From: Candidatus Rokuibacteriota bacterium
GTDB lineage: Bacteria > Methylomirabilota > Methylomirabilia > Rokubacteriales > CSP1-6
DNA: 64,000 bases
NCBI GenBank assembly: GCA_016179965.1
Contig: JACPCF010000008.1
Location: 9,601-73,600 of the forward strand
Direction of reading: 5' to 3'
Below, piece after piece: positions 1 to 64,000 of this stretch. Position numbers and translations under genes: made by a program. How positions within the stretch are numbered: position 1 is the stretch's first letter; each line of letters begins with the position of its first letter. The notes beneath the pieces are model-generated. The model saw only the letters and a list, made by a program, of their open reading frames with translations, was not told the origin of the DNA and searched no databases.

Positions 1-624
1 GCCGCATTGAGGGGGCTTCCGGTCGGCGTCGCGGAAGAGGTCTTGCGGCAGGCGCTCGGCCGGCTGGGCGAGCGCCGTCCGCTTCGCTCGTGGGCGCTCG
101 GGGCCCTCGCGCGGTCTATCGCGACGGCATCCCCCGCTCCGATCAGGCTGGGGCGCGTGATGGTCGAGGTGAGCGGGGATCGGCTCAGGCTCTCCCGGGG
201 AACCGCTGAGCTTCTCACGGAAGCCATCCTTCCGGTCCCGGGCTCCGTCGAGGTCCCTGCCGCCTGGCTGAGGCTCGAAGCGCGCGAATTCAACTGTCCA
301 GAATCCTATACACCTCCCACCGACCCGTGGATCGTCGCCTTCGATCGGCAAGGGCTGCCTGGCACGCTGAGCGTGAGGGGGCGCCGCGCGGGGGACCGCT
401 TCCACCCCTTCGGCGCGCCGGGGAGCAAGCGGCTCAAGGCGTTCCTGATCAACGCCAAGATCCCGCGCTGGCGGCGTGACCACCTGCCCCTCCTCCTGGC
501 CGGCGGGGAGATCGCCTGGGTGGTGGGCGTCCGCCGCGGCGCTCTCGCTCCCGTGACCGCGGCCACCCGCCGGATCGTCGAAATCCGGGCGTGCCCCCTT
601 GGCGGCGGCGCGCGGGCGGAGTAA
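1..624 (+). CDS. tilS: tRNA(Ile)-lysidine synthetase, C-terminal portion (5'-truncated by window edge)
   Basis: C-terminal TilS signature ...GDRFHPFGAPGSKRLKAFLINAKIPRWRRDHLPLLLAGGEIAWVVG; ORF runs from window start to TAA at 622-624. Confidence 0.7.
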   Translation, partial: AALRGLPVGVAEEVLRQALGRLGERRPLRSWALGALARSIATASPAPIRLGRVMVEVSGDRLRLSRGTAELLTEAILPVPGSVEVPAAWLRLEAREFNCPESYTPPTDPWIVAFDRQGLPGTLSVRGRRAGDRFHPFGAPGSKRLKAFLINAKIPRWRRDHLPLLLAGGEIAWVVGVRRGALAPVTAATRRIVEIRACPLGGGARAE

Positions 625-625
625 G

Positions 626-2062
626 ATGGGGGCCGTGCTGACCCGCTGGTCGGTTCTTCTCCTCGTGGGCCTCCTGCTTCTGGCGTGCCCTCCGGACGTC
701 GGAGCCCAGCAGTCCCAGGACCCCAAGGCCACGCTCCGTGCCATGGAGGACGCGTTCGTCGCCGTGGTGGAGCACGTCATGCCCGCGGTGGTCAACGTCA
801 GCACCACCCCCAAGAAAGAGGCGGCCTCCGAGGAGCCCCAGACGGAGGAGCGCTTCCGCGAGTTCTTTGGGCCGGAATTCTTCGAGCGCTTCTTCCGGGG
901 TCGGCCGCCGCGCGAGCCGGCCCGCTCCTCCGGCTCCGGCGTGATCGTGGATCCGCGCGGCTACATCCTCACGAACAATCACGTCATCGAGAACGCCGCC
1001 GACATTCAGGTGCGGCTCTCCGACCAGCGGAAGTTCCCGGCCACGCTCGTGGGCCGGGACCCCAAGACCGATCTGGCGGTGCTGAAGATCGAGGCGCCCG
1101 GCCCGCTCCCCGTCGCGGAGCTCGGCGACTCGGATCGCCTCAAGATCGGCCAGTGGGCCATCGCGATCGGCAACCCCTTCGGCCTCGACCGGACGGTGAC
1201 CCTCGGCATCGTCTCCGCCACGGGGCGGATGCGGCTCGGGGTCTCACAGTTCGAGAACTTCATCCAGACCGATGCCTCCATCAACCCAGGCAACTCCGGC
1301 GGGCCCCTCCTGAACCTGGACGGCAAGGTGGTCGGTATCAACACGGCGATCGTCGCCACCGGGCAGGGGATCGGGTTTTCCATTCCGATCAACATGGCGA
1401 AGGAGGTCATGGCCCAGCTGATCAACCAGGGGCGCGTGGTCCGCGGGTGGCTCGGGATCGTGATCCAGGACCTGAGCGACGAGCTGGCGGGCGGCTTCGG
1501 GGTCGCGCCCCGGAGCGGCGTGCTCGTCGCCGACGTCATGAAGGACAGCCCGGCCGAGGCCGCCGGGCTGCGCGCCGGGGACGTCATCGTCGAGTTCGGC
1601 GGCCGGGCCACGCCCGAGGTGCCGGAGCTCCAGCGCCGCGTCGCCGCGACGCCTCCCGGCCAACCCATCCCGCTGACGATCCTCCGGGAGAAGAAGCAGG
1701 AGCGGCTCACGGTCAAGCTCGGGGAAATGCCCGGGGAGGAAACCCTCGTCGCCACGGCGCCCACGCGCGAGGCGTGGGGGCTTCGCGTGGCGATGCTGAC
1801 TCCGGAGCTGGCGCAGCGCTACGATCTCACCGCCCGGGAGGGCGTGGTGGTCATGGAGGTGGCGCCCGGCGGCCCCGCCGACCGCGCCGGGATCCGTCAG
1901 GGGGATGCGATCCTCGAGGTGAACCGCCGGCCCGTCCGGACCCTCGAGGCGTTCCAGCAGGCCCTCGCCAAGGTGAAGGCGGGCGAGGGCGTGGCCGTCT
2001 ACCTCCAGCGCGGGGGCGGCCGGCACGAGTACGTCGTCCTGAAGGGACCCGAGTCCAAGTAG
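626..2062 (+). CDS. htrA: DegP/HtrA-family periplasmic serine endoprotease with C-terminal PDZ domains
   Basis: ATG at 626 directly after tilS stop; N-terminal signal peptide; trypsin-like motifs TNNHV, DLAVLKI, GNSGGPL; two PDZ-like segments. Confidence 0.9.
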   Translation: MGAVLTRWSVLLLVGLLLLACPPDVGAQQSQDPKATLRAMEDAFVAVVEHVMPAVVNVSTTPKKEAASEEPQTEERFREFFGPEFFERFFRGRPPREPARSSGSGVIVDPRGYILTNNHVIENAADIQVRLSDQRKFPATLVGRDPKTDLAVLKIEAPGPLPVAELGDSDRLKIGQWAIAIGNPFGLDRTVTLGIVSATGRMRLGVSQFENFIQTDASINPGNSGGPLLNLDGKVVGINTAIVATGQGIGFSIPINMAKEVMAQLINQGRVVRGWLGIVIQDLSDELAGGFGVAPRSGVLVADVMKDSPAEAAGLRAGDVIVEFGGRATPEVPELQRRVAATPPGQPIPLTILREKKQERLTVKLGEMPGEETLVATAPTREAWGLRVAMLTPELAQRYDLTAREGVVVMEVAPGGPADRAGIRQGDAILEVNRRPVRTLEAFQQALAKVKAGEGVAVYLQRGGGRHEYVVLKGPESK

Positions 2063-2076
2063 CCCGGGGCGCGCCG

Positions 2077-3480
2077 GTGGCGCTCACGACGGAGAAGGAC
2101 CGACGCCCGGTCGTCCTGACCGTGGACGACGAGCTCGGGGTGCGGGCGGCGATTCGTCAGGTCCTCCAGGACGACTGCGACATCCTCGAGGCGACCGACA
2201 GCCCCTCGGCGCTCGCCCAGCTCCAGTCCCACGACGTGGATCTCGTCCTGCTTGACGTGCGCCTGCCCGGGGAGACCGGTATCGGAATCCTGGAACGGAT
2301 CAAGGCGCTCGAGGAGTCCCTGGAAGTGATCATGGTCACCGCCGTGAACAACGTGCGGACGGCCGTGGAGGCGATCCAGCGGGGGGCCTACGACTACGTC
2401 GTCAAGCCCTTCGACGTGGACGAGATGGAGAACCTGGTCCGCCGCGCCCTCGAGAAGCGCGCGCTCCAGCGCGAGGTGCTCTACCTCCGGTCGGAGCTGG
2501 CCAGCGCCCACGGCTTCGACGAGATCGTCGGGCGCCACCCCGAGATGGTCCGGATCTACGAGCGGGTCGCCCAGGTCGCCGAGACGACGGCCACGGTGCT
2601 GATCATGGGGGAGAGCGGCACAGGCAAGGAGCTCATCGCGCGCGCGATCCACCGCCAGGGCCCCCGGCGCGAGCGGCCGTTCGTCGCCGCCAACCTGGCC
2701 GCGATCCCGGAGCCGCTCCTGGAGTCCGAGCTGTTCGGCCACGAGAAGGGGGCGTTCACCGGGGCCTACCAGAAGAAGCCGGGCAAGTTCGAGCTGGCTC
2801 ACGGCGGGACGCTCTTCCTCGACGAGGTCGGGACGCTCCGCGTGGACCTCCAGGCGAAGCTCCTGCGCGTCCTCCAGGAGCGGGAGATCGAGCGCGTGGG
2901 CGGGACGCGGACCATCAAGGTGGACGTCCGGATCATCGCCGCGACGAACGCGAACCTCAGGCAGGCGGTGAAGGAGCGCGCCTTCCGGGAAGACCTCTTT
3001 TACCGGCTCAACGTGGTCCCGCTGACGGTGCTGCCGCTCCGCGAGCGGCGGGAGGATATCCCGGCGCTCGTCACGCACTTCGTCACGAAGTACAACCGCG
3101 AGTTCGGCAAGGCGATCCGGGGCGTCTCGCCGGGCGTGCTGCCCGTCCTGATGGAGTACGACTGGCCCGGGAACGTCCGCGAGCTGGAAAACATCATCGA
3201 GCGCTCGGTGGCCCTGGCCCGCGGGCTCGTGATCCGCTTGGCGGATCTGCCGCTGGACCTGGCGCTGCCCGAGGCCGCGCCGCGCGGCGAGGAGAAGGGG
3301 CTCACGCTCAAGGAGGCGCGGGAGCGCTTCGAGCGGCAGTTTATCCTGCGCGCCCTGGACCGGGTGGACTGGAACCAGAGCCGGGCGGCGCGCCTCCTGG
3401 GCCTCCACCGCAACACGCTGACGGCCAAGCTGGCCGGCTGGGGGCTTCGCCGCGGCGACGCCGATCAGGCTGCTCTCTAG
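2077..3480 (+). CDS. sigma-54-dependent Fis-family transcriptional activator (REC receiver, AAA+ sigma-54 interaction domain, C-terminal HTH)
   Basis: Receiver domain (VLTVDDE...LLDVRLPG), Walker [15 protein letters not shown] sigma-54 contact motif, C-terminal Fis-type HTH; GTG start inferred because the upstream part of the 931-aa ORF is a non-protein-like GC artefact. Confidence 0.85.
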
Positions 3481-4181
3481 CGGTCCATTCGCGGCTCCAG
3501 GCCCCGCCACAGCAATTCCGCCCACCGGGCATACCCCTGATCCGACGGGTGGTAGCCGTCGGCGGCGATGAGCTCAGGACGCCGCGGCACTTCTCTCCGG
3601 CTCGGCGTGTAGAGATCCACGAGTTCCACGTCGTACATCCGGGCTTGCCGACGCAGCGCCTGGTTGAACAGCGCGACCCGTCGCCCGACCGTGGCGGCCT
3701 CCTCCCCGCCCCTGAAGCGCGGCGTGACCGTGAGATCCGGGATGAGGTTCACCACGAGGACGGCCGTCGTCTCGCGGAGGAGCGTTCGGAAGATCGTCTC
3801 CACGTTGCGCTCGTACGCCCCTGCCTCCCGGCTCCGCGTGATGTCATTCGGCCCGATGGAGAGCGTCACGAGGTCGGGCCGCAGCGCGAGGGCCCGTCCG
3901 AGCTGCCCCTCCACGACGTCCGCAGCGGTGGCGCCGCTCACCCCCAGGTTCATCAGGAGCGCCCCGGGGTACAGCGAGCGAAGGCGCTCGTAGAACCGGC
4001 TCACATAGTTTCGCTCGGGGTCGCTTGCGCCGACTCCATACACGGTGCTGTCGCCGAGGGCCACGTACATCACCGCCGTGCTCCGGTCGCTCGGTAGGCG
4101 ACGGGGAGGCATCACCTGGGCGGACCCGGCGAGGAGCAGCGCGTAGGCCAGCGTGAGGGTGAGGAGGAGCGGATGCTTCAT
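3477..4181 (-). CDS. secreted SGNH/GDSL-family hydrolase
   Basis: Signal peptide followed by a GDS block (YVALGDSTVYG) and a C-terminal DGYH-like block typical of SGNH hydrolases. Confidence 0.7.
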   Translation of the reverse strand: MKHPLLLTLTLAYALLLAGSAQVMPPRRLPSDRSTAVMYVALGDSTVYGVGASDPERNYVSRFYERLRSLYPGALLMNLGVSGATAADVVEGQLGRALALRPDLVTLSIGPNDITRSREAGAYERNVETIFRTLLRETTAVLVVNLIPDLTVTPRFRGGEEAATVGRRVALFNQALRRQARMYDVELVDLYTPSRREVPRRPELIAADGYHPSDQGYARWAELLWRGLEPRMDR

Positions 4182-4248
4182 GCGCGTGCCTCCAGCACGC
4201 CTACCCTAGCCCCCGAGTCTCGACGGGGTCAAGCGACGAGGACACCGC

Positions 4249-4290
4249 TTGACAGGCCTTCCGACTCCGCCTAGACTCCCCCCAAGTCCC
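4249..4290 (+). promoter_or_regulatory. sigma-70-type promoter module (TTGACA, 17 bp, TAGACT) plus conserved CCCCCCAAGTCCC leader; copy A of a duplicated 42-bp element
   Basis: Consensus -35, 17-bp spacer and -10-like hexamer. The same 42 bp with 3 mismatches recurs at 9981-10022 upstream of another + strand gene. Confidence 0.5.
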
Positions 4291-4422
4291 GCACTCTCAC
4301 CGTTTGGCCTAGGGGGGAAGAGGAATGCCCCTGGCTCCGGTCCGTGGGCAGATCCTGGACGCCCTCGTTGGTCATGCCGATGGTCGGCCGGGGCGTTTGC
4401 GCGTTCACGAAAGGAGGAACCC

Positions 4423-5694
4423 ATGGAACCCATCAGTCGCCGCCGATTCCTGACCACCACCGCCGGTCTCGCCGGCATCCTCGCCGCGGGCGTGCCGCCG
4501 GCGCGGGGCCAGCAGCGGGAGATCTCGTACCTGGCCTGGAATAACTTCGCCCCGGCGTCGGACAAGAAGCTGGCCGAGATCGGCCAGCGCTTCACCAAGG
4601 ACACGGGGATCAAGATCCGCATCGACCACATCGCCCACGCCCAGCAGGCAGCCAAGTACGCCTCGGAGGTCCAGAGCCAGGCCGGCCACGATCTGGTGGA
4701 GATGCGGATGCACTTCCCCTGGCTGTACGAGCCCCAGCTCGTGGACGTCTCGGACTTGGTGGCCGATCTGGAGAAGAAGTACGGCAAGGTGATCTCAGCG
4801 GGCTATGAGACAGCGCACGTCAAAGGCGTCTGGCGGGCCGTGCCCCAGTATCACCTGTTCTTCCTCGCGACCTACCGAGAGGACCTCTTTAAGAAGGCGG
4901 GGCTCCCGGTCCCGGACACCTGGGAGGACCTCTACAAGGTCGGCAAGGAGCTGAAGAAGATGGGGCACCCGGTCGGGATCCCCATCAGCCAGAACTACGA
5001 CTCCATCTCGACGGCGGGTCCCGTACTCTGGTCCCTGGGCGGGATGGAGATCGATAAGGACGGCAAAACGGTCCGCATCAACTCGCCCCAGACCGTCGAA
5101 ATGGTCGAGTGGTACAAGAAGATGTTCCGTGACTGCATGGAGCCCGAAGTCCTCTCCTGGAACGACGCGAGCAACAACGAGTCGATCACGGCCGGCAAGG
5201 CGGGGTGGATCCACAACCCGATCAGCGCCTACCTCCTGGCGCGGAACAAGAAGATGGTGACGGCCGACGGGATCAACCACCACCGGAGCCTGGCCGGTCC
5301 CCAGGGCCGCCACGATACCGACGTGCCGCGCCACATGGGGATCTGGAAGTTCTCGAAGAACATCGAGGCGTCCAAGGAGTGGATCCGCTACCTGCTCGGG
5401 AAGAAAGAGGTCTACGACGAGTACATCGTGTCGGGCGACGCCTTCAACCTCCCGGTCTACACGAACCTCCAGGATCACCCCGTGCTCAAGACCGACCCCA
5501 AGTTCGCCGCGGTCAAGCCTGAAGGAGTCCAGTTGCACGCCTACGGCTGGCCCGCTCCGCCCAGCGACAAGGTCCAGCAGATTACCAACTTGTTCGTCCT
5601 GCCGAACATGATCGCCAAGGCGGTGACCGGCACGCCGACCAAGGAGGCCATCGCCTGGGCCGAGAACGAGATGAAGCGGATGCTGGCCGGGTAA
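4423..5694 (+). CDS. ABC transporter substrate-binding protein (family 1, carbohydrate-type) with Tat signal
   Basis: RBS AAGGAGGA before ATG; twin-arginine motif SRRRFLTTTAGLAG; followed immediately by two MalF/MalG-type permease genes. Confidence 0.85.
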   Translation: MEPISRRRFLTTTAGLAGILAAGVPPARGQQREISYLAWNNFAPASDKKLAEIGQRFTKDTGIKIRIDHIAHAQQAAKYASEVQSQAGHDLVEMRMHFPWLYEPQLVDVSDLVADLEKKYGKVISAGYETAHVKGVWRAVPQYHLFFLATYREDLFKKAGLPVPDTWEDLYKVGKELKKMGHPVGIPISQNYDSISTAGPVLWSLGGMEIDKDGKTVRINSPQTVEMVEWYKKMFRDCMEPEVLSWNDASNNESITAGKAGWIHNPISAYLLARNKKMVTADGINHHRSLAGPQGRHDTDVPRHMGIWKFSKNIEASKEWIRYLLGKKEVYDEYIVSGDAFNLPVYTNLQDHPVLKTDPKFAAVKPEGVQLHAYGWPAPPSDKVQQITNLFVLPNMIAKAVTGTPTKEAIAWAENEMKRMLAG

Positions 5695-5699
5695 CCTGA

Positions 5700-6638
5700 G
5701 TGGCTGTCGGAAACGTCGGCGTCGCCACTGTTGCCCGCCGATCGCTGAGAGTCCGGGTCCGGGAGCTGATCGACCGCGAGAAGATCCTGGGCCCGGTCTT
5801 TGTGACACCGGCCCTGCTCCTGCTCGTGCTGCTCGTCGCTTATCCGTTCGCCATGGCGCTCTACTTCTCGGTCTCCAACGCCTTCATCGGCCGGCCAAGC
5901 CACTTCATCGGTGTCCAGAACTTCGTCAACCTCTGGCAGAGTGACGCCTTCCGCCAGACCTTCCAGAACGCCTTCGTTTTCACGGGCAGTGCGGTGGCCA
6001 TCAAGTTAGTTCTGGGGATTTCCCTCGCGTTGCTGCTCAACCAGCAGCTCTGGTTCAAGCGGGCCATCCGGGGGGCCGTCCTCCTGCCCTGGGTGATCCC
6101 CACGGCGCTCTCCACGCTCGGCTGGTGGTGGATGTTCAGCTCGCTTTACAGCGTGGTGAACTGGACCGGCATCGCGGTGGGGATCATGGACCCGCCGGGC
6201 CCCAACTGGCTCGGGCAGAAGTACTACGCGATGACCGCCGTGGTGGCGGTGAACGTCTGGCGGGGGCTCCCATTCTTCGCGATCACGATCCTCGCCGGGC
6301 TGGTCTCGATCCCCCGGGAGCTCTACGAGGCCGCGGAGGCCGACGGCGCCGGGCCGGTGGGGCGTTTCTGGTACGTCACGCTCCCGATGCTGAAACCGGT
6401 CCTGGCGATCGTCGTCCTGTTCTCCACGATCTTCACGTTCAGCGACTTCAACATCGTCTACGTGCTGACCCACGGCGGGCCCATCAACTCCACGCATCTC
6501 TTCGCCACGCTCGCGCGCCAGATAGGGCTGGAGACCGGGCGGATCGCCGAGGGCGCCGCGATCTCGCTGTACCTGTTCCCCCTGCTGGTCTTCGTGGTGT
6601 ACGCCCAGTTGAAGTTCGTGAGGAAGGAGGTCTACTAA
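5700..6638 (+). CDS. ABC transporter permease (MalF/UgpA-type)
   Basis: Six hydrophobic segments and an EAA-like loop (EAAEADGAG); tight spacing with flanking transporter genes. Confidence 0.85.
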   Translation: MAVGNVGVATVARRSLRVRVRELIDREKILGPVFVTPALLLLVLLVAYPFAMALYFSVSNAFIGRPSHFIGVQNFVNLWQSDAFRQTFQNAFVFTGSAVAIKLVLGISLALLLNQQLWFKRAIRGAVLLPWVIPTALSTLGWWWMFSSLYSVVNWTGIAVGIMDPPGPNWLGQKYYAMTAVVAVNVWRGLPFFAITILAGLVSIPRELYEAAEADGAGPVGRFWYVTLPMLKPVLAIVVLFSTIFTFSDFNIVYVLTHGGPINSTHLFATLARQIGLETGRIAEGAAISLYLFPLLVFVVYAQLKFVRKEVY

Positions 6639-7487
6639 GTGGAGGGCCAGTCGGCCCGGAGGCTCCGCTGGAAGGTCGCGAGCCATCTCCTGCTCGTCCC
6701 GTTCCTCCTCTTCGCGCTTTTCCCCTTCTACCACATGGCCCTGACCTCCCTGAAACAGGACCGGGAGCTCTACGACCGGCAGGCCGTTCCGCTCCTGATC
6801 CGCCAGGGGCCCACGCTCGATCACTACCAGAAGCTCCTGTGGGAGAGCGCGTTTCTGACGTGGACGAAGAACAGCCTCCTGGTCACGCTCCTCGCGACAA
6901 CGCTCTCGCTGGTCATCGGGACCGTCGCCGCCTACGCGCTGGCGCGGCTCCGGTTCTTCGGCGTCGCGAGCTTCGGAACCGGCATCTTCGTCACCTACCT
7001 GGTGCCGACGTCCCTCCTCTTCCTGCCGATGGCCCAGGTGGTGAACTGGCTGGGGCTCGGCGACTCCAAGTGGTCGCTGGTGGTGACGTACCCGACCTTC
7101 CTCGTGCCGTTCTGCACGTGGCTCCTGATGGGCTACTTCCGGACCGTCCCCAAGGAGGTGGAGGAGTGCGCGATGGTGGATGGCGCCACCCGGATCCAGG
7201 CCCTGCTCCGGATCGTGCTCCCCATCGCGGTCCCGGGGCTGGTCTGCGCCGCGCTGTTCGCCTTCACCCTCTCGTGGAACGAGTTCATCTACGCGCTGAC
7301 CTTCACCTCGTCCTCCGACCAGATCACGGCGAGCGTGGGGGTGACCAGCGAGCTGATCCGAGGGGACGTCTACTTCTGGGGCCCGCTGATGGCGGGGGCG
7401 ATCCTGGGTTCCGTCCCGATCGTGGTCCTCTACGTCTTCTTCCTCGACTATTACGTCTCCGGCCTGACCGCGGGCGCCCTGAAGTAA
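6639..7487 (+). CDS. ABC transporter permease (MalG/UgpE-type)
   Basis: GTG start abutting the upstream stop; hydrophobic profile with conserved permease loop (ECAMVDGATRIQ). Confidence 0.85.
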   Translation: MEGQSARRLRWKVASHLLLVPFLLFALFPFYHMALTSLKQDRELYDRQAVPLLIRQGPTLDHYQKLLWESAFLTWTKNSLLVTLLATTLSLVIGTVAAYALARLRFFGVASFGTGIFVTYLVPTSLLFLPMAQVVNWLGLGDSKWSLVVTYPTFLVPFCTWLLMGYFRTVPKEVEECAMVDGATRIQALLRIVLPIAVPGLVCAALFAFTLSWNEFIYALTFTSSSDQITASVGVTSELIRGDVYFWGPLMAGAILGSVPIVVLYVFFLDYYVSGLTAGALK

Positions 7488-7496
7488 GGCCCCGGC

Positions 7497-8225
7497 CTAG
7501 CCCATCCCGGCCCCGAAGGCTTCGAGCATTCCGTCGGCGCAGATCCGCCGGGCGGTGATGGCGCGCCGCATGGCGAGGCACCCGCGCGCCTGCTCTTCGT
7601 CGGTGGTCGCGAGCTTCGACAGGATGCGGACGGCGCGGTCGGCGTGGTCGCCTTCGACCTCCACGTGCACGGAGTAGAAGTCGAGCGACGCGCGGGACAC
7701 CCCGTAGTGCTTCTCCATCGCGTCGGCCATGCGCTGCATGTGGATTGGGTTGATCGACTCCGTCGCGATGTTCCCGCCGCAGAGCGCCTCGAGCGTGGAC
7801 GAGCGCTGGAGGAGGAACAGCTCGTTCTTCTCGATGATCGTCGTCGGCAGGTACTGCGTCGCGAAGATCTCGTCCTTGGAGATTCCCAGGGCCTCGGCGA
7901 GCTTGATGAAGAGGTAGGCGTGAGCAGTCGTCTTGCCGCCGACCATGTCCTCGCCGCCCTCCTCGACGACGAGCGGGATGAGGGCGCGCTGGCGCTCCAG
8001 GTCGTCGAAGGTCGGCGTATAGCCTCCGACGGAGATGATCTTCCACGCCGCATGACGGAGCGTGTCGAGGAAGAAACACCCCTGCTGCCTGATGACGCTC
8101 TGGAGCTGGCTCCGGCCAAGCTCCCCTTGGTAGATCATCCGGAACAGGCGATGGTGGAGCCACGGGTGCGTCTCCCGCGCCTCCTCGAGCAGGGCGGCGG
8201 CGAACGCGGCGGGTGAGAGCGCCAT
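7497..8225 (-). CDS. TenA/PqqC-like heme-oxygenase-fold protein (possible diiron HDO-type redox enzyme)
   Basis: 242 aa, all-helical, with H/E-containing helices (TAHAYLFIKLAE, VHVEVEGDHADRAV) resembling the PqqC/TenA/CADD family; family assignment is from pattern recall only. Confidence 0.5.
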   Translation of the reverse strand: MALSPAAFAAALLEEARETHPWLHHRLFRMIYQGELGRSQLQSVIRQQGCFFLDTLRHAAWKIISVGGYTPTFDDLERQRALIPLVVEEGGEDMVGGKTTAHAYLFIKLAEALGISKDEIFATQYLPTTIIEKNELFLLQRSSTLEALCGGNIATESINPIHMQRMADAMEKHYGVSRASLDFYSVHVEVEGDHADRAVRILSKLATTDEEQARGCLAMRRAITARRICADGMLEAFGAGMG

Positions 8226-8240
8226 CGTGTCTTCTCCTCG

Positions 8241-9932
8241 TCAGTCGGCCGGGCGAAGGACGCGGCCGGGCGGCGGGCCCTCAGGCGACTCGGGTAGCCT
8301 TCCGTCGCTGATCACCGCCCGCCCGTTCACGAACGACCAGACGAGACCGCTAGCGCGCTGGACGAGGCGGGGCCCGCCGTCGGGCAGGTCGTGCCGAACC
8401 TCCGGCGCGTGATCGCTGATCGTCGCCGGATCGAAGACCACGATGTCGGCGGCGAGCCCGGGGGTCAGGCGTCCCCGATCGCGGATGCCGAAGACATCCG
8501 CGGGCATCGAGGTGATCCGTCGCACCGCCTCTTCGAGCGTGAGCGCCTTCCGCTCGCGCACCCATTGGCCCAGGAGCCGGCTCGTCTGGCCGGCTTCACA
8601 GAAGAGCGTGAGATGGGCCCCGGCGTCGGAGAGACCCAGGAGCGTCTTGGGGTGCGTGAAGATGTCCGCGACGGACGCCGCGTCGGTGTTCAGGATGGCG
8701 ACCGTGAACTCGGTCTTGAGGTCCTCGTCGAGAGCCAGGTCGAAGAAGGCGTCGATGACGTCTTTTCCCATCTCTCGAGCCACGTCGGCGACGGGCCGGC
8801 CGACGAAACGGGCGTGGGCCGGCGACTGGACCGCATGCACGCGGAGCGGCGCGGTGTCGCCGGTGAAGAGGGGAGTCCGGCCGACGGTCGAGCGGAACTC
8901 CTGCCGGAACCCCGGATCCCGAAAGAGCGCGCGCCAGCCCGACAGCGGAGTTTCCATCACCCGCCGCCACACGGGGAACCGGTAAAAGACGAAGGGTCCC
9001 GTGAGGTCGAAGGTGGCGGTGAGGGGCGAGCAGGTCCCTTGCGGGTAGATGGGTACACCTTCCCGATGGAGCGCCTCGATCCGGGCGAGGACCTCGCGGT
9101 GCTCCGCGGGGCGCGAAGGGTTGTGGCGGATCGAGACGAGCGTGACGGGCCGCCGTCCCGCGCGGGCCAGCTCGGCGAACCGGTCGACCTCCGCGACGCG
9201 ATCGGGTCGCGTGCCTCCGATCGTCAGCTCGAGGATGCCCCGGCCGGTCTCGCCCATCACCTCGACGAGCCGCGTCAGCTCCTCGTCCGCGGCGAGCCGG
9301 CTCGGCACGGGCCGGCCGCGGTCGCCGACGTGGTTCGTGTTCGCCGAGGAGGAGAGACCGAGGGCCCCAGCCCCCATTGCCTCACGGACGACCGCCGCCA
9401 TCTCCGCGATCTCGTCCGCCGACGCCGCCCGCTCCCACGCCGCGTCTCCCATCACGTATTGGCGGACCGCGGAATGGCCGACGAGGGCGCCGACGTTCAC
9501 CCAGAGGCCGCCCCGGTCGAGCGCGTCCAGGTATTCCCGGAAGCTCTCGAAGTCCCAGCGGATCCCCTTCCGCATCGCCTCCAGCGACATGCCCTCGACG
9601 TACTGCAGCATGCGCATCAGCGCCTCGCGGTCCCGCGGCCGGCAGGGCGCGATGGTGAAGCCGCAGTTGCCGGTCACGACCGTGGTGACCCCGTGCCAGG
9701 AGGAGCACGAGGCGAAGGGATCCCAGGTGAGCTGAGCGTCGTAGTGGGTGTGGGGGTCGATGAACCCCGGGGCCACGGCGAGCCCGGTGGCGTCGATCTC
9801 CCGCCCTCCGCGCGCCGTCACGACGCCGACCTCGCCGATCCGCCCGTTCGCCACTGCCAGGTCGCCGTGACGGGCGGGGGCTCCGGTCCCGTCAACGATC
9901 AGGCCGCCGCGAATCACGAGGTCGTGGCTCAT
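8241..9932 (-). CDS. N-acyl-D-amino-acid deacylase (D-aminoacylase) family amidohydrolase
   Basis: N-terminus MSHDLVIRGGLIVDGTG...GFIDPHTHYD metal-binding motif; length and motifs typical of D-aminoacylases; start set at the internal ATG matching homologue N-termini. Confidence 0.85.
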   Translation of the reverse strand: MSHDLVIRGGLIVDGTGAPARHGDLAVANGRIGEVGVVTARGGREIDATGLAVAPGFIDPHTHYDAQLTWDPFASCSSWHGVTTVVTGNCGFTIAPCRPRDREALMRMLQYVEGMSLEAMRKGIRWDFESFREYLDALDRGGLWVNVGALVGHSAVRQYVMGDAAWERAASADEIAEMAAVVREAMGAGALGLSSSANTNHVGDRGRPVPSRLAADEELTRLVEVMGETGRGILELTIGGTRPDRVAEVDRFAELARAGRRPVTLVSIRHNPSRPAEHREVLARIEALHREGVPIYPQGTCSPLTATFDLTGPFVFYRFPVWRRVMETPLSGWRALFRDPGFRQEFRSTVGRTPLFTGDTAPLRVHAVQSPAHARFVGRPVADVAREMGKDVIDAFFDLALDEDLKTEFTVAILNTDAASVADIFTHPKTLLGLSDAGAHLTLFCEAGQTSRLLGQWVRERKALTLEEAVRRITSMPADVFGIRDRGRLTPGLAADIVVFDPATISDHAPEVRHDLPDGGPRLVQRASGLVWSFVNGRAVISDGRLPESPEGPPPGRVLRPAD

Positions 9933-9980
9933 GCCCACCCCCCTGTCGGTGGCTGCCATCATAGCACCGCCCTCGCTTCC

Positions 9981-10022
9981 TTGACAGGCCCTCTGAATCC
10001 GCCTAGACTCCCCCCAAGTCCC
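9981..10022 (+). promoter_or_regulatory. second copy of the 42-bp promoter/leader module (TTGACA, 17 bp, TAGACT, CCCCCCAAGTCCC)
   Basis: 39 of 42 identity with 4249-4290; lies in the divergent intergenic region between the aminoacylase (-) and the CBS gene (+). Confidence 0.5.
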
Positions 10023-10048
10023 AGAGCCCACCGTCGGGAGGGGCGGCC

Positions 10049-10501
10049 ATGAAGAAGATTCGCGATATCATGCGCCAGGGCTTTCTCTTCGTCGTGCAGC
10101 GGTCGGCCACCGTGGCCGAGGCGGTGCGGGTGATGGCGGCCCACAACGTCGGGATCGTGACCGTCCTGGACGGCGAGAAACTTGCCGGCGTGTTCTCGGA
10201 GCGCGACGTCGTGCGGCGCGTGGTGGACCGCGGCCTCGACCCCGCCCGGACGCCGGTCGGCGACGTGATGACGACCGAGCTCGTCGTGGCCGACGCCGAC
10301 GAGGATTACCAGTCGGCGGTGCACAAGATGGACCAGGCCAACATCCGCCACCTGCTCGTGGTGAGCGAGGGACGCATCCTGTCCATGATCTCGATCCGCG
10401 ATCTCATGCGGGTGCACATGGACGACCAGGGCGAGGAGATCCGCTACCTCCGAGAATACCTCTACCAGGTGCCGCCGGACATCACGCGCACGCGAACCTG
10501 A
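10049..10501 (+). CDS. CBS-pair domain protein
   Basis: Two CBS motifs (VMAAHNVGIVTVLD..., IRHLLVVSEGRILSMISIRDL). Confidence 0.8.
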   Translation: MKKIRDIMRQGFLFVVQRSATVAEAVRVMAAHNVGIVTVLDGEKLAGVFSERDVVRRVVDRGLDPARTPVGDVMTTELVVADADEDYQSAVHKMDQANIRHLLVVSEGRILSMISIRDLMRVHMDDQGEEIRYLREYLYQVPPDITRTRT

Positions 10502-10512
10502 TCCCCAGCGCC

Positions 10513-11874
10513 GTGACCTGGAAAGCCGCCCTCGCTGCCTGCTGCCAGATCGCGGTGATGGGACTCCCCTCGCCGGGGGGCGCCCAGGAGGGGCGGTCGG
10601 CGGTGGAGCATTTCCGATTCCTCCCGGCGACCTTCTGCTACGCGGACCACGTCCGGTACGAGTTCGCGTACCGGAACTTCCCGGGCGGGCTCGCGACGGT
10701 GAAGGACGTCGAGGTCATGGCCGATTGGCAGCGGGCGGGGGATCAGGCGACGCTCATGTGGCGGCTCGCTCCCCGACGCGAGGAGCTGGCGCGTCATACG
10801 TCCGCGAGCGGGACCTTCGTGAGCGGCCTGCGCTACTGGCGTCAGGAGGGCGCCCCCCGGGGCGGGGTGGACGTCCAATTCAGGCTGACGCTCACGCTGG
10901 CGGACGGCCGGCACGTGACGGGCACGGCCACGGGCCGCTACGCGGATTCCTGCCCGTCGGTGATCCCCCGGGCGACGCTCGCCGGCGGGCCGACCGGACG
11001 CGTGGGCTTCGAGACCACCACGCCGACCACCACCGAGTTCCTGACCGGGGCGAAGGGCGGCCAGCCCGCGGTCATCTGGGGCGACCTCGAGCTCCCGCCC
11101 TCGGGCGCCGGGCGCCTGCCCGCGGTGATTCTCATCCACGGTTCGGAGGGGGTCGGCCCCCGCGAGGCGCGCTGGGCGGAGGAGCTGGCGGAGATCGGCG
11201 TGGCCACCTTCATCGTGGACAGCACCAGCGGGCGGGGTTTGAAGAACGTGACGGCGGACCTGCCCTCCGGGGCGATGATCCTCGACGTGTATCGCGCGCT
11301 CGGGCTCCTGGCCACCCATCCGCGGATCGACCCGTCCCGCATCGCGCTGCTGGGGGGGTCGCGGGGGGGCGTCGTGAGCCTCTACGCCAGCCTTACCCGC
11401 TTCCGCCGGATGCACGGGCCGGCCGGGGTCGAGTTCGCAGCCTACCTGCCCTTCTACCCGGGCTGCGTCGTGGACTACATCGACGGCGAGCAGGTGAGCG
11501 ATCGGCCGATCCGGATCTTCCACGGCCAGGCCGACGACTGGACGCCGGTCGGTCCGTGCCGGGAATACGCCGAGCGGCTGCGTCGGGCCGGGAAGGATGT
11601 CCAGCTCACGGCGTACCCAGGCGCCCATCACGCCTTCGACGACCCGAGCCTGCCCCCGGCCCAGTTTCGCCCGGGGGTGGTGAACCCGAGCCGCTGCTTC
11701 TTTGTCGAGCTCCCGGGCGGGAGGGTGGTGAATCGCGTCACCCAACAGCCGCTGGATTTCGACGATCCCTGCTTCTCCCAGGGGGCGACCGCGGGCTACG
11801 ACCCGGGCGCCCATCGCCGGGCGATCCGGGCGGTGAAGGAGTTTGTCACTGCCACGTTCCGGCTCGGCCGCTAG
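10513..11874 (+). CDS. dienelactone-hydrolase-family alpha/beta hydrolase with N-terminal extra domain
   Basis: PAVILIHGSEGVG, nucleophile elbow GGSRGG, HGQADDW and GAHHAF blocks. Confidence 0.75.
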   Translation: MTWKAALAACCQIAVMGLPSPGGAQEGRSAVEHFRFLPATFCYADHVRYEFAYRNFPGGLATVKDVEVMADWQRAGDQATLMWRLAPRREELARHTSASGTFVSGLRYWRQEGAPRGGVDVQFRLTLTLADGRHVTGTATGRYADSCPSVIPRATLAGGPTGRVGFETTTPTTTEFLTGAKGGQPAVIWGDLELPPSGAGRLPAVILIHGSEGVGPREARWAEELAEIGVATFIVDSTSGRGLKNVTADLPSGAMILDVYRALGLLATHPRIDPSRIALLGGSRGGVVSLYASLTRFRRMHGPAGVEFAAYLPFYPGCVVDYIDGEQVSDRPIRIFHGQADDWTPVGPCREYAERLRRAGKDVQLTAYPGAHHAFDDPSLPPAQFRPGVVNPSRCFFVELPGGRVVNRVTQQPLDFDDPCFSQGATAGYDPGAHRRAIRAVKEFVTATFRLGR

Positions 11875-11881
11875 GCGCGTG

Positions 11882-12241
11882 ATGCTCGCCCGGAGCGTCG
11901 CGGCAGTGCTGGCGGCGGTGGTCGTCGGGACGGGCGCCGGCTGGGCCCAGGATGTCGCGCGGCATTTCCGTCTCGAATGGGAGGTCGCGAAGGGCCGGCG
12001 GGGCCAGGCCGTCGTGAGCGGCTACCTCTACAACGACTACGGCCTCCCGGCGGTGCGAGTTCAGCTGCTGGTAGAGGTGCTCGACGCCTCCGGCCGGACC
12101 GTCGCGGAGGCCGTCGCCTACGTTGACCGCGAAGTGCCGCCGTTCGGGCGGGCCTACTTCGAGGTCGCCGTGCCGAGGGCCGGCGCGGGCTACCGGGTCA
12201 GGGTGAATTTCTACGACTGGATGGTGGTGCCCGGCGGCTGA
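11882..12241 (+). CDS. hypothetical secreted protein
   Basis: ATG 8 nt after the upstream stop; cleavable signal peptide (AAVLAAVVVGTGAGWAQ); no recognisable family. Confidence 0.45.
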   Translation: MLARSVAAVLAAVVVGTGAGWAQDVARHFRLEWEVAKGRRGQAVVSGYLYNDYGLPAVRVQLLVEVLDASGRTVAEAVAYVDREVPPFGRAYFEVAVPRAGAGYRVRVNFYDWMVVPGG

Positions 12242-12263
12242 GGGGATGGGTGGCGCGGGACGG

Positions 12264-12292
12264 TTGACTGTCCCCGGCCCGCGCCGTACAAT
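12264..12292 (+). promoter_or_regulatory. sigma-70-like promoter (TTGACT, 17 bp, TACAAT)
   Basis: Near-consensus hexamers with 17-bp spacer, 10 nt upstream of a short ORF at 12302. Confidence 0.45.
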
Positions 12293-12301
12293 CGCACAAC
12301 C

Positions 12302-12588
12302 ATGACGACCCCACAAGCGGCCGCCGCGCGGCGGGTTTCCTACCAGCTCGACACGCTCTGGGACTTCGACTACGAGCCCACCCACCAGGATCTCCAGGCG
12401 CTCTACGAGACCGCGAAGAAGAACCAGTGGAACGGCTCCACGGCCATCGACTGGGGCCGCCCCATCGGCAAGTGAAGATGTTCAACCGCTTCCTCTTCAC
12501 CGAGGTCTTGATTCCCCGGCTCCAGCGGTTGGGGCTCATCTCCTCCCGCATCGCGCCCCGCTACCGCGAGATCGGTCTGCTGGACTGA
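12302..12588 (+). other. two short consecutive ORFs (58 aa MTTPQAAAARRVSYQLDTLWDFDYEPTHQDLQALYETAKKNQWN... and 36 aa MFNRFLFTEVL...), possible remnant of a truncated gene
   Basis: Driven by the promoter above; protein-like composition but broken by a stop; too short for the ORF track. Confidence 0.25.
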
Positions 12589-12593
12589 GGCGG

Positions 12594-13460
12594 GTGGTGA
12601 GGCTCCCGCGGGCGCTGGTTCTCGCGCTGTCGGTCTCCGCCCTTCTGCCGGGGTCCGTCTCGGCCTCCGCCCCGCTGACCCTCGTCCTGACGCCCTCCCG
12701 GGATCCGACCGCCCTCCAGGAGGCCGGCGACGCCTTCGCGAAGACGCTCACCCGGCTGTCGGGGGTATCCATCAAGACCATCGTGGCCTCCGATTACGCC
12801 GGCGTGGTGGAGGCGCTTCGCAGCCGGCGCGTTGACCTCGCCTTCGTCCACCCGGTGGGATACGTGCTGGCGAACCGGGAAGCCGGCTGCCATATCCTGG
12901 TGCGCGACATCTGGCAGGGGAAGACGGCGTACACTGCCCGGATCTACGTCCTGAAGGCCAAGGGGCTCACGCGGCTCGAGGATCTCCGGGGGCGGACCAT
13001 CGCCTTCGTGGATCCCGCCTCGAGCTCGGGGTATATCTACCCGATGGTGCTGCTGATGAAGCGCGGGCTCGTGACGAGCCGCGACCCGAAGTCCTTCTTC
13101 AAGGACGCGCTGTTCGCGGGCACCCACGAGGCGGCGCTACGCGCGCTGCTCCGGGGGAGCGTGGACGCCGCGGCGAGCTTCGACACGGCGCTCCAGATCC
13201 ATCTCAAGGGCGACCCGGCGGCGGAGCAGATCACCCACGTGGCCGAGACCCCGCCGATCCCGGAGGCGGGGATCTGCGCCCGCCCCGGGCTCGACCCGGC
13301 GGTGCGCGAGCGGCTCAAGGCCGCCCTCCTGGCCATCAAGAAGCCGGAGTACGCGGCCCTGCTCAAGCAGGTGTACGACATTGACGGCTTCATCGAGGCC
13401 TCCGACCGCGACTACGATCCGGTCCGCGAGGCCATGGACCTGATGGGTCTCACGCGTTAG
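12594..13460 (+). CDS. PhnD/SsuA-family periplasmic substrate-binding protein (phosphonate/phosphite-type), orphan
   Basis: Signal peptide, then LTLVLTPSRDP...YAGVVEALRSRRVDLAF...FVDPASSSGY pattern of PhnD-like binding proteins; no adjacent permease or ATPase. Confidence 0.75.
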   Translation: MVRLPRALVLALSVSALLPGSVSASAPLTLVLTPSRDPTALQEAGDAFAKTLTRLSGVSIKTIVASDYAGVVEALRSRRVDLAFVHPVGYVLANREAGCHILVRDIWQGKTAYTARIYVLKAKGLTRLEDLRGRTIAFVDPASSSGYIYPMVLLMKRGLVTSRDPKSFFKDALFAGTHEAALRALLRGSVDAAASFDTALQIHLKGDPAAEQITHVAETPPIPEAGICARPGLDPAVRERLKAALLAIKKPEYAALLKQVYDIDGFIEASDRDYDPVREAMDLMGLTR

Positions 13461-13500
13461 CGCCGCGCCCGCCCCGGCTCGGTTCTCGACGCGGCGCAGG

Positions 13501-14622
13501 TCAGGAAGCCGTAGCCAGGAAGTCCAAGAGCAGCGACCAGAGGCTGCCGAACTCCACGAGCGTCTTGCCCCACCCAGGCGTTTGCTCTCCCGGCTCGACG
13601 TGACCGAGCACCCCCACGATGACCAGCCGCGTTCCGTGCTTGGCGCGCGCGGCGTCGGCGAGCCTCAGGCTCTCGGTGAAGGGCACCGCGGGATCGCCGC
13701 GGCCGTGCACAAGGAGGAGCCGCCCGCGCACCCGCGGCACGGCCCGCTCGGCAGACAGGCGGGCCAGCAGTTCTTGGAGGCCCGGCGGCAGCGTCCGCAC
13801 GAGGGCATCCACCTGGGCGGCGTCCCGATTTTCCACGAGCCTCAGAACCGCTTGGCCCGCGGGCGACAAGGCGGTCGGTCGGGGCGCGGCGGGGTCGGCG
13901 AGCCAGGCGTCCAGCTGGCGCCGATCCTCCGCGTTCTCCAGGAGGTCGAGGTTTTGACGGAGGAACAGGCGCGCCGCCTCGGGCTGGGGTGAAAGCCGCC
14001 CGGACACTCCGCCGTAGCCGTAGGCTCCCGTGAGGAAGTAGCGCAACAGCTCCGCCGTGGACGCGTACCCGCCGAGGCTCAGCACGGTTCCCACCCGATC
14101 CGCGACGCCGGGGTCGGCGGCGGCCAGGAGCGCCGGCCCGGCTCCCACGCTCACCCCGAGGACGCTGACGGCGCGGGAGCGGTCTTCTCCGGCCAGCGAC
14201 CGGATCGCTGCCACCACCGGCTCGGCGTCCTCGGGCCTCAACCGGAGGCGGGTCAAGCCGGGGATCGTGGGAACCGCCACGCGGAAGCCCGCGCGGGCCA
14301 GGAGGCGCGCCGCCTGAGTGAGGCGTGGGTCGTCCTTGCCCTGGGGCGCCAGGCCATGAACGAGAACGAGGCCGGGCGGCGAGCGGAGGGCGAGGGGGCG
14401 ATAGACGTCCGCGGCGGTCGCCCCCGCTGCCAGCGGCTCGCGCAGGGGGTTCGGGGTGAGCGCGGACAGGAGGGGCACCCTCCCGTCGGAGAGAAACTCC
14501 CCCCAAAACGCCGTCGTGACGCAGACCGTCCACCCGGCCGACAGCGCGGGAAGCGCCAGGAGGAGGGCGAGGACGACCCAGCCGAGCGCCGGGCCGGCGG
14601 ACGCTACTTGCGGTTTCCGCAC
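13501..14622 (-). CDS. alpha/beta-fold hydrolase (paralogue of 59332-60409)
   Basis: N-terminal hydrophobic anchor, LVLVHGL, GVSVGAG nucleophile elbow, C-terminal LLLVHGRGDPAVPF; GTG start chosen to limit overlap with the downstream methyltransferase. Confidence 0.7.
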   Translation of the reverse strand: MRKPQVASAGPALGWVVLALLLALPALSAGWTVCVTTAFWGEFLSDGRVPLLSALTPNPLREPLAAGATAADVYRPLALRSPPGLVLVHGLAPQGKDDPRLTQAARLLARAGFRVAVPTIPGLTRLRLRPEDAEPVVAAIRSLAGEDRSRAVSVLGVSVGAGPALLAAADPGVADRVGTVLSLGGYASTAELLRYFLTGAYGYGGVSGRLSPQPEAARLFLRQNLDLLENAEDRRQLDAWLADPAAPRPTALSPAGQAVLRLVENRDAAQVDALVRTLPPGLQELLARLSAERAVPRVRGRLLLVHGRGDPAVPFTESLRLADAARAKHGTRLVIVGVLGHVEPGEQTPGWGKTLVEFGSLWSLLLDFLATAS

Positions 14623-15236
14623 CTCAAGAGGCGCCAGCCGTTGAACACGTTGACCTTCGTGATGAGCTCGGGCGTGAGCCCCACCTCCCTGAGCAACGGC
14701 TCCAGCGCCAGGTTCGACTTCCATCCCAGCCGCGTGCAGAGAGGCGACACCAGGTCCTCGAGGGCCCCCACCACCCGGGACTGGCTCCGGAAGTGGTTGA
14801 GGATCACGATGGCGCCGCCGGGCTTGACCACCCGCCGCATCTCCCGGAGCACCCCCAGAGGATCGGGGACCGCGCTGATGACGTACGTCGCCACCGCCCG
14901 ATCGAACTCGTTGTCGGCGAAATCCAGGGCGGAGGCATCCATCACCTTGAGGGTCACGTTGTCCAGGCCCAGCTCTTCGATCTTCGCCTGCGCCTTCTCG
15001 AGCATCTTGTCCGACAGATCGATGCCCGTGAGCCGGCAGTGCCGGGGATACAGGGGGAGGTTCAGGCCGGTGCCGATGCCGACTTCGAGGATCCGCTCGT
15101 CAGGTTGGATATCCAGCAGCTTGACCGCGGCCACGCGGCCGGGATGAAAGATCCGGTCGAAGATGAAATCGTAGATGGGTGAGTAGAGCGCGTAGGCGCG
15201 TTTGACCTGCCGTTTCTCCAGCGCCGCATCCACCAC
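14604..15236 (-). CDS. class I SAM-dependent methyltransferase
   Basis: Motif I ILEVGIGTGLN, acidic-loop IDLSDKML, motif VKPGGAIVI. Confidence 0.8.
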   Translation of the reverse strand: MVDAALEKRQVKRAYALYSPIYDFIFDRIFHPGRVAAVKLLDIQPDERILEVGIGTGLNLPLYPRHCRLTGIDLSDKMLEKAQAKIEELGLDNVTLKVMDASALDFADNEFDRAVATYVISAVPDPLGVLREMRRVVKPGGAIVILNHFRSQSRVVGALEDLVSPLCTRLGWKSNLALEPLLREVGLTPELITKVNVFNGWRLLRCGNRK

Positions 15237-15421
15237 TGTGCCCTCCGTCCAGAGCCTGAACCCGAGGCCGCGCCCGCCGAGTCGCGCTGGGGCTGGTTGC
15301 GGGCTATGTGTACCACACCGCCCACATCCCTGCCAAGGGGAAATTTCGGCTCGACCACGCCCGGACCCACTTCGTGGGTACCCCGCGGGACGTGGTGCCC
15401 GCGGAGGAGTGTCTTCGACAG

Positions 15422-16780
15422 CTACAAGAGGAACTTGATCAGCAGCGTGGCCAGGCCCAGGAAGGAGAAGAAGCCGAAGACGTCGGTGAAGGTGGTGATG
15501 ATGACGCTCGAGGCGATGGCCGGGTCCACCCGGAACGTCTTGAGCGCCAGCGGAACCAGCGTGCCCACGACGGCGGCCACCACCATGTTGAAGGTGAGGG
15601 CCGCGCCCAGGATCAGGCTCAGGAGCAGCTGGCCCTTCCAGAGGTACGCGATGACGGCCATGACCACGCCGTTGGCGGCGCCCGTGGTCAGGCCGAGGCT
15701 GATTTCCTTCCGGAGCACGCGCCAGAGCACGGACAGCGTCATGTCCCCGAGGGCGATCCCGCGGACGACCACGGTGGCCGTCTGGGTCGTCCCGATGCCG
15801 CCCATGGAGGCCACGATGGGCATGAAGACGGCGAGGGTGGCCAGGCTCTGGATGGAGCCCTCGAACAGGCCGATGACCGAGGCCGCCAGGATCGCCGTCC
15901 CCAGGTTGATGAACCGCCAGACGAGGCGCTTGGTGAAGACGGCCTGCGGCGGGTCCAGGACGGTCTCGTCGCCGGCCGCCCCGCCGAGGCGATGGATGTC
16001 CTCCGTGGCCTCCTGCTGGATGACGTCGATGACGTCGTCCACGGTGACGGTGCCGAGGAGGCGCCGATCGCCGTCCACCACGGGGACGGCCAGCAGGTTG
16101 TACTTGGCCACGACGCGGGCCACCTCTTCCTGGTCGGTCTCCGGCGTCACGCTCACCACGTCCTCGTGGCGGATCAGCCGGATGGGGGTGGCCGGGTCGG
16201 CGGTGAGGAGGCGGCGCAGGGGCACCACCCCCACCAGGTGGTCGTGATCGTCCACCACGTAGAGGTAGAACGCGTGGTCCGACGAGGCGCTCTTGCGCAC
16301 GTGATCGATGGCCTGGCCCACCGTCATCTCCTCGTGCGCCGCCACGAACTCCGGGGACATGATGCGGCCCGCGGTTTTCTCGCCGTACTCGAGGAGCTCC
16401 TGGACCTCCTCCGACTTCTCCTCCTTCATGAGGTCCAGGACCTTTTCGGCCTGCTCCGCCGGCAGCTCGTCCACGACCTGGGCCGCGTTGTCCGTGGGCA
16501 TCCGCTCGAGGATCCCCGACAGCTCCACCTCGTCCAGGGCCCGCACCAGCCCCAGCAGGGTCTGGTCGTCCATTTCGTGGAGGACGGCGCCGGCCTGCTC
16601 CCGGCTCAGCAGCCTGAAGACGGTGGTCTGCTGCTCGATGGGCAACTCGCGCAAGGTCCGCGTGACGTCGGCCGGGTGGGCCTCCTCCAGAATCTGGGCG
16701 AGCCGCTCCCGGCGGTCGGCCTCGAGGAGATCCTTGACGGTTTCGGCGAGCCGGACAGTCTCTTCCATGTCTTGATTCAC
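15422..16780 (-). CDS. mgtE: magnesium transporter MgtE (N-domain, CBS pair, 5-TM channel)
   Basis: MgtE N-domain, two CBS motifs, C-terminal TM region with the conserved channel motifs. Confidence 0.9.
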   Translation of the reverse strand: MNQDMEETVRLAETVKDLLEADRRERLAQILEEAHPADVTRTLRELPIEQQTTVFRLLSREQAGAVLHEMDDQTLLGLVRALDEVELSGILERMPTDNAAQVVDELPAEQAEKVLDLMKEEKSEEVQELLEYGEKTAGRIMSPEFVAAHEEMTVGQAIDHVRKSASSDHAFYLYVVDDHDHLVGVVPLRRLLTADPATPIRLIRHEDVVSVTPETDQEEVARVVAKYNLLAVPVVDGDRRLLGTVTVDDVIDVIQQEATEDIHRLGGAAGDETVLDPPQAVFTKRLVWRFINLGTAILAASVIGLFEGSIQSLATLAVFMPIVASMGGIGTTQTATVVVRGIALGDMTLSVLWRVLRKEISLGLTTGAANGVVMAVIAYLWKGQLLLSLILGAALTFNMVVAAVVGTLVPLALKTFRVDPAIASSVIITTFTDVFGFFSFLGLATLLIKFLL

Positions 16781-17058
16781 TCGGGCTTCGGGACTGCCGG
16801 CTCCGGCCGGGCGACTTCCAGGTTCCGCACGCGGGCTTCGAGCTGCCGGATCTTCGACCGGAGCTTCCAGCGCTGGACGAAGCCGATCAGGCTCACGATA
16901 ATCGCGCCCACCGCGCCCGAGAGCAGGATGACGGCGGCCAGCGGCGCGCGCTCGACCTGCCAGCCGAGGAACCGAATCGTCACCTGGTCGGGATTCTGCA
17001 GGGCAAAGATCGCGATGGCGACAGCCGCCGCGGCGATGAGCAGGTACAGGACCGGCAT
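16777..17058 (-). CDS. LapA-family / DUF1049 small inner-membrane protein
   Basis: 93 aa with two TM helices and a C-terminal coiled segment (KIRQLEARVRNLE) typical of LapA-like proteins. Confidence 0.55.
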   Translation of the reverse strand: MPVLYLLIAAAAVAIAIFALQNPDQVTIRFLGWQVERAPLAAVILLSGAVGAIIVSLIGFVQRWKLRSKIRQLEARVRNLEVARPEPAVPKPE

Positions 17059-17062
17059 CGGC

Positions 17063-18466
17063 TCAGCCCCGCTCGTTCCCGGCCGCCGACTCCAGGCCGC
17101 CCAGGGCCCGGAGGAAGCGTTCCATCACGCCCTGGCGCACGGTCTCGGCGGTGGCGTCCCCGAGCTCGGCGCGCCAGTCGGCGAGGCGAATGACCGCCTT
17201 GGCCATGGCGCGGTGGCCTCCCGCCGCTCCCAGGTCCCCGAACGCCGCGCGCACCACGTCCCCCGCGCTCTTCACGTACCCCACGTTCCGGACGGAGATG
17301 TGGGCCTCCCCGTTGACGACGCCCGACACCACCGACCACTCGACGCCCTCCACCTGGAGGCACAGGTCGGCGAACTGGGGAATGAGGTCCACGTACGGCA
17401 CGGCCCCCAGGTGGGAGAAGAGGACGCCGCGGATGAGCTGCCGCCGGGCCAGGCCGTGGGCGAACACGTCCAGCGCCTCCTGGGGCAGCTCCGGCCGCTC
17501 GATCCGACGGAGCCAGTTGTGGTTGGCCAGGAGGTACAGGGAGGCGAAGGCCTCCATGTCGGCGCGCGTCCCGCCGCGCTCCAGGTGGAGCGTGTCGGAC
17601 TTGATCCCGTAGAGCAGCGCGGTGGCGAGCCGCTGGGAGATCTTCACCTCCGCGGCCCGCAGGTACTCCGTCAGGATGGTGGAGGTGGCGCCGTAGGCGG
17701 GGCGGATGTCCTTCATCAGCGCCCGAACCGTCCGGTCCTCGGGATGATGGTCGATCACGAGGTCCACCTGGCCGAGGCGCTCCTGGAAGAAGCCGGGCTG
17801 CACGTCCACCATGGCCACCCGGTCGTACTCGTCCATGGCCCACGCCCGAATCTCCTCCACTTCGATGTCCAGGATGCGGCACATCGTGCGGTTCTCCGGC
17901 CGCGTGATCGTCCCGAAGGTCGCGATGGGGGCGGAGGCGCGGTTGCGGCCCAGAAGCGTCCGGAGCGCGAGCGCCGAGGCGATGGCGTCGGGGTCCGGAT
18001 CGTCCTGCATCATGATGAGGACCCGCTCGGCCGGCGCGAAGTGCTGACGGATCCGCTCCACGCGCGCCCGGAGCGCGGCGCGCTCGAGCTCGGGCTGGAG
18101 CACGCGCTCACCGAAGGCCGAGATCGGCAGCGTCGTCACGCCGGGGGGGAGCGCCGCCGGCGACTCCTCCTGATCTCGGAGCACCAGGATGGGGGTCTGG
18201 GGGGCCACCGTCCGGAGGGCCGTCAGGATCTTCGTCAGGCGCTCGGCCGGCGCCGCGACGACCACCGCTTCGCGTCCCGTCCGGAACGCCCGCCGGTAGA
18301 TGGCCGGGTCGTCGAGGTTCCCCGAGAGCGCCTGCTCCCCGCCCCGGGCGATCCGCGTCCGTACCCCGGACTCGGCCACGAGGTAGAGCGGGGGGTCGCC
18401 CGCCACCGTCGTGCCGTGCAGGAGCTGGTGCAGGAAGTCGTCGGGGCAGACCAGCACATACCGCAT
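17063..18466 (-). CDS. DHH/DHHA1-family phosphoesterase with N-terminal regulatory extension
   Basis: DHH motifs (DPDPDAI, VIDHHPED), DHHA1-like C-terminus (GGGHRAMA). Confidence 0.75.
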   Translation of the reverse strand: MRYVLVCPDDFLHQLLHGTTVAGDPPLYLVAESGVRTRIARGGEQALSGNLDDPAIYRRAFRTGREAVVVAAPAERLTKILTALRTVAPQTPILVLRDQEESPAALPPGVTTLPISAFGERVLQPELERAALRARVERIRQHFAPAERVLIMMQDDPDPDAIASALALRTLLGRNRASAPIATFGTITRPENRTMCRILDIEVEEIRAWAMDEYDRVAMVDVQPGFFQERLGQVDLVIDHHPEDRTVRALMKDIRPAYGATSTILTEYLRAAEVKISQRLATALLYGIKSDTLHLERGGTRADMEAFASLYLLANHNWLRRIERPELPQEALDVFAHGLARRQLIRGVLFSHLGAVPYVDLIPQFADLCLQVEGVEWSVVSGVVNGEAHISVRNVGYVKSAGDVVRAAFGDLGAAGGHRAMAKAVIRLADWRAELGDATAETVRQGVMERFLRALGGLESAAGNERG

Positions 18467-18524
18467 GGGATCACCTCAGCCCAGAGCCTGAATTCTACTC
18501 CTCGGCCGGGCCCCGGTGAAACTT

Positions 18525-18941
18525 TTAGCCGCGCCGGGAGCGGCGGAAGGCCTCCCGGCCTGCCTTCACGCCGGCCTTCAAGCCGCGGGAAAGGAGGCGG
18601 GCCTCGCTCGCCGACACGCGCATGAGCTCCCGGCCCTGGGCGAGCGAGCGCTGGAGCGTCGGCTCCACCGAGCGCATGAGCTTCTCCACGCGCCGCCGCC
18701 CGGTCTGAAGCGCCTCGGCGACCCGCTCCCGCGAGATGCGGAGCGCCACCTGGACGCGCTGCACCTGGCTGGCGGCCTCCTTCTCCAATTGCGCCAACCT
18801 CAGGCGGGCCGTGCCGCGCGCCTGGCGCGCCTGTCCCTGGAGGATCTTGAGCTGGCCTTCGAGCTTCAGCAGGCGGCCCTCGAGCTGCTTGATCTTGCCT
18901 CGGGCCTGATCCACTCGTCCTCGTCGCGTTCCACCGGTCAT
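18525..18941 (-). CDS. hypothetical coiled-coil protein
   Basis: Heptad-rich K/R/Q/L composition; no family recognised. Confidence 0.35.
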   Translation of the reverse strand: MTGGTRRGRVDQARGKIKQLEGRLLKLEGQLKILQGQARQARGTARLRLAQLEKEAASQVQRVQVALRISRERVAEALQTGRRRVEKLMRSVEPTLQRSLAQGRELMRVSASEARLLSRGLKAGVKAGREAFRRSRRG

Positions 18942-18954
18942 AAGAAGGCTCCTT

Positions 18955-20397
18955 TCAGATGTGCTGCCTAAAGGCTCTGAACGCCGGGGTCCGTTGGATT
19001 CTCCGGCGGAGCCTCGCGTCCAGCCGCTGTGGGCGGGTGAGCGCCGCGGGCGCGAGCAGCCGGTCCAGGGCCGCCGGGTCCACGAGGCGCCGGCCCAGGA
19101 CGACCTCGCGCAAGGGGCGGCCGCGCGCCAGGGCCTCCTTCACCAGGGCGGCGGCGACATCGTACCCCAGGTAAGGGGAGAGCGCGGTAGCCTCGATCAG
19201 GCTCCCCTCCACCAGCGCCCGGGCCCGCCGGCGGTCCACCCGGAGCCCCTCCACGCAGCGGCTGCGCAGCAGGCGGAGCGCGTGGGTGAGGAGCTCGAGG
19301 CTCCGCCAGAGGTCGAAGGCGATCAGCGGCGTCATGACGTTGAGCTCCAGCTCGCCGGCCTCGGCCGCCCGCGCCACCGTCGCGTCGTTGCCCATGACCT
19401 GGAAGCACACCATCTGCACCGCCTCGGGGACCGACGGGTTGATCTTGCCGGGCATGATGGAGGACCCGGGCTCCACCGCGGGAAGGATCAGCTCCCCCAG
19501 CCCGGTGTGGGGGCCCGAGGCCAGGAGCCGGAGGTCCATGCAGATCTTGGAGACGGTGAGCGCGAGGTCCCGGAGGGCGGCGGAGCAGCGCACGAGGGGC
19601 ACCATGTTCCAGGTGGTCTCCACCGGGCTCCGCGCGGGTCGGAGCGGTAGGCGCGCGATCCGGGCCAGCGCCCGCGCGACCAGCCGCCCGAAGCGCGGGT
19701 GCGCGGTGATCCCCGTCCCCACGGCCGTCCCGCCGAGGCCCACCTCGAGGAGGTCGCCGCGGCAGAGGGTCAACCCCCGGCGGCAGCGCGCGAGCGCCTC
19801 GGCGTAGCCCGTGAACACCTGACCGAATGTGATGGGGACGGCGTCCTGGAGGTGGGTGCGTCCCGGCTTGACCACCCTCGCTGCCGCGCGACCGTGCGCT
19901 CGGAATGCTACCTCGAGCCGGCGGATTTCCTCCGCCAGCGGTGTAAGGAGTTGCAGCGCTGTCAGCCGCGCGGCGGTGGGCGTGACGTCGTTGGAGGACT
20001 GGCCCAGGTTCACGTGATTGTTGGGGTGGACCCGGTCGTAGGCGCCGCGGCGGCCGCCGAGCCGCTCGTTGGCGAGGTTGGCGATCACCTCGTTGGCGTT
20101 CATGTGATGCGGCGTTCCCGCGCCGGCCTGGAAGACGTCGAGGACAAAGGCCGAGTCCACCCGGTTGGCCCGCACCTGGTCCGCGGCCCACTCGATGGCG
20201 CGGGCCAGGCGCGGCGGCAGGAGCCCGAGCCGCCCGTTGGCCTCCGCCGCCGCCTGCTTGATCATCCCGAGCGAGCGGATGAAGGCGGGGTGGGCGCGGA
20301 GGCCGCTCAGGCTGAACGTCTGGCGCGCCCGCTCGGTGAAGATCCCGTAGAGGGCGCCGGCCGGCACCGCCTTCCGGCCGAGGCTGTCCCGCTCCAT
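18955..20397 (-). CDS. aspA: aspartate ammonia-lyase (fumarase/aspartase class II family)
   Basis: Signature GSSIMPGKINPSVPE with downstream VCFQVMGND, closer to AspA than to FumC; start set at the second Met matching AspA N-termini. Confidence 0.85.
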   Translation of the reverse strand: MERDSLGRKAVPAGALYGIFTERARQTFSLSGLRAHPAFIRSLGMIKQAAAEANGRLGLLPPRLARAIEWAADQVRANRVDSAFVLDVFQAGAGTPHHMNANEVIANLANERLGGRRGAYDRVHPNNHVNLGQSSNDVTPTAARLTALQLLTPLAEEIRRLEVAFRAHGRAAARVVKPGRTHLQDAVPITFGQVFTGYAEALARCRRGLTLCRGDLLEVGLGGTAVGTGITAHPRFGRLVARALARIARLPLRPARSPVETTWNMVPLVRCSAALRDLALTVSKICMDLRLLASGPHTGLGELILPAVEPGSSIMPGKINPSVPEAVQMVCFQVMGNDATVARAAEAGELELNVMTPLIAFDLWRSLELLTHALRLLRSRCVEGLRVDRRRARALVEGSLIEATALSPYLGYDVAAALVKEALARGRPLREVVLGRRLVDPAALDRLLAPAALTRPQRLDARLRRRIQRTPAFRAFRQHI

Positions 20398-20426
20398 GCG
20401 GGTGCGACCCCGGGACCCTCGTCGCT

Positions 20427-21575
20427 TCATGGGCGCCGGTAGAGGGCTTTGAGCCAGGGGGGGACGATGAAGGTGGAGGCCATGACCATGATGATCACCG
20501 CGGCGTACAGGGTCTGGTCGATGACCCGGTTGGCCAGGCCGACGCCGGCGAAGATCAACCCCACCTCCCCCCGGGGGATCATCCCCACCCCGACGGGCCA
20601 GCGCCTCACGCCCCGCCGGTAGACTCCGAGGCCGGCCGCGAGCTTCCCGAGCACCGCCACGGCGGTCAGGGCGAGGGCGAAGCCGAGGGCGCCCTCGCCG
20701 AAGGGGTTCAACGCCGCCGGGTCCACCTTCATCCCGACCGTGACGAAGAAGACGGGAACGAACAGGTCTGCCACCGGCTTGATCTGCTCCTCGATGTGGG
20801 CGCGCGGCTCGGTCCGGGCGAGGATCAGACCGGCGGCGAAGGCCCCGATGATCGCCGCGAGGCCGATCCGCTCGGACAGCGCGGCCAGGAGGACGCAGAA
20901 GAGCACCGCATAGACGATGAGGCTCCCTCGCGCCCGCATGCGCCCGACCCAGACGAGGAGGGTGGGGGCAAAGCGGATCCCCAGGGCGACGGCGAGGACG
21001 AGGAAGACCAGCGCCTTGGCGAGGATGAGGGCGACCGTGGCGAGGGAGAAGACGCCCGTCTGCACCAGGCCCGTGACGACGGCCAGGATCACGAGCCCGA
21101 GGACGTCGTCCAGGATCGCTGCGCCCAGCACGACGCGGGCGGCCGCATCCTGGAGGCGGCCCAGGTCCGAGAGCACGCGGGCCGTGATGCCGACGCTCGT
21201 GGCCGTGAGCGTCGCGCCGATGAAGACCGCGACGAGCGCCGGCTTCCCCCAGAAGACCGCGAGCGCGTAGCCCAGGGCGAACGGGCAGGCGATCCCCCCG
21301 AGCGCCACGACCGTGGACTGCAGACCGGCCCGGAGCAGTTCGCTCAGGTCCGACTCGAGGCCGATCTCGAAGAGGAGGATGATGACCCCGATCTCGGCCA
21401 GGACCTGCAGGATCTCCGACTCGCGGACGAGACCCAGGACTGCGGGGCCGACGATCACGCCCGCCAGCAGCTCGCCCAAGACGGCGGTCTGGCCGACGCG
21501 CTCCATCGCCTCGCCGGCCAACTTGGCCGCGAGCCAGACGATCACCAGGCCGAGCAGGAGCTCGCCGAGTCTCAC
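20427..21575 (-). CDS. monovalent cation:proton antiporter (CPA family, KefB-like transmembrane domain only)
   Basis: About 12 TM segments and the GEL/AGV antiporter motifs; intact copy of a module whose remnants recur at 30199-30330 and 31868-32100. Confidence 0.85.
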   Translation of the reverse strand: MRLGELLLGLVIVWLAAKLAGEAMERVGQTAVLGELLAGVIVGPAVLGLVRESEILQVLAEIGVIILLFEIGLESDLSELLRAGLQSTVVALGGIACPFALGYALAVFWGKPALVAVFIGATLTATSVGITARVLSDLGRLQDAAARVVLGAAILDDVLGLVILAVVTGLVQTGVFSLATVALILAKALVFLVLAVALGIRFAPTLLVWVGRMRARGSLIVYAVLFCVLLAALSERIGLAAIIGAFAAGLILARTEPRAHIEEQIKPVADLFVPVFFVTVGMKVDPAALNPFGEGALGFALALTAVAVLGKLAAGLGVYRRGVRRWPVGVGMIPRGEVGLIFAGVGLANRVIDQTLYAAVIIMVMASTFIVPPWLKALYRRP

Positions 21576-21600
21576 CTCTCCAGCTTACCTTACCCGGGCT

Positions 21601-22116
21601 TCAAGTCAGTAGCTTGACGGTTGCGGCAACCGTGAAGGTCACGGCCATCATGGCCAGGGCCGCACCCCAGGCGCTCGATGAGCTTGTAAGTGATCTCTTC
21701 CCGGTGCCGCGGCTCTGCCTTGAACTGGCGGTTGTTTGTGGCTCCCTCCTTTCGGGTCGACACCGCCGGACGGCGTCAGCCATTTCGATGGGGCAGCGCA
21801 CCGCGAGGCCAAACCGGTCCACGGGAAAGCAGGGATCGTAGTCGGGGGAAGAGCGGCGCTTGGGAAGCCGGGCCAGGAGGAGAAGGCCCAGGAAGGTGCA
21901 GAGCCCGGCGAAGAGGATTGTGAGCTCGAAGGCAATTACAACGAAGGGAGGGATCGAGATCACGGGCTTCCCGCCGGTAATCAGGTTCCACTTGAGCGAG
22001 GACCAGATCGTGAACGCGAAGCCGGAGAAGGTCCCAGTGAGTCCCCCAACCAGGGTGAAGAGACGGACTGGGCTGACGGGACGGCCCACCTCCACCGCCT
22101 CCTTGATCTCCTCCAC
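21601..22116 (-). CDS. DUF3341/ActD-like membrane protein; 3' end overlaps a degraded DUF465-gene homologue
   Basis: WNLITGGKPVISIPPFVVIAFELTILFAG...ARLPKRRSSPDYDP pattern resembles ActD-type two-TM proteins; the last ~45 codons of the ORF run through DNA homologous to the DUF465 gene of the antiporter module. Confidence 0.45.
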   Translation of the reverse strand: MEEIKEAVEVGRPVSPVRLFTLVGGLTGTFSGFAFTIWSSLKWNLITGGKPVISIPPFVVIAFELTILFAGLCTFLGLLLLARLPKRRSSPDYDPCFPVDRFGLAVRCPIEMADAVRRCRPERREPQTTASSRQSRGTGKRSLTSSSSAWGAALAMMAVTFTVAATVKLLT

Positions 22117-22261
22117 GGGGACCGGCGAGTACGCGGTGAAGTCGGTGAACCCCCGCGCCCGCAGCTCGCCGATCGCCCGGACAGATTACTGGGATCTCCT
22201 CGTGAGCGATCCTCCGCTTGCTCAGTACCTCGGGGCTCGAGGGTTTGATCTGGAAGTGGAA

Positions 22262-22300
22262 AAACGGGCACGCCCGGTTTGGGCATGCCCGTTTGACGAG
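22262..22300 (-). terminator. rho-independent terminator downstream of the DUF1344 gene (minus strand)
   Basis: On the minus strand AAACGGGCAUGCCC...GGGCGUGCCCGUUUUU: GC-rich hairpin followed by a U5 run, immediately 3' of the stop at 22312. Confidence 0.5.
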
Positions 22301-22311
22301 GGAAGAACCGT

Positions 22312-22566
22312 TTACTGCGAGACCTCAAAGCTCGTGACGATTTTCTTGCCGTCCCGCTCCTCGTAGGTGGCCTTCACGGAAGCCCCCTCCTTCAGGGCGT
22401 CCATTGAGAGGCCCTCGGCCATCCAGAGCTGGGTACCGTCCTCAAGGACGAATATCCGATCGGCGGGATCTACTTTCTGGATCTTCCCCCCGACCTGTCC
22501 AGCCCAGACACCGCCCGCTGAAACGACCAACAGCATCGCCAATGCGACTCCTAAGACCTTCTTCAT
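22312..22566 (-). CDS. DUF1344-like small secreted protein
   Basis: RBS GGAGGA before ATG; signal peptide MKKVLGVALAMLLVVSAGGVWA; about 60-aa mature domain. Confidence 0.6.
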   Translation of the reverse strand: MKKVLGVALAMLLVVSAGGVWAGQVGGKIQKVDPADRIFVLEDGTQLWMAEGLSMDALKEGASVKATYEERDGKKIVTSFEVSQ

Positions 22567-22772
22567 GACGGATCCTCCAGTTTTGGGGTGCAGGTAAGCG
22601 TCGCCGCATGGAGAGCCGGAGCTTCTGCTTCCGGAAACTCTCGCCGCAGGCTTGCCAGCCGACCTTTCCAAACCCTCCTATACCGGCCCTCTCTTACCGG
22701 CTGAAGAAAAATATCCAAACGTAGATGGCGAGCACTACCCCGAACCCCATGACCGTGCCGAGCTGCCCCACC

Positions 22773-23132
22773 CTAGTCACCTCCTGCCCGCGGGAAACCC
22801 CAAGGGCTCTCTCCCCTCGCCCGCAAGCGCCCCCAGCGCCAAGATGAAAGCGCCGCGACCAGCCGAGCGACAGTCTGACCTTGGACGCCTTTATGCGCGC
22901 GGACCCGTGATCGATCGCCAGGACTGACCGGGCCCGGTGGACTCCCCCGCCACCAGCCGTCTATGCGCCGCATGAGGCGCCGGGCTCGGCCGGAGCCCAG
23001 GTGGAGAAGGGCCACCCCAACCAGCAGGGGAAACACACCGGGGAGGTCGGGATGAACGAGCCCGATCGCTCCGACCGTCACCAGGGCCCACCCGAACCAT
23101 CTCCGAAGCCGCCGCCGATTCCTGATAGTCAT
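22773..23132 (-). CDS. small transmembrane protein, PGPGW-family-like
   Basis: Two TM helices flanking a P/G-rich turn (LVHPDLPGVFPLL); weak similarity only. Confidence 0.35.
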   Translation of the reverse strand: MTIRNRRRLRRWFGWALVTVGAIGLVHPDLPGVFPLLVGVALLHLGSGRARRLMRRIDGWWRGSPPGPVSPGDRSRVRAHKGVQGQTVARLVAALSSWRWGRLRARGESPWGFPRAGGD

Positions 23133-23219
23133 CGGCTTCCCTCCTCGATTACCCCAACCGCCACCAGACTCCAGCCGAGCACCTTCCTGGCTACGCCGGT
23201 CATCCTGCCCTCCAAGCTC

Positions 23220-23525
23220 TCACCGGAAGATCCGGAGCATCCCGGAGAGGAAGCCGCCCTCGCCCTCCCCCAGGCGCTCCAGTTCGCCGCAGTCGAGCCA
23301 GATCCCGTCGCAGCGCGAGCACTTGTCGATCTCGACTCCCCGGTAGTGGACCGGCACGAGTTCGCCCCCGCAGCGAGGGCAGAGCATGGCGCCGAGCTTC
23401 GCGATCCGCCGGCGGCTCTCCTCCATCTCTTCCCCCCGTCTGGCCTCCGCCTCCTTCCGCCGCCGCTCGAACTCCATCCGCGCGAAGTACTCTTCCTCCT
23501 GGTTGCTCGGTTTCTGGATTGCCAT
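23220..23525 (-). CDS. zinc-ribbon protein (zf-TFIIB-like CPxCG...CxxCxG)
   Basis: CPRCGGELVPVHYRGVEIDKCSRCDGIWLDCGELE four-Cys ribbon after an acidic, Arg-rich N-terminus. Confidence 0.6.
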   Translation of the reverse strand: MAIQKPSNQEEEYFARMEFERRRKEAEARRGEEMEESRRRIAKLGAMLCPRCGGELVPVHYRGVEIDKCSRCDGIWLDCGELERLGEGEGGFLSGMLRIFR

Positions 23526-23547
23526 CGTCACGCCTCCCTGGCGAAGC

Positions 23548-24888
23548 TCACGACAGCTTCTCACTGCCCGGGTTGGGGACACGCCCCACGGCCTCCCCCC
23601 AAGAGAGCCCCCCGATCCGGAGCTTCAGCAGACCGAAGAACCCCCGCCGGCTCTCCCGGCTCGCTACCAGGAAGAGGACCGAAAACACGAGGTACGAGTA
23701 GGCGAACAGGTAGCCCGCGGCGAACGCGAACCCGGGGAGCGATGCGAACAGCTGGGGGAACATTTGAGGGAGCAACTGGGTGAGGAGCTGGGTTGAGAAG
23801 AGCAAGAAGAGAAGCGTCCCCTCTCTGAGCGAGAGCGAGAAAGAAGCCAGCACCACGACCCCCAGGAGGGACTGGGCCGCGGTGAGGAAGATCTCCTTGA
23901 CCTGCACCGCGTCGAGCGGCATCGCCCCAATTTGGGCTGTGGAGAGGCTGTAGGCCAGGGGCAGTGCCCCTACCAGGAGCGTCCACTGGTTCACCTTGGA
24001 GGACAGGAGGATCCCCATGCCCGCCGCAGCGCTTCCGCGGAGGACGAACAGGGTCGCAACAATGAACTCGGGGGACTCGGAGGCCAGGGGCGCGAGCCAC
24101 TGGATCAGGAGGTACTCCGGGACCTGCAGGATCTTTCCTGTGGCGATCAGGGACTCAGCGAAGGGCTCCGCCGCCACGAGGATCGTAAGCCCGGAGAAGA
24201 GGAACATGACGACGGTGGTCGCCCGTCTCAACGGGATGGGAAGCCGTCGGATGAGCACGGGTGGCCCCACGAGGTGCGGATCCTCCACCGGCTGGCGCGT
24301 GACCGCTCGGAGGTAGAACCCGACGAGGGCGAGGAGCACCACCGAGTCCACCAGCGACAAGGTGCCTTTGAGGGGGATCAAAAAGGAGTAGCCGGTGGCG
24401 AGCAGTAGGTAGCGTAGCTCGATGCCGTGGGCCGGCTCCAGCTGAATCTCCGTCTGCCTCCGCCGGCTCTTAAGCCACAGAACGAAGACAAGCGCGGCCC
24501 AGCCGACCCCGATCAGGAGGCGGTTGGCTCCCGTCATATTGGCCGTGGCGTAGCCGACGTAGGCGGGATCCTTTCCGGCCTGCCAGGCCAGGTAGAGGTC
24601 TACGGCGTACTCGGGGAGGACGGCGATGATGGCCAACGCCGCGATGGCCAGGCTCCGCGGGATGTCCAGCTGGGCCAGCTCGGCTGCCCAGGAGAGGATG
24701 AACGCCGCGCCGAGAATGCCTGCCCCCGAAGAGAGGGCCTCGAGGGCGGACGGGAGGTGGGCCCCGCTCCACCGGACCAGGAGCCACTGGAGCGCCAGCC
24801 CAAACGTGGAGATAAGCCAGATCGCGTGCCCGGTCGTCCCATTACCTCGACCTGCCGCTCCAGCTGCCGTCATGGCATCGAAGCCCAT
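23548..24888 (-). CDS. CaCA-superfamily (Na+/Ca2+ exchanger-like) membrane transporter, divergent
   Basis: 10-11 TM segments with two alpha-repeat-like motifs (VLPEYAVDL and [17 protein letters not shown]); start codon uncertain (24888 or 24873). Confidence 0.55.
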
Positions 24889-25270
24889 CCTTTCCACGAG
24901 GATCGGAGGACGACAAAAAAAGGCCGGCAGAACGCCCCCTACGAGGCATCCCGCCGGCCTGTGCTCCAACTGGCCCTTCCCGGGAGGGAAGTGCCCTCTG
25001 GCGAACCCGCCGTGCGTCTAAACTACTTCAACCTTAGTGGGAGTCGTCCCCCTTGTCAAGGGCTCGTGGCCCACCCAGGACTTTTCGCCGCGCTTGGCCG
25101 CGTGATGCGCCTCGTTGACTTTCCTTCACAGTCCAGAAGATACTGAGGCCGTGGCGACAAGCAGTCCGGAACCGATAGCCCCCGCACCGGCCTGCGCGGA
25201 TCTGCTCTTGATAGAGACCTCAAGCTAGGCGCGGCTCCACAGTTCTCACCCGCAGCCTCGGCGCTCGACG

Positions 25271-25648
25271 ATGGCCGGAAAGACCAAGGGACAGGTCGAA
25301 GCGGAAATCAGCCAGACCCTGGTGAAGTTCGAGCTGGAGTACATGGGCCGAGGCCCTAGCGACGTCCGGACCCATCTCCTGGGGGACATGGTTGTGGTAC
25401 GGCTCAAGGGGATCCTCACCCCGGCGGAGCGGCAGCTCGTCAAGGCCGAGGGCGTAGAGCTGATCAAGCAGGTCAGGGCCAAGCTGCTTGAGACGGGGCG
25501 GTCCGTGCTGAAGCAGCGGGTGGAGCGGATCACCGGCCTCTCTGTCGTGAGCATGCACTCCGATCTCAGCACCACGACGGGAGAGCGGGTCATTCTCTTC
25601 GTCATGAGCGAGAACGTGGAAGAGAAGTTCGCGGGCCTCAGAAGATAA
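25271..25648 (+). CDS. DUF2294 (MpsC-like) protein, paralogue 1
   Basis: 125 aa; conserved with 25831-26196 and 28101-28478 (FELEYMGRGP... / LTPRS.EVR...G..L). Confidence 0.7.
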   Translation: MAGKTKGQVEAEISQTLVKFELEYMGRGPSDVRTHLLGDMVVVRLKGILTPAERQLVKAEGVELIKQVRAKLLETGRSVLKQRVERITGLSVVSMHSDLSTTTGERVILFVMSENVEEKFAGLRR

Positions 25649-25658
25649 ACGGCGTCGG

Positions 25659-25688
25659 CTTGACAGCAGGAGGTCGCCCCGGGTAGAT
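25659..25688 (+). promoter_or_regulatory. sigma-70-like promoter (TTGACA, 18 bp, TAGATT)
   Basis: Consensus -35 and good -10 located after the stop of DUF2294-1 and about 70 nt upstream of a strong terminator. Confidence 0.4.
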
Positions 25689-25754
25689 TGACTCAGAATC
25701 TGACGGCAGACTAGCCAGAAGGCACTTCCCTCTGGAGGGGCCGGCTGGAGCGTA

Positions 25755-25795
25755 GGCCGGGGGAGACTGGCAGAGGTCTCCCCCGGCCTTTTTAT
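25755..25795 (+). terminator. rho-independent terminator (GGCCGGGGGAGAC, loop, GUCUCCCCCGGCC, then UUUUUAUU)
   Basis: 13-bp perfect GC-rich stem, 8-nt loop and T-run. Confidence 0.6.
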
Positions 25796-25830
25796 TGTCC
25801 GGGTCCGAACCAGGAAGGGAGGGATCACCC

Positions 25831-26196
25831 ATGGAGCGGCAAGAGATGGAGCGACGCCTTGCCGAGCTGACACAGGGGTTCTTCCGGGCCAAGCTGCGCC
25901 TGACCCCTCGGTCGATGGAGGTCCGGGAGGAGGGCGACGCGCTGGTTCTCAGGGTCAACGGGTTCGTCGCCCCGGCTGAGAGGGCGATGATTGACCACCC
26001 CAAGGATCGGTGGGCGATTGAGGACTACTACCTCCGCCTGTTCGATCAGCTCACGCCTCTGCTGAGAGCTGGGGTCGGAAAAGCCGGTCCCCTCGTCAAG
26101 GTGCAGACGTTTCTCGATCTTTCAAGTGATGAATACCGCTGTATTTTGACCTTGGCGAGGCAAGGCGAGGTGATGTGGGCGGATTCTCGCGAATAA
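25831..26196 (+). CDS. DUF2294 (MpsC-like) protein, paralogue 2
   Basis: RBS GGAAGGGAGGGA before ATG; about 60% identical to paralogue 3 over the N-terminal 100 aa. Confidence 0.7.
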   Translation: MERQEMERRLAELTQGFFRAKLRLTPRSMEVREEGDALVLRVNGFVAPAERAMIDHPKDRWAIEDYYLRLFDQLTPLLRAGVGKAGPLVKVQTFLDLSSDEYRCILTLARQGEVMWADSRE

Positions 26197-26209
26197 GGAG
26201 GGAGCAGGG

Positions 26210-26455
26210 ATGTGGCCATTTGGGAAAATCGCCTGCGGGGTCTGTGGTGAGCGCTTTTCGAAGGGCGAGCTGAAGCTCTCACTTCGCGAAAGAAGCGTCG
26301 CGGTCTGCCGCCACTGTTTCGAGGGCTGGTGGATGCGGGGCCGGAAATGCGACCGGTGCGGGGAGCAGGTGACAGGGACTCAGGCCGTCGCGGTCTTCCC
26401 CGAGCACCGGAGCCTCGGGCACTTCGACTGCGGCGGGGTCCCCCTGAGCGCATAA
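26210..26455 (+). CDS. small Cys-rich zinc-finger protein (candidate anti-sigma factor or sigma-associated regulator)
   Basis: RBS AAGGAGGGAG; 81 aa with CGVCG...CRHC...CDRCG...C, i.e. at least two CxxC pairs; sits immediately upstream of the sigma-70 gene. Confidence 0.55.
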   Translation: MWPFGKIACGVCGERFSKGELKLSLRERSVAVCRHCFEGWWMRGRKCDRCGEQVTGTQAVAVFPEHRSLGHFDCGGVPLSA

Positions 26456-26592
26456 CCTCCGCCGGGCGCAGGACCGACTTCGAATAATGGGAATGGGGCC
26501 GATCCCTCCCGCTCCTACGAAGCGCGAAGCCGACTCATGAAGCGGCTGGGAGAGCTTCAACACGCCCTCCACCAGCTGAGACGTGCCGTATC

Positions 26593-28047
26593 ATGACCTT
26601 CAGCGAGCTTGTCCATCCCCGTCCGCAAGGCGTGAGCCTGGAGCCGGTTGAGCCCGCCGACCGGACCGTGGTCTGGGACGAGGAGCCTGTGGGCCACGGC
26701 GACGCCCCCCCGTCGCTCCCTTCCGCTCCCCAAGACCTCGTGCGCACCTACCTGAGGGAAATCGGAAACCGCCCCCTGCTGACGGCGGCCCAGGAAGTGG
26801 AGATCTGCCGTCGGCTCGAGAGCGCCCAAGCGGAACTCCGGCGAGCGCTCGCCGCAATCCCGCTGGCTGTCCAGAAACTCATCGACCGTGCCGACAGCGC
26901 GCGGAAGCACGCCACCCCGCTGGATGAGCTGATCCTTCTTCCCGACGGGAGGGAACCCAAACGGGAGGAGGTCAAGCGGATCCTCGCCGCATTTGCCCGG
27001 ATCAAGCGGCTTGAGCGGGAGATCGAAAAGCTCCGGGCTGACCTCAAAGACCGGCGTCGCTCGGCGTCGACCCGCGCGAGCTATCGCGGCCTGATCGCTC
27101 GGCGCCGCGCGGCCATTCAACAGGTAGTGGCTGGCCTTCCCATCAAGCCGGCCCTCGTGGACGAGCTGGCCGCAGAGGTCCAGCGCCTGAACGACGAGAT
27201 CCAAAAGCTCTCGGCGGGCTCCACGGTTCGGCGGCGGGGGCAGCAGCTCCGCGCTCTGGAGGCCAAGATCGGGCTCCCCCGCCAGCAGCTCCAGGGGCTT
27301 CTGGCGATCATCGCCGAAAAGCAGGGGGGCGTGCGTGAGGAGAAGGGCGAGCTGGTCGAGGCGAACCTGAGGCTGGTGGTCTCGGTGGCCAAGCGATACC
27401 AGAGGAGTGACCTGTCGCTCCTGGACCTCATCCAGGAAGGCAACATCGGGCTCATGAAAGCGGTGGGCCGATTCCAGTACCGCCGCGGGTTCAAGTTCTC
27501 GACCTACGCCACCTGGTGGATCCGGCAGGCCATCACCCGCGCGATCGCAGACCAGTCCCGGACCATCCGCATCCCCGTTCACATGGGTGAGGTCCTGCAC
27601 CAGCTCTCACGGCTGCACCGGTCCCTCATGAACGAGTTGGGGCGCGAGCCCACGCTCGAGGAACTCACCCGCCGAATGGGCATTCCTGACAAGAAGGTCC
27701 AGCTTATTCTGACGTCTTCGCGGATCCCGGTATCGCTGGAGAAACCGGTCGGCGAGGACTCCCAGCTCAAAGATTTTCTCCAGGACACGCAGACCGTCTC
27801 GCCCGAGAGCGAGCTCTTCGGCCGGGACTTGAGCCGGCAGGTGAAGCGGGCGCTGTCCACGCTTTCTGATAGGGAGCGGGAGATTCTCCGTCTCCGCTTC
27901 GGGATCGGGCGGGAAGGCGAACACACCTTGGACGAAGTCGGCCGTCACTTCTCGGTGACCCGGGAGCGGATCCGCCAGATCGAGGCCAACGCCTTCCAGA
28001 AGCTCCGGCTCCGGAAGGCAAGCCTCAGGGTGCTGATCAAGAGCTAG
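26593..28047 (+). CDS. RNA polymerase sigma-70 factor, RpoD-like (regions 1.2, 2, 3, 4)
   Basis: Region 2 [34 protein letters not shown] and [30 protein letters not shown] match RpoD better than RpoS; region 4 HTH at the C-terminus. Confidence 0.9.
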
Positions 28048-28100
28048 CCGGAGGCATTCGCTATCTCTTGTCCGTGTCGTGATCCAGGGAGGGCCCGCCC

Positions 28101-28478
28101 ATGGAGCGCCAACAGGTAAGGGAGCGAATCCGCGAGCTGACGCTGGCGTTCTTTCAAGCCAAGCTGGGCCTGACCCCTCGGTCGGTGGAGGTCCGGGGCG
28201 GGGGAGACACGCTCGAGGTCAGGGTCAGGGGGTTTTTCGCGCCGGCAGAGAAGGCGCTGATTGACCACCCCAAGGAGCGACGGGCCATCGAGGACTACTA
28301 CCTCCGGCTGTTTGATCAGCTCCTTCCTCTCTTGAACGCCGGGGTCGGAAAGGCCGGCCCCATTGTCAGGGTCCAGACTCTTCTCGATCTTCGGGGCAAT
28401 GAATGCGTGTTCATGGTGCCCCTGGGGAAGGAAAGCGAAGTAATTATCCAGAATCCTGCGGAGGCCGAGCGGGAGTAA
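28101..28478 (+). CDS. DUF2294 (MpsC-like) protein, paralogue 3
   Basis: Strong similarity to 25831-26196 (LTPRSVEVR, FAPAEKALIDHPKERRAIEDYYLRLFDQL). Confidence 0.7.
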   Translation: MERQQVRERIRELTLAFFQAKLGLTPRSVEVRGGGDTLEVRVRGFFAPAEKALIDHPKERRAIEDYYLRLFDQLLPLLNAGVGKAGPIVRVQTLLDLRGNECVFMVPLGKESEVIIQNPAEAERE

Positions 28479-28984
28479 GCAGCAGCGGCGCGGGAAATAA
28501 GGAGATCGGGGGAGCGATCCAGCGACGAGACGACTCGGAGCGAATGGGACTCTGCGCCAGCAAACGTTACGACGACAAGCGCTGACTATTAGCGTCTTTG
28601 CGAGGAGGAGGCGGCGATGTGGAAATGGGTAGGCGTGACGATCACGGCCACGGCGGTAGCGGCGATGACCCTCGGCTGCTCTCAGCAGCCGTCAGGGACG
28701 GCAGCGGTGATCGAGGACAAGATCTACACGGTGACGCCGGCCTCGGTGAAGGTGAAGGCCGGGATTCTCGCGGGCGAGGTCACGGAGATGAGAGTCACGG
28801 AGCGGGTCGAGAAAGGCTCCGGCCGCGTCGTTTCCCCGGCGAAGCTCACGGGGACGCTCAAGCTGAAGAATAGCTCTAAGGATCAGGCCGTCCGCCTTGT
28901 TGGGGGAAAGATCCAGTACATCGATGCCCAGGGGCAACCGATCAAGCTCGAGGAGACACGGACCGAGCCGACTATTAAGAGCCT

Positions 28985-29170
28985 CTAACAAAATGAGCCT
29001 GCAGGATTCAGGTAATTCCAGCAGATGAGGGAGCACCCGAGAGACAGAAACGCTTCATGAATCTCTGGACGGCGTTCGTAGCGAACACGCAGGCGACGGA
29101 ATTGGTGCAGCCACGCGAGGGTCCGTTCCACCACCCATCGATAGACACCGAGCAGGTTGCCCAGACTCAT
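28985..29170 (-). pseudogene. IS5/IS4-family (DDE_Tnp_1) transposase C-terminal fragment
   Basis: RWVVERTLAWLHQFRRLRVRYERRPEIHEAFLSLGCSLICWNYL is the conserved C-terminal block of IS5-family transposases; the N-terminal ~250 aa are absent. Confidence 0.6.
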
Positions 29171-29193
29171 AACGCTGGATGCTAGCCGTCTCG

Positions 29194-30198
29194 TCAGTGG
29201 CCTGGTGCGCCCAGGGTCGCCACAACCACTGCGCCCACCAAGTAGATGGACGCCATCAGCACCAGGCCAGTCGCAGCCACCAGGCTATGGAGCCGGTTGC
29301 GCCCCAGTATCAGCCCCAGCCCCAGCAAAATCAGGGCGATGGCTACCCCTCCGGCGACGAAGTGGGCGGGCTCGGTCTGATTGGTGAGGATACCGTCGCG
29401 ATAGAAGAGGTCGGCGTAGAACAGGATAGTGACATTGAAAGCGCAGCTACCGTACAGGCAACTGACCGCCAGGTCCACAGCCCCCATGCGGGCGGCGGCG
29501 ATGGTCGATGACGCCTCCGGCATGGTGGTCACCAGGGAGACGGCCAGGATGCCCAGGGTGCTGGAGGCCACGCCCGTGATCTCGGCAATCTGGTCGCTAC
29601 TCCAGGCCAAGAAGAATCCGGCCACTATCACCCCTGCGGAGACCAGGGCAAACATCAACGAGGCCCGCTGCAGGGTCATGGCCGGCTCGTCTCCTTGCTC
29701 CTCATCATTCTGGGGGCGAGTCACGTACACTAGCCGCATTGCCACTACATACAGCACCAGGAGGATCACCGAGGATAGCCCGATGTTCCACAGGGAGACC
29801 TCCATCTTTACCGCGCCGAACATCACGGCTGCTCCGGTCATGATGGCTGCGGACACAATCAGATAGCCCTGCTCCGGCGCTACCCGCTGCAAGAAGCGCT
29901 TGCCACCGAACGCCAGGGCCACCATAGACAGGGTGAGCATGTTGAGCATGTTGGCCCCCAGCACGTTGGCCACCGCCAGCTCCGGGTTGGGCGGACTAAG
30001 CCGCACCGCAGAGATGTTGGTCGCCAGCTCTGGTAGGGATGTGGCTAAAGCCAGCAGGACGGTGCCCACGAAGAGACGGCCCCAGCCGGTCAGGGCGGCC
30101 AGGGCGTCGCTGTATTTGGCGAGCTGGGTGCCAAAGAAAATAACTGACGCAGCGCTGGCCAGGAATATCAATACTGCTATTGCCAGGTCACCACTCAT
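29194..30198 (-). CDS. CaCA-family Na+/Ca2+ exchanger-like membrane protein (YrbG-type), apparently intact cargo gene
   Basis: RBS GAGGT before ATG; 10 TM segments with two alpha-repeats (GTSLPELATNISA and MPEASSTIAAA). Confidence 0.8.
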   Translation of the reverse strand: MSGDLAIAVLIFLASAASVIFFGTQLAKYSDALAALTGWGRLFVGTVLLALATSLPELATNISAVRLSPPNPELAVANVLGANMLNMLTLSMVALAFGGKRFLQRVAPEQGYLIVSAAIMTGAAVMFGAVKMEVSLWNIGLSSVILLVLYVVAMRLVYVTRPQNDEEQGDEPAMTLQRASLMFALVSAGVIVAGFFLAWSSDQIAEITGVASSTLGILAVSLVTTMPEASSTIAAARMGAVDLAVSCLYGSCAFNVTILFYADLFYRDGILTNQTEPAHFVAGGVAIALILLGLGLILGRNRLHSLVAATGLVLMASIYLVGAVVVATLGAPGH

Positions 30199-30330
30199 TC
30201 ACGGATACCTCATCAGTTGCTGGGCCCAGTCGACTTCTCCGGCCTCACGCGCGTGATGCCGGCGCTCTGGCCCGCTCCATTCCTCCCCGGCCAGCTTGGC
30301 GGCCAGCCAGACGATGACCAGCCCGCGGAG
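30199..30330 (-). pseudogene. remnant of the KefB-like antiporter 5' end (N-terminal ~20 codons plus upstream DUF465-gene fragment to 30500)
   Basis: LVIVWLAAKLAGE matches the N-terminus of the 20427-21575 protein; 30380-30500 is homologous to the DUF465 gene (…IARTDNRQFKARLRHDEQIIQGLIEKL). Confidence 0.5.
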
Positions 30331-30581
30331 CTCCGCCATCGTCCCTGGTGTGAAGGATCCCACCGGTAAATTCAGGGGGAGCCGAGCTTCTCGATGAGCC
30401 CTTGAATGATCTGTTCGTCGTGCCTCAGTCGCGCCTTGAATTGACGGTTGTCGGTCCTGGCGATCTCCATGCGGAGATCGCTCAGTGCGCATTTCGGTCG
30501 TCGTGAACACCCCGATCGCTCCATCATGAACGCTCAGATCGGCGCATGGTGATCGGAGCGCAGCGACGCTGGGCGGTTCAG

Positions 30582-31195
30582 TCAGTCGTCGAGCTTGGCC
30601 TCCTTTCTCCGTGAGGGTCCTTTTAGCACAAGTCGGTGGGCGTTGTGAAGGAGGCGGTCGCAGATCGCATCGGCCAGGGTGGCGTCGGCCAGGTAGTTAT
30701 GCCACTGGGCCGGCGGGAGCTGGCTGGTGATGATGGTCGAGCGAGTGCCATAGCGATCCTCGAGGATCTCGAGCAGGTCGCGGCGCTCCGGGTCCTGCAC
30801 GGGGGCGAGGCCCCAGTCGTCGATCACGAGGACGTCGAGGCGGGCGAGCTTGCCGAGCAGGCGGATGTAGGTGCCATCGGCGCGGGCCAGGGTGAGCTCG
30901 TGGAAGAGGCGAGAGGCGCGGCGGTAGCCGGCGCGATAGCCCTTGCGGCACGCCTGATGTGCCAGGGCACACGCGATGAAGCTCTTCCCGACGCCGGTGG
31001 CGCCGACCAGGATCACGTTGTGGTGCTCAGCGACCCAGCGGCAGGTGGCGAGCTGGCGGACGACGGCCTTGTCGAGCTCGCGCCGGGCCGGGTAGTCGAT
31101 CGCCTCGAGACACGCCTGCGAGAGCTTGGCCTCCTGGAGGGCGCGGACCAGGCGCTTGGCCCGATGCGCCCGGGGATCTGCCCAAAGAGGCTCTG
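30582..31195 (-). pseudogene. IS21-family IstB helper ATPase, N-terminally truncated fragment
   Basis: Walker A LVGATGVGKS, Walker B DVLVIDDWG, C-terminal LLHNAHRLVLKG; upstream frame shows ...LVRALQEAKLSQACLEAIDYPARRELDKA matching IstB region 2; about 45 N-terminal residues missing. Confidence 0.7.
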
Positions 31196-31867
31196 TGTCA
31201 AGTGGCTTTCAGCAAGCTGGAGGATGAAGTACCGGGCATGCCGGATCAGGCGCCCACCGGTCTTGAACACCCGCTGCTGTAGGCTCGTTAGTGACCAGCT
31301 CTGAATGGCAGGGGGCAGGACAAGCCGACGCCAAAAACCTTGCTCATTTTGTTAGAGGCTCTAAGTTTCCCACGTACGGCGCCGAGCGGCTCGACCCTGG
31401 GCAGGATGCGACCCAGTCCGTGGACGTGGACTTCCCCGCCGAAGCCCTGAAGGTGAAGAAGCTGAAGGAGATCCGCCTCGAGCTCACGTACATCCCGTCA
31501 CCGTACAAGGAGGAGACGGTCAACTTCACCGTGTCGATCAGCGGCCAGTAAGTCGGGGAGGTGGCTTCCCCCGCAGTCACCTCCGAGAAATCAAGCGTAA
31601 TGTGGGCGGACTCTTCCTAACAAGGAGGCCGGGCGCGGAAAAATGAAAACAACTGGTGGGCAGGGACAGTATTGAACCGCCGCCATCAGGATTTTCAAAT
31701 ACTTGATCCCCATCGCTTGTCTCAGCGAGATGAATGGAAACCCACCAAATTGAGCCCGGGAAGTGAAACCCTTCCACACTACACTCAACAATTCGCCAGT
31801 CGAGGCGGCATTGCTCTGCGACGACGCTGGGTATTGCGGCCACCGAAGGTCGAGACCATGATCATCG

Positions 31868-32100
31868 TGACCAGCGCGGAGTAGAGCTCTTGTTCGACCA
31901 CGCGGTTGGCAAGGCCGATGCCCGCGAAGATCAACCTCACCTCGCCGCGCGGGATCATGCCCACGCCGACTCGCCCAAGACGGCGGTCTGGCCGACGCGC
32001 TCCATCGCCTCGCCGGCCAACTTGGCCGCGAGCCAGACGATCACCAGGCTGAGCAGGAGCTCGCCGAGTCCCACCTCTCCAGCTTACTTTATCCGGCTCC
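31868..32100 (-). pseudogene. third, internally deleted copy of the KefB-like antiporter (C-terminal ~30 codons fused to N-terminal ~35 codons plus native upstream region)
   Basis: 31868-31965 is homologous to 20480-20600 (…ANRVVEQELYSALVTMIMV). 31966-32100 is homologous to 21470-21600 including the start codon and the leader; about 870 bp of the gene is missing. Confidence 0.55.
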
Positions 32101-32120
32101 TGTGTTGGTAGCCCGGAACT

Positions 32121-32315
32121 TCATGCGGAATCCGTCGTCACGGAAGCCGAGCTCAGGCGCTCGATGAGTTTACGAGCAATCTCTTCATCGCGCTTTAGCT
32201 GCGCCTTAAACGTGCGGCTGTCCGTCCGGGCGATCTCGCGGTCGAGATCGGCCAGGTATCTCTTCAGCGTTTCCCGCAGGAACTCATGCTCTTCTCGAGT
32301 CAGCGTGAGCGTCAT
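32121..32315 (-). CDS. DUF465 (YdcH-like) small protein, intact copy
   Basis: 64 aa, LADLDREIARTDSRTFKAQLKRDEEIARKLIERL resembles the YdcH/DUF465 pattern; degraded homologues sit upstream of both other antiporter copies. Confidence 0.55.
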   Translation of the reverse strand: MTLTLTREEHEFLRETLKRYLADLDREIARTDSRTFKAQLKRDEEIARKLIERLSSASVTTDSA

Positions 32316-32336
32316 CGGGTTTCTCCTTTCGGAAGG

Positions 32337-32435
32337 CGTTCCTCAAGGCAGGAGCTTGATGAGTGCCGCGATCCCGAAGATGACTGCCATCATGGCGAGG
32401 GCGACAAGGAGACCCGAGTATTTCCTCTCTTTCTC
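32337..32435 (-). CDS. 32-aa single-TM micro-protein (MQEKERKYSGLLVALAMMAVIFGIAALIKLLP)
   Basis: Short ORF conserved with the sequence ...WGAALAMMAVTFTVAATVKLLT* at 21601-21670; below ORF-track length cutoff. Confidence 0.3.
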
Positions 32436-32848
32436 TTGCATAGCAATCCTCCGTCACAGACTTCGAGTGTAAAATGAGCGAAACCGGTGGATCAGAAGGG
32501 CCGGACGGAGGTCAGGCGTCTTCGGTGGCGTTCCGCGGAGATAGGTCGGATGAGGGGTCCCGGCGCGGGAGAAGCGCGATGCGATTGGAAAGATTCACAT
32601 TCATTCGGAGATCGACCGAGGCCTGCAAGGTAAGTCGTGGCAGGTCGATGGCCAGGCGGAGTGGCTCCACCCGCGGCGGCGGCGCGAGCTCCTGCCCCTG
32701 GACGGGCTGGACCCTGAGTGCGACCACTGACTCGTCGGGGTTGAAACGGAATGCCCCTGCCGAAGGGACCGCCAGGTCCATCACGACGTGGGCCAGAACG
32801 AACAGGATGAAGAGCCGCTTCACGCCTCCTATAATACGTTAATCGGCC

Positions 32849-33523
32849 ATGGTCGAGCCAGCCCCCTTCGTCTTCTTCGGGTGCATCGAGCTGAGGGAGA
32901 TTCTCGGCCTGCGAGCCCGGGACGAGCGGGAACTGATGGAGCTCCTGGAGCGCGCCCCGCTCGGATCGGTCTACTACCACACCCACAGCGTCTTCCTGCG
33001 CCACCACCAGATTACGGGCGCCTATCCGAATGACTTCGCCAACTGGGTGGCCTCGCAGGTGCGGGACCAGGTGCTCGGCGAGCGCCTGGCCGTCGTGGAC
33101 CCGTTCGCCTTCCCCAGTCTGGAGGCCCTGCGGGAGGAACTCGTGTCCATCATCGATCACCACATCGCGGCCCTGCATCCGGTGCCCCGGGTCGTCTTCG
33201 GGGATCCGTTCTTCTTCGTCCAGTCGCACGTGATCGAGGTGCCCACCGGCCTGGAGGCGTGTACCCTCGGCGAGTTTCGCCGGTGCCTCGCGGAAGTGGA
33301 TGCCAGCTCGATCTACTTTCACGCGCTGGAATCCAGGGTTCGGCGCGGGCACCCCCATGGGGATTTCGCCGACTGGATCGGGCAGGCGCTGGGGCTCCAG
33401 TCCCAGGCGGAGGAGATCGCGCGGATCAATCCCTACCTGGGGGGCCTGGAGGAGATCCGCGCCCGGATGCTCCGGCTCCTCGACGCTGCGCTGGGAGGGG
33501 AGGCCCCCGCCGGTGGCGGCTAG
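32849..33523 (+). CDS. hypothetical protein translationally coupled to treT
   Basis: 224-aa protein-like ORF whose stop overlaps the treT GTG start by 11 nt; no family assigned. Confidence 0.5.
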   Translation: MVEPAPFVFFGCIELREILGLRARDERELMELLERAPLGSVYYHTHSVFLRHHQITGAYPNDFANWVASQVRDQVLGERLAVVDPFAFPSLEALREELVSIIDHHIAALHPVPRVVFGDPFFFVQSHVIEVPTGLEACTLGEFRRCLAEVDASSIYFHALESRVRRGHPHGDFADWIGQALGLQSQAEEIARINPYLGGLEEIRARMLRLLDAALGGEAPAGGG

Positions 33524-34721
33524 CGCGCTCACCATCGAGGCCTACCGGGAGGTGGCCCCGAGAGGGACGATCGACTTCCTCCTCCGCCTCGCCGAACGGG
33601 CGCGCGGGCGGCGCTTCCTCCACGTGAACTCGACGCGCTTCGGCGGGGGCGTGGCCGAAATCCTCAGCCGGCTCGTGCCCATCATGGGGGACCTCGGGAT
33701 CAAGGCGGACTGGGAGGTCATGGAGGGTGATTCGGAGTTCTTCGCCACCACCAAGGCCTTCCATAACGCGCTCCAGGGCACCGAGCAGGTGGTCACCGAG
33801 GCAATGCTGGAGCATTATCTCGAGGTCAACCGGGTCAACGCCGAGCGCCTCAGGCCGGCGGCCGATCTGGTGCTGATCCATGACCCCCAGCCGGCGGCGA
33901 TGATCGAGTCCCGCCCGCCGGAGGGGAAGTGGGTCTGGCGCTGTCACATCGATCTCTCCCTCCCTCAGCGCCGCGCCTGGGCGTTTCTGCGAAGGTACGT
34001 GATCCGCTACGACGCGGCCGTGTTCTCCCTCCCGGCCTTCGCCCAGCAACTGCCGATCCCCCAGTTCCTCGTCTATCCCTCCATCGACCCGCTGGCGGAA
34101 AAGAACCGCCGGATGACCAGGAACGAGATCGCGAAGATCCTCGGCGCCCTCCAGATCCCGGACGACAAGCCGATCCTCCTCCAGGTCTCGCGCTTCGATC
34201 GCTTCAAGGATCCGATCGGCGTCATCAACGCCTACCGGATGGTCAAGCGCTACCACGATGTCCGGCTGGTGCTGGCGGGGGGCGGCGCCACGGACGACCC
34301 TGAGGGGGCGCAGGTGCTCGCCGAGGCGCGCGAGGCCGCCGGCCGCGATCCCGACATCTACGTGCTCGACCTGCCGTCCAACGCCCACCTCCAGATCAAC
34401 GCCCTCCAGCGCGCTGCCGCGATCGTCATCCAGAAGTCCACGCGGGAGGGGTTCGGCCTGACGGTGGCCGAGGCGATGTGGAAGGGCAAGCCCGTCGTCG
34501 GGGGAGCGACGGGAGGCCTCACGGTGCAGATCCTCTACGGGGTCACAGGGTACACCGTCAACTCCGTGGAAGGCGCCGCCTACCGGATCCGGTATCTCCT
34601 GAGCAACCCGGCCCTCATGCGGAAGATGGGGGAGGCCGGGCGCGAGCACGTGCGGCGGAATTTCCTCATCACTCGGCACCTCCGGGATTACCTCTCCCTC
34701 CTGGTCCACCTCACCGCCTGA
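33513..34721 (+). CDS. treT: trehalose glycosyltransferring synthase TreT (GT4 family)
   Basis: Collinear with archaeal and bacterial TreT: HVNSTRFGGGVAEIL, FHNALQG, WRCHIDLS, LQVSRFD, EGFGLTVAEAMWKGKPV. Confidence 0.9.
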   Translation: MAASALTIEAYREVAPRGTIDFLLRLAERARGRRFLHVNSTRFGGGVAEILSRLVPIMGDLGIKADWEVMEGDSEFFATTKAFHNALQGTEQVVTEAMLEHYLEVNRVNAERLRPAADLVLIHDPQPAAMIESRPPEGKWVWRCHIDLSLPQRRAWAFLRRYVIRYDAAVFSLPAFAQQLPIPQFLVYPSIDPLAEKNRRMTRNEIAKILGALQIPDDKPILLQVSRFDRFKDPIGVINAYRMVKRYHDVRLVLAGGGATDDPEGAQVLAEAREAAGRDPDIYVLDLPSNAHLQINALQRAAAIVIQKSTREGFGLTVAEAMWKGKPVVGGATGGLTVQILYGVTGYTVNSVEGAAYRIRYLLSNPALMRKMGEAGREHVRRNFLITRHLRDYLSLLVHLTA

Positions 34722-34918
34722 CACACAGGGGCCGAGATGAACCCGATCTTCCAATGGATCGTTGCCCATACCACGGCGAAGTCGCTGGCACGACGCTGCC
34801 CACAATGTCAACGCACGCAAATTGTGGGTCGCAGCCAGGTCCGGGACACGGTACCCTGTGAGTTTTGCCGAACGCCTATTCCGCCGAAGGGCAGTTCGGG
34901 AGAAGGCTCGGGCACCTG

Positions 34919-36619
34919 ATGCCGGAGTTCCCCTTTTTCCGCGATCTCGTCCTGGCGGTCGGCGCGGCGCTCGTCGGAGGAGTGGCCGCTCAGCGCCTCG
35001 GCCAGCCTCCGATCCTCGGCTACCTCCTGGGCGGCATCCTCATCGGCCCTCATACCCCGGGGCCGGTCAGCGACGTCCACCGCGTCTCGACCCTGGCCGA
35101 CATCGGGATCGTCCTGCTGATGTTCGAGCTCGGCGTCGAGTTTCCGGTGTCGCGCTTGCAGAGGGTCCGGGTGATCGCCATCGGCGGCGGTCTGCTCCAG
35201 ATCGTCCTCACAGGGCTGGCGGCGGCGGCGGTGGCCCGGGGCCTCGGCTTTGGCGTCATCGAGCACGTGTTTTTCGGCGCCGTCGTCTCGCTCTCCAGCA
35301 CCATCGTCGCGCTCACGCTCCTGCTGGAGCGAGGGGAGATGGATACCCCCCACGGCGACATCACGGTGGGGATCTGCCTCGTCCAGGATCTGAGCCTGAT
35401 CGCGATGATGGTGCTCTTGCCCGCGTGGGCGGCGGCCGAGGGCGGGGTGGGCATCCCCCTGCTCCTCGCGCTGGGCAAGACCCTGGGACTCTTTGGCGGC
35501 GCCTATTTCGTCGCGTCTCTGCTGCTCCCCATTCTGTTCGCCGCGGTCGCACGCCTCAGGTCACGGGAACTCTTCCTGCTGATGGTGGTGCTCGTGGTGC
35601 TCGGCACAACCGTCACGCTCGCGGCCCTCGGTCTGTCTCCGGCGCTCGGAGCCTACCTGGCGGGGATAGTGGTCAGCCGCTCCCACTACAGCCGACAGGT
35701 GTTGGCGGAGCTGGTTCCGAGCCGCGACCTCTTCGCGAGCCTCTTCTTTGTGTCGGTGGGCATGCTCGTGGACCCGCTGCTGCTCTGGCGCCATCCCGGG
35801 ACGCTCCTGGCGGTCATCGGGCTCATTACGCTCCTGAAGGCGGGCGTGTCGGCGCTGGTTGTTCGCGTGTTCGGCTACCCGGCGGCGACGGCCATCATGG
35901 CCGGGCTCCTGCTCGCGCAGGTAGGGGAACTATCCTTCGTGCTGGCGAAGCTGGGCGTGGACGCCGGCTTTCTCAGCGCGGACCTTTACGGGGTGGTACT
36001 GGGAGGTGCGCTGATCTCGATCGTCCTCAACCCCGTGCTCCTACGGCACGCCGCCCCGTGGCTCGCCCGGCGCCCCGCGCGCCCGCTTGAGACACCGAGC
36101 CCTTTGGCCTCGGCCCTCCCGGAGGCATCGAGGCTGGTCGGCCACGTGGTGATCTGTGGATGCGGTCGGGTCGGCAGCGAGCTGGTGGCCCAGTTGCGCC
36201 CGCGAGGTGTGTCGTATGTGGTGATCGAGTTGAACCCCCTCCGGGTGGATGAGTTGCGACGACAGGGGGAGCCGTGTCTCTTTGGCGACGCCAGCAACTT
36301 CCACATCCTCCGCGCTGCGGGCGTCGAACGGGCCAGTCTCCTGGCCATTACTCACTACGATGCCGCGGCGGCGGAAACGACGGTTCGGAGAGTAATCGAG
36401 ATCCACCCGTCGCTCAAGATCATCGCGAGGGCTCACTACCCGACGGACGTTCAGCGCCTTCGGAAGGCCGGGGTCGCGGAGGTGGTCATGCCGGAGTTTG
36501 AGGCCGGGCTGGAATTTCTCCGCTGGACGCTCGGGCACCTGGGGGTCTCACCCGCCGAGGCCGATGCCCTGATCCAGCGCCGGCGTGCGGAGTTGAGGCC
36601 GGGCGAGACAACACCGTGA
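34919..36619 (+). CDS. CPA2-family K+/H+ antiporter (KefB/KefC-like) with C-terminal RCK/TrkA-N domain
   Basis: 12-13 TM helices, then Rossmann motif ICGCGRVGSELV and RCK core. Confidence 0.85.
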   Translation: MPEFPFFRDLVLAVGAALVGGVAAQRLGQPPILGYLLGGILIGPHTPGPVSDVHRVSTLADIGIVLLMFELGVEFPVSRLQRVRVIAIGGGLLQIVLTGLAAAAVARGLGFGVIEHVFFGAVVSLSSTIVALTLLLERGEMDTPHGDITVGICLVQDLSLIAMMVLLPAWAAAEGGVGIPLLLALGKTLGLFGGAYFVASLLLPILFAAVARLRSRELFLLMVVLVVLGTTVTLAALGLSPALGAYLAGIVVSRSHYSRQVLAELVPSRDLFASLFFVSVGMLVDPLLLWRHPGTLLAVIGLITLLKAGVSALVVRVFGYPAATAIMAGLLLAQVGELSFVLAKLGVDAGFLSADLYGVVLGGALISIVLNPVLLRHAAPWLARRPARPLETPSPLASALPEASRLVGHVVICGCGRVGSELVAQLRPRGVSYVVIELNPLRVDELRRQGEPCLFGDASNFHILRAAGVERASLLAITHYDAAAAETTVRRVIEIHPSLKIIARAHYPTDVQRLRKAGVAEVVMPEFEAGLEFLRWTLGHLGVSPAEADALIQRRRAELRPGETTP

Positions 36620-36634
36620 CCGCCCGAGGCGCCG

Positions 36635-37390
36635 TCAGCCGATGGCGGTCACGAGCCAGGCGAGGAGCCCCCGGACCGCGGCGGGGCCCGGGAGCCGGTA
36701 GTTGGCCCGCGCGGGCTGCCGCCCCACTGCCACGCAGAGCGCTCGGCCGCGGAGCGCTCGGAAGGCCTCCGCGTCCGTTTGATCGTCCCCCAGGTAGAGC
36801 GTGACGGGGACCCCCTGGCCGAGGGACCTGCCCAGAATACGGCGGAGGAGCCCCGCGGCTTCTCCCTTGCCCCAGGCGACGTCGGGTCTCAGCTCGAGTA
36901 CCTTCTGCCCCGCCAGGACTTCCAGAGTGGGGCCCTCGGCCGCGACCCGCCGGACTGCAGCCCGCAATGCCGGAAGGGCCGCCGGGGGGGCGAGCCGGTA
37001 GTGGAGGCTCACCATTAAGCCCTTCCACTCGAGGAGCGTGCCAGGGACGTAGGCGGCGGTCCGCCGGAGTTCCCGCTCAGCCCTTCTCAGGCGCCGAACC
37101 AGCCGTACCGCCCGTGGGTGGCGAAAGCGAACCCCGCGCCAGGCAATCTCGAGGCCGTGGCAGCCAGCGTAGGCCGCGCCGGGGACCCTCACGCGCGCCC
37201 GGACGTCGCGGAGGCTGCGCCCCGAAACGATCCCCACCCGGGCCCGAGGGTGGCGGCTCAGGCGGGCGAGAAGGCGCCGCGTCTCGGGGGGGAGGCGGAC
37301 AGCCTCGGGGCGAGCCCGGATGGGCGCCAGCGTGCCATCCAGGTCGGAGAGGAGGACGAGCCCCCGGCCGCCTCGGAGGGCGGCGGTCAG
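36635..37390 (-). CDS. otsB: trehalose-6-phosphate phosphatase (HAD family) with unresolved start
   Basis: HAD motif I LLSDLDGTLAPI is encoded in-frame upstream of the GTG proposed by the ORF track (37237). That upstream frame has no ATG, GTG or TTG and abuts the otsA stop (frame +1); a CTG at about 37390 is the only candidate. Confidence 0.6.
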   Translation of the reverse strand: MTAALRGGRGLVLLSDLDGTLAPIRARPEAVRLPPETRRLLARLSRHPRARVGIVSGRSLRDVRARVRVPGAAYAGCHGLEIAWRGVRFRHPRAVRLVRRLRRAERELRRTAAYVPGTLLEWKGLMVSLHYRLAPPAALPALRAAVRRVAAEGPTLEVLAGQKVLELRPDVAWGKGEAAGLLRRILGRSLGQGVPVTLYLGDDQTDAEAFRALRGRALCVAVGRQPARANYRLPGPAAVRGLLAWLVTAIG

Positions 37391-37415
37391 GTGAGCGCGG
37401 AGCCGCCGCGTCGCG

Positions 37416-39644
37416 TCAGACCTCCGCGACCCCGGCCCGGTCCACCGAGAGGCGGGTGAGCTCCTCCAGCAGAAGCCCGGCCCAGCGGTAGATGTTGCGC
37501 TCCCGCACGATCTGCTTCATCCGGCGCATGCGGATGGCCCGTTCGGCCGGCGGCATCTCGATGGCAAGGCGGATCGCCTCGGCCATCTCGTCGATGTGAT
37601 AGGGGTTGACCTGAAGCGCGTCCACCAGCTCCCGCGCAGCGCCGGTGAACCGGCTCAGGATCAGGACACCCCGCTCCTCCTCCGCCGCGGACACGTACTC
37701 CTTCGCCACCAGGTTCATCCCGTCGTGGAGGGACGTGACCATGCAAAAATCGGCGTGCCGGTAGTAGGGCCAGATCTCCTTGTGGCTGTGGTGGCCGCGG
37801 AGATACGCGATCGGCTTCCACTGGTTGGTCCGGAGGCTCCAGTTGATCTTCTCCACGGCCCGGTCCACTTCCTCGTCGAGATCCTGGTAGCGCTTGATGT
37901 GGCTCCGGCTCGGCGCGGCCAGCTCGACGAAGACCATCCTCTGGCGATAGTCGGGGTACCGCTCGAAAAAGCGCTCGATGGCCCGGAGCCGTTCGAGGAT
38001 CCCTTTCGTGTAGTCGATCCGGTCCACGCCCACTCCCAGGAACTCCACGGAGGGTCCCAGATCTTTCAAGAGCTCGTCGCGCGAGACCCCGACGTCTGCG
38101 GGGTCAGGGGCGGGAGCGACGCTGATGGGAAACGGCTTCACGTAGGTCGTGTGCCGCCCGCGCACGACCCCGAAGCGCTCCCGGTCCACGCGCGCCTCGA
38201 TGGTCCGGTCCACCGTTTCTAGGAAGTTATTGCAGTGGAACTGAATGTGGAAGCCGATGAGGTCGGCGCCCAGCATCCCCAGGAGGATCTCTTGCTGCCA
38301 CGGGCAGATTCCGAAGGCCTCGGGGTTCGGCCAGGGGATGTGCCAGAACAGCACGATCCGGGCGTCCGGCCGCCGGTCCTTCACGAGTCGCGGGAGGAGC
38401 GCGAAGTGGTAGTCCTGGATCAGCACGTACGGGCGTTCGGTCCCCTCCATCTCTTCCAGCAAGGCCTCGGCGAACTTCTCGTTGACCCGCCGGTAGGCGG
38501 CCCAATCAGACGCGCGGAACACCGGGCGGGTGTGGGCGATGTGGCAGAGCGGCCACAGGCCCTCGTTGGCGAAGCCGTTGTAGTAGCCGTCTTCCTCCTC
38601 TTTGGTGAGCCACACCCGCTTCAACGTGTAGGCGGGCTGCTCGGGGGGGACGCCGACCTTGTCCTGGGCGTCCACGGTCTCTCGGTCGGCGTCGCCGCTG
38701 CCGTGGGCGATCCACAGCCCGCCGCAGGCGTGCATGATCGGCTCGAGGGCCGTGACGAGCCCGCTGGCCGGCTCGACGGTTTCGATCTTTCGTCCCCGCC
38801 ACTGGTGGATGAGCGGCTCCCGATTCGAGACCGCGAACAGCGGGGTGTCGTTCAACTGACTCCGTACGAACTGCTTCAGCCGCTCCGCGGTCCAGAGGGC
38901 CTCGCCCTCCAGGCGCAGCAGCGCCTCGCGCTCCGCCGCCGCCCGGGCGTCATCGAGGCTCCTGGCCAGCTCGGTGAACTCCGACGCGAGCGAGCCAAAG
39001 AGCTGGCCGGAGACCGGCGGAGGGGCCGTCTTGCCTGCGCGCATTTGTTGCGCCCACTCCGCCATTCGTCGCAAGGGATGGGTGATGCTCCATCTGACGA
39101 CAAGGAGGGTGAGCAATGAGACCACGCTGGCCAGGATCATTAGGCGCACGGCGTTCTGCTGCCACAGGGCCGACAGGTGAAACTCCAGCTGACTGGCGTC
39201 GAGAAAGATCACCAGCGCCCCGGCCGGGCGCTCCTCGCCCTGGAGCGGCACCGCGTAGAGATAGGTCTTCTGCCCGCCGAGGGTCTCGACCCCCTTCTGG
39301 GCCTGCCCCGTGGTCAGCGCTTGGGAGATGATGGGAAGCGACGAAGGGAGCCTGGGAGCCAGGTCCGGGGTCGCCACCAGCAGTCCGGCGAACTGATCGT
39401 AAACGGCGATCCCGCGCCTGGGAGACCCGAACTTTTTCAAGATGCGCTCGATCCGCGCGGGTTGGCCGCGCAGGATCGCCGGCTCGATCGCCTCCTTGAG
39501 CCCTTCTCCCATGAGCCAGGCGCGTCGCTCCAGGTCGGTCAGCATGCGGGAGCGCTCGGACTGGACCTGGAGGAAGGCGAACCCGGCGATGATCACCAGC
39601 GAGGAAACCCAGATCGCGCCGAGAAGGCGGATGACGAGTCTCAT
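37416..39644 (-). CDS. otsA: alpha,alpha-trehalose-phosphate synthase fused to an N-terminal membrane-anchored sensor domain and HAMP domain
   Basis: Residues ~1-250: TM helix, ~150-aa periplasmic-type segment, second TM helix, HAMP-like ITHPLRRMAEWAQQMRAGK...ASEFTELARSL. Residues 250-742: GT20 OtsA core (GFANEGLWPLCHI, VLIQDYHFALLP, LGVDRIDYTKG). Confidence 0.85.
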   Translation of the reverse strand: MRLVIRLLGAIWVSSLVIIAGFAFLQVQSERSRMLTDLERRAWLMGEGLKEAIEPAILRGQPARIERILKKFGSPRRGIAVYDQFAGLLVATPDLAPRLPSSLPIISQALTTGQAQKGVETLGGQKTYLYAVPLQGEERPAGALVIFLDASQLEFHLSALWQQNAVRLMILASVVSLLTLLVVRWSITHPLRRMAEWAQQMRAGKTAPPPVSGQLFGSLASEFTELARSLDDARAAAEREALLRLEGEALWTAERLKQFVRSQLNDTPLFAVSNREPLIHQWRGRKIETVEPASGLVTALEPIMHACGGLWIAHGSGDADRETVDAQDKVGVPPEQPAYTLKRVWLTKEEEDGYYNGFANEGLWPLCHIAHTRPVFRASDWAAYRRVNEKFAEALLEEMEGTERPYVLIQDYHFALLPRLVKDRRPDARIVLFWHIPWPNPEAFGICPWQQEILLGMLGADLIGFHIQFHCNNFLETVDRTIEARVDRERFGVVRGRHTTYVKPFPISVAPAPDPADVGVSRDELLKDLGPSVEFLGVGVDRIDYTKGILERLRAIERFFERYPDYRQRMVFVELAAPSRSHIKRYQDLDEEVDRAVEKINWSLRTNQWKPIAYLRGHHSHKEIWPYYRHADFCMVTSLHDGMNLVAKEYVSAAEEERGVLILSRFTGAARELVDALQVNPYHIDEMAEAIRLAIEMPPAERAIRMRRMKQIVRERNIYRWAGLLLEELTRLSVDRAGVAEV

Positions 39645-39730
39645 TTCCGACTCACGATCACAATTTTACTTCGGCCGGGCGTCTTTGGCCAGGTGAGATA
39701 ACTTCTGCCGAAGGCAAGGCGCTCCGACGC

Positions 39731-40237
39731 CTACTCGAGGGCACGCCTCACTGCATCGATGGCCGCCCGATTCTCGGGCGTCGCGAGCATCCCTACCCCA
39801 AAGACGTAGTAGTGCGTGTAGCCGCCCTCATCGAGGCGCGCAAGGAGCTCCCCGCCATCCGAACGGACGAGAAGGAGCCCGCGATGCGTCCGGCAGGCGT
39901 TCGCCATGCACCCCGAGGCTGCCACGTACTCCCATCCCCTGACCTGGATCAGGCGGGGCGGGAACGACCGCGAAAAGAACTCGGGGGCCGCCGCCGCCAC
40001 TCCCGGCCCCCCGACGGCACCCCCGCCCCAGTCCGATCCAAAAAGCGAGCGCACCTTCTCCCGAATTGCCGGATGGTCCAGCATGTCGGCCGCGCTCTTC
40101 CCATACAGCGACGCGCGCGTATGGTCCCCCAGAATCTCGACCCGGGGCGGCAGCGGGGTGCCCGCGGGCGGGGGGACGATGCACCCGGCGGTGAAGAGGG
40201 CCGCGAGCAGCCAGAGCGTGGTCTTTCCTCTTTGCAT
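39731..40237 (-). CDS. hypothetical lipoprotein
   Basis: ATG giving MQRGKTTLWLLAALFTAGC lipobox; only the C-terminal 168 codons of the 448-aa ORF-track entry look like protein. Confidence 0.55.
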   Translation of the reverse strand: MQRGKTTLWLLAALFTAGCIVPPPAGTPLPPRVEILGDHTRASLYGKSAADMLDHPAIREKVRSLFGSDWGGGAVGGPGVAAAAPEFFSRSFPPRLIQVRGWEYVAASGCMANACRTHRGLLLVRSDGGELLARLDEGGYTHYYVFGVGMLATPENRAAIDAVRRALE

Positions 40238-40269
40238 GATGGGGCTGATCCTGCTTGGCTTTCCGCCGG

Positions 40270-41472
40270 TCAGGCGCCGAACTTGGTCAGGCGCAACCCG
40301 TTGGCCAGAATGAGAGGCATCAACTCCTGGGCGGCGAGCACGCCCAGGCTCCCGGCGGCGCAGGCGCGCTCGGTAAACTCGGTCACGGGGTCGGCGCCGC
40401 AGTAGGCGCTCCAGAGCAGGAGGGGCACGGGCTGCCAGCCGTGGCCCTTCAGGACCGCCGGACTCGCGTGATCGCCCGTGACGGCCAGGACGTCGGGCTT
40501 GAGGCTCAGGATCTGGGGGATGAACCCGTCCAGCCGCTCCAGGGCGGCGACCTTGCCCGCGAAATCCCCGTCCTCGCCGGCCTTGTCCGTGTCCTTGTAA
40601 TGGAGGAAGAAAAAGTCGTACGCCTCCCGGTGCTGGCGGAGCGTGGCGACCTCGTCGGCGAAGGTCGCGCCCGTTTTCAAGACCTCCATGCCCACGAGGC
40701 GCGCCAGCCCGCGGTACATCGGGTAGGCGGCGATGGCTGCGGCCTTCAGGCCGAACGTCTTGGGAAACGACGGCAGGCGGGGGAGTTGGTCGAAGCCGCG
40801 GAGGAGGATCATGTTCGCCGGCGCCTCCCCGGCGAGCGCCTTCCGGGCGGCGGCCACGAAGCGGTTCACCAGGGCCGCGGTGCGCTTGGCCGCGGGCGCG
40901 AGCGCCTTGACCGGCAGCGCCGGGACGCCGAGGCTCTGCGGGTCCGACTCCGACAGCCGTCCGGACAGGCCGGCCCCGCGGAGGATGAGCACGAAGCGGT
41001 GCTCCTTGACCGGCTCCACGAAGAGCTTCACGCCGGGGAAGCGGATGGCTCGGAGGCGCTGGCAGAGGCTGACGCACAGATCGGTGGCGATGCGACCCGC
41101 CCGCCGATCCGTGATGCGGCCTTCCCGATCCACCGTGCAGAGGTTGCCGCGCGCGGCCACGTCACCCGCGCGAAGCTCGAAGTCGATGCCGAGGGCTTCA
41201 AGAACTCCCCGGCCAACCTGGTACTTGAGGGGGTCGTACCCGAAGAGGCCGAGGTGGCCGGGCCCGCTTCCCGGCGTGATGCCCGGCCCCACGTGGCGGA
41301 GCAGACCGCACGCCGAGCGCGCCGCGAGGGCGTGGAGGGTCGGGATTCGCGCCGTCTCGAGCTCCGACTTGCCGGTGTTGGGGTGGGGGAGCCCTCCCAG
41401 GCCGTCGAGGGAAAGGAGCACGAGCTTCGTCGTGTTCGGGATGATCAGATTGCGGATCAGCTCGAGATCCAT
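40270..41472 (-). CDS. cofactor-independent phosphoglycerate mutase, archaeal-type (ApgM family)
   Basis: 400-aa C-terminal part of the 722-aa ORF; SLDGLGG, GSGPGHLG, ...AVTGDHASP blocks typical of ApgM and phosphopentomutase-like metalloenzymes. Confidence 0.75.
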   Translation of the reverse strand: MDLELIRNLIIPNTTKLVLLSLDGLGGLPHPNTGKSELETARIPTLHALAARSACGLLRHVGPGITPGSGPGHLGLFGYDPLKYQVGRGVLEALGIDFELRAGDVAARGNLCTVDREGRITDRRAGRIATDLCVSLCQRLRAIRFPGVKLFVEPVKEHRFVLILRGAGLSGRLSESDPQSLGVPALPVKALAPAAKRTAALVNRFVAAARKALAGEAPANMILLRGFDQLPRLPSFPKTFGLKAAAIAAYPMYRGLARLVGMEVLKTGATFADEVATLRQHREAYDFFFLHYKDTDKAGEDGDFAGKVAALERLDGFIPQILSLKPDVLAVTGDHASPAVLKGHGWQPVPLLLWSAYCGADPVTEFTERACAAGSLGVLAAQELMPLILANGLRLTKFGA

Positions 41473-41765
41473 GCGGTTCCTTCCCCGATCCACTCGGCCA
41501 CGTGGACCCGCGTTTCGCCCAGGTACCGGAAGGCCGGATCGAACTCGTAGGCTACGACGCACTGGTCGTCGCCATCCAGGTAGCGGATGACGAAGCGGTC
41601 GCTCCCGAGCGCCCGCGCGTCGATGCTCCGGCATCCCTCCATGGCCAGGCCGAGCCGCTCCATGAGCTCCACCAGGGTGAAGACGCGATCCCCCAGCATG
41701 AGGAGCGGGGATCCCGTCCCCAGAGCCCCGAACCGCGCCTCGAAGGCCGCCCGCCGTTCCGCCAT
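41457..41765 (-). CDS. hypothetical protein
   Basis: About 100-aa protein-like ORF overlapping the apgM-like start by 16 nt; no family recognised. Confidence 0.3.
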   Translation of the reverse strand: MAERRAAFEARFGALGTGSPLLMLGDRVFTLVELMERLGLAMEGCRSIDARALGSDRFVIRYLDGDDQCVVAYEFDPAFRYLGETRVHVAEWIGEGTAWISS

Positions 41766-41932
41766 CGCCGTTCCCGCAGGGGCAGCATACCATCCGCGCG
41801 CAAAGCCGGGCAACCGCCCGTCCCTTGTCGCCGGGGGGGAAATCCCCTATAATCGCCGCACTCTGGACCCGTGAAGGCGAAAGACCTCCTGGCTGCCCCA
41901 CGACGCTGGCCCTGAAGGAGGGACACGACTCA

Positions 41933-43357
41933 ATGGCTGAGCCCGAGCCCCTCAAAGGCGGGCGCCGGGGCCGACCGCCCTGGCCCGCAACCCCTCCGCC
42001 GACCCCCGACGAGGTGTATGGCAGCCTCGCCGAGCAGGCGCGGGAGTACCCGAAGTTCCTCGAGTCCATCGTCCACCCGGACAAAACCTTCAACAAGCCC
42101 GAGGCGCTCGACCGCATCCGCGTCCTGGACTGCTCCACGGGCATGATCATCGGCCACTGGGCTTCGTCCATGCTGGCGGAGCTGGGCGCGGAGGTCATCC
42201 AGGTGGAGCCGCCGGGGGGCGATCCCCTTCGCCAGCTCACCCCGTTCGGACGCAAGGAGTACATGGTCAAGGACAAGCAGCGCGGGGAGCCCGTCGGGCT
42301 GCACTTTCTCCACGAGATGAGGAACAAGCTCGCGGTCACCCTCGACCTGGACAAGAAGGAAGGGCGCGAGATCCTCCAGAAGCTCGCCACCCACGTGGAC
42401 GTCATCATCGAGAACGCGCCTCCCGGCCAGTGGGACAAGTGGGGGATCGGCTACCGCCAGCTCTCGAAGCTAAACCCGCGCCTGGTCTACTGCTGGGTGG
42501 GCCAGCGCGGGCAGTGGGGGCCGCTCAAGGACAAGCCGGGCATGCGCGACCCGGTGGCCCAGTGCGCCTCGGGCTTCGTCCACGCCACCGGGGACCCGAA
42601 GGAGTTCGGCGGGCGGCCCACGCGCTCGGGGATGTGGGTGGCCGATCACGTCGGCGGCACGGCCGCCGCCATGGGGATCGTCGCGGCCCTCAATCACCGC
42701 GAGCGCACCTCGGGCAAAGGCCAGTTCATCGAGGCCACCGCCGCGGAGGGGATCATCCGCATCCTGGATTACAACTGGGTGTGGCACGGCATGGACGGGT
42801 CCATTCGTCCCCGGTACGGCAACTGGGACCTAGCCATCAACATCTACGCGGTCAACCCGTGCAAGGACGGCTACATGATGGTGGGCGGCGGCCACGACCG
42901 CCTCTGGTACCGGATCTGGAAGACGGTCGGCGACGAGGTACCGCAGGCCGAGGAGGAGATCATCGCCGACACCAACCTCCGCAACATCTCCGAGCGGCTT
43001 CCCCACACCCGCCAGGTGAAGACGTACACGCTGCTCTGCGAATGGCTGAAGGACAACACGCGCGCCGAAGCGGAACGGAAGCTGGTCCGCCAGGAGGTCG
43101 CCTCGGGCGGCGTCATGGCCATCCACGAGGTGGCGGAGTACCCGCACTTCAAGTACCGGAAGCAGGTCGCCGAGTTCGACGACCAGCTCTACGGTAAGGT
43201 GCTGGTCGGCACCTCGCCGCACCTCGCCGAGAAGATCCCCGCCCGGCTGAAGTGGATCGGCCGGCCCGTGGGGTATGACAACGAAGAGGTGTACCGGCGC
43301 CTGCTGGGCTTCACCCGCGACGATTTCGACCGACTCGCCAAGCAGGGGGTAATGTGA
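41933..43357 (+). CDS. family III CoA-transferase (CaiB/BaiF/Frc family), paralogue 1
   Basis: N-terminal L(D/E)xxRVLD...G.WASSMLAELGAEVIQVEPPGGDPLR, central GYRQL and PRLVYC blocks. Confidence 0.85.
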   Translation: MAEPEPLKGGRRGRPPWPATPPPTPDEVYGSLAEQAREYPKFLESIVHPDKTFNKPEALDRIRVLDCSTGMIIGHWASSMLAELGAEVIQVEPPGGDPLRQLTPFGRKEYMVKDKQRGEPVGLHFLHEMRNKLAVTLDLDKKEGREILQKLATHVDVIIENAPPGQWDKWGIGYRQLSKLNPRLVYCWVGQRGQWGPLKDKPGMRDPVAQCASGFVHATGDPKEFGGRPTRSGMWVADHVGGTAAAMGIVAALNHRERTSGKGQFIEATAAEGIIRILDYNWVWHGMDGSIRPRYGNWDLAINIYAVNPCKDGYMMVGGGHDRLWYRIWKTVGDEVPQAEEEIIADTNLRNISERLPHTRQVKTYTLLCEWLKDNTRAEAERKLVRQEVASGGVMAIHEVAEYPHFKYRKQVAEFDDQLYGKVLVGTSPHLAEKIPARLKWIGRPVGYDNEEVYRRLLGFTRDDFDRLAKQGVM

Positions 43358-44754
43358 TGGCGGCCAGGGGGAAGAAGCCCAACAACCAGAACGCGCGCCC
43401 GCCGAAGCCGGTCGCCAACCCAGACTTCGAGCGCTACTGCCGTCAGACCTTCAGCCCCGCGTCCACCTTCGCCAAGCCCGAGGTCCTCAAGGGCTACCGG
43501 GTCCTCTCCTGCACCCAGTACATTCTGGGGCCCTCCTGCGCCACCTATCTGGGCGAGCTCGGCGCCGAGGTGATCAAGATGGAGCTGCCGCGCCGCGGCG
43601 AGCCCATGCGCCACTCGACGCCGGGCAACGAGGGCTTCCTCTATCCGCTGTCGCGCTGGGTGCCGCAGTCGGGGACCGGCCTCGGCTTTTTCGGCGCCAA
43701 CTTCAATGAGTATTTCATCTCCATGGACTTCCACCGGTCCGAGGCGCGGGAGCTCATGTATCGGCTCGCCGCCAAGGCCGACGTCATGGTGGAGAACTAC
43801 CGCCCCGGCACCTTCGACCGCTGGGGGATCGGCTACCGCCAGCTCCGCGAGATCAATCCACGCCTGATCTACGTCTGGCTCGGCGGCTTCGGGGGTTGGG
43901 GACCCGGGCGCGTGCGGGCGTCGTACGACATCCTGGGCCAGGCCCAGGGCGGCGCCTTTTCGATTACGGGACAGCCGGAGGAGTTCGGCGGCTCCCCCTC
44001 CAAGCACACCATCTGGCTCGCCGACTACTGGGGCGGGATGATGGGGGCGCTGCACGCGCTCTCGGCGCTCTACTGGCGCGACAACGTGTCGGGGGAGGGG
44101 ACCTTCATCGAGTACAGTCAGGTCCACGGCGTCAGCCGCCAGCTCGAGTATGCGCTCCCCCTCTACGGTCGCCAGGGCGTGATCCGCGAGCGCTGGGGCA
44201 ACTGGGACACCGAGCTCTGCGTGCACGGGATCATCAAGTGCGGCAAGTCGTCCTATCCCAACTCCGACAACCCCCAGGAGCAGGAGGAAGGGTACGTCCT
44301 GATCTCGGCCTACGAGGACGAGGACTTCGCCCGCCTCGCGAAGGCTATCGGCCAGGAGAAGTGGGTGCGGCTTTATAAGAGCCATGATGCGCGCGTCAGC
44401 CCGGAGAGCCAGCGCGAGATCTACCCCGCGCTCGAGGCCTGGGCCAAGGACAAGACCAAGGAGCAGGTCGCCCAGATCCTGGATCGCGCCGGGATCATCA
44501 CGCAGCCGGTCTGGAACGCCAAGGAGGTGGCCGGCCATCCCCACTGGCGCGAGCGCGGCTCGATCCGCTGGCTCGACGATCCGACCTACGGGGACGTGCT
44601 CTCCCAGGGGCCGGCCTACAAGATGTCGGACACGCCCCCCCGGGTGAAGTGGGCGCTCAAGCCCATCGGCGCCGACAACGAGCTGATCTACGGCAAGCTG
44701 TGCGGCCTCTCTGCCGAGGAGCTCAAGCGCCTCGAGGCCGAGGAAATCATCTGA
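43354..44754 (+). CDS. family III CoA-transferase, paralogue 2
   Basis: Same architecture (YRVLSCTQYILGPSCATYLGELGAEVIKMELP, GIGYRQLREINPRLIYV); start overlaps the upstream stop. Confidence 0.85.
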   Translation: MMAARGKKPNNQNARPPKPVANPDFERYCRQTFSPASTFAKPEVLKGYRVLSCTQYILGPSCATYLGELGAEVIKMELPRRGEPMRHSTPGNEGFLYPLSRWVPQSGTGLGFFGANFNEYFISMDFHRSEARELMYRLAAKADVMVENYRPGTFDRWGIGYRQLREINPRLIYVWLGGFGGWGPGRVRASYDILGQAQGGAFSITGQPEEFGGSPSKHTIWLADYWGGMMGALHALSALYWRDNVSGEGTFIEYSQVHGVSRQLEYALPLYGRQGVIRERWGNWDTELCVHGIIKCGKSSYPNSDNPQEQEEGYVLISAYEDEDFARLAKAIGQEKWVRLYKSHDARVSPESQREIYPALEAWAKDKTKEQVAQILDRAGIITQPVWNAKEVAGHPHWRERGSIRWLDDPTYGDVLSQGPAYKMSDTPPRVKWALKPIGADNELIYGKLCGLSAEELKRLEAEEII

Positions 44755-45149
44755 TGCTGCTGAAGTGCGACAAGTGCGGGGTGAAGAACTACCTGGACCC
44801 GTATCCCTTCTGGAACTTCAAGGGGAAGACGAAGTGCGCCGGCTGCGACACCTACTACGCCGTGGAGATCGCCAACGGCAGCCCGGTCAGGCCGGCGCAG
44901 CCTGTCGGCGGGACGCTGAAAGACCCTGACCTCCGGCTCCCCGGCTTCGCCGACACGCCTGACTTCAAGCCCGTGACGGGGGAGGGGAAAACCCGCCCGG
45001 CCCCCCGCGCCCGGGCCGACGTCTATGGCAAGCCCAAGCCCGTCGTGAGGAACTCCCGGGGGCGCCTTGTGGCGGGGCGCCCGCTCAAACCCGAAGAGCT
45101 GGTGGGATCCCGCGCCCGCTACATCGCGGAGGGGAAAGAGCCCCGGTGA
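44754..45149 (+). CDS. small zinc-ribbon protein embedded in the CoA-transferase cluster
   Basis: ATGA overlap with upstream stop; MLLKCDKCGVKNY...KTKCAGCDTYY has two CxxC pairs; basic C-terminus. Confidence 0.5.
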   Translation: MLLKCDKCGVKNYLDPYPFWNFKGKTKCAGCDTYYAVEIANGSPVRPAQPVGGTLKDPDLRLPGFADTPDFKPVTGEGKTRPAPRARADVYGKPKPVVRNSRGRLVAGRPLKPEELVGSRARYIAEGKEPR

Positions 45150-45303
45150 GACACCCGGCGTTCCGACATTATCTGGACGCCGTTCGGGCGCGGGCCTTGC
45201 CGCGACCCGCGCCACGTAAAGTGGCGCGGGTGCCCGTAGAGGTGGCTCGCCTTCGCTCGCGCTTGCGTCAAGGGGGAAGGGGGGCGGAGCCCCCCTCCGA
45301 GGT

Positions 45304-46635
45304 ATGAGTGAGTCGTACTTCGACTGGACGCGGAAGCTCTTCGATCGGACCCGGATCTTCGACAAGCCCGAGGCCCTGCGCGGGGTCCGGGTCCTCGAGC
45401 TGACCACCCTCGTCCTCGGACCCTCCACCGCCGACTTCCTCGGCGAGTTCGGCGCCGAGGTCGTCAAGGTGGAGCTGCCCCCCGGCGGCGACACCATGCG
45501 CTACGTGACGCCCGAGGCCACCTACTGGCAGAACGCGTCGCTCGGGTTCTTCCCCACGAATCACTCCAAGTACCACGTGGGAATCGACCTCCACGCCCCC
45601 GAGGGCAAGGAGCTTTTCAAGCGGCTGGCGGCCAAGTCCGACATCTTCGTGGAGAATTTCCGGGCGGGCACGCTCGATAAGTGGGAGATCGGCTACCGGC
45701 AGCTCCGCGAGGCGAACCCGCGCCTGATCTATGTCGCCGACTCGGGCTTCGGCCAGTGGGGGCCGTTCTCCCAGGGGCGCGCCTCCTACGACGCCGTGGC
45801 GCAGACGGTGAGCGGCATGATCGGGATCACGGGCTTCCCCGGCCGGCCGCCGATCCTGTGCGGGATCTTCGTCGGGGACTGGTTCGGGGGGCTGATGGCT
45901 TCCACCGCCGCGCTGGTCGCGCTCCATCATCGCCACAAGACCGGCGAGGGGCAGTTCATCGATTTCGCTCAGTCGGAAGGGCTGATCCGCTCCCTGGACT
46001 GGACGTGGGTCCGCCACGGACTGACGGGCCAGGACCGCGGACCGGCGGGGAACCGCGACGAGGCCATCGTGCCGGCCGATTTCCTGGCCTGCCGCGACGG
46101 GTTCGTGGCCCTGGCCGCGGGCAGGGACGAGGAGTTCAGGGGCCTCTGCGCCGCCATGGGAAGCACGGAGCTGGCCAAGGACCCCCGCTTCGCGACCCTG
46201 GAGGTGCGCCAGGTTCCCGCCAACGCCGGGGCGCTGCTCGCCCTCATCAGGAAGTGGGCCGCGGACAAGTCGCGCGCGGAGCTTGAGGGGCTGGGGGAAA
46301 AGCACGGCTTCGCGTGCTGCCGGGTGGCGAACGCCGAAGACCGGTATCGCGATGAACACCTCCGCGAGCGGGGGGCGGTCTGGCAGTACGATGATCCCCT
46401 GTACGGCCCGATGGTGGAGCAGGGGCCCGCTCCCAAGCTGTCGGCCACGCCGGGCCGCATGCGCTGGGCGGCCAAGCCGGTGGGCTGGCACAACGAAGAA
46501 GTGCTGACCCGCCTCCTCGGGCTTTCTCCCGGCCGGATCAAGCAGCTGGAGGAAAAGAAGGTCGTCGGCCGGTGGGCCGACCGCCCGGGGGCGAAGCCCC
46601 CCGACCAGTGGCTGAAAGCCCACGAGCAAAAATGA
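45304..46635 (+). CDS. family III CoA-transferase, paralogue 3
   Basis: RVLELTTLVLGPSTADFLGEFGAEVVKVELPPGGD, GYRQLREANPRLIYV. Confidence 0.85.
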   Translation: MSESYFDWTRKLFDRTRIFDKPEALRGVRVLELTTLVLGPSTADFLGEFGAEVVKVELPPGGDTMRYVTPEATYWQNASLGFFPTNHSKYHVGIDLHAPEGKELFKRLAAKSDIFVENFRAGTLDKWEIGYRQLREANPRLIYVADSGFGQWGPFSQGRASYDAVAQTVSGMIGITGFPGRPPILCGIFVGDWFGGLMASTAALVALHHRHKTGEGQFIDFAQSEGLIRSLDWTWVRHGLTGQDRGPAGNRDEAIVPADFLACRDGFVALAAGRDEEFRGLCAAMGSTELAKDPRFATLEVRQVPANAGALLALIRKWAADKSRAELEGLGEKHGFACCRVANAEDRYRDEHLRERGAVWQYDDPLYGPMVEQGPAPKLSATPGRMRWAAKPVGWHNEEVLTRLLGLSPGRIKQLEEKKVVGRWADRPGAKPPDQWLKAHEQK

Positions 46636-47942
46636 CCGATCAACCCCACTCCTGGCCCCGGTACGCGAAGGAGATCACCGACCCCGCGCTGGCTCACGAG
46701 AAGCCGGAGGCGCTGGACGACCTCCGGGTGCTCGACGCCAGCAGCGGGAACTTCGCCGCCCTGTTCGCCTCGTCGATCCTCGCGGAGTTCGGGGCCGAAG
46801 TGATCCGCCTGGAGCCGCCGGGGGGGGACGTGGCCCGGCTGTTCTCCCCTCAAGGCGTGAAGCACCGGGGCACGGGCCTGGCCTACCTGGTCGAGGCGCG
46901 GAACAAGCGCCACATCACGCTGAACCTCGACAAGCCGGCGGGGCGCGAGCTGTTCGCCCGCCTGGCCCGGCACGTGGACGTCGTGATCGAAAGCGCCAAG
47001 CCGGGGCAGATGGATGCCTGGGGCATCGGCTACCGGCGGCTGAGCGCGGGAAACCCGAGGCTGATCTACCTGGCGTTCTCGACCTACGGCCAGTTCGGGC
47101 CCAAGGCCGCCTCGCCGATCCCCGATTACGACATCACGAACCAGGCCCTCTCCGGCACGCCCTACACGACCGGGGAACCCGCAGGGGAGGGCGGGCCCGA
47201 ATCCTCGGTTCCCACGAAGCAGGGCAACTGGATGGCCTGGTACGTCGGCGGCGGGTGGGGGGCCTTCGCCGTGCTGGCGGCCCTGATCTGGCGGGAGGCC
47301 TCCGGCCAGGGGCAGTTCATCGACTGCTCGCCGGCCGAGGCCGAGATGCGCTTCACGGACTACGACATCCACTGGTATCACGCGAACAAGCGGATCCGCG
47401 AGCGTCTGGGGGCGCTGAACGTCAGCGTCTTTCCCTACACGCTCATTAAGACGAAGGACTCCTACTCGTTCATCGCCGGGTTCTCCGATATCAACTGGAC
47501 CGGCCTCACCAACATCGTGGGTCGGCCCGATCTGAAGGAACGCTACCCCACGACGAAGGCCCGGATCGGGGAGAGCAAGCTGCTCCACCGCGAGCTGGAG
47601 GGCTGGGCCGCCGGCCTCACCTCCCAGGAAGTCCTCGACCGAGTCCAGGACTACGTGGCCAACAAGCGGGGCCCGGGGACCGTGGCCTCCGCCCGCCTCA
47701 ATCGGCCTTCCGATACCCTCGGCGAAACTCATTGGTGGGAACGGGGGGTCTTTGAGAGAATAGGAGATCCGGACTACGGGGAGCTCCTGCTGCAGGCGCC
47801 CCCGTGGAAGATGTCCCGGACGCCGCCCCGGATCAAGTGGGCCTGCCGGCCGGTGGGGGCGGACAACGAGATGGTGTACCTGAAGTACCTGGGCCTGGGC
47901 CGGGAGCGGCTCCAGGCCCTGAAGGCCGAGGGCGTCATCTAG
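46632..47942 (+). CDS. family III CoA-transferase, paralogue 4
   Basis: ATGA overlap with paralogue 3; LRVLDASSGNFAALFASSILAEFGAEVIRLEPPGGD. Confidence 0.85.
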   Translation: MTDQPHSWPRYAKEITDPALAHEKPEALDDLRVLDASSGNFAALFASSILAEFGAEVIRLEPPGGDVARLFSPQGVKHRGTGLAYLVEARNKRHITLNLDKPAGRELFARLARHVDVVIESAKPGQMDAWGIGYRRLSAGNPRLIYLAFSTYGQFGPKAASPIPDYDITNQALSGTPYTTGEPAGEGGPESSVPTKQGNWMAWYVGGGWGAFAVLAALIWREASGQGQFIDCSPAEAEMRFTDYDIHWYHANKRIRERLGALNVSVFPYTLIKTKDSYSFIAGFSDINWTGLTNIVGRPDLKERYPTTKARIGESKLLHRELEGWAAGLTSQEVLDRVQDYVANKRGPGTVASARLNRPSDTLGETHWWERGVFERIGDPDYGELLLQAPPWKMSRTPPRIKWACRPVGADNEMVYLKYLGLGRERLQALKAEGVI

Positions 47943-47983
47943 CGCCCCGGCGAGCGTGCGGCGCGGTAGAAAAGGAGGACGCG

Positions 47984-48373
47984 ATGGGTTTCAAACTGGT
48001 GAGCGCGGTCCTGATGGTAGCCCTGGCTCTGAGCGGGCCCTTGGTGCCCCTGGTCTGGGCGCAGGAGAAGACCGAGGGGCAGATGGCTCCCGCCAAGAAG
48101 GATGACGGTGCCTGGGAGTTCGCCGCGGGGGTCACCAACACGATCGCCGTCCCCGGCCGGGCCTTCCTGTGTGGCGTTGGCGCGCTGACAGGGGTGGCGG
48201 TGCTCCTGATCACGTTCGGCAGCGGCACCGAGGCGGCAGCGGGCGTCTGGAACGGGTCGTGCGCGGGCAAGTGGACCGTCACGGCGGCGGACCTGAAGCC
48301 GAAGGGTGAGGACTCGCAGTACATTACTGACCGGCCGGACTATAGGAAGTCGGACTACCAGAGGACAGAATAA
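47984..48373 (+). CDS. small secreted protein, hypothetical
   Basis: RBS AAAGGAGGA; signal peptide MGFKLVSAVLMVALALSGPLVPLVWAQ. Confidence 0.5.
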   Translation: MGFKLVSAVLMVALALSGPLVPLVWAQEKTEGQMAPAKKDDGAWEFAAGVTNTIAVPGRAFLCGVGALTGVAVLLITFGSGTEAAAGVWNGSCAGKWTVTAADLKPKGEDSQYITDRPDYRKSDYQRTE

Positions 48374-48386
48374 CCAGAGGTCAGCC

Positions 48387-48983
48387 ATGGGGGAGATCCT
48401 CTGCCCGAGCTGCCACCACTTTGTCCCGGCCCTGGACCCAAACATCGCCCGGGCCTTCCTCGGCGCCTGCAAGAAAAAGGAGGCGCCGTTCCTCCTGATC
48501 CTGCCGAAGGAGGGCGTCACCGAGTGCGACGTGTACCTGAAGGCTTCGAAACGGGCTCAGGTGGCGGGCCCGGAAAGGGTCGGCGTCAGCCCGGCAGCGA
48601 AGGCCGCGGGCCCCGCCGAGAAGCGCCTGGCGTTCTTCTACTCCAGCGCCACCGTGCCGGGGGAGCAGTTTCCGTGTGATCCGAAGAAGGCCCTGTCCCT
48701 CCTGGAGCAGCTCAAGGCCCGGGGAGTCCAGTGCGAGGTCCGAGATGTCGCGAAGCAGAAGGACGTGTTCCCCGACTACCACAAGGCGGTGACCGGCCCC
48801 AGCGCCCAGAAGCGGCCGGTCTTCGGAGCCAAGGGCGCTCTCGAGGAGGACTTCGGCCGCCGGGTCCCAGCGCTCATGATCTTCGAGGGCGATCGCTATC
48901 CGACTGAAGTCTTTCCCCGGATGGATCGAGAGCTGAACCGGGTCCTCGGCGTGGAGGAGGCCCTCGAGCGCCTGCTGAAGTAA
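48387..48983 (+). CDS. thioredoxin-fold protein with N-terminal CPSC motif (glutaredoxin/ArsC-like), hypothetical
   Basis: ILCPSCHHF redox motif near the N-terminus; second half (VQCEVRDVAKQKDV...) ArsC/Spx-like. Confidence 0.45.
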   Translation: MGEILCPSCHHFVPALDPNIARAFLGACKKKEAPFLLILPKEGVTECDVYLKASKRAQVAGPERVGVSPAAKAAGPAEKRLAFFYSSATVPGEQFPCDPKKALSLLEQLKARGVQCEVRDVAKQKDVFPDYHKAVTGPSAQKRPVFGAKGALEEDFGRRVPALMIFEGDRYPTEVFPRMDRELNRVLGVEEALERLLK

Positions 48984-48993
48984 TCACCCTGCG

Positions 48994-50649
48994 ATGGGCA
49001 AGATCCCTCCGCACTACCTGCCGCCGAAGGAGCTCTGGCCTCAGCGGCTCTATACCCTGCCTGAGCACAAGACGTATCCCCAGAAGCTGAACTCCACCGA
49101 AGAACTGGTGGACCGCCACGTGGAGGCCGGCAGCGGCGACCGCGTGGCGATCCTCTTCGAAGACCAGAAGATCACCTACAAGGCCCTCCAGGCGGGGGTC
49201 AACAAGCTCGGCTCGTCGCTCAAGGGGCTCGGCATCGAGGAGGAGGACCGCGTGCTCCTCCGCTCCCCGTCCATCCCCCCGGCTCTGGTCGCCAACTTCG
49301 CCGTCATCAAGATCGGGGCGATCGCCGTGCCGACCTCGCCCCTCTTCTCCCGAGCGGAGCTCGCCCACGTGGCGGCGAACACGGAGGCCGTCGCCCTCAT
49401 CGTGGCGGCCCCCCTGCTGGAGGAGGTGGAGAAGGCGCGCGCCGACCTCAAGACGATCACGCACATCATCGTCATCGGTGGCGAGCCCGCGGATCTGAAG
49501 GCCAAGGGCTACATCCCCTACGGCGAGCTGATGGCCAAGGGGTCGGAGAGGCTCGAGCCCGTTCGCCGGGACCGGATGGCGGTGTCGGTGCTGCTCTTCA
49601 CCTCAGGGACCACCGGCCTCCCCAAGGGCACCGTTCACTTCATGGAGGAGGCGCTGATCGTCCCCGACGGCTTCGGCAAGTACGGCTGGCGGGTCACCCC
49701 GGACGACGTGATCGGCGGTCCGGCGCCGCTGTCGCTGGCGGCGGGCTACTCGACCCAGGCCGTCATCCCCTTCCGCTTCGGCGGCGCGGTCTCGCTGCTG
49801 CCGCGCTTCACGCCGGAGGGGATGTTCGAGACGATCCAAAAGCACCGAGTCACGGTCGTGTCCATCCTCCCCACCGCGTACCGGAAGATGCTCCAGGTGC
49901 CGAACGCGGAGAAGACCTATGACATCTCCTCGGTCAGGATCTTCACCGGGGGCGGGGAATCGCTGACCGCCCAGACCTACCACGACTGGAAGACCAAGTT
50001 CGGCAAGGAGATCTACGAGGGGCTCGGCACCACGGAGATGATGTTCGTCTTCGTCTCCTCCGCCGTCACCCGCAAGGTGAAGCCCGGCGCCATCGGCCCG
50101 GCCGTGCCCGGCTACGAGCTCCGGGTGATCACCGAGGACGGCAAGGAGTGCAAGCCCGGGGAGGTCGGGCTCCTGATCGCGCGGGGGCCCACGGGGACGG
50201 TGTATTGGCGTGATCCAGATAAGCAGCGCTCCGCGGTGAGGGAGGGCTGGTGCCGCGCCGGCGACTTCGTCACGCTGGATGAGGACGGCTACGTCTGGTT
50301 CCTCTCGCGGGAAGACGACCTGATCAAGTCCTCAGGCTACCGGATCGGCCCCGAGGAAATCGAGGAGGCCCTGGCCAAGCATGCCGCCGTGGCCGACGTG
50401 GGCGTCATCGGGGTCCCCGACGCCGTGCGCGGCCAGAACACGCGCGCCTATGTAGTTCCCAAGCCCGGCTCGGCGCCCTCGGAGGCGCTCAAGCAGGAGC
50501 TGATCGAGTTCTGCCGCGACAAGATCGCGGTGTACAAACTCCCCCGCGAGATCGAGTTCACCGAGAGCCTGCCTCGCGCCCCGGGCCCCGCCGGCCCGGG
50601 GACCGGAAAGCTCCTGCGCCGCGTCCTCCGCGAGAAGCTGAAGGCTTAG
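48994..50649 (+). CDS. AMP-forming acyl-CoA or aryl-CoA ligase (adenylate-forming family)
   Basis: AMP-binding signature TSGTTGLPKG, YGTTE-like GLGTTE, GYRIGPEEIE hinge, C-terminal conserved Lys region. Confidence 0.85.
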   Translation: MGKIPPHYLPPKELWPQRLYTLPEHKTYPQKLNSTEELVDRHVEAGSGDRVAILFEDQKITYKALQAGVNKLGSSLKGLGIEEEDRVLLRSPSIPPALVANFAVIKIGAIAVPTSPLFSRAELAHVAANTEAVALIVAAPLLEEVEKARADLKTITHIIVIGGEPADLKAKGYIPYGELMAKGSERLEPVRRDRMAVSVLLFTSGTTGLPKGTVHFMEEALIVPDGFGKYGWRVTPDDVIGGPAPLSLAAGYSTQAVIPFRFGGAVSLLPRFTPEGMFETIQKHRVTVVSILPTAYRKMLQVPNAEKTYDISSVRIFTGGGESLTAQTYHDWKTKFGKEIYEGLGTTEMMFVFVSSAVTRKVKPGAIGPAVPGYELRVITEDGKECKPGEVGLLIARGPTGTVYWRDPDKQRSAVREGWCRAGDFVTLDEDGYVWFLSREDDLIKSSGYRIGPEEIEEALAKHAAVADVGVIGVPDAVRGQNTRAYVVPKPGSAPSEALKQELIEFCRDKIAVYKLPREIEFTESLPRAPGPAGPGTGKLLRRVLREKLKA

Positions 50650-50657
50650 CGTCTCAG

Positions 50658-50716
50658 GGGGTCAGGTCTTGCAATAACGCATCGTAACGAATTGTTGGAT
50701 TGCAAGACCTGACCCC
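50658..50716 (+). promoter_or_regulatory. 18-bp perfect inverted repeat (GGGGTCAGGTCTTGCAAT, 23-nt loop, ATTGCAAGACCTGACCCC) ending at the ATG of the next gene
   Basis: Sits 9 nt after the ligase stop; right arm abuts the CusF-like start codon at 50717 with no free Shine-Dalgarno; no T-run. Confidence 0.5.
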
Positions 50717-51040
50717 ATGTGGAAGGTGGTCGCCCTGTTCGTGGTTCTCCTGCTGGGTTTCGCCCTCGGCATCTGGGGGACCTACCGCGCGGTCTATCCC
50801 GAGAAGGGGGTGCACCGTCTGACTGCGGTCTTCCAGTCGCGGGCGGGGGACACGGCGATCCTGGTCGGCCACGAGGCCATTCCCGCCCTCTCGATGGGCT
50901 CCATGGAACTGATGGCCTTCGACGTCGAGTCGAGGGCCTTGGTGGATCAGGCCGGGCTCAAGCCCGGTGACCGCGTCCGGCTCACCATCCGTCAGACGCG
51001 CGATCGCCTCCTGGTGGTGAAAATCGACAAGTTCCGGTGA
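50717..51040 (+). CDS. CusF-like periplasmic Cu(I)/Ag(I)-binding protein
   Basis: N-terminal TM/signal, then small beta-barrel pattern AILVGHEAIPALSMGSMELMAF...GDRVRLTI collinear with CusF (His, Met, Met ligands). Confidence 0.6.
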   Translation: MWKVVALFVVLLLGFALGIWGTYRAVYPEKGVHRLTAVFQSRAGDTAILVGHEAIPALSMGSMELMAFDVESRALVDQAGLKPGDRVRLTIRQTRDRLLVVKIDKFR

Positions 51041-51194
51041 CGCGTCAGAACCAGCGCCGCAGCCACCACTTCTCGAACCAGATCTTCCCCCAGTGCCAGA
51101 TCCTGCCGGGGGAACGCAGCCTGAGGACGGGAGCCGGGTCCGCGTAAAAGTTCCCCCCTGCGTAGGCGGCCACACCGTGGCCCATTTCCAGGAT

Positions 51195-52193
51195 TCAGTA
51201 GCCGTCGCCCTGGAAGGCCCGCCGGCCGCCGCGGCCGGTGATCTCGGCCGCGATGTTCGCGGCCACGGCCTCCGCCTCGTAGTGGGCGAAGACCCCGGCC
51301 TTGGGGAGCATCAGTCCGACCGGCAGCTTGATCGCCGTGACATCACCGAGGGCATAGACGCCCTCATGAGCGGTCTGGAGGGTCCCCTTGTCTACCGGCA
51401 CCCAGCCGGCCTCTCCCACCAGCCCGGACTCCTTGACCACAGGCGGGCAGCGGTGGGGCGGAATCGCCACGAGGAGGTCGTAGTCGGCCCGCTCCCCGTT
51501 CTCGAAGACCAGCTCCTGCCGCTCGGATTCCACCGCCTGGAGCTTGTGCTGAGGGTGGAAGTCGATGCCCTTGCTCGCGACCATGGCCTTCACGGCTTCT
51601 CCCATCGCCTTGCCCGCGACGGGCATCGGAAGAGGCTCGGGGGTGTAGATGTCCAGCCGAGCCCGCTCGCGGAGCCCCCGCTCCCGGAGGGAGGCCTCGA
51701 TCAGCATCGCCGCCTCGTAGGGGGCCCCGGGGCACTTGAAGGGCAGGCTTGCTACCGTCACCGTCACCCGGCCTTCCTTGAACGACGTGAGGGCCTGACG
51801 GAGCCCCAGCACGCCGTCCAGATCGTAGAGGTTATGGCCGCCCTCTGCCAGGCCGGGGACCGCCTCCGCCCGCCCCTCGGCCCCGAGGGCCACGATCAGG
51901 AAGTCGCCTGAGATCTGGCGCTTGTCGGTCCTGACGAGGCGCCGGGCCGGGTCGATCTCCCTGATCTCCTCGTGCACCACTTCGATTCCCTTCCGCTCCA
52001 GCCGGCTCAGGTCGCGGGTGATCTCCCGCGGCTCCCGCCATCCGAGCATCATCCAGAGAAAGGACGGGGTATAGACGTGCTGCGCCGCGCGGTCCACGAG
52101 GACGATCCGGTGCTTCCGGTCGAGGCTCCGCCTCAGCGTGTTGGCGGCCACCAGCCCTCCCACGCCCCCGCCGAGAATCACGATCGTCGCCAT
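51195..52193 (-). CDS. FAD-dependent pyridine-nucleotide-disulfide-family oxidoreductase, sulfide:quinone oxidoreductase-like
   Basis: Rossmann motif IVILGGGVGG at the N-terminus, second dinucleotide site, Cys-containing FKCPGAPYE segment, C-terminal GDV motif; 332-aa real CDS within a 524-aa ORF-track artefact. Confidence 0.7.
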   Translation of the reverse strand: MATIVILGGGVGGLVAANTLRRSLDRKHRIVLVDRAAQHVYTPSFLWMMLGWREPREITRDLSRLERKGIEVVHEEIREIDPARRLVRTDKRQISGDFLIVALGAEGRAEAVPGLAEGGHNLYDLDGVLGLRQALTSFKEGRVTVTVASLPFKCPGAPYEAAMLIEASLRERGLRERARLDIYTPEPLPMPVAGKAMGEAVKAMVASKGIDFHPQHKLQAVESERQELVFENGERADYDLLVAIPPHRCPPVVKESGLVGEAGWVPVDKGTLQTAHEGVYALGDVTAIKLPVGLMLPKAGVFAHYEAEAVAANIAAEITGRGGRRAFQGDGY

Positions 52194-52204
52194 CGCTTGG
52201 CTCC

Positions 52205-52867
52205 TTACCCCCGTCGCCCCGTCACGGCCAGAAAGGTGGCCAGCCCGGGCGTCCACCGGGCCCCTGCTGTTTCCCAGCCTCGAAGATACCGCACCCCGCG
52301 ACGGCGGGAAACGGGCAAGAAGTGGACCGCCCCGCGCCACCGGAGATCGCGGAATCCCCCCTCCTCCAGCAGCCGCCTCAGGTCTCCGAGGCCCAGAAAG
52401 GCCGCGTGCCGCCAGACGGATCGGACGAAGTGTCGCTTCAGGCGGCGCCAGAGGGTCCAGAGCCCGGTCCGATTCAGGATCGCGACAAGGTCGAAGGCAC
52501 CTGCCCGGAAGGGCAGCGCGCCTCCGTCCGCTCGGACTAGCGCGAGGGCGATTCCCCCGCGCCGGGCCTTGGCGCGGGCGACCCGGAGCATCGGCTCGGA
52601 GACGTCCACGCCCACCACCCTGAAGCCCCGCTGGGCCAGCGCCAGGGCGTAGTTCCCCGTGCCGCAGGAGAGGTCGAGAGCCAGCGCGCCCGGCCTGGGC
52701 TCCAGCAGGGTGAAGATGGCGTTCTTCTCCGGCTGATCGACGAGCCGGCCGACGGGCGTCTCGTACCACAGGTCGTACGACGAGGCAAGCGCGTCGAACG
52801 CCGCAGCCGGCTCTGGACCCGGCTCGGCCCTACCACCCCCTTCCCGCGGGCTTCGTTCGGCCCTCAA
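52205..52867 (-). CDS. class I SAM-dependent methyltransferase (start uncertain)
   Basis: Motif I LDLSCGTGNYALALA, post-I VGVDVSEPML; the only in-frame start candidates downstream of the small upstream ORF are TTG/CTG. Confidence 0.55.
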   Translation of the reverse strand: MRAERSPREGGGRAEPGPEPAAAFDALASSYDLWYETPVGRLVDQPEKNAIFTLLEPRPGALALDLSCGTGNYALALAQRGFRVVGVDVSEPMLRVARAKARRGGIALALVRADGGALPFRAGAFDLVAILNRTGLWTLWRRLKRHFVRSVWRHAAFLGLGDLRRLLEEGGFRDLRWRGAVHFLPVSRRRGVRYLRGWETAGARWTPGLATFLAVTGRRG

Positions 52868-52920
52868 GGCCTTCCGCCCTTCTCTCTCACCCCTGCGGCC
52901 CGCAGGATGACCATGGACGG

Positions 52921-53074
52921 TCAGAAGTTCGTGAAGGCCGACTGGATCAGGTTCACCCCCATCAGGCCGGCCAGCCACAGCCATAGAGGGGTGTGGTAAA
53001 CGGCGAGGAGGACGCTGGCGAGGACTATGATCCCCCCCCAGCAGTCGGAGCCACTGCTCCATGTACAGCGTCAC
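52921..53074 (-). other. candidate about 50-aa small membrane protein (DUF2892-like end ...[12 protein letters not shown]) whose reading frame is broken at a G8 homopolymer
   Basis: Strong RBS AAAGGAGGTGA 7 nt before GTG 53074. N-terminal [14 protein letters not shown] runs into GGGGGGGG (~53022-53029), after which the +1 frame gives [36 protein letters not shown]. Confidence 0.3.
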
Positions 53075-53090
53075 AGTTGGTCACCTCCTT

Positions 53091-54350
53091 TCAGAAGGCG
53101 TAGCGGACGACGGCGTAGAGGTTCGAGTTTCCCTCGAACTGGCCGAACTCGGCGCGGCGAGGGCCGCCGAAGAGGTTCAGGCCAAGGGCGGCCCACAGGG
53201 CATCCGTCACGTTGTATTTGACCTCGGGGTTCACGTAGAAGTCCCCCTCGTTGGGGCTTCCGAGGACGAACAGGCCGAGCCTCAGCGTCTGGTTCCAGAA
53301 GAGCTGGGTGAGCCGCGCCGTGAGGACATGGCGGATGGTCGGGCGGTTGGCCATCCCGGGCCCCCGGGTCGCCCGGTACGCGTCGTGGTCCTCCATGACG
53401 TCGCCGGCGTACTGGAGGCCCAGCGTCAGGTCCGGCGCCAGCTCCCGCTGGTATCCGGCCAGATACTTCCCCCGGGAGTTCTCGACGGCGGCGTTCCGCC
53501 CCGACCGGTCCCGCCGCGAGTCGTAATAGCCCCCCTCGAGGCTCACCACCCCGCCCAGCGCCGCCCCCTGGGCGCTCCAGCCGTAGACGTTGAGCGGCGG
53601 GAAGAAAAGGCGGAGGCGCGGGCCCGGCTCGACCTCCCCCGCCGGGGCGCGGTGGAACCCGCGGTAGGCGTAGAGCGACAGGTCCCAGCCCAGGAGGTTC
53701 CTGAAGAGCCTTCCCCCCACCTCCGGGCCTTCGGCGCCCGGCGAGGGGTCATCAGTGTTACGGCTCTCGATCGCGGCCATGGGGTCGTTGAAGCGCAGCC
53801 GTCCCCCTGCTTCGGGCAGCGTGTCGGCCTCGAAGCGGGGAACGAGCACGACCTGAAGCGACGTGCCGCCCCAGTGGCCGGTGGCCGAGAGCCCGTCCGA
53901 CCCTTTTTTCAGATATTCGAGCGGGAGGCCGGAGATGAAGGCCACCCAGTCCTTGGGGAAGACGTCGTTGATGAAGATCAGGTCGCCCACTCCCCAGGTG
54001 ATGATCTGCCGTCCCAGTCTGAGGTCCACGGCCGGAAATCGAAGGTCCAGGTAGCCTTCCCGCAGGTCGCCGTCCACCTCGCCCCCCACGGCATCGCCGA
54101 TCAGCTCGCCCTTGGCGACGAGCCCCCACCACTCGCCGCGCGGGGTCAGCTCGAGCCGCCCCCGCCCCTCGCCGAGGACGAACTCCTCCCGGCACGCGAG
54201 CCGCTGGGTTCGAGGGCAACGGTCGGGCTGGATCAGCCGGTAGGCGGACGCGGCCTGGACAAAGCCGTGGAGCGGGATCTCCTCCGCCGCCGCGGCCCCC
54301 CGGGCGACCAGGAGCGAGGCGAGCAGGAGGAGCCCGAACCGGCGCCTCAC
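53091..54350 (-). CDS. outer-membrane beta-barrel protein (DUF1302-like), third gene of the MMPL export cassette
   Basis: Signal peptide RRFGLLLLASLLVARGAAAA; alternating amphipathic beta-strand pattern; C-terminal aromatic signature ...YAVVRYAF. Confidence 0.7.
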   Translation of the reverse strand: MRRRFGLLLLASLLVARGAAAAEEIPLHGFVQAASAYRLIQPDRCPRTQRLACREEFVLGEGRGRLELTPRGEWWGLVAKGELIGDAVGGEVDGDLREGYLDLRFPAVDLRLGRQIITWGVGDLIFINDVFPKDWVAFISGLPLEYLKKGSDGLSATGHWGGTSLQVVLVPRFEADTLPEAGGRLRFNDPMAAIESRNTDDPSPGAEGPEVGGRLFRNLLGWDLSLYAYRGFHRAPAGEVEPGPRLRLFFPPLNVYGWSAQGAALGGVVSLEGGYYDSRRDRSGRNAAVENSRGKYLAGYQRELAPDLTLGLQYAGDVMEDHDAYRATRGPGMANRPTIRHVLTARLTQLFWNQTLRLGLFVLGSPNEGDFYVNPEVKYNVTDALWAALGLNLFGGPRRAEFGQFEGNSNLYAVVRYAF

Positions 54351-55165
54351 CGGGAGAGTTCGGCCGGCGGCGCCCGGAGCGCGCGCTCGCTGAAGAGGTC
54401 GGGGGAGAGCTTCTGGTTGTAGCGGACGTCGGCAAAGACGGCCTCCGTGAAGTGGCCGGTCTGGGTGTTCTTCATGACCCGTTTGGTGACCGTCCAGAAC
54501 CCCTGGATCTCCTTCAGCTCCTCGGCCGTGAAGACCCGCGCGAGCTCGCCGCGCCGGTCGTAGTACTCTTCCTTCAGCGGAAGCCACGTGGCCTTGTCGA
54601 TCCAGGACACCTTCCGAGTGAAGTCCACGCTGCCCGGGTCCTTCGGGACGCTCTCGACGACGGAGGCGGCGCGCTCGCCGACCTTCTCCCCCCGGAGCAG
54701 CTTGTGGGTGTCCTCCTCGGGCTCCCGGCCGGAGACGTCCTCGTAGGAGAAGTCGGAGCCCGCGAAGCTCGACCGCTTGTCGCTGGCGGCGATCCGGCGC
54801 ACCAGCTTGAGGGCCGGGACGTAGAGCCAGCGGTCGTCGTCCCTCCCCGGGTACTTCCAGACCAGGAATGTCATGTCGCGCACGTCGGGTGGGCGGTGGA
54901 AGTAGATGAAGTACCGCTGCTCGCCCCCGTCCTGGAGGTCCCGCCGTGACATGGTGAGCTCCCGGACCCTCTCCTTGCCGTCCCGCGACACGAGGCGCAT
55001 CGTCACGCGCGCCCGCATGTCCTCCCCGGGGTAGAACATGGCCAGGTGGGCCTTGGCCATGATCTCCTCGGCCGTGGGCTGCGCGGCGGCCGGCGCCACC
55101 GCAAGCACAGCGAGACCCGCCACCACTGCCACCCAACCGGCCCGCCGAAGGCCGAGGACCATCAT
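54347..55165 (-). CDS. LolA-like outer-membrane lipoprotein-sorting-fold protein (DUF1329-like)
   Basis: Signal peptide; LolA-like domain; ATGA-type overlaps on both sides with the MMPL and OMP genes. Confidence 0.7.
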   Translation of the reverse strand: MMVLGLRRAGWVAVVAGLAVLAVAPAAAQPTAEEIMAKAHLAMFYPGEDMRARVTMRLVSRDGKERVRELTMSRRDLQDGGEQRYFIYFHRPPDVRDMTFLVWKYPGRDDDRWLYVPALKLVRRIAASDKRSSFAGSDFSYEDVSGREPEEDTHKLLRGEKVGERAASVVESVPKDPGSVDFTRKVSWIDKATWLPLKEEYYDRRGELARVFTAEELKEIQGFWTVTKRVMKNTQTGHFTEAVFADVRYNQKLSPDLFSERALRAPPAELSR

Positions 55166-57480
55166 GTCGATCCTCCTCTGAACAGCCAGCCCTCCAGCAA
55201 GATGATCAGCGCGGGCAGATAGATGATCACCATCAGGGCGCTCAGCATCATCATGCTCACGATGAACGCGCCGACGGTAATGTACGGGGTCAGCGGGGCG
55301 AACATCATCACGGCGAAGGACGCTGCGAAGAGCACGGCGTTACGCATGATCCCTTTGCCGGGCCGTGCGGCCGTCCACAGCAATGACTCGGTGATGAGTT
55401 CGGAGTTCGGGGTGCCGACCGAACTTTCCGCCAGCCGTTGTTTGAACCTGCCGATGAAATGAATCGCAAAATCCACTGCCATGCCTAAAGAGAGACACGA
55501 AAGCACGGAGATGGGCATGTCAAACCTCTTGCCGCTGAATCCCACCACTCCGTAAATGAGGAGGATCGTGAACAGGAGCGGGACATAGCCGACGACGGCC
55601 CACTTGAAAGAACGGAAGTTGAAGATGAGGATGACGAATACCGCGATAAGGGCGGCAATGAACCCCTTGACCATATCCCACAGGACCTCGTCATTCCAGA
55701 CGAGATTGAAATACGCGATTCCTGCCGGCTTGAGCTCCAGCGGGAACGGATGCGCCTTCTTGTAGTCATCGACCGCTCGTATGACTTCCTCCATCGCCTG
55801 CGCGTCCCAGGTCTTGAGCTGAACCCATATGTTGGCTTGGCTAAAAGGATAATCAACCACATTGTTCAGGTCCGATGCTTTCGCGGACATGCTGAAGAGG
55901 AACAGGTATTGGCCGACAGCCTCCTTTGTCTCAGGGATCACGTCAAATCCGGCATCGTCGTCATGGAGGACGCGGTTGATCCTCTTCACGTAATCCGCGA
56001 CAGAGAAGGTTTTCCCCACAATGGGCAGTTTTTCCAGATGCCGCTGGAGGCTCTCGATGTATCTCATTGCTTCGGGGTTCTTGATGAAGTCCTCCTCCTT
56101 CGAGATCGCCACCACATAACCTGTGGACGTGCCGCCGAGCGCCCTGTTGATCTGGGTGTCCGCGATCCGTATCTCGCTCTGTTTCTTGAACCACTCCACC
56201 ATGTTATTGTTCACCACGATGTTTGTGACCCCGATGATCGCCACGACACACAGCAGAGCGCCCACGAGGACGGTCACTTGGGGCCGATGGGCGCCAAATC
56301 CGGCGAGCCCTCTCAGGAACCGCGATGCCTTGCTGAACGAGACATCCTCTCCCCGTGCTGCCTTCTCTATATTTTTCTCCTTCACGAAGGTAAACATCGC
56401 GGGAACGAAGCTGAAGCTCAAGATCCTCAGCGCCACCGTGCCGAATGCCACCAGACCTCCAAAGACCCTGACCGGAATGATGTTCATGAACAATAACACG
56501 GCGAAGCCTGCAGCCGTTGCCAGGGCCGTGTACCGCACAGGGCGGCCTACCGCATGCATGGTCTCTATGATTGCAACCTTCTTATCTTTGCGCTCCCTGT
56601 AGCGGAAGTAGAACTCATTGAAGATGTGAATGCTGTCTGTCGCGATGGCCATCAAGAAGACGGGAGCCATTGAGCTCATGATGTGAATAGGGAATCCGAA
56701 CGCTATCAAGAGCCCCATGCTCCAGACGATGCTGATCATCGCATCCATCATCAGCGTGATGGAGAGGAAAAGGTCCCTGAACATGAGATACCGGACCGCC
56801 AGCATCACCATGCCTGCGATCGGCGCAAAGATTGCCATGAGCCTGAACATCTCGGCGCCGAATGTGTCCCTCGCGACCGGATCGCCCGCGATGTAGTATT
56901 TCTCCGCGCCCTTCTCTTTCCTCACGATCTCCCGGATCTTGTCGGCCACCTCCTTGCCATTGGCCCCCTTTTCCAGAGGGACATAGATGGCCGTGGTCTT
57001 GCCATCCTTCGAGATGATGCGGTCGACGAAGAGGGGATTTCCGAAAAGCATCTTGCGGAGCTTCGCAACCTCTTGATCCGTCTTCGGGACCTCCGGCATG
57101 AGAGGGGCGACCGTCAAGATCCCGGACTCGGATGTCACGTTGGTGATGGTGGGGAAGCCGTTGACATCCTGGACGGCCGCTCCCTTGAGCTTGAGGATTG
57201 CGTCCGTGATACTGCTGATCCTCGCGAGGGTCTCGCGGTTGAGGACGCCTCTGTCATTCACGATCCCCAGGACGATCATGTCCTCGTAGAGCGCAAACGT
57301 CTTGTCCACTTCGTCGTTCCACACCCTGACATCGGATGTGGCCGGAAGCATGTTCTTGGGATTCGTATCGGTCTTCATCCTCGGGAACTGCGTCATAAAG
57401 GCGAGGGTGAAGATTATCGTCAGAGAGACAATCAACTTCGGATGTGCGACGGAAAATTCAACAAGTGAAAACTTCAGCAT
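55162..57480 (-). CDS. MMPL/RND-superfamily exporter (HpnN-like, two 6-TM bundles with periplasmic loops)
   Basis: 772 aa, TM1, large loop, TM2-6, repeated; MMPL-type sterol-sensing-like region. Confidence 0.85.
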   Translation of the reverse strand: MLKFSLVEFSVAHPKLIVSLTIIFTLAFMTQFPRMKTDTNPKNMLPATSDVRVWNDEVDKTFALYEDMIVLGIVNDRGVLNRETLARISSITDAILKLKGAAVQDVNGFPTITNVTSESGILTVAPLMPEVPKTDQEVAKLRKMLFGNPLFVDRIISKDGKTTAIYVPLEKGANGKEVADKIREIVRKEKGAEKYYIAGDPVARDTFGAEMFRLMAIFAPIAGMVMLAVRYLMFRDLFLSITLMMDAMISIVWSMGLLIAFGFPIHIMSSMAPVFLMAIATDSIHIFNEFYFRYRERKDKKVAIIETMHAVGRPVRYTALATAAGFAVLLFMNIIPVRVFGGLVAFGTVALRILSFSFVPAMFTFVKEKNIEKAARGEDVSFSKASRFLRGLAGFGAHRPQVTVLVGALLCVVAIIGVTNIVVNNNMVEWFKKQSEIRIADTQINRALGGTSTGYVVAISKEEDFIKNPEAMRYIESLQRHLEKLPIVGKTFSVADYVKRINRVLHDDDAGFDVIPETKEAVGQYLFLFSMSAKASDLNNVVDYPFSQANIWVQLKTWDAQAMEEVIRAVDDYKKAHPFPLELKPAGIAYFNLVWNDEVLWDMVKGFIAALIAVFVILIFNFRSFKWAVVGYVPLLFTILLIYGVVGFSGKRFDMPISVLSCLSLGMAVDFAIHFIGRFKQRLAESSVGTPNSELITESLLWTAARPGKGIMRNAVLFAASFAVMMFAPLTPYITVGAFIVSMMMLSALMVIIYLPALIILLEGWLFRGGST

Positions 57481-57481
57481 A

Positions 57482-57811
57482 TCAGAGCGCGCCGATCACG
57501 CGATCGTGGTCAACGGCCAGCAGCGCCGACACCCCGGCGTGACCGAGGGGAACCGCGGGCTCGCAGGGCCTGAGCCCGCGGGCGGCGAGATCCTCGTCGA
57601 GAACGAGCAACCGGGCCCCGCGCTCGAGGAGCCGTTCGAGCCGGGTCGCGGTCTCGCGGGGTAAGTGGTCGCCTGCTAGAAGCACCGCGTCCTGGAGGCA
57701 GCAGAGGGTGAGGACGTGCCCTTGGTCCACGAGAGACTCAACGATCGACAGCGCGCGCTGCCCAGCCGAAGACGCGGGAGAGCTCGATAGCACCACGAGG
57801 ATCGAGGCCAT
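57482..57811 (-). CDS. TusB/DsrH-like sulfur-relay subunit
   Basis: LTLCCLQDAV and LVLDEDLAARGL align with E. coli TusB LLLLQDGV and YALNEDLIARGL. Confidence 0.6.
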   Translation of the reverse strand: MASILVVLSSSPASSAGQRALSIVESLVDQGHVLTLCCLQDAVLLAGDHLPRETATRLERLLERGARLLVLDEDLAARGLRPCEPAVPLGHAGVSALLAVDHDRVIGAL

Positions 57812-57821
57812 GGCGTCCTCC

Positions 57822-58187
57822 TCAGAAGATCAGCGTGCGGTCGCAGCGGGCGAGGGCTCCCGCGATCTCCTCCAGCGACGACGCCCGGGTCCCCTGGATG
57901 AAGTCGCTGGCGCGGAGTCCCCGGACCTCGAGGGCTCCCTCGTCTACGAGCACGGCGGCCCGTCCGTTTCCCTTCCGGATGAACTCGGCCACGGCTTCTC
58001 CGAGACACGTCCATTCATCGGCCGGTGGCGACTGGCCAGGCAGCGCGGTGAGGACCGCATCTCCCGTCAAGGCCAGGACCACCTCCCACCCTTTCCCCAG
58101 GGCGCCCAGCGCATGGCGGAGGGCCTCGGCCGGCTGGATGCTCCCGTAGGGCGCGCGATCTACGAGGACGCAGAGCGACTTCGCCAC
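57822..58187 (-). CDS. TusC/DsrF-like sulfur-relay subunit
   Basis: 121 aa, DsrE/DsrF-fold pattern (LCVLVDRAPYG...VVLALTGDAV...AAVLVDEGALEVRGL). Confidence 0.6.
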   Translation of the reverse strand: MAKSLCVLVDRAPYGSIQPAEALRHALGALGKGWEVVLALTGDAVLTALPGQSPPADEWTCLGEAVAEFIRKGNGRAAVLVDEGALEVRGLRASDFIQGTRASSLEEIAGALARCDRTLIF

Positions 58188-58191
58188 GGCC

Positions 58192-58548
58192 CTACCCCCC
58201 GAAGGTCAGGACGGCGTGGCTCTCGTCGAGGTGAGCCAGCAGCCGCGAGAGCGAGCCGACGCGCGCGCCCTCCAGGAGATCCTCATCCGCGATTCCCCTG
58301 AATCGCAGGCAGGACCCTCAGAGGTCCACGGCCCCGCCGCGGGCGAGGAATGCCTGGGCGGCGCCGCCGACGTCGAAGACGGACGCCGCCTTCTGCTCCC
58401 TGACGAAGCCGTACACGCCGTCGCCGGTGGCGAAGATCGTGGGCCGGTGCCCGGCCTCGAGCGCCGCCGCGGCGAGCTTGAGCGCCGTGCCGGCTGCCTG
58501 GCCGGAGTAGGGGCTGGCGGTCAGGACGAAGGTCAGGCGCTTCTCCAT
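58192..58548 (-). CDS. TusD/DsrE-like sulfur-relay subunit with in-frame UGA at the catalytic-Cys position: candidate selenoprotein (Sec77)
   Basis: MEKRLTFVLTASPYSG...GGAVDL[UGA]GSCLRFRGIADEDLLEGARVG...AVLTFGG. The TGA (58318-58320, minus strand) aligns with Cys78 of TusD/DsrE (NIC|VAAALRRG). Reading through gives a full-length 118-aa TusD. A 9-bp stem / AGGG loop lies 9 nt downstream of the UGA. Confidence 0.6.
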
Positions 58549-58552
58549 CGCG

Positions 58553-58870
58553 TTAGCTCCGCGCGCCGCTCCGCCGGCTGCCGGCCGTGGCCGCTTTGAC
58601 CAGCCGCCGCCCCTCGGAGAGCTGCTCGAACAGCACCTCCCGCATGATGTCGAACGCGCGGAGGATCTTGGGGTTGGCCGCTTTGAGGATCGCCAGGTGC
58701 TGCGAGAGGTTCGGCATGCTGGTCCCGACCCGTCGCGCCAGCTCGGCCACGGCCATCTCCTGCTCCCGCAGCGCATTGAGGATCTTGAGCCGCGTGGGAT
58801 TGGACAGGATCTGGCAGACGCTCGCGTGCAGCTCGTAGATCCGGTCGTCGGTGTGCCTCGCTGGCTCCAC
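58553..58870 (-). CDS. ArsR/SmtB-family metalloregulatory transcription factor
   Basis: wHTH SNPTRLKILNALREQEMAVAELARRVGTSMPNLSQHLAILKAAN; first gene of the minus-strand arsR-tusDCB-MMPL operon. Confidence 0.8.
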   Translation of the reverse strand: MEPARHTDDRIYELHASVCQILSNPTRLKILNALREQEMAVAELARRVGTSMPNLSQHLAILKAANPKILRAFDIMREVLFEQLSEGRRLVKAATAGSRRSGARS

Positions 58871-58914
58871 GGTTCAGTATTTAAGCATGTTCGAAAGTAT
58901 AGATCAAGTCGAAT

Positions 58915-59304
58915 TTATTGATTCGCGGGGAGGGCGCGGAGGAAGCGGACGAGGTCCTGGATCTCGGGGTCGGAGAGGTAGAAGCCGAAGGCGGGCATGC
59001 CGGGCTTGCCGAAGGAGGCCCCACCGTTCTTGATGAAGTCGAAAAGGTACTGGTCGGAGAGCCCCTGCATCCGGCGGGTGTCGGAGAGGTCGCCGGGCCG
59101 GATGAGGAGGAGCGTCACTCGCCAAGTGCCCTGGCCCTCGACCCCGTGGCAGCGGGCGCAGTAGGCGAAGTAGGCGCGCTGGGCGCGAGATGCGTTCGGA
59201 GGCGGCGCGGGCGGGGGCCAGAAGGCGGCGAAGACGGCGGCGTTGACCAGGATCACGCCGATGGCCGCCGGGACCAGGAGCCAGCGGGGGAGCATCGGGA
59301 ACAT
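58915..59304 (-). CDS. membrane-anchored class I c-type cytochrome
   Basis: N-terminal TM helix, heme motif CARCHG, Met ligand region (FGKPGMPAF). Confidence 0.7.
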   Translation of the reverse strand: MFPMLPRWLLVPAAIGVILVNAAVFAAFWPPPAPPPNASRAQRAYFAYCARCHGVEGQGTWRVTLLLIRPGDLSDTRRMQGLSDQYLFDFIKNGGASFGKPGMPAFGFYLSDPEIQDLVRFLRALPANQ

Positions 59305-59331
59305 AGATGTATTATCGCGCGGGCCGGCCCC

Positions 59332-60409
59332 TCACCCTACCTCTCCCCACGGGGGAGAGGATAAAGGTGAGGGGGCGATCCGCAGCAGGTCGTCGAGGAG
59401 GAGGACGAGGCGTTCCAGATCTCGGGCCTGGCGGAGCCGGGAGCGCCACCCCCCCTCGGACGGGAATGCGTGAGTGAAGCCGTCGAAGATGACGAGGCGC
59501 CCCAGGTTCGGGGCGGCCCGGGCGAGGCTCACGCTCTCCGTGTAGGGGATCGAGTCGTCATTGCGGCCGTGGGCGATGAGGAGGCGCGCCTTCACTCCGC
59601 CGCAGCGAGGCGAGCAGATCGGCCACGCGATCGTGCCGGCGGTTTTCTACGAGAGCCAGAAGCCGCCACCCCTCGACCCCGAGCTTCCCCAGCTCTCGCC
59701 TCACGTCCTCGCCGGGGTTCGCCAGCTTCCGGTCCACCAAGCGCTGAAGGCGCTCGCGCTCGCCAGGATCCGCGACGTACGGCACGAGGGCAGCCACGAG
59801 CTTCCAGCGGTTGAAGGACTGCTGAGTGGCCTGGCGCCCTTGTCCGTCCTCCTCGTACCACCCCGTAGTGACGAAGCCGATGACACCGGCGAGGTCCCAG
59901 TAACCACCGAAACTGCCGACGAGGGCGACCTGATCCCGGATCGCGGGGTCCGCAGCGGCAAGGAGCGCCGGCCCCGCGCCGAAGGAAAAGCCGAGGATGC
60001 CGATAGGATCCCCAGCCTCAGCCCTCAGGACCTGAACAGCCCTCACGATCGTGTGCACATCGCCCTCTGAGACGTGGAAGGCGCGGAGGTCGGGAAAGTC
60101 GGGGGCCAGCACCACGAAGCCCGCCCGGGCGAGGCTCCTGGCCAGGCGCTGAAAGGCCGGATGGTCCTTCCCCTGCCGCGAGAGCCCGGGGACGAGGACG
60201 AGCCCGCCACGCGCGGGACGCCCCGGGCGATAGAGGTCGGCGTCGGTGGCGTCGAAGGAAGCCCGATCGAGGCTGACAGAGTGAACCGTGGGCACCCAGC
60301 CGGGGACGAGCAGGTCCAGGGCCAGGAGGTGGGCGGACGCGAGGCGGCCCATCCTGGGGGCCGCGAGGAGGACGAGGACGGCCAGGGCCAGGGCGAGGCT
60401 GCGCCTCAT
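59332..60409 (-). pseudogene. alpha/beta hydrolase (paralogue of 13501-14622) with a frameshift near 59600
   Basis: Collinear with the 13501 protein up to ...LALVENRRHDRVADLLASL; the continuation VKARLLIAHGRNDDSIPYTESV...FDGFTHAF is in the -1 frame (ORF 59332-59595). Confidence 0.55.
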
Positions 60410-60937
60410 CCCATGGGCTGGTCCACCCCGGGGATCAGCTCGATGAGGCTCCGGCGCAGGCGGTCGTCCTGGAGGAGCTCGGCTCCGGGCCCCGAGAGCG
60501 CCACGCGGCCTTCTTCCAAGAGGTAGGCGCGATGAGCGAGGCGCAGGAGCCGGCGCACGTGCTGCCCCGCCGCGAGGATCGTCATCCCCTCGGCCGTGAT
60601 CTCCCTGATGGCCTGACAGAAGCGGTTGATCACGGGGCGCGCGAGCCCCAGGAACGGGTCGTCCAGGCAGAGCAGCCGCGGGCGCGCCATGAGCCCCCGG
60701 GCCAGGGCGAGCATCTGCTGCTCGCCCGTCGATCCGTTCCCCGTCGAGGCGGATGGCGCCGGCCCTGACGGGCAAAAGCCCAGTGATGGTCTTGAGCAGC
60801 GTGGACTTTCCCGCGCCGTTGGGGCCGACGAGCGCGATGAACTCGCCGGCCCTCACCTCGAGGGAACACGCATGGAGCACGCGCACGTCATCATAGCCCG
60901 CCTCGACCCGGTCCACTTCCAGGAGGCGCGCGATCAT
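60406..60937 (-). pseudogene. livF: livF-type ABC ATPase with ~190-nt internal deletion plus frameshift (Q-loop to signature-motif region missing)
   Basis: N-fragment (Walker A GPNGAGKST ... IRLDGERIDG, frame 1) is joined within ~10 nt to the C-fragment starting MLALARGLMARPRLLCLDDP (Walker B, D-loop, H-loop; frame 3). About 65 residues present in all LivF homologues are absent. Confidence 0.65.
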
Positions 60938-61665
60938 TATTCGTCCTCGCCGAGGTAGGCCTGCATGACGCGCGGGGAGCCGAGCACCTGGGCGGGGCGG
61001 CCTTCGGCGACGATCGTCCCCTGATCGAGCACGACGAGGCGGTCGGCCACGTGGGCGAGCACCCGGAAGGAGTGCTCGATGGCAAAGATCGTCAGGCCGC
61101 GCTCCTTGAGCCGTCCGTAGAACCGGATCACTTCCTCGCGCCCCTTGGGGGAGAGTCCCGACGCCAGCTCATCCAGGAGGAGAACCGTGGGACGCGTGGA
61201 GAGCGCCATCGCCAGCTCCAGCCGCTTTCGCTCTCCGAGCGAGAGCTCGTTGGCGCGGGCCGACGCCTTCGGGGCGAGGCCCACCATCGCGAGGAGCCGC
61301 TCGGCCTCCCGCCGGCGGTCGAGGACTCTCCGGTAGTGGTGCCGGGAGCGGAACGTGATGCCCACCAACACGTTGTCGAAGACAGTCGAGTGGGCAAAGG
61401 GGCGCGCGATCTGAAAGGTGCGCCCGATGCCAAGGCCGGAAAGTCTCCATGGCGCGAGGTTCGTCACGCGGCAGCCCGCGAACCAGACCTCGCCGGCGGT
61501 GGGACGCAGGAGGCCCGAGAGGATGTTGAAGAGCGTGGTCTTGCCCGAGCCGTTGGGGCCGAGGAGGCCGACCACCTGGTGCTCCTCGACGGCGATGTCC
61601 ACGCCCCGGAGGGCCAGGAGCCCGCCGAAGGCCATGGAGAGGCCGCGGCCCTCAAGCAGCGCCAC
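60937..61665 (-). CDS. livG: branched-chain amino acid ABC transporter ATP-binding protein LivG
   Basis: GPNGSGKTT, LSLGERKRLELAMAL, LLLDELASG, plus the LivG-specific insertion. Confidence 0.9.
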   Translation of the reverse strand: MALLEGRGLSMAFGGLLALRGVDIAVEEHQVVGLLGPNGSGKTTLFNILSGLLRPTAGEVWFAGCRVTNLAPWRLSGLGIGRTFQIARPFAHSTVFDNVLVGITFRSRHHYRRVLDRRREAERLLAMVGLAPKASARANELSLGERKRLELAMALSTRPTVLLLDELASGLSPKGREEVIRFYGRLKERGLTIFAIEHSFRVLAHVADRLVVLDQGTIVAEGRPAQVLGSPRVMQAYLGEDE

Positions 61666-62605
61666 TGCGTTTACCGGGGAGAAGACCAGCGAGCCCGCCG
61701 GGGAGATACAGCACGACCGCGATCAGCGCCAGCGCGTAGGGGAGCTGGTGAAACGCGGGGACGTAGGGGTGCAGGAGGAGCTCGCTCACCAGATAGAGCC
61801 CGAGGGCCGCCATGGCCGGCCCCAGGAGGGTGTGGAGCCCGCCGAACGTCGCCATCACGAGCGGCAGGATCGAGAAGTAGCGGTTGAAGACGAGGTCGGG
61901 TTCCACCACGCGGACCATGTGGACGTAGAGCCCGCCCGCCAGCCCGCTGAAGAGGCCTGAGAGGGCGAACGCCAGAACCTTCCAGGGGAGCGCGCGGACT
62001 CCGAGCAAGCTCGCACGCTCCTCTTCCTCGCGGACCGCCGCGAAGGCCAGCCCGACGCGCGAGCGAAGAATCCCTCCGAAGACCGCGATGACCACCACGA
62101 GAAAGGCCAGCGACAAGTAATAGCTGCCCGCCCGTCCGCGGGTGAAGTCCACGGGAAGCCAGGCCAGCGTCGGGAGCGGCGGGATGCCGATGAGGCCGGC
62201 GCCGCCCCCCGAGACCGCAGTCCAGTTGTGGGCGATGCCTCGCCAGATCTCGGCGTAGGCGAGCGTGGCGAGGGCCAAGTAGGCGCCCCTGAGCCGCGCC
62301 GAGGCGAGGCTGATTCCCGCGGCGCCGACGGCCCCGACGGCGCCGCCGAGGGCGATCGCGACCCAGGGAGAGAGGCCCCCGAGCGACGCGAGGGCCGCGC
62401 CGTAGCCGCCGAGACCAAAGAAGGCGGCGTGGCCGAAGGAGATCTGGCCGGCGTAGGCGAGGAGGTTCCAGCTCGTGGCCACGGTGCCGAAGAGGAGCGC
62501 CGTCGAGACGAGGTAGAGATAGTACGGATGGAAGCCCGTGAGCGGCGGCAGGACGAGCAGCGCCGCGGCCACAAGGCCGGCCCCGATCCATCCCCGGCGT
62601 CCCAT
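61652..62605 (-). CDS. livM: branched-chain amino acid ABC transporter permease LivM
   Basis: Hydrophobic 8-10 TM protein of the LivM type; start at the internal Met after a GC-artefact N-extension. Confidence 0.8.
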   Translation of the reverse strand: MGRRGWIGAGLVAAALLVLPPLTGFHPYYLYLVSTALLFGTVATSWNLLAYAGQISFGHAAFFGLGGYGAALASLGGLSPWVAIALGGAVGAVGAAGISLASARLRGAYLALATLAYAEIWRGIAHNWTAVSGGGAGLIGIPPLPTLAWLPVDFTRGRAGSYYLSLAFLVVVIAVFGGILRSRVGLAFAAVREEEERASLLGVRALPWKVLAFALSGLFSGLAGGLYVHMVRVVEPDLVFNRYFSILPLVMATFGGLHTLLGPAMAALGLYLVSELLLHPYVPAFHQLPYALALIAVVLYLPGGLAGLLPGKRSGAA

Positions 62606-63474
62606 CAGTGGCTCCAGCCGCGGGCGAGGCCGCCCGATCGGGCCAGCAGGGACGCGAGCAGCATCAGCGAGACGACCAGCTCGCGCCAGCGGGGCCCGCT
62701 CCACGCGACGGTCAACGCCTCGACCACGCCCAGGAGAATCCCCGCCACGAGCACGCTCCGGAGGCGCCCCACACCCGCCCAGATCGTCAGCACGATCGCC
62801 AGCAGCGTCAGCTCGATGCCGCCCGCGGGGTAGAGGTAGTGGAGGGTCGCGAACAGCACTCCCGCCACCCCGCTCAGGCAAAAGGCAAGGAGGAACGTGG
62901 TGCGCGTGGCCTCGTCCACGTTGATGCCGAGCAGCGCCGCGGCCTCGCGGTCCAGGCTCGTGGCGCGGATTGCGCGCCCCCAGCGGGTGCGGGTGAGTCC
63001 CAAATAGAGCGCGCCGACAACGGCGAGAGCCGCCGCCGCCACGACGAGCCGCCCCTGGTTCAGCCTGAGCCCGGCCAGGGCGAGGCTGCCCGTGAGCGAC
63101 TCGCTCGCGATCAGCCGGTACTCGCCCCGCCAGAGCGCGAGCATGATGTTCTGGAGCAGGAGGGAGAGGCCGAAGGTGAGGACGAGGCTCGACAGCTCCC
63201 GTGGCTCAGGGAGCCGGTGGAAGAGCCAGTGCCAGAGGAGGGCTAACGGAAGAAGCGCGGCGCCGGCGACAGGAACCAGGAAGAGCGGGTGGAGCCCCGA
63301 GCCGCTCCAGAGCCAGTAGCCGAGGTAGCCGCCGAGGATGATCAGATCGCCGTGGGAAAGGTTGAGCGCGCGGGTGACGCCCAGGATCATGGAGAACGCC
63401 AGCGCCATGAGGGTGTAAAAGCACCCCAGCAGGGCTCCGGAGACCAGCGCCTGGGCGAGCGTGTTGAGGGACAC
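62605..63474 (-). CDS. livH: branched-chain amino acid ABC transporter permease LivH
   Basis: LivH-type permease; GTG start (VSLNTLAQALVSGALLG...) abutting livM. Confidence 0.8.
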   Translation of the reverse strand: MSLNTLAQALVSGALLGCFYTLMALAFSMILGVTRALNLSHGDLIILGGYLGYWLWSGSGLHPLFLVPVAGAALLPLALLWHWLFHRLPEPRELSSLVLTFGLSLLLQNIMLALWRGEYRLIASESLTGSLALAGLRLNQGRLVVAAAALAVVGALYLGLTRTRWGRAIRATSLDREAAALLGINVDEATRTTFLLAFCLSGVAGVLFATLHYLYPAGGIELTLLAIVLTIWAGVGRLRSVLVAGILLGVVEALTVAWSGPRWRELVVSLMLLASLLARSGGLARGWSH

Positions 63475-63539
63475 GGTTTGACAAAAAGGCGTCCCGATAG
63501 TAGCGTTCACCCACCCGAACGTCAATTGCGAAGGTCGCT

Positions 63540-64000
63540 GCCTGTGATCTACGTCGGCTCGCATCTATTCGCTCGCGGTGTCGCTCGACGATCGGCTGCA
63601 CGTCGGCGCCCGGGGCGGGGTCTATCGCCGCGACGGGGCCACGTGGAAGGCCCTGGGAGACAATGGCAAACGCTGGTGGCGCCTCGGGCTCACCTTGCCC
63701 TCGGGCACGCCGGAGCCCCACACGCCGCGGGTCACCGCGATTCTGTTCGTGGGCGGCGATCAATGACGGCCTTCCGTCGCTCGACGTCCACGCCCTGGCT
63801 CTCGCGGCGGATGGGGCGATCCTGGCTGCCACGCCCCGCGGGGTGGCGGTGCGACGGGGAGAGATGGGCCCCGGCGGTCTCGGACTCCCCCGACCGCTAC
63901 TTCCGCGCGCTGGCCTCCAAACCGGGTGACGCCGCTACGCTGTACGCCGGGCTGGGAGACGGGCCGCCGGGTACCCGGGGGACTGTCGTGGTTTCCACGG
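63540..64000 (+). pseudogene. BNR/Ycf48-like repeat protein fragment spread over three reading frames (partial, runs off window)
   Basis: Repeats of the type ...VGARGGVYRRDGATWKAL..., ...AILAATPRGVAVRRGEMGPGG..., ...TLYAGLGDGPPGTRGTVVVS... appear in three different + frames. Confidence 0.2.

Follow-up and report, generated by a model that had tools for sequence, protein, structure and literature searches.

A small operon present in three diverged copies

The window, i.e. the whole 64,000-nucleotide stretch of DNA that we analysed, derives from a Candidatus Rokubacteria MAG and contains three diverged copies (A, B and C) of a small operon, all of whose features are located on the minus strand (Table 1). 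In this lineage the operon lies beside trehalose genes (DUF5752/TreT) and is made up of genes for a 103-aa protein, a single-TM peptide of 31-40 aa (the micro-ORF), a hairpin protein of 57-64 aa and a CPA2-type antiporter of 382 aa. The micro-hairpin-antiporter unit is complete in none of the three copies.

Table 1. Features of the three operon copies and their surroundings (positions in the window).
Feature	Position	Strand	Description
Copy A	20427-21735	-	Sole intact antiporter; small genes upstream are remnants
Antiporter A	20427-21575	-	382 aa; CPA2-type cation/proton antiporter core, intact, without KTN/TrkA domain
Leader A with Shine-Dalgarno GGAGAGG	21576-21597	-	Sequence comparison with copy C
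Micro-ORF remnant A (…GAALAMMAVTFTVAATVKLLT, then stop)	21601-21666	-	HMM E=0.016, second-best in window
Hairpin gene remnant A, last ~24 codons (TNNRQFKAEPRHREEITYKLIERL)	21668-21739	-	E=1.3e-5 against the family HMM (profile positions 32-57)
Orphan fragment of ActD, a subunit of alternative complex III	21781-22182	-	PF11821, E=4.2e-36, profile positions 14-150/170
Lipoprotein-like gene, 182 aa, split by cassette	28617-31551	+	Halves 28617-28978 and 31365-31551
Mobile-insertion-cassette-like element, 2,383 bp	28979-31361		Terminal inverted repeats and target duplication
IS5-type transposase C-terminal fragment, 61 aa	28985-29170	-	PF01609 (DDE_Tnp_1), E=1.7e-6, profile positions 159-198/200
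Na+/Ca2+-exchanger-family gene (NCX), 334 aa, intact	29194-30198	-	PF01699, E=8.6e-26; TIGR00367 positions 4-306/312
Copy B	30199-30527	-	5'-cut hairpin gene and ~20 antiporter codons, running into the intact NCX gene
Antiporter stub B, ~20 N-terminal codons (MAELRGLVIVWLAAKLAGE…)	30199-30339	-	Match to A (see text)
Hairpin gene B, of the same type (B) as P0005 and the gene of L008	30372-30527	-	E=1.4e-20 against the family HMM (profile positions 19-58)
IS graveyard	30582-31270	-	IstB (IS21 helper) fragment, 30582 to ~31158; weak IS1380-type transposase C-terminal fragment, ~31160-31270
Lineage-specific filler	31622-31844		Links region 3' of lipoprotein gene to truncated 3' end of antiporter C
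Copy C	31845-32441	-	Micro-ORF and 64-aa gene intact; antiporter broken
Antiporter C, C-terminal piece, codons ~328-369/382	31845-31970	-	PF00999 profile positions 324-363
Leader C and antiporter codons 1-~35	31971-32096	-	Match to A (see text)
Hairpin gene C, 64 aa, intact	32121-32315	-	HMM E=1.4e-27; un-modelled family
Micro-ORF C, 32 aa, single TM, intact, own Shine-Dalgarno	32343-32441	-	ORF and Shine-Dalgarno conserved in relatives
p103 gene, 103 aa, hydrophobic N-terminus	32512-32823	-	Upstream of the unit in L001-L008, 52-100% identity

When the window was compared with itself by blastn, the strongest match linked A (21453-21597) to C (31953-32096; 93% identity, E=1.6e-56), with an ungapped 127-nt core of leader and antiporter N-terminus that is 97% identical. 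Further matches link A 20469-20594 to C 31845-31970 (79%, E=4e-26), A 21482-21552 to B 30260-30325 (82% over 71 nt, E=1.5e-12), the micro-ORF segments 21601-21660 and 32343-32402 (77% over 60 nt, E=1.4e-6), and pieces of the 64-aa gene (72%, E=0.003; 82% over 33 nt, E=0.009). Thus, the small genes are about 69-77% identical among the copies, as against 97% for the A/C leader and N-terminus; between B and C, the hairpin proteins share 49% identity. A profile HMM of the 64-aa family, built solely from members outside the window, gave exactly three matches in the six-frame translation, one per copy (next match, E=7.2), and a micro-ORF HMM derived from two other genomes detected copy C (E=1.6e-12) and the remnant in A (next match, E=1.1). 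These matches bear out the claim of the initial annotation that three related copies are present, two of them degraded, and the similarities are significant in formal alignment (E=1.6e-56 down to 0.009). The repeats lie where that annotation had placed them, except that its micro-ORF at 32337-32435 should read 32343-32441.

Antiporter A matches PF00999 (E=2.5e-70, profile positions 10-372/375) and scores 195 bits against TIGR00932, under the cut-off of 238.3. It is 90% identical to a 382-aa protein of the related contig L005, and exact-protein look-ups gave no match. The similarity between A and C starts abruptly at 21597, directly after the stop codon of the micro-ORF remnant. This remnant forms the in-frame C-terminus of a chimeric ActD ORF, and the hairpin remnant is out of frame with the pieces on either side. 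The ActD fragment itself lacks both its ends and is joined to these remnants, with a stop codon just upstream. The order hairpin'-micro'-antiporter is the reverse of the small-gene order in copy C, and copy A adjoins a fumarase-like gene. The region 20427-21740, previously described as an intact module, therefore holds only one whole gene, the antiporter.

A transposed cassette and the decay of copy C

Copy B lies within an element bounded by perfect 20-nt inverted repeats (GAGCCTCTAACAAAATGAGC, at 28979-28998 and 31342-31361) and flanked by a 3-bp target duplication, TAA, at 28976-28978 and 31362-31364. In-silico excision of the element rebuilds a 182-aa ORF with more than 2,300 homologs, the best of which is 99% identical over 100% coverage and also 182 aa long, and seven related contigs (L107-L113) carry the empty site. 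The cassette is thus a true insertion with target-site duplication, in keeping with the earlier placing of copy B inside an IS-bounded element. It contains transposase fragments and no intact transposase, and its cognate intact IS was not found within the window, so that any mobility in trans would be putative. The IS5-type fragment adjoins the left inverted repeat. The IstB fragment (PF01695, E=8.1e-47, profile positions 95-236/238) belongs to istB similarity reaching 31158, and the IS1380-type fragment matches PF13701 weakly, at E=0.01 only. The passenger is the NCX gene, located directly downstream of the copy B stub. Past its ~20 codons the stub continues into unrelated sequence that stays open up to NCX, and its stop codon TGA abuts the NCX ATG. 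The first ~20 codons of hairpin gene B, beside the IS21 end, have been replaced.

In copy C, the two antiporter pieces are joined out of frame, so that the N-terminal piece stops after …AVLGESAWA. The internal deletion, estimated before at about 870 bp, measures 877 nt in A coordinates (~21470 to 20594), with 1 nt of microhomology, and shifts the frame. Both small genes are indeed intact, as annotated, but it had been overlooked that the antiporter ends 42 nt short of the stop codon position, i.e., that its last 14 codons are missing. The C-terminal piece is 79% identical to A and 83% to L005, and is thus farther from A than L005 is (86%); this extra divergence fits a distinct paralog or pseudogene drift.

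The deletion junction and the 3' junction of copy C are 100% identical in the independent assembly L001, and the 3' junction is also found in L002. The filler sequence is present only in these two contigs; other relatives diverge from the window at 31603-31621. L002, which is 97-98% identical at locus C, carries another deletion that joins codon ~54 to the same junction at 31846, and L001 has an additional 71-nt deletion in the micro-ORF. These differences suggest that the decay of locus C was recent and stepwise.

The intact unit in relatives and an unannotated hairpin family

Related Rokubacteria hold the unit at locus C. It is intact in L006, which is 98% identical to locus C and runs into an intact antiporter N-terminus 93.7% identical to A, and in L007, where p103 is followed by a micro-ORF of 40 aa, a hairpin gene of 57 aa and the antiporter; p103, without a Pfam match, is probably the first gene of the unit, and the genes may well be co-transcribed. 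In L005, which lacks the micro-ORF, the hairpin gene is present with an antiporter of 382 aa, and the sequence continues past the stop codon for 49 nt, into the fumarase-like gene, as in copy A. L008, another Rokubacteria MAG, carries hairpin-B, stub and NCX (92% identity to copy B, stub-NCX junction included; homology starts at 30485) at the trehalose locus, downstream of p103, micro-ORF and antiporter remnants, with no IS in the covered part of the contig. This suggests that the copy B arrangement predates its IS context.

The 64-aa protein is a two-helix hairpin (AlphaFold2 model, pLDDT 87.9, helices 7-30 and 34-57) of a family without any Pfam or NCBIfam model. The family has at least 842 representative clusters at E<=1e-3 and the motif L-[SA]-D-L-[RD]-x-E-I-A-x-T-D; no Pfam, NCBIfam or PDB sequence match was obtained, the Pfam result covering the window protein and 70 relatives. 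The gene had initially been labelled DUF465 (PF04325), an identity that we reject: PF04325 matched neither the window protein, even at E<=10, nor any of the 70 relatives, and profile comparison (hhalign) with a verified DUF465 protein gave a probability of 0.5% over 18 columns. The dN/dS of hairpin gene C against relatives (0.30-0.38) points to purifying selection. The micro-ORF, with its Shine-Dalgarno sequence, is conserved in L006, L007 and L008 (31 aa), with dN/dS 0.3-0.8; since L005 lacks it and L001 has a broken version, it appears dispensable at least in some strains.

From the contexts compared, the unit appears to be conserved only within Rokubacteria. Elsewhere, some hairpin genes precede transporters or pumps (H+-PPase, AI-2E transporter, ABC exporter), others precede GNAT, DJ-1, histidine phosphatase, sigma-70 or Endo_dU genes, and some stand alone. 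The three-gene unit proposed before is thus real in L006 and L007, but a set dedicated to regulating antiporters does not agree with the unrelated neighbours outside this group. By analogy, the small proteins would most likely be accessory or regulatory transporter partners, the TM peptide acting like KdpF or AcrZ and the hairpin protein as a cytoplasmic oligomerising adaptor.

Origin of the copies and comparison with known systems

We consider it likely that the copies are three old, diverged paralogous units that each decayed differently, copy B being mobilised later by the cassette. Copy C would be the native locus, which kept both small genes and whose antiporter would first have lost its last 14 codons at the rearrangement junction (31845) and then suffered the frameshifting deletion. 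Copy A would retain the only antiporter predicted to work, with 3' scraps of the hairpin gene and micro-ORF welded upstream to the orphan ActD fragment. A and C form direct repeats separated by 10.4 kb, and one homologous recombination between them would interconvert the present arrangement and the single intact unit of relatives, by either integration here or deletion in relatives. L107-L113 carry the core of the intervening segment with other flanks, and therefore more than one rearrangement would be needed. Copy B would be an older derivative, in which NCX replaced the antiporter body after ~20 codons, and the hairpin gene, leader and start region stayed as the NCX 5' region, before any IS event. 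In this genome it would later have been captured, along with the IS21 and IS1380-type debris, between two IS5-type ends, and then have transposed as a transposase-less cassette into the conserved lipoprotein gene.

The initial annotation had attributed the three copies to IS activity, by composite transposition or IS-mediated recombination, followed by decay of two. We regard this as unlikely. Copy B does lie inside a transposed unit amid debris of three IS types, and 480 bp separate the cassette from the rearrangement junction next to copy C. At that boundary, 3' of the lipoprotein gene, relatives carry a transposase of the IS256 family. However, relatives whose flanks are 97-99% identical lack the cassette, and hence the copies, given the divergence of their small genes and of the B and C hairpin proteins, are too diverged to be contemporaneous with the IS debris. 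Moreover, L008 has the copy B structure at the trehalose locus without IS, the gene orders of A and C differ, no IS sequence flanks copy A, and the A/C interval consists mostly of ordinary chromosomal genes, the cassette being its only IS-derived DNA. The copies thus appear to be old paralogs rather than recent IS-made duplicates.

It is very improbable that a single locus, or its strain variants, was mis-joined or collapsed to give false extra copies. The MAG was assembled from short reads, L001 and L002 represent strain variants, two Logan contigs (L003, L004) break off within the A/C repeat at 32020, and no independent contig spanning the upstream junction of copy A (ActD'-hairpin'-micro'-leader) was found. 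Against this, the copy C junctions recur in L001 and L002, L008 and L002 corroborate copy B, the target duplications are clean, and copies that differ by 3-30% are not collapsed identical repeats. A further unlikely proposal is that the TM peptide and hairpin are genuine antiporter partners acting in trans, selection having kept one working copy of each component (small genes in C, antiporter in A). One intact copy of each was counted within the window; this, the hairpin dN/dS, the micro-ORF frame and Shine-Dalgarno sequence kept in three diverged genomes, the family member P0010, fused to a C-terminal TM helix, and the transporter neighbours in other phyla are in its favour, but the mixed contexts of the family, the L005 and L001 micro-ORFs and L014, whose hairpin gene has no micro-ORF nearby, argue against it. 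Apart from the unannotated family of the hairpin protein, the locus under the preferred reading of old paralogs is one of ordinary gene decay.

Antiporter A is a full-length PF00999 match, like the CPA2 cores of the KefB/KefC, NapA and MagA type, and its closest NCBIfam models are CPA2, KefC, MagA, YbaL and KefB. By sequence reading it has ~12 hydrophobic stretches, and its LTATSVG, LDDVLG and IPRGEVG motifs are typical of CPA2 cores. The former label "KefB-like" holds loosely, for a CPA2-type antiporter, but not for KefB or KefC proper, because the protein scores under both NCBIfam cut-offs; in contrast to these, it has only 382 aa and lacks the C-terminal KTN/RCK (TrkA_N) domain. KefB and KefC work with the ancillary proteins KefG and KefF, which are unrelated to the small genes at this locus. 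The hairpin protein is similar in size to DUF465 (E. coli YdcH-type), is likewise predicted to be helical and resembles it over a short stretch, LDxEIAR, which probably prompted the earlier label. The micro-ORF, whose product has a short charged N-terminus followed by a single TM helix and which directly precedes a membrane transporter gene within the putative operon, is analogous to KdpF, AcrZ and MgtS/MgtR, with which no sequence relationship is expected; unlike these, it is dispensable in some strains (L001, L005).

IS5-group elements typically leave a 3-bp TAA duplication, and the cassette shares with the IS5 family the DDE_Tnp_1 fragment beside one end. Mobile insertion cassettes are defined as elements bracketed by inverted repeats that carry passenger genes without a functional transposase (PMC3913671). 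Like MIC231 of Bacillus cereus, the cassette has inverted repeats, a target-site duplication, a passenger gene and no functional transposase; it differs from such elements, and from IS5, in also holding debris of two other IS types and in its passenger, a cation exchanger that has captured the 5' region of an antiporter.

Three copies of a small-gene and antiporter unit

The initial annotation had described three copies of a unit made up of a micro-ORF (a 32-aa TM peptide), a 64-aa gene labelled DUF465, here called the hairpin gene, and an antiporter gene. The three copies were recovered by ORF listing, by repeat finding and by a blastn search of 20300-22300 against the window. The observation thus holds with corrections, but its interpretation was borne out only in part: the DUF465 label, an intact module at copy A and a general partnership with antiporters did not stand. 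We read the locus as an osmotic and cation-stress region prone to rearrangement, in which paralogs decayed and a mobile cassette was inserted, and which includes a mislabelled, unannotated small-protein family. All parts of the finding are on the minus strand (see table).

Features of the locus and matches between the copies (window coordinates)
Feature	Position	Strand	Remarks
Copy A	20427-21735	minus	
Copy B	30199-30527	minus	
Copy C	31845-32441	minus	
Micro-ORF, copy C	32441-32343	minus	32 aa, own Shine-Dalgarno sequence
Hairpin gene, copy C	32315-32121	minus	between micro-ORF and leader
Leader and antiporter N-terminus, A vs C	21453-21597 vs 31953-32096	minus	93% identity (ungapped 127-nt core 97%), E=1.6e-56
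Antiporter C-terminal piece, A vs C	20469-20594 vs 31845-31970	minus	79% identity, E=4e-26
Match of A vs B	21482-21552 vs 30260-30325	minus	82% identity, E=1.5e-12
Micro-ORF, A vs C	21601-21660 vs 32343-32402	minus	77% identity, E=1.4e-6
Small-gene fragments, nucleotide level			72-82% identity, E=0.003-0.009
ActD (alternative complex III) fragment and chimeric ORF	21601-22185	minus	no other act genes nearby; ORF has three hydrophobic segments
Cassette	28979-31361		2,383 bp, in a 182-aa lipoprotein-like gene
Cassette inverted repeats	28979-28998 and 31342-31361		perfect, 20 nt, GAGCCTCTAACAAAATGAGC
Filler sequence	31622-31844		223 bp, relatively AT-rich; between truncated antiporter C and the sequence that follows the lipoprotein gene
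CPA2 antiporter gene with TrkA_N domain	~34919-36619	minus	566 aa, between otsB and treT
Direct repeat in two MpsC (DUF2294) paralogs	25863-26162 and 28133-28432		300 nt, 78% identity
Segment missing from relatives L107-L109	25850-26058		209 bp

An HMM of the hairpin family, built without window sequences and run on the six-frame translation of the window, gave exactly three matches, to copy C (E=1.4e-27), copy B (1.4e-20) and the remnant in copy A (1.3e-5), the next hit having E=7.2. The weak nucleotide matches of the hairpin gene are secured by this result, because all three copies are found at the protein level. Using an HMM built from two other genomes, the micro-ORF was detected in copy C (E=1.6e-12) and then in the copy A remnant (0.016); the next hit had E=1.1.

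The copy C antiporter consists of the leader and codons 1-~35, joined out of frame (…AVLGE|SAWA*) to codons ~328-369. The internal deletion corresponds to 877 nt in terms of copy A, and the 3' end breaks off after ACCTTC at 31845, 42 nt before the stop codon. As for the module at copy A, its antiporter is indeed intact, alone among the three copies, but the two small genes are present only as 3' remnants. Upstream of the antiporter lie the last ~24 hairpin codons, followed directly by the last ~21 micro-ORF codons, an order opposite to that in copy C. These remnants are joined to an orphan fragment of ActD (PF11821, positions 14-150 of the 170 in the profile), with which the micro-ORF remnant is in frame, giving a chimeric ORF of 171-194 aa. 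Antiporter A was not on record in an exact-sequence look-up for independent contigs across its upstream junction.

The 382-aa antiporter of copy A matches PF00999 (Na_H_Exchanger) over its full length (E=2.5e-70; 237.7 bits against a gathering cut-off of 26.2; positions 10-372 of 375), which places it in the CPA superfamily. The best-scoring model is the CPA2 model TIGR00932, yet its 195 bits lie under the cut-off of 238.3. A KefB or KefC identity was rejected, since the protein has a single domain and lacks the C-terminal KTN/RCK (TrkA_N) domain, and it scores 99.9 bits for KefC and 72.4 for KefB, against cut-offs of 752 and 804.

The 64-aa protein encoded at 32121-32315 is identical to hypothetical protein HYV92_00265 of a Candidatus Rokubacteria metagenome-assembled genome (MAG), and near-identical contigs occur in two other Rokubacteria assemblies and in Logan assemblies. 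The unit is surrounded by a trehalose and cation-homeostasis region containing otsA, otsB, TreT, DUF5752, a sigma-70 gene, three MpsC genes, two Na+/Ca2+-exchanger-family genes (Na_Ca_ex, here NCX) and, counting the 566-aa CPA2 and TrkA_N gene, two CPA2 genes. No signal above shuffled background was obtained in a promoter and terminator scan around locus C, and an Rfam search of 20000-33500 at E<=0.1, which included the conserved leader, returned no riboswitch or RNA element.

Stepwise decay and rearrangement around locus C

Related contigs from other assemblies allow the decay of locus C to be followed. L002, which is 97-98% identical to the window, has antiporter codon ~54 joined to the same downstream junction (window position 31846) and the antiporter C-terminal piece is absent; L001, like the window, shows the internal deletion of 877 nt instead. 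Because these sequences share the junction and differ in the deletion, the 3' truncation of antiporter C came first and independent deletions followed. The decay of locus C was recent and proceeded stepwise. Apart from a gap of 71 nt that takes in the micro-ORF start (window 32392-32462 versus L001 9917-9926), L001 agrees with the window at 100% identity over 10.7 kb. As this is an independent assembly of the same strain, the micro-ORF is polymorphic or dispensable within the population. For the filler between locus C and the lipoprotein gene, no match was found except in the same-lineage contigs L001 and L002. Identity along L002 is a mosaic, only 79% in the otsA/otsB part and 97% in the downstream part, which suggests recombination. 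In L002 and in L007, from another Rokuibacteriota MAG, otsB is directly joined to treT and the 566-aa gene is absent.

In copies A and C, the leader and the 5' part of the coding sequence are near-identical and form direct repeats 10.4 kb apart; the other parts that the two copies have in common are only 71-79% identical. The DNA between them consists mostly of ordinary chromosomal genes, and the core of this interval (NCX, MpsC, sigma-70, MpsC, lipoprotein gene) occurs in relatives with other flanks. In some relatives, an IS256-family transposase lies exactly at the point of divergence from the window, 31603-31621. In the related contigs L107 (7077-8381), L108 and L109, such a transposase (Transposase_mut) and then PPDK directly follow the lipoprotein gene, and in L111-L113 a response-regulator adenylate cyclase occupies the equivalent site. 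The site at ~31603 is a recurrent breakpoint. A single homologous exchange between the A and C repeats would interconvert the window state and a single unit as in L005, in either direction. The GC and GC3 values of the antiporter pieces do not point to the native locus of either piece.

A mobile cassette carrying copy B

Copy B lies within a cassette whose two terminal inverted repeats are found nowhere else in the window (chance expectation 0) and which is bordered on both sides by a TAA target-site duplication. When 28979-31364 was removed in silico, a 182-aa ORF was restored. Its product has more than 2,300 homologs, the best being 99% identical over its full coverage and exactly 182 aa long. 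The uninterrupted site is present in L107-L113, seven contigs whose flanking sequence matches that of the window at 92.5-99% identity, the four closest at 97-99%. Besides copy B and an intact NCX gene, the cassette contains three fragments: 61 aa from the C-terminus of DDE_Tnp_1, part of IstB, and a weak match of IS1380 type (DDE_Tnp_1_4). No intact transposase, only these fragments, was found inside it, and no intact IS with its inverted repeats was found within the window. The element agrees with the published description of mobile insertion cassettes (PMC3913671) in its inverted repeats, in its target duplication and in having no functional transposase, and mobilization would putatively occur in trans.

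In copy B, the first ~20 codons of the hairpin gene, which is next to an IS21 end, are replaced. The stub of ~20 antiporter codons is followed by unrelated open sequence, whose TGA abuts the ATG of the intact 334-aa Na_Ca_ex gene. It is likely, we infer, that what was once the antiporter 5' region now serves this NCX gene. The hairpin-B/stub/NCX arrangement recurs at 92% identity in L008, a contig of another Rokuibacteriota MAG, where it occupies the trehalose locus downstream of p103 (the 103-aa gene upstream of the unit), a 31-aa micro-ORF and internal antiporter remnants, so that the arrangement is older than the cassette. At L008 3462-3901, internal antiporter remnants (aa ~65-146 and ~268-296) come straight after the micro-ORF, the intervening hairpin gene being absent; this is a further copy that decayed independently at the same locus. 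No other pseudogene pieces of window genes were found within 28900-32000.

Most of this represents ordinary genome dynamics in an uncultured phylum, with stepwise paralog deletions visible across strain-level contigs. A transporter gene that took over the 5' region of another and a transposase-less cassette with its empty site are further worked examples.

The hairpin family and the unit in relatives

As to the label DUF465 for the 64-aa gene, neither its product nor the B and A fragments matched PF04325, even at E<=10, and the model matched 0 of 70 family members. A remote relationship was also rejected: hhalign of a YdcH-type sequence, first verified as DUF465 (E=2.6e-15), against the family alignment gave a probability of 0.5% and E=0.11 over 18 columns. 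According to the profile of independent members, the genes of copies C and B and the A remnant belong to an un-modelled two-helix hairpin family (motif LSDLRMEIADTD). An exhaustive profile search found at least 842 representative clusters (50% identity) at E<=1e-3; members are nearly all ~60 aa long and have the motif L-S-D-L-R-M-E-I-A-D-T-D…F-R..L-K. No relevant Pfam or NCBIfam model matched among the 70 members, and a PDB sequence search gave no relative at E<=0.01. AlphaFold2 with the family alignment confidently predicted a two-helix hairpin (pLDDT 87.9; helices 7-30 and 34-57), for which Foldseek against the PDB returned generic helical hairpins only, none at E<=1e-3. The hairpin gene is real and under purifying selection, since dN/dS among Rokubacteria orthologs is 0.30-0.38. 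The DUF465 label should not spread to this widespread ~60-aa family that lacks a Pfam or NCBIfam model.

Variants were seen among P0029, P0072, P0091, P0010 and P0143: some consist of two copies in tandem, one ends in a TM helix at its C-terminus, and in one the hairpin follows a ~165-aa N-terminal domain that has no Pfam match. The longer and fused members gave no Pfam match as Rosetta-stone hints. A narrower genome scan for the family yielded four loci; one, in L010, falls within a shikimate kinase gene and was discarded as a false positive, and another, in L009, adjoins an integrase.

The conserved unit of micro-ORF, hairpin gene and antiporter proposed initially is real within Rokubacteria, where with p103 it comprises four genes, but the general partnership with antiporters was not upheld. 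L006, 98% identical to locus C, carries p103 along with the micro-ORF and hairpin gene, and its antiporter is intact up to the contig end (134 codons, 93.7% identical to A). In L007, where p103 and the antiporter are also present, the micro-ORF encodes 40 aa and the hairpin gene 57 aa. The micro-ORF is missing from L005, whose antiporter is complete at 382 aa (90% identical to A) and is accompanied by p103 and the hairpin gene. The presence of the unit in L006, L007 and, minus the micro-ORF, L005 shows that it is conserved. After the antiporter, L005 runs on for 49 nt into the fumarase-like gene, which in the window is the gene next to copy A. At L005 2270-2391, this fumarase/aspartase-like gene apparently lacks ~390 internal codons, a match to codons ~406-424 lying no more than 20 nt after the first ~17 codons; L005 may instead be a chimeric Logan contig. 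The Shine-Dalgarno sequence, start codon, hydrophobic core and KL(L/V) end of the micro-ORF are kept in the window, L007 and L008, and its dN/dS is 0.3-0.8, a value based on very few sites. With gaps of 22-70 nt, a common strand and a conserved order, the four genes likely form one operon.

A family-wide association of hairpin genes with transporters was rejected, because their downstream genes outside Rokubacteria are varied. These encode membrane proteins (H+-PPase, AI-2E transporters, an ABC exporter, a Yip1-type membrane protein) or other products (GNAT, DJ-1, histidine phosphatase, sigma-70, Endo_dU, unknown proteins), or no same-strand gene follows. The link with cation transporters is therefore lineage-specific evidence and not a family property. 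No micro-ORF was found beside the hairpin gene in the H+-PPase locus.

One reading, which we regard as improbable, makes the hairpin family a portable accessory or regulatory module on the 5' side of membrane cation transporters, with a KdpF-like TM micro-peptide as its partner in Rokubacteria. In this lineage such a module would act with CPA2 and NCX, and in others with H+-PPase and AI-2E-type transporters; it could be recombined before different transporters as in copy B, and once duplicated would be kept in trans, with the small genes in C and the antiporter in A. Speculative too, and hardly more probable, is the idea that TM peptide and hairpin protein influence the transporter, the genome keeping a single functional copy of each component in trans. 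The hairpin gene and the conserved micro-TM ORF, tied to cation transporters in the trehalose/Na+ region of Rokubacteria, are nevertheless a testable candidate for small-protein control of an antiporter. A literature search for Rokubacteria and antiporters returned nothing relevant. Among known systems, the micro-ORF product may be a counterpart of the accessory TM peptides of the KdpF/AcrZ type, a candidate role drawn from gene adjacency and ORF conservation.

Follow-up and report, generated by a model that had tools for sequence, protein, structure and literature searches.

The DNA around positions 25271–28478 of the window (the whole stretch of 64,000 nucleotides that was analyzed) can be interpreted as a stress operon whose expression is gated by attenuation of transcription and in which an RpoD-like sigma factor is one output; a probability of roughly 45% is given to this interpretation. 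In the Methylomirabilota (Rokubacteria and NC10), a gene for an A-type DUF2294 protein is directly followed by a sigma-70-type promoter and a leader of ~110 nt, and the cargo behind this leader varies: a B-type DUF2294 gene is usual, and a gene for an RNA-polymerase-binding protein is frequent. As judged from the aligned loci, the conserved core consists of the A gene, an exact TTGACA box, the ~110-nt structured leader and a strong intrinsic terminator. In the window, leader copy 1 precedes the genes of B, Zn81, the sigma factor and C, and copy 2 precedes a divergent exchanger gene.

Gene Organization of the Locus

The five open reading frames proposed by an earlier, sequence-only reading of this DNA were confirmed on the + strand: A (25271–25648; 125 aa, pI 9.6), B (25831–26196; 121 aa, pI 5.9), Zn81 (26210–26455; 81 aa), the sigma factor (26593–28047; 484 aa) and C (28101–28478; 125 aa, pI 6.6). 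The three DUF2294 (MpsC-like) proteins among them are genuine members of the family, as A, B and C score 127.8, 27.4 and 33.1 bits against PF10057, all above the gathering cut-off of 23 bits. A GGAGGG ribosome-binding site lies 8 nt upstream of B, Zn81 starts 13 nt past B, and C starts 53 nt past the sigma gene. The sigma gene lies 137 nt downstream of Zn81, and the terminator and promoter scan predicted neither element in this interval. The sigma gene might have a promoter of its own.

The gene divergent from A (23548–24873, − strand) encodes a CaCA-family (Na+/Ca2+ exchanger) membrane protein of 441 aa (Pfam Na_Ca_ex, 67.9 bits), and the same length of 441 aa is found in identical contigs. 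Its reading frame is readable to 24969, yet that stretch is leader copy 2. Orthologues with 83–84% identity adjoin A in L005, L009, L010, L011 and L019, and cation ATPases adjoin A in other lineages. Within 15 kb of the locus are genes for a Na+/H+ exchanger, two CaCA exchangers, the trehalose synthase TreT and a Kef-type antiporter.

The G+C content is 62–65% at 22–34 kb, as compared to ~70% on the flanks. Downstream of C, the 5′ part of a lipoprotein gene with the lipobox LTLGC (28617–28988, + strand) was recognized by blastn comparison with L001 and L005 and by the translations. This gene is split here by an insertion: the blastn alignments with L001 and L005 jump from window position 28979 to 31362, the 3′ part is located at 31362–31551, and the intact gene of the relatives encodes 182 aa. 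IS fragments and a 2.4-kb insertion adjoin C. PADLOC found no defence system, its matches being to generic sigma regions only and none to the neighbouring genes. The MZA anti-phage system was rejected, as the MzaA match reached 326 bits against a cut-off of 800 and PADLOC matched nothing among the neighbouring genes that would supply the MzaB–E partners.

Structure and Conservation of the Leader RNA

Leader copy 1 (25690–25800, + strand) was delineated by RNAalifold, by the covariance model R1, to which it scores 135 bits, and by covariation. It consists of a small hairpin (25699–25710), a three-part hairpin (25715–25748) and a terminator (25754–25789) followed by a U-tract, and the RNAalifold consensus contains the hairpin and the terminator. 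A promoter-like site (25660–25689, + strand; TTGACA, 18 nt, TAGATT), matching the consensus at 10 of 12 positions, begins 12 nt past the A stop codon. Leader copy 2 (24911–25024, − strand), upstream of the exchanger gene, was detected by both covariance models (R1, 56.4 bits, E = 1e-13; R2, 76 bits, E = 1e-18) and by the terminator scan. This copy comprises the conserved hairpin, a terminator stem of 18 bp (24960–24921) and a U-tract; both the hairpin and the terminator also appear in its minimum-energy fold, with z = −3.8. The promoter-like site of copy 2 (25031–25059, − strand; TTGACA, 17 nt, TAAGGT), whose coordinates were taken from the alignment row, is placed by its conserved distance to the leader core. 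A further site upstream of A (25115–25144, + strand; TTGACT, 18 nt, GATACT) matches the consensus at 9 of 12 positions, which is weak evidence for a promoter.

Among 15 distinct leader copies, 95.4% of the alignment cells are paired and changes on both sides occur in 19 of 31 pairs; the covariation score of 0.46 falls to 0.14 or less when the pairing partners are slid. A MAFFT alignment based on sequence only gives 94.5% pairing, and 7 of 12 compensatory pairs for the conserved hairpin. The terminator stems comprise 15–18 pairs and are followed by U-tracts. The A–B spacer is conserved between lineages in which the proteins are only 57–73% identical, and TTGACA is invariant in the aligned Rokubacteria A–B spacers. 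An exact TTGACA with a −10-like hexamer 16–18 nt downstream is present ahead of all six first-copy leaders that retain the upstream flank; the NC10 box is present in the L029 sequence. The region has the features expected of an intrinsic-terminator attenuator: a promoter-like site, a structured leader and a G+C-rich stem with a U-tract are followed by a gene that is read from the same strand.

The leader RNA with its terminator, which had been missed in the sequence-only reading, is the most constant partner of A. It was found beside A in the window (two copies), L002, L027, NC10 (tandem copies) and L039–41. It was searched for and not found in the B′-Zn81′ and Zn81 loci that have no A, in the canonical sigma loci, in the rest of the 64-kb window, and at the distant A-type locus L028 (55% identity). 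All loci were retrieved via A, B, Zn81 or sigma, so that the sampling could contribute to the association of A with the leader.

In a search of positions 22000–32000 against Rfam, no family reached its gathering score, and the matches at E ≤ 10 were only generic hairpins far below the cut-offs; on this comparison, the leader RNA is apparently undescribed. Two small motifs were considered and rejected, namely guanidine-II, on account of the ACGG loop of the small hairpin, and a PyrR binding site (CCAGAG-GGC), as neither is conserved in all copies and the Rfam model is unmatched in both cases. A leader-peptide mechanism was also rejected because no start codon with a ribosome-binding site is seen in the leader sequence. 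A conserved antiterminator pairing was not found among the leader copies; a candidate CCGGC/GCCGG alternative pairing fits the copies before B and not those before the exchanger gene. In the predicted fold of the read-through RNA, the 5′ strand of the hairpin pairs with the ribosome-binding site of B.

Variation of the Cargo among Lineages

The RNA-polymerase-binding proteins encoded behind the leader are an RpoD-like sigma factor in the window and L027, and DksA in L027 and NC10. Locus L027 contains A, a Zn81 remnant, DksA and the RpoD-like sigma factor, with no B-type gene behind the leader, and the NC10 loci contain A, B and DksA. The DksA proteins of L027 and NC10 have an intact DxxDxA tip and a C4 zinc finger. 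The sequence-only reading had proposed that related taxa be checked for DUF2294 genes next to sigma-70 genes, and the linkage of DUF2294, a zinc-finger protein and an RNA polymerase factor indeed recurs outside the lineage, in L027 and, as A, B and DksA, in NC10. Other cargo candidates, a 200-aa ORF in L039 and ORFs of 120 aa and 78 aa in NC10, are likely wrong-frame artefacts of G+C-rich DNA and were rejected.

The sigma gene adjoins DUF2294 in only two of the seven lineages sampled, and related loci have DksA, or Zn81 only, instead. Arrangements lacking the sigma gene are A-B-Zn81 in L002 and L017, A-B with neither Zn81 nor sigma in L004, and Zn81 alone in L012–L016. The sigma factor is accessory and dispensable to the cassette. 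The canonical sigma loci (L006 and L007) have no DUF2294 neighbours. The earlier idea of an anti-sigma or partner-switching module is not supported.

DUF2294 Proteins

The three DUF2294 proteins had been described as 40–60% identical to each other, which does not agree with the alignments: B and C share 62% identity, while A shares 27% with B (over 92 aa) and 32% with C (over 50 aa), or 22–23% with B and C in global alignment. The family here comprises two orthologous types, the A type and the B type including C, with identities across lineages of 55–80% and 30–62%, respectively. Judged by these alignments, C is a lineage-specific copy of the B type. Orthologues of B occur in L002, L021, NC10 and L039. 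When the B/C alignment was used for a genome scan, one locus was retrieved, from Rokubacteria CSP1-6; in that lineage most of B is deleted (window 25849–26059), and in every CSP1-6-type locus the sigma gene is followed by C.

As modelled by AlphaFold, A (pLDDT 89.5) and C (77.9) have one topology, helix-strand-strand-helix-helix-strand-strand, and the modelled fold resembles the Bet3/V4R domains. No fold likeness to STAS or anti-sigma domains was seen. The Foldseek comparison of the DUF2294 model with the PDB gave nothing at E ≤ 0.001, and the sequence search of the PDB with A gave noise only (histone H4 at E > 0.3). A literature search for DUF2294 found only an unrelated mention. A, B and C share the Pfam family PF10057 with MpsC of the S. 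aureus mpsABC system, although mpsAB is absent from the present locus. In S. aureus, deleting mpsC had no phenotypic effect and MpsAB functions without it, and beyond the staphylococci the gene is not found together with mpsAB (PMC6689103); the family name therefore says nothing about function.

Sigma Factor

The sigma protein (MBI2152219.1) had been described as a full-length sigma-70 factor with RpoD-type regions. Pfam regions 1.2, 2, 3 and 4 are present, and a region 1.1 domain was not detected. Regions 2.4 and 4.2 are close to those of group 1, and the best PDB matches are RpoD and SigA. Among the NCBIfam equivalogs, for which this sigma alone was scored, it falls below every cut-off, the best being NF004208 (RpoD) with 429 bits against 555. 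Over regions 2–4, it shares 73% identity on average, and 75% at most, with the ~495-aa clade of the phylum, as compared to 93% within that clade, and in the tree it forms a long branch outside the canonical Rokubacteria clade. The canonical sigma loci L006 and L007 share upstream PMT, aminotransferase and GT2 genes, none of which is found at the present locus; the accession look-ups for canonical sigma factors returned none from the assembly of the window. The sigma factors of L027 and the window have 11 identical substitutions in common at positions conserved in the canonical clade. Based on sequence, the protein behaves as a diverged RpoD paralogue of the non-housekeeping kind, and the possibility raised earlier of an alternative sigma factor is supported by its equivalog scores, its position outside the clade and its different neighbourhood.

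The protein can be compared with the group 2 sigma factors (RpoS, cyanobacterial SigB–E, and actinobacterial SigB and HrdA–D). Like these, it has regions 1.2–4.2 with 2.4 and 4.2 motifs near those of group 1, is diverged from the primary clade of its phylum, and is encoded outside the canonical locus among stress genes. Unlike them, it matches the canonical Rokubacteria sigma factor in length (~485–495 aa). An upstream leader bearing a terminator is, to our knowledge, not a described control of group 2 sigma genes.

Zn81

Zn81 is an 81-aa protein, as claimed, with two predicted zinc sites; however, the four Cys pairs ascribed to it are three CxxC pairs and one HxxC pair, with seven Cys in total. 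The pairs are C9/C12, C33/C36, C47/C50 and H71/C74, and none of these eight residues varies among six homologues. Matches to Pfam are sub-threshold only (DZR_2, 21.4 bits against a cut-off of 27; LIM), and a profile search of the PDB gave only weak RING and zinc-finger matches. The relatives of Zn81 are ~40 small stand-alone proteins among 1.84 billion representative proteins, and B and Zn81 are adjacent in L002, L003, L017, L018 and L020–22. An identity as DksA/TraR was rejected: compared with DksA from L027 and NC10, Zn81 had an hhalign probability of 0.6%, and it had no PF01258 match.

Proposed Mechanism and Alternative Explanations

In the attenuation mechanism proposed here, transcripts from the TTGACA promoter are predicted to end at the terminator unless a signal, probably ionic or osmotic stress, relieves the termination. 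Only on such relief would B, Zn81, the alternative sigma factor and C be produced, with the exchanger produced in parallel. Protein A would be the likeliest trans-acting reader of the leader, because it is basic and highly conserved and its gene always adjoins the leader but is never among the genes that follow it. Its action would resemble that of HutP, PyrR or TRAP, and the acidic B and C may act as its induced partners or antagonists. The arrangement is similar to hutP-terminator-hutHUIGM (HutP) and to the PyrR, TRAP and BglG/RAT systems in that the gene of the candidate regulator is directly upstream of a terminator-bearing leader, a small conserved hairpin lies by the terminator, and more than one target leader is located near the regulator gene. 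A more specific proposal, put forward only tentatively, is that the A-type DUF2294 proteins form a new class of attenuation proteins that bind RNA. They would read the hairpin, set termination and so control a regulon for the reprogramming of RNA polymerase (by an alternative sigma factor and DksA) and for cation export, and the B-type paralogues would be induced partners with feedback on A.

A possible alternative, though a doubtful one, is that the leader is a riboswitch for a small ligand or ion; the DUF2294, Zn81, sigma, DksA and exchanger genes would then be cargo, and A would merely belong to the same physiological system. Consistent with this are the compact hairpin, whose internal-loop and junction nucleotides are invariant, and the terminator behind it, the position of a leader upstream of a cation exchanger gene amid cation and osmotic-stress genes, and the tandem leader copies in NC10, as found in some riboswitches. 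The Li+ (nhaA-I) and Na+ (DUF1646) riboswitches have the same architecture, in which cation transporter genes are preceded by a hairpin whose internal loops are conserved and then by an intrinsic terminator. However, the present leader differs from these two in sequence and structure and has a cargo that adds sigma, DksA and DUF2294; no Rfam riboswitch is matched even at E ≤ 10, and the hairpin and terminator do not show the usual riboswitch overlap. A riboswitch would also leave unexplained why A is the sole constant neighbour and why the leader is missing where A is missing.

Direct binding of the sigma factor by the DUF2294 proteins, by the zinc-finger protein or by both, in an anti-sigma/anti-anti-sigma partner-switching system as first suggested for the locus, is unlikely. 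The close spacing of B, Zn81, sigma and C on one strand, the DUF2294 genes beside those of RNA-polymerase-binding proteins in three lineages, and the retention of C beside the sigma gene in the CSP1-6 lineage, which has no B, are in its favour. As in the zinc anti-sigma (ZAS, e.g., RsrA) and STAS/RsbV-RsbW systems, small proteins, one of them (Zn81) predicted to bind zinc, are encoded next to a sigma gene. Those systems are described for group 3 and 4 sigma factors and are not known for RpoD-like ones. Unlike them, Zn81 has no HxxxCxxC motif and no match to a Pfam anti-sigma family, and was rejected as a ZAS; DUF2294 has no STAS fold match, and the locus encodes no anti-sigma kinase or phosphatase.

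Least probable is a chance juxtaposition in a rearrangement-prone island, where a duplicated or acquired rpoD and a copy of B would have landed behind an unrelated DUF2294 cassette and be self-expressed: the differences among close relatives (B deleted; sigma and C absent; an AMP-ligase following in L004), the IS fragments and insertion by C, and the lowered G+C content are as expected from it, but the second lineage L027 independently has A and the leader followed by DksA and an RpoD-like sigma factor, the two sigma factors share the 11 substitutions, and the interval from Zn81 to the sigma gene contains no predicted terminator or promoter.

Significance of the Proposed Attenuation-Gated Operon

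The DUF2294/MpsC family is widespread and has no known function, and its sole genetic test gave no phenotype (PMC6689103). The leader beside the A-type gene, L028 excepted, provides the first testable clue to the role of DUF2294. If the attenuation-gated operon is confirmed, the leader would represent a new class of attenuator or riboswitch in two poorly studied phyla, the Rokubacteria and NC10, and the locus would be an example in which premature termination of transcription controls an alternative sigma factor of the RpoD-like kind. If A-type proteins are RNA-binding attenuation proteins, this would be the first mechanism for DUF2294 and a new protein–RNA regulatory pair.

Leader RNA Downstream of the A-Type Gene

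The five open reading frames proposed by the sequence-only reading were all recovered on the forward strand (proteins MBI2152216-20), including the three DUF2294 (PF10057, cut-off 23 bits) genes A (25271–25648, 127.8 bits), B (25831–26196, 27.4 bits) and C (28101–28478, 33.1 bits), whereas a structured leader RNA in the A–B spacer had been overlooked. The spacer is strikingly conserved across lineages whose proteins are 57–73% identical. On the forward strand, the stop codon of A is followed after 12 nt by an exact TTGACA box and, 18 nt beyond this, by a −10-like hexamer; the spacer then holds a small hairpin (25699–25710), a conserved three-part hairpin (25715–25748) and a G+C-rich terminator stem of 15 bp (25754–25789), with a U-tract after it.

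A covariance model placed a second full-length copy on the reverse strand (24911–25024), before the divergently transcribed Na+/Ca2+ exchanger gene, and further copies after A in the relatives' loci L002, L027, NC10 (two in tandem) and L039-41. In the NC10 contig L029, the tandem copies (3563–3676 and 3737–3843) lie between A and a B-type gene, with TTGACA before the first only. All six first-copy leaders with the upstream flank retained have TTGACA and a −10-like hexamer 16–18 nt downstream. A broader covariance model, also with filters off, added no copy to the two in the 64-kb window and gave no leader in loci without A, in loci of the canonical ~495-aa sigma clade of the phylum, or in L028 (A 55% identical), which has none of the partners named for the other loci. 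The loci were gathered via the proteins themselves, and this sampling may have biased the association of A with the leader. No Rfam family matches the leader.

When 15 distinct copies were fitted to the covariance model, 95.4% of cells pair, both sides have changed in 19 of 31 pairs, and the covariation score is 0.46, compared to at most 0.14 with the 3' partners slid; these values support the predicted structure. A MAFFT-only alignment still gives 94.5% pairing, and within the conserved hairpin 7 of 12 pairs are compensatory. No antiterminator could be identified in the leader. The minimum-energy structure predicted for the read-through RNA has the 5' strand of this hairpin (25724–25735, CUUCCCUCUGG) paired with the ribosome-binding region of B (25813–25826, CCAGGAAGGGAGG), which might add a second layer of control at the level of translation.

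Gene Orders in Relatives

The window stems from an uncultured Candidatus Rokubacteria bacterium close to CSP1-6 and lies on a 76-kb contig. The order A, B, Zn81 (the 81-aa zinc-finger gene), sigma, C is found in the window and identical contigs, and the locus has ~95% nucleotide identity to LDXP01000038.1. CSP1-6-type contigs keep this order, although a 210-bp deletion (window 25849–26059; compared with L001, L005, L009, L010 and L011) takes out most of B while the B-type copy C after sigma is retained, which points to redundancy between the two. L004 (90% nucleotide identity) has A, B and an AMP-dependent ligase, L002 and L017 have A, B and Zn81 without sigma, and L012-L016 have Zn81 alone. 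L020-L022 carry a lipoprotein gene followed by counterparts of B and Zn81; in L021 (2616–3763) and L022, where the lipoprotein is 87–88% identical to that of the window, Zn81 is truncated and both A and the leader are absent; these close relatives may thus carry a second cassette that has degenerated.

In L027 (A 80% identical), A is followed by a frameshifted Zn81 remnant, a DksA/TraR protein, an RpoD-like sigma and a protein that weakly matches beta-carbonic anhydrases (Pro_CA, 22.4 bits, under the cut-off of 25.7); the last three lie behind the leader (6819–9076). This sigma, 47% identical to the window sigma, starts 2 nt after the DksA-family gene. Ten NC10 contigs have A, a B-type gene and DksA, and in L039-41 A precedes a peptide-type ABC transporter operon that ends in a B-type gene. 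The DksA proteins of L027 and NC10 have a C4 zinc finger and an invariant DxxDxA tip. By these gene orders, two of the seven lineages have the sigma beside DUF2294, and three have a protein there that binds RNA polymerase, be it sigma or DksA.

Surroundings of the Locus

Within 15 kb, the locus is flanked by a Na+/H+ exchanger (20427–21575), two CaCA exchangers, the trehalose synthase TreT (33300–34721) and a Kef-type Na_H_Exchanger+TrkA_N antiporter (34865–36619), which makes it resemble an island of ion and osmotic stress genes; in other lineages, cation ATPases flank A. The G+C content is 62–65% at 22–34 kb and ~70% outside, and IS fragments lie downstream of C. A lipoprotein gene that L001, L005 and L009 carry intact (182 aa) is interrupted in the window (28617–28988 and 31362–31551) by a ~2.4-kb insertion (28980–31361) that holds a DDE transposase fragment (28985–29170), the second CaCA exchanger gene (29194–30198, reverse strand) and an IstB/IS21 fragment (30582–31016). 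Upstream of the exchanger lie two small reverse-strand genes, for a Zn_ribbon_TFIIB protein (23220–23582) and a DUF1344 protein (22312–22671), and further upstream ActD of alternative complex III (21601–22116); contig L023, one of the identical contigs, has them in this order too. PADLOC found no defence system.

Proteins of the Locus

The DUF2294 proteins do not form a set of three equal paralogues: B and C are 62% identical, and A is only 22–23% identical to them globally (27% over 92 aa with B, 32% over 50 aa with C). A is basic (pI 9.6), whereas B (5.9) and C (6.6) are not. The confident AlphaFold model of A (pLDDT 89.5) shows a helix-strand-strand-helix-helix-strand-strand topology, which C shares, and a Foldseek search against the PDB gave nothing significant. 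The family name is uninformative, because MpsAB function in S. aureus does not need MpsC and the MpsC gene lies away from mpsAB in bacteria other than staphylococci (PMC6689103). Zn81 belongs to a family of small, stand-alone ~80-aa proteins; its three CxxC pairs and one HxxC are invariant at all eight residues in six homologues. It is unrelated to DksA, and its resemblance to RING and zinc-finger proteins is weak, with nothing beyond that.

The 484-aa sigma factor (26593–28047, forward strand) has sigma-70 regions 1.2, 2, 3 and 4 (Pfam), keeps the region 2.4 and 4.2 motifs and finds RpoD and SigA as its best PDB matches. It reaches none of the NCBIfam equivalog cut-offs (429 bits vs 555 for RpoD), and its identity to the ~495-aa sigma factors of Rokubacteria and Methylomirabilia, which make up over 100 database clusters, is only 56–67%. 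Over regions 2–4, the canonical proteins are mutually 93% identical on average, compared to 73% (maximum 75%) for the window sigma, whose long branch falls outside the clade they form. In two canonical loci, taken from different genomes, the sigma gene lies among the same PMT, aminotransferase and GT2 genes, and DUF2294 is absent. On these grounds, we conclude that the window sigma is probably a group 2-type factor, a diverged paralogue of RpoD, the canonical copies compared being those of relatives' genomes. Eleven identical substitutions, common to the window and L027 sigmas at positions conserved in the canonical clade, hint at a common origin of these two cassette-linked proteins. P0025, an RpoD-like protein of the same group (473 aa, JGI metagenome), likewise sits apart from the canonical clade on a long branch, so that RpoD paralogy may recur in the group.

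Interpretation

Responding to an ionic or osmotic signal, the leader element would attenuate transcription of the four genes B, Zn81, sigma and C, and its second copy that of the Na+/Ca2+ exchanger gene. Protein A is favoured as the candidate sensor that would read the leader in trans, because it is the only constant neighbour, never lies behind the leader, is basic and is highly conserved; a leader acting directly as a riboswitch is nearly as likely as such A-mediated reading. The sequence-only reading had suggested that the DUF2294 and zinc-finger proteins form an anti-sigma or partner-switching module for the RpoD-like sigma, a mechanism that fails the fold and motif tests run, and only its general point, the tie of the cassette to the transcription machinery, stands. 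Promoter, leader and terminator form a conserved element coupled to the A-type gene, and the cargo behind the leader varies, at the window locus including a diverged sigma paralogue.

Follow-up and report, generated by a model that had tools for sequence, protein, structure and literature searches.

A covarying RNA element found beside DUF2294 genes in several bacterial phyla is probably a cis-acting transcription attenuator

Between two DUF2294 genes of a Candidatus Rokuibacteriota bacterium, a promoter and a strong terminator enclose a short stretch of DNA without an ORF. The initial annotation of this locus left two readings, either a free-standing small RNA (sRNA) or an attenuator in the leader of the genes behind it, and we asked which of the two the locus and its relatives support. 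Throughout, the window denotes the whole stretch of DNA analysed (64,000 nt), and A-type denotes canonical DUF2294 proteins scoring at least 140 bits. The genes around the locus are these:

23548-24888, minus strand: Na_Ca_ex-family membrane protein gene (PF01699; ATG 24888 with Shine-Dalgarno GGAAAGG, or GTG 24897)
25271-25648, plus strand: DUF2294-1, canonical A-type, MpsC family (PF10057, E = 2e-37; 166 bits to the A-type HMM)
25831-26196, plus strand: DUF2294-2, B-type (Pfam)
26210-26455, plus strand: zinc-ribbon protein (Pfam)
26593-28047, plus strand: sigma-70-family factor, RpoD/RpoS-like (Pfam, NCBIfam; below every equivalog cut-off)
28101-28478, plus strand: DUF2294-3, B-type (Pfam)

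As first proposed, the gene after the terminator begins at ATG 25831, which has a Shine-Dalgarno sequence (GGAAGGGAGGG) at 25813-25823; the in-frame TTG at 25795 was rejected as an over-extension through the terminator. TTG 24969 on the minus strand was likewise rejected as a spurious start of the Na_Ca_ex gene, where the longest ORF would cross a terminator. A consensus scan of 25800-28000 found no further promoter-like or terminator-like site, and we infer that DUF2294-2, the zinc-ribbon gene, the sigma factor gene and DUF2294-3 form one operon reached by read-through from the unit upstream. DUF2294-1 has a promoter-like site of its own (TTGACT-18-GATACT, 25115-25144), and its 5' untranslated region of ~125 nt gave no match to our covariance models or to Rfam. 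Its protein is 100% identical to an NCBI entry labelled Candidatus Rokubacteria (Methylomirabilota). No tRNA or tmRNA genes were found. The part of the window that contains the DUF2294/sigma cluster (22000-34000) has a G+C content of 0.62-0.65 compared with ~0.70 in its flanks, and an ORF at 28985-29170 (minus strand) looks by eye like the C-terminal part of an IS5-type transposase (RWVVERTLAWLHQFRRLRVRYE); this stretch may be an island gained by horizontal transfer.

The unit between DUF2294-1 and DUF2294-2, copy 1, is made up of the following elements, with the helices named from the consensus fold described below:

25660-25689, plus strand: promoter (-35 TTGACA 25660-25665, 18-nt spacer, -10 TAGATT 25684-25689)
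25698-25765, plus strand: conserved RNA fold (covariance model scores of 85.4 bits with R1 and 75.1 bits with R2)
25704-25707/25756-25759, plus strand: helix P1
25710-25711/25752-25753, plus strand: helix P1a
25715-25718/25745-25748, plus strand: helix P2
25721-25723/25740-25742, plus strand: helix P3
25725-25729/25734-25738, plus strand: hairpin P4
25754-25797, plus strand: intrinsic terminator (stem 25754-25789, U-tract 25790-25797)

The promoter is sigma-70-like, matches the consensus at 10 of 12 positions in the scan and starts 12 nt past the DUF2294-1 stop (25648). The near-consensus TTGACA-18-TAGATT of the initial annotation was thus confirmed, with its coordinates moved one base to the right. 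Two promoter-like sites were found in 24000-28000 compared with 0.3 expected from shuffles, and the promoter position is kept in six related loci (L081, L082, L086, L001, L092 and L093), which carry TTGACA-17/18-TAnnnT at equal distance. The predicted transcription start lies at ~25696-25697. After ~65 nt follows the strong terminator, in which we find a stem of 15 pairs (11 G-C) with a 6-nt loop and then TTTTATTG, in place of the 13-bp stem and 8-nt loop noted before. The stem runs directly into the U-tract TTTTTATT, its hairpin energy is about -32.5 kcal/mol, and 33 nt separate the U-tract from the DUF2294-2 ATG. The smaller hairpin that had been noted ahead of the terminator is also real (25725-25738), its arms being CUUCC/GGAGG and not CCCUC/GAGGG. 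Across the complete 111-nt unit, the predicted fold was better than in 200 of 200 shuffles (z = -3.6).

A second, paralogous copy, absent from the initial annotation, lies on the minus strand at ~25059-24914 and shares 76% identity with copy 1 over 103 nt (blastn, E = 6e-11):

25059-25031, minus strand: promoter, read from the sequence (-35 TTGACA 25059-25054, 17-nt spacer, -10 TAAGGT 25036-25031)
25018-24949, minus strand: conserved RNA fold (86.2 bits with R1, 72.9 bits with R2; P1 25012-25009/24958-24955)
24960-24914, minus strand: intrinsic terminator (18-bp stem 24960-24921, U-tract 24920-24914, T7)

This promoter is back-to-back with the promoter-like site of DUF2294-1 and falls below the scan threshold because its -10 box matches at just 3 of 6 positions; its pattern (TTGACA-16/17-TAnnnT) is kept in L081, L082, L084 and L085. 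The terminator hairpin (-35.5 kcal/mol) ends 25 nt before the Na_Ca_ex ATG at 24888. In both copies, a G+C-rich hairpin is followed immediately by a U-tract, as is characteristic of intrinsic (Rho-independent) terminators. DUF2294-1 is therefore flanked by two units facing outward or downstream, in each of which a promoter and ~65 nt of conserved RNA lead into a terminator, followed by a Shine-Dalgarno sequence and a gene. Elsewhere in the window, weak covariance model matches at 52685, 55720 and 34027 (all minus strand) and 4112 (plus strand), with E values of ~1-2.5, were taken as noise.

Is the RNA between promoter and terminator conserved? A starting structure was obtained with RNAalifold on 12 copies from close relatives, using an independent MAFFT alignment, and covariance models R1, R2 and R3 were built over three search rounds with two refinements, the search set being the window plus 160 loci fetched by DUF2294-1 homology. 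R2 matched 124 times at E < 0.01 in this set, and R3 adds ~20 matches. Motif-bearing loci come from Methylomirabilota, Planctomycetota, Omnitrophota, Elusimicrobiota, Aerophobetes, Spirochaetota, Desulfobacterota and Clostridia. The labels of their metagenome-assembled genomes (MAGs) include, within Planctomycetota, Planctomycetaceae, Isosphaeraceae, Pirellulales, Phycisphaerae and the anammox genera Scalindua and Anammoxibacter, and further Methylomirabilia, Omnitrophota, Elusimicrobiota/Endomicrobiales and Deltaproteobacteria/Desulfobacterota. From the outside in, the fold consists of P1, a 2-bp P1a, P2, P3 and the P4 hairpin. Among 118 distinct sequences, 87% of cells were in standard pairs, 16 of the 18 pairs showed compensatory double changes, and the covariation score was 0.441 compared with 0.192 for column shuffles (0 of 500 reached 0.441), all of these counts being somewhat inflated because the sequences had been aligned by fitting them to the model. 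When registers were slid by 1-3 columns, scores reached at most 0.12, and both this control and the first RNAalifold result agree with the covariation of the model-fitted alignment. Secondary structure is thus conserved with covariation, as in riboswitches and cis-regulatory attenuators, and the conservation of the hairpins in relatives' intergenic regions, which had been suggested as a check, holds in more than 100 loci.

Conservation reaches at least 96% at ten positions (GG..GA...G...UA.GCC) within a family consensus of nGGnnGAcunR-P2-...-P2'-nnRagUARGCCRR. P1 is short, 3-6 bp, and covaries mainly at one position (C-G 66, U-A 13, U-G 5). A K-turn or sarcin-ricin reading of the conserved loops was rejected, as on inspection the P1-P1a loop is 3x3 and symmetric, and the 'GU' of AGUA shows Watson-Crick covariation. 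In the closest relatives (L081, 2380-2680; L082/L083, 3495-3800), which share 85-88% protein identity with the window, the DUF2294-2 ORF is internally deleted or truncated, and the RNA, the terminator and the zinc-ribbon gene are retained. Two other loci (L087, 1128-1198, and L088, 1350-1420, both minus strand) carry a 62-bit motif copy without a U-tract and with a convergent gene directly after it, which looks like what is left of a unit whose Na_Ca_ex gene was lost.

The RNA matches no catalogued family. None of the 4227 covariance models of Rfam 15 reached its gathering threshold anywhere in the window, and a permissive scan of 25400-26100 (E <= 10) gave at most 20.6 bits against thresholds of 37-100; its mir-*, dinG and ar14 matches were dismissed as low-scoring hairpin resemblance to the terminator. 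Scanning 40 related loci returned tRNAs only, and a permissive scan of a four-copy array in locus L062 gave nothing near threshold. The Rfam search proposed as a check on the initial annotation therefore produced no known family, an outcome that points to an undescribed RNA family and not to the absence of an RNA. We found no description of the motif among papers on DUF2294, on the target genes or on orphan riboswitches for these phyla; a search for DUF2294 by name returned one unrelated paper, and a yjbJ/csbD-related motif (PMC11109978) is different, being a two-hairpin RNA. IMG/VR phage contigs had no match for two specific motif patterns. What appears to be new is the RNA family with its partner gene family and its regulon; the type of mechanism, terminator/anti-terminator competition over one strand of P1, is classical.

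How the fold could act is suggested by its overlap with the terminator. A T-run follows the motif in 120 of 124 matches, and in nearly all 124 the terminator hairpin begins at the GCC of the P1 3' strand, which reads GCCG in the window and GCC(G/A)AC across the family. In copy 1, this strand (25756-25759) is the base of the terminator's 5' arm; part of the aptamer thus competes with the terminator, as in an expression platform. Computed for the nascent RNAs of the window, up to the terminator loop, the minimum free energy structure is the consensus fold including P1 (-29.4 and -36.2 kcal/mol); for copy 1, nascent RNA 25697-25762 gives exactly this fold at -29.4 kcal/mol. The full-length RNAs favour the complete terminator (-56.0 and -61.1 kcal/mol), and with P1 enforced they are 9-10 kcal/mol less stable and lack 5-6 pairs beside the U-tract. 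As P1 is conserved yet incompatible with the terminator, it makes sense only if it acts during transcription.

Together, these data suggest a model in which RNA polymerase would start ~7 nt past the -10 box and make a ~60-nt rod in which a purine-rich 3x3 internal loop separates P1 from P1a and a second internal loop separates P1a from P2, with a variable P3/P4 hairpin at the far end. The P1 3' strand would double as the lowest part of the 5' arm in a highly stable terminator. By default, the terminator would win, an RNA of ~100 nt would be released and the downstream genes would stay off. If the P1-closed fold were held, the terminator would lose 5-6 pairs by the U-tract, allowing read-through into DUF2294-2, the zinc-ribbon gene and the sigma factor gene from the plus-strand copy and into the Na_Ca_ex-family gene from the minus-strand copy. 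The predicted direction of the switch is therefore ON, with P1 stabilisation leading to read-through.

Action in cis is consistent with the position of the motif. Of 109 first downstream genes that could be scored, 97 are co-oriented and 12 convergent. Relatedness among the sequences and the usual preference of neighbouring genes for one strand inflate the first figure, and some of the convergent cases stem from miscalled ORFs in high-GC DNA. Across the family, the U-tract often lies 4-50 nt from the start codon. As this gap is small, and in copy 1 holds a Shine-Dalgarno sequence only, there is no room for a separate downstream promoter; the motif thus occupies a leader position before a co-oriented gene that, judged from spacing, appears to be promoterless. 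Promoter-like sites were detected upstream of the motif in 36 of 124 windows compared with 9 in reverse-complement controls, and nearly all first units of non-planctomycete loci have TTGACA-16..18-TAnnnT ending 8-26 nt before P1. In L062, a Ca. Anammoxibacter MAG, four motif-terminator units with a ~129-nt period stand behind a single promoter (TTGACT-17-TATGAT; 3290-3830, minus strand), and two or three complete units in series occur in L029, L034, L076, L079, L080, L089 and L090. None of the second and later units of these tandem arrays has a promoter-like site. Units placed behind a strong terminator would be useless unless termination were conditional, which argues for an attenuator and against a free sRNA.

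The genes directly behind the terminator were tallied on 88 non-redundant ORFs. Divergent DUF2294 paralogues (MpsC) are the commonest family (20 of 88), followed by GTP-type phosphoenolpyruvate carboxykinase (PEPCK; 10 of 88). DUF3309, Na_Ca_ex, PAS sensors and Radical SAM each account for three of the 88, CsbD, SulP, Ice-binding-like proteins and SAICAR synthase for two each, and BON/OsmY-like proteins and transaldolase for one each; individual scans of downstream ORFs add YflT-domain proteins and one DksA/TraR zinc-finger protein. In several Omnitrophota PEPCK loci (L168-L172), the genes for PEPCK and SAICAR synthase (purC) are adjacent and co-oriented. A CO2/bicarbonate theme, prompted by PEPCK, a gamma-carbonic-anhydrase-like gene, SulP, purC and the name MpsC, was not adopted, because purC is listed among the targets as a passenger of the PEPCK operon, MpsC lies outside MpsAB function, and the planctomycete targets are general-stress genes.

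We next considered which gene the motif accompanies. Among 128 A-type DUF2294 genes with complete flanks, the motif lies shortly after 38 on the same strand and divergently upstream of 38, giving 68 with either or both; for about 35-45% of A-type genes, no motif could be detected close by. The motif was never the leader of an A-type gene itself (0 of 128), and it leads 21 of 37 B-type paralogues. As all 160 loci were chosen through DUF2294, this association is biased by construction, and 11 distinct loci were therefore fetched through PEPCK as a control. Only one of these (L165) contains an A-type DUF2294 (172 bits), and it alone contains a strong motif (41.9 bits); among the ten PEPCK loci without A-type DUF2294, none has a strong match and nine have none at all. 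In L161/L162 (2800-2990), where PEPCK has no DUF2294 within 3 kb, a promoter (TTGACT-16-TATAGA) is followed by the 5' half of the motif (UUGGAAGACU) with a diverged 3' half (14 bits), which could be a decaying copy or a variant class. In this small control with one positive and in the biased main sample, the motif follows DUF2294-A and not the target gene. Because it tracks an unregulated A-type gene while its targets are heterogeneous, the pattern is that of a regulator with its operator; with the same limits of a small control and a biased main sample, a regulator gene is genomically coupled to an RNA element, as for HutP and PyrR. A-type proteins are 50-60% identical across phyla, with R27, R44, K66, R69 and H96 invariant, paralleling the near-invariant RNA loops.

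The protein family offers little prior guidance. The predicted fold of DUF2294-A contains no RNA-binding fold and so does not place it among known RNA-binding antiterminators, and DUF2294 has no sequence relative in the PDB. The Pfam name of DUF2294/MpsC, "Na+-translocating membrane potential-generating system", has no experimental support: deletion of mpsC in S. aureus gave no phenotype, and outside staphylococci the gene is not linked to mpsAB (PMC6689103). The name should therefore not guide interpretation.

Several explanations could account for a promoter, a folded RNA and a terminator at this site. That the hairpin merely terminates DUF2294-1 and the promoter match arose by chance would fit the position of the unit in the 3' region of this gene and the number of terminator-like matches under a loose definition in this G+C-rich region (3 found, 2.8 expected), but the 60 nt between promoter and terminator covary across many phyla, the promoter position is conserved among relatives, and the second copy lies on the opposite strand with no upstream gene to terminate; we give this explanation almost no weight. 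A trans-acting sRNA gene of ~100 nt in two paralogous copies, whose product would pair with mRNAs or sequester a protein, possibly DUF2294, with the downstream genes transcribed independently, would agree with the strong terminator and with the conserved sigma-70-like promoter that directly precedes the motif, both in the window and in most first units outside planctomycete loci. Other bacteria have multi-copy and tandem sRNA genes, and the terminated product would accumulate in the default state and could also act in trans. Against such a gene stand the gaps to the next start codon, which at 33 and 25 nt, and elsewhere often <40 nt, are too short for a promoter, the later tandem units, which lack promoters and would be silent unless termination is conditional, the conservation of a P1 that is incompatible with the terminator in the finished RNA, and the predominant co-orientation of downstream genes (97 of 109). 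Despite its own promoter and terminator, the unit is thus probably not an independent transcription unit with separately transcribed neighbours, and we regard an sRNA gene as improbable. Of the two readings in the initial annotation, the free-standing sRNA is accordingly disfavoured by the lack of room for a downstream promoter and by the promoterless array units, whereas control of DUF2294-2, the zinc-ribbon gene and the sigma factor by attenuation gains support from the fold, the overlap of P1 with the terminator, the absence of a downstream promoter and co-orientation. Judged from the sequences compared here, both copies are probably cis-acting transcription attenuators of an uncatalogued, widespread RNA family.

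An attenuator mechanism, which seems likely on this comparative evidence, is common to two readings that differ in the effector alone. In one, the element would be a true riboswitch whose rod-shaped aptamer directly binds a small molecule or ion, reporting a stress, energy, carbon or ionic signal, so that P1 is stabilised and the genes are switched on, and DUF2294 genes would simply be the commonest members of its regulon. The anatomy is indeed like that of an ON riboswitch: in a compact aptamer, internal loops hold ~20 conserved nucleotides, the distal hairpin varies and P1 lies inside the terminator. Tandem units occur, as in some riboswitch classes, B-type DUF2294 is found downstream more often than any other gene, and DUF2294-A is without an RNA-binding fold. 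However, the constant feature is a neighbouring, unregulated A-type DUF2294 gene and the regulated genes are very heterogeneous, PEPCK carries the motif only where DUF2294-A precedes it (1 of 1 with it, 0 of 10 strong matches without), and the gene set points to no coherent ligand. Direct ligand binding remains a serious contender at somewhat less than even chances. In the other reading, the adjacent A-type DUF2294 protein would itself be the effector, an RNA-binding antiterminator; we favour this slightly over a small ligand, though tentatively, as it too falls short of an even chance. The genomic coupling of gene and motif and the parallel conservation of protein and RNA loops speak for it, and the A-type genes with no motif close by speak against it. 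The wider proposal, that A-type DUF2294 proteins are a new family of RNA-binding, possibly ligand-gated, antiterminators with this RNA as their cognate operator in a portable cassette, is likewise rather less likely than not.

Known systems offer parallels to both readings. Two ON riboswitches with rod-like aptamers and coupled terminators, those for Na+ (DUF1646 motif) and Li+ (nhaA-I motif) (PMC9337991, PMC9646797), also have a short hairpin-type aptamer with conserved internal loops, an aptamer 3' side that overlaps an intrinsic terminator so that stabilising the fold leads to read-through, and physiologically diverse controlled genes. In contrast to our motif, they are not known to lie tightly adjacent to one unregulated family such as A-type DUF2294, and neither Rfam family was matched in the window or 40 loci, even at E <= 10. 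The hutP-terminator-hut and pyrR-attenuator-pyrP arrangements of Bacillus similarly combine a small regulator-sized gene, a terminator-bearing intergenic RNA and controlled genes, with extra copies of the RNA element before other targets and an element that travels with the protein gene and not with the targets. Unlike these, the RNA described here has its own promoter and is often divergent from the protein gene, and the predicted DUF2294 fold resembles neither HutP, PyrR, TRAP nor the BglG/ANTAR families, so that its RNA-binding role is putative. Complete units in series, as in L062 and the seven other arrays, are known from tandem riboswitch and attenuator systems, whereas the window holds single units on opposite strands; four complete aptamer-terminator units in a row are unusually many. 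The sRNA genes OxyS/oxyR, GcvB/gcvA and LhrC1-4 share with our units an own promoter, a strong terminator, a length of ~100 nt, paralogous copies and a conserved adjacent partner gene, but differ in that here there is no room for a downstream promoter, array units are promoterless and P1 competes with the terminator.

Overall, the element would extend the known bacterial attenuators and orphan riboswitch candidates by a widespread RNA class with good structural support, present in at least eight phyla, most of them poorly studied, including Planctomycetota with their anammox bacteria. If the proposal for A-type DUF2294 is true, a cassette of protein gene, promoter, RNA fold and terminator has been placed in many phyla ahead of general-stress genes, of genes for ion exchangers and PEPCK and of one for an alternative sigma factor. 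The element gives a first functional handle on DUF2294/MpsC, a large family, and the hypothesis lends itself to a direct in vitro test that needs a single RNA and a single protein of 125 residues. For the organisms concerned, our findings suggest that an alternative sigma factor, general-stress proteins (CsbD, YflT, BON, DUF3309) and the gluconeogenic PEPCK may be gated at the level of transcription elongation.
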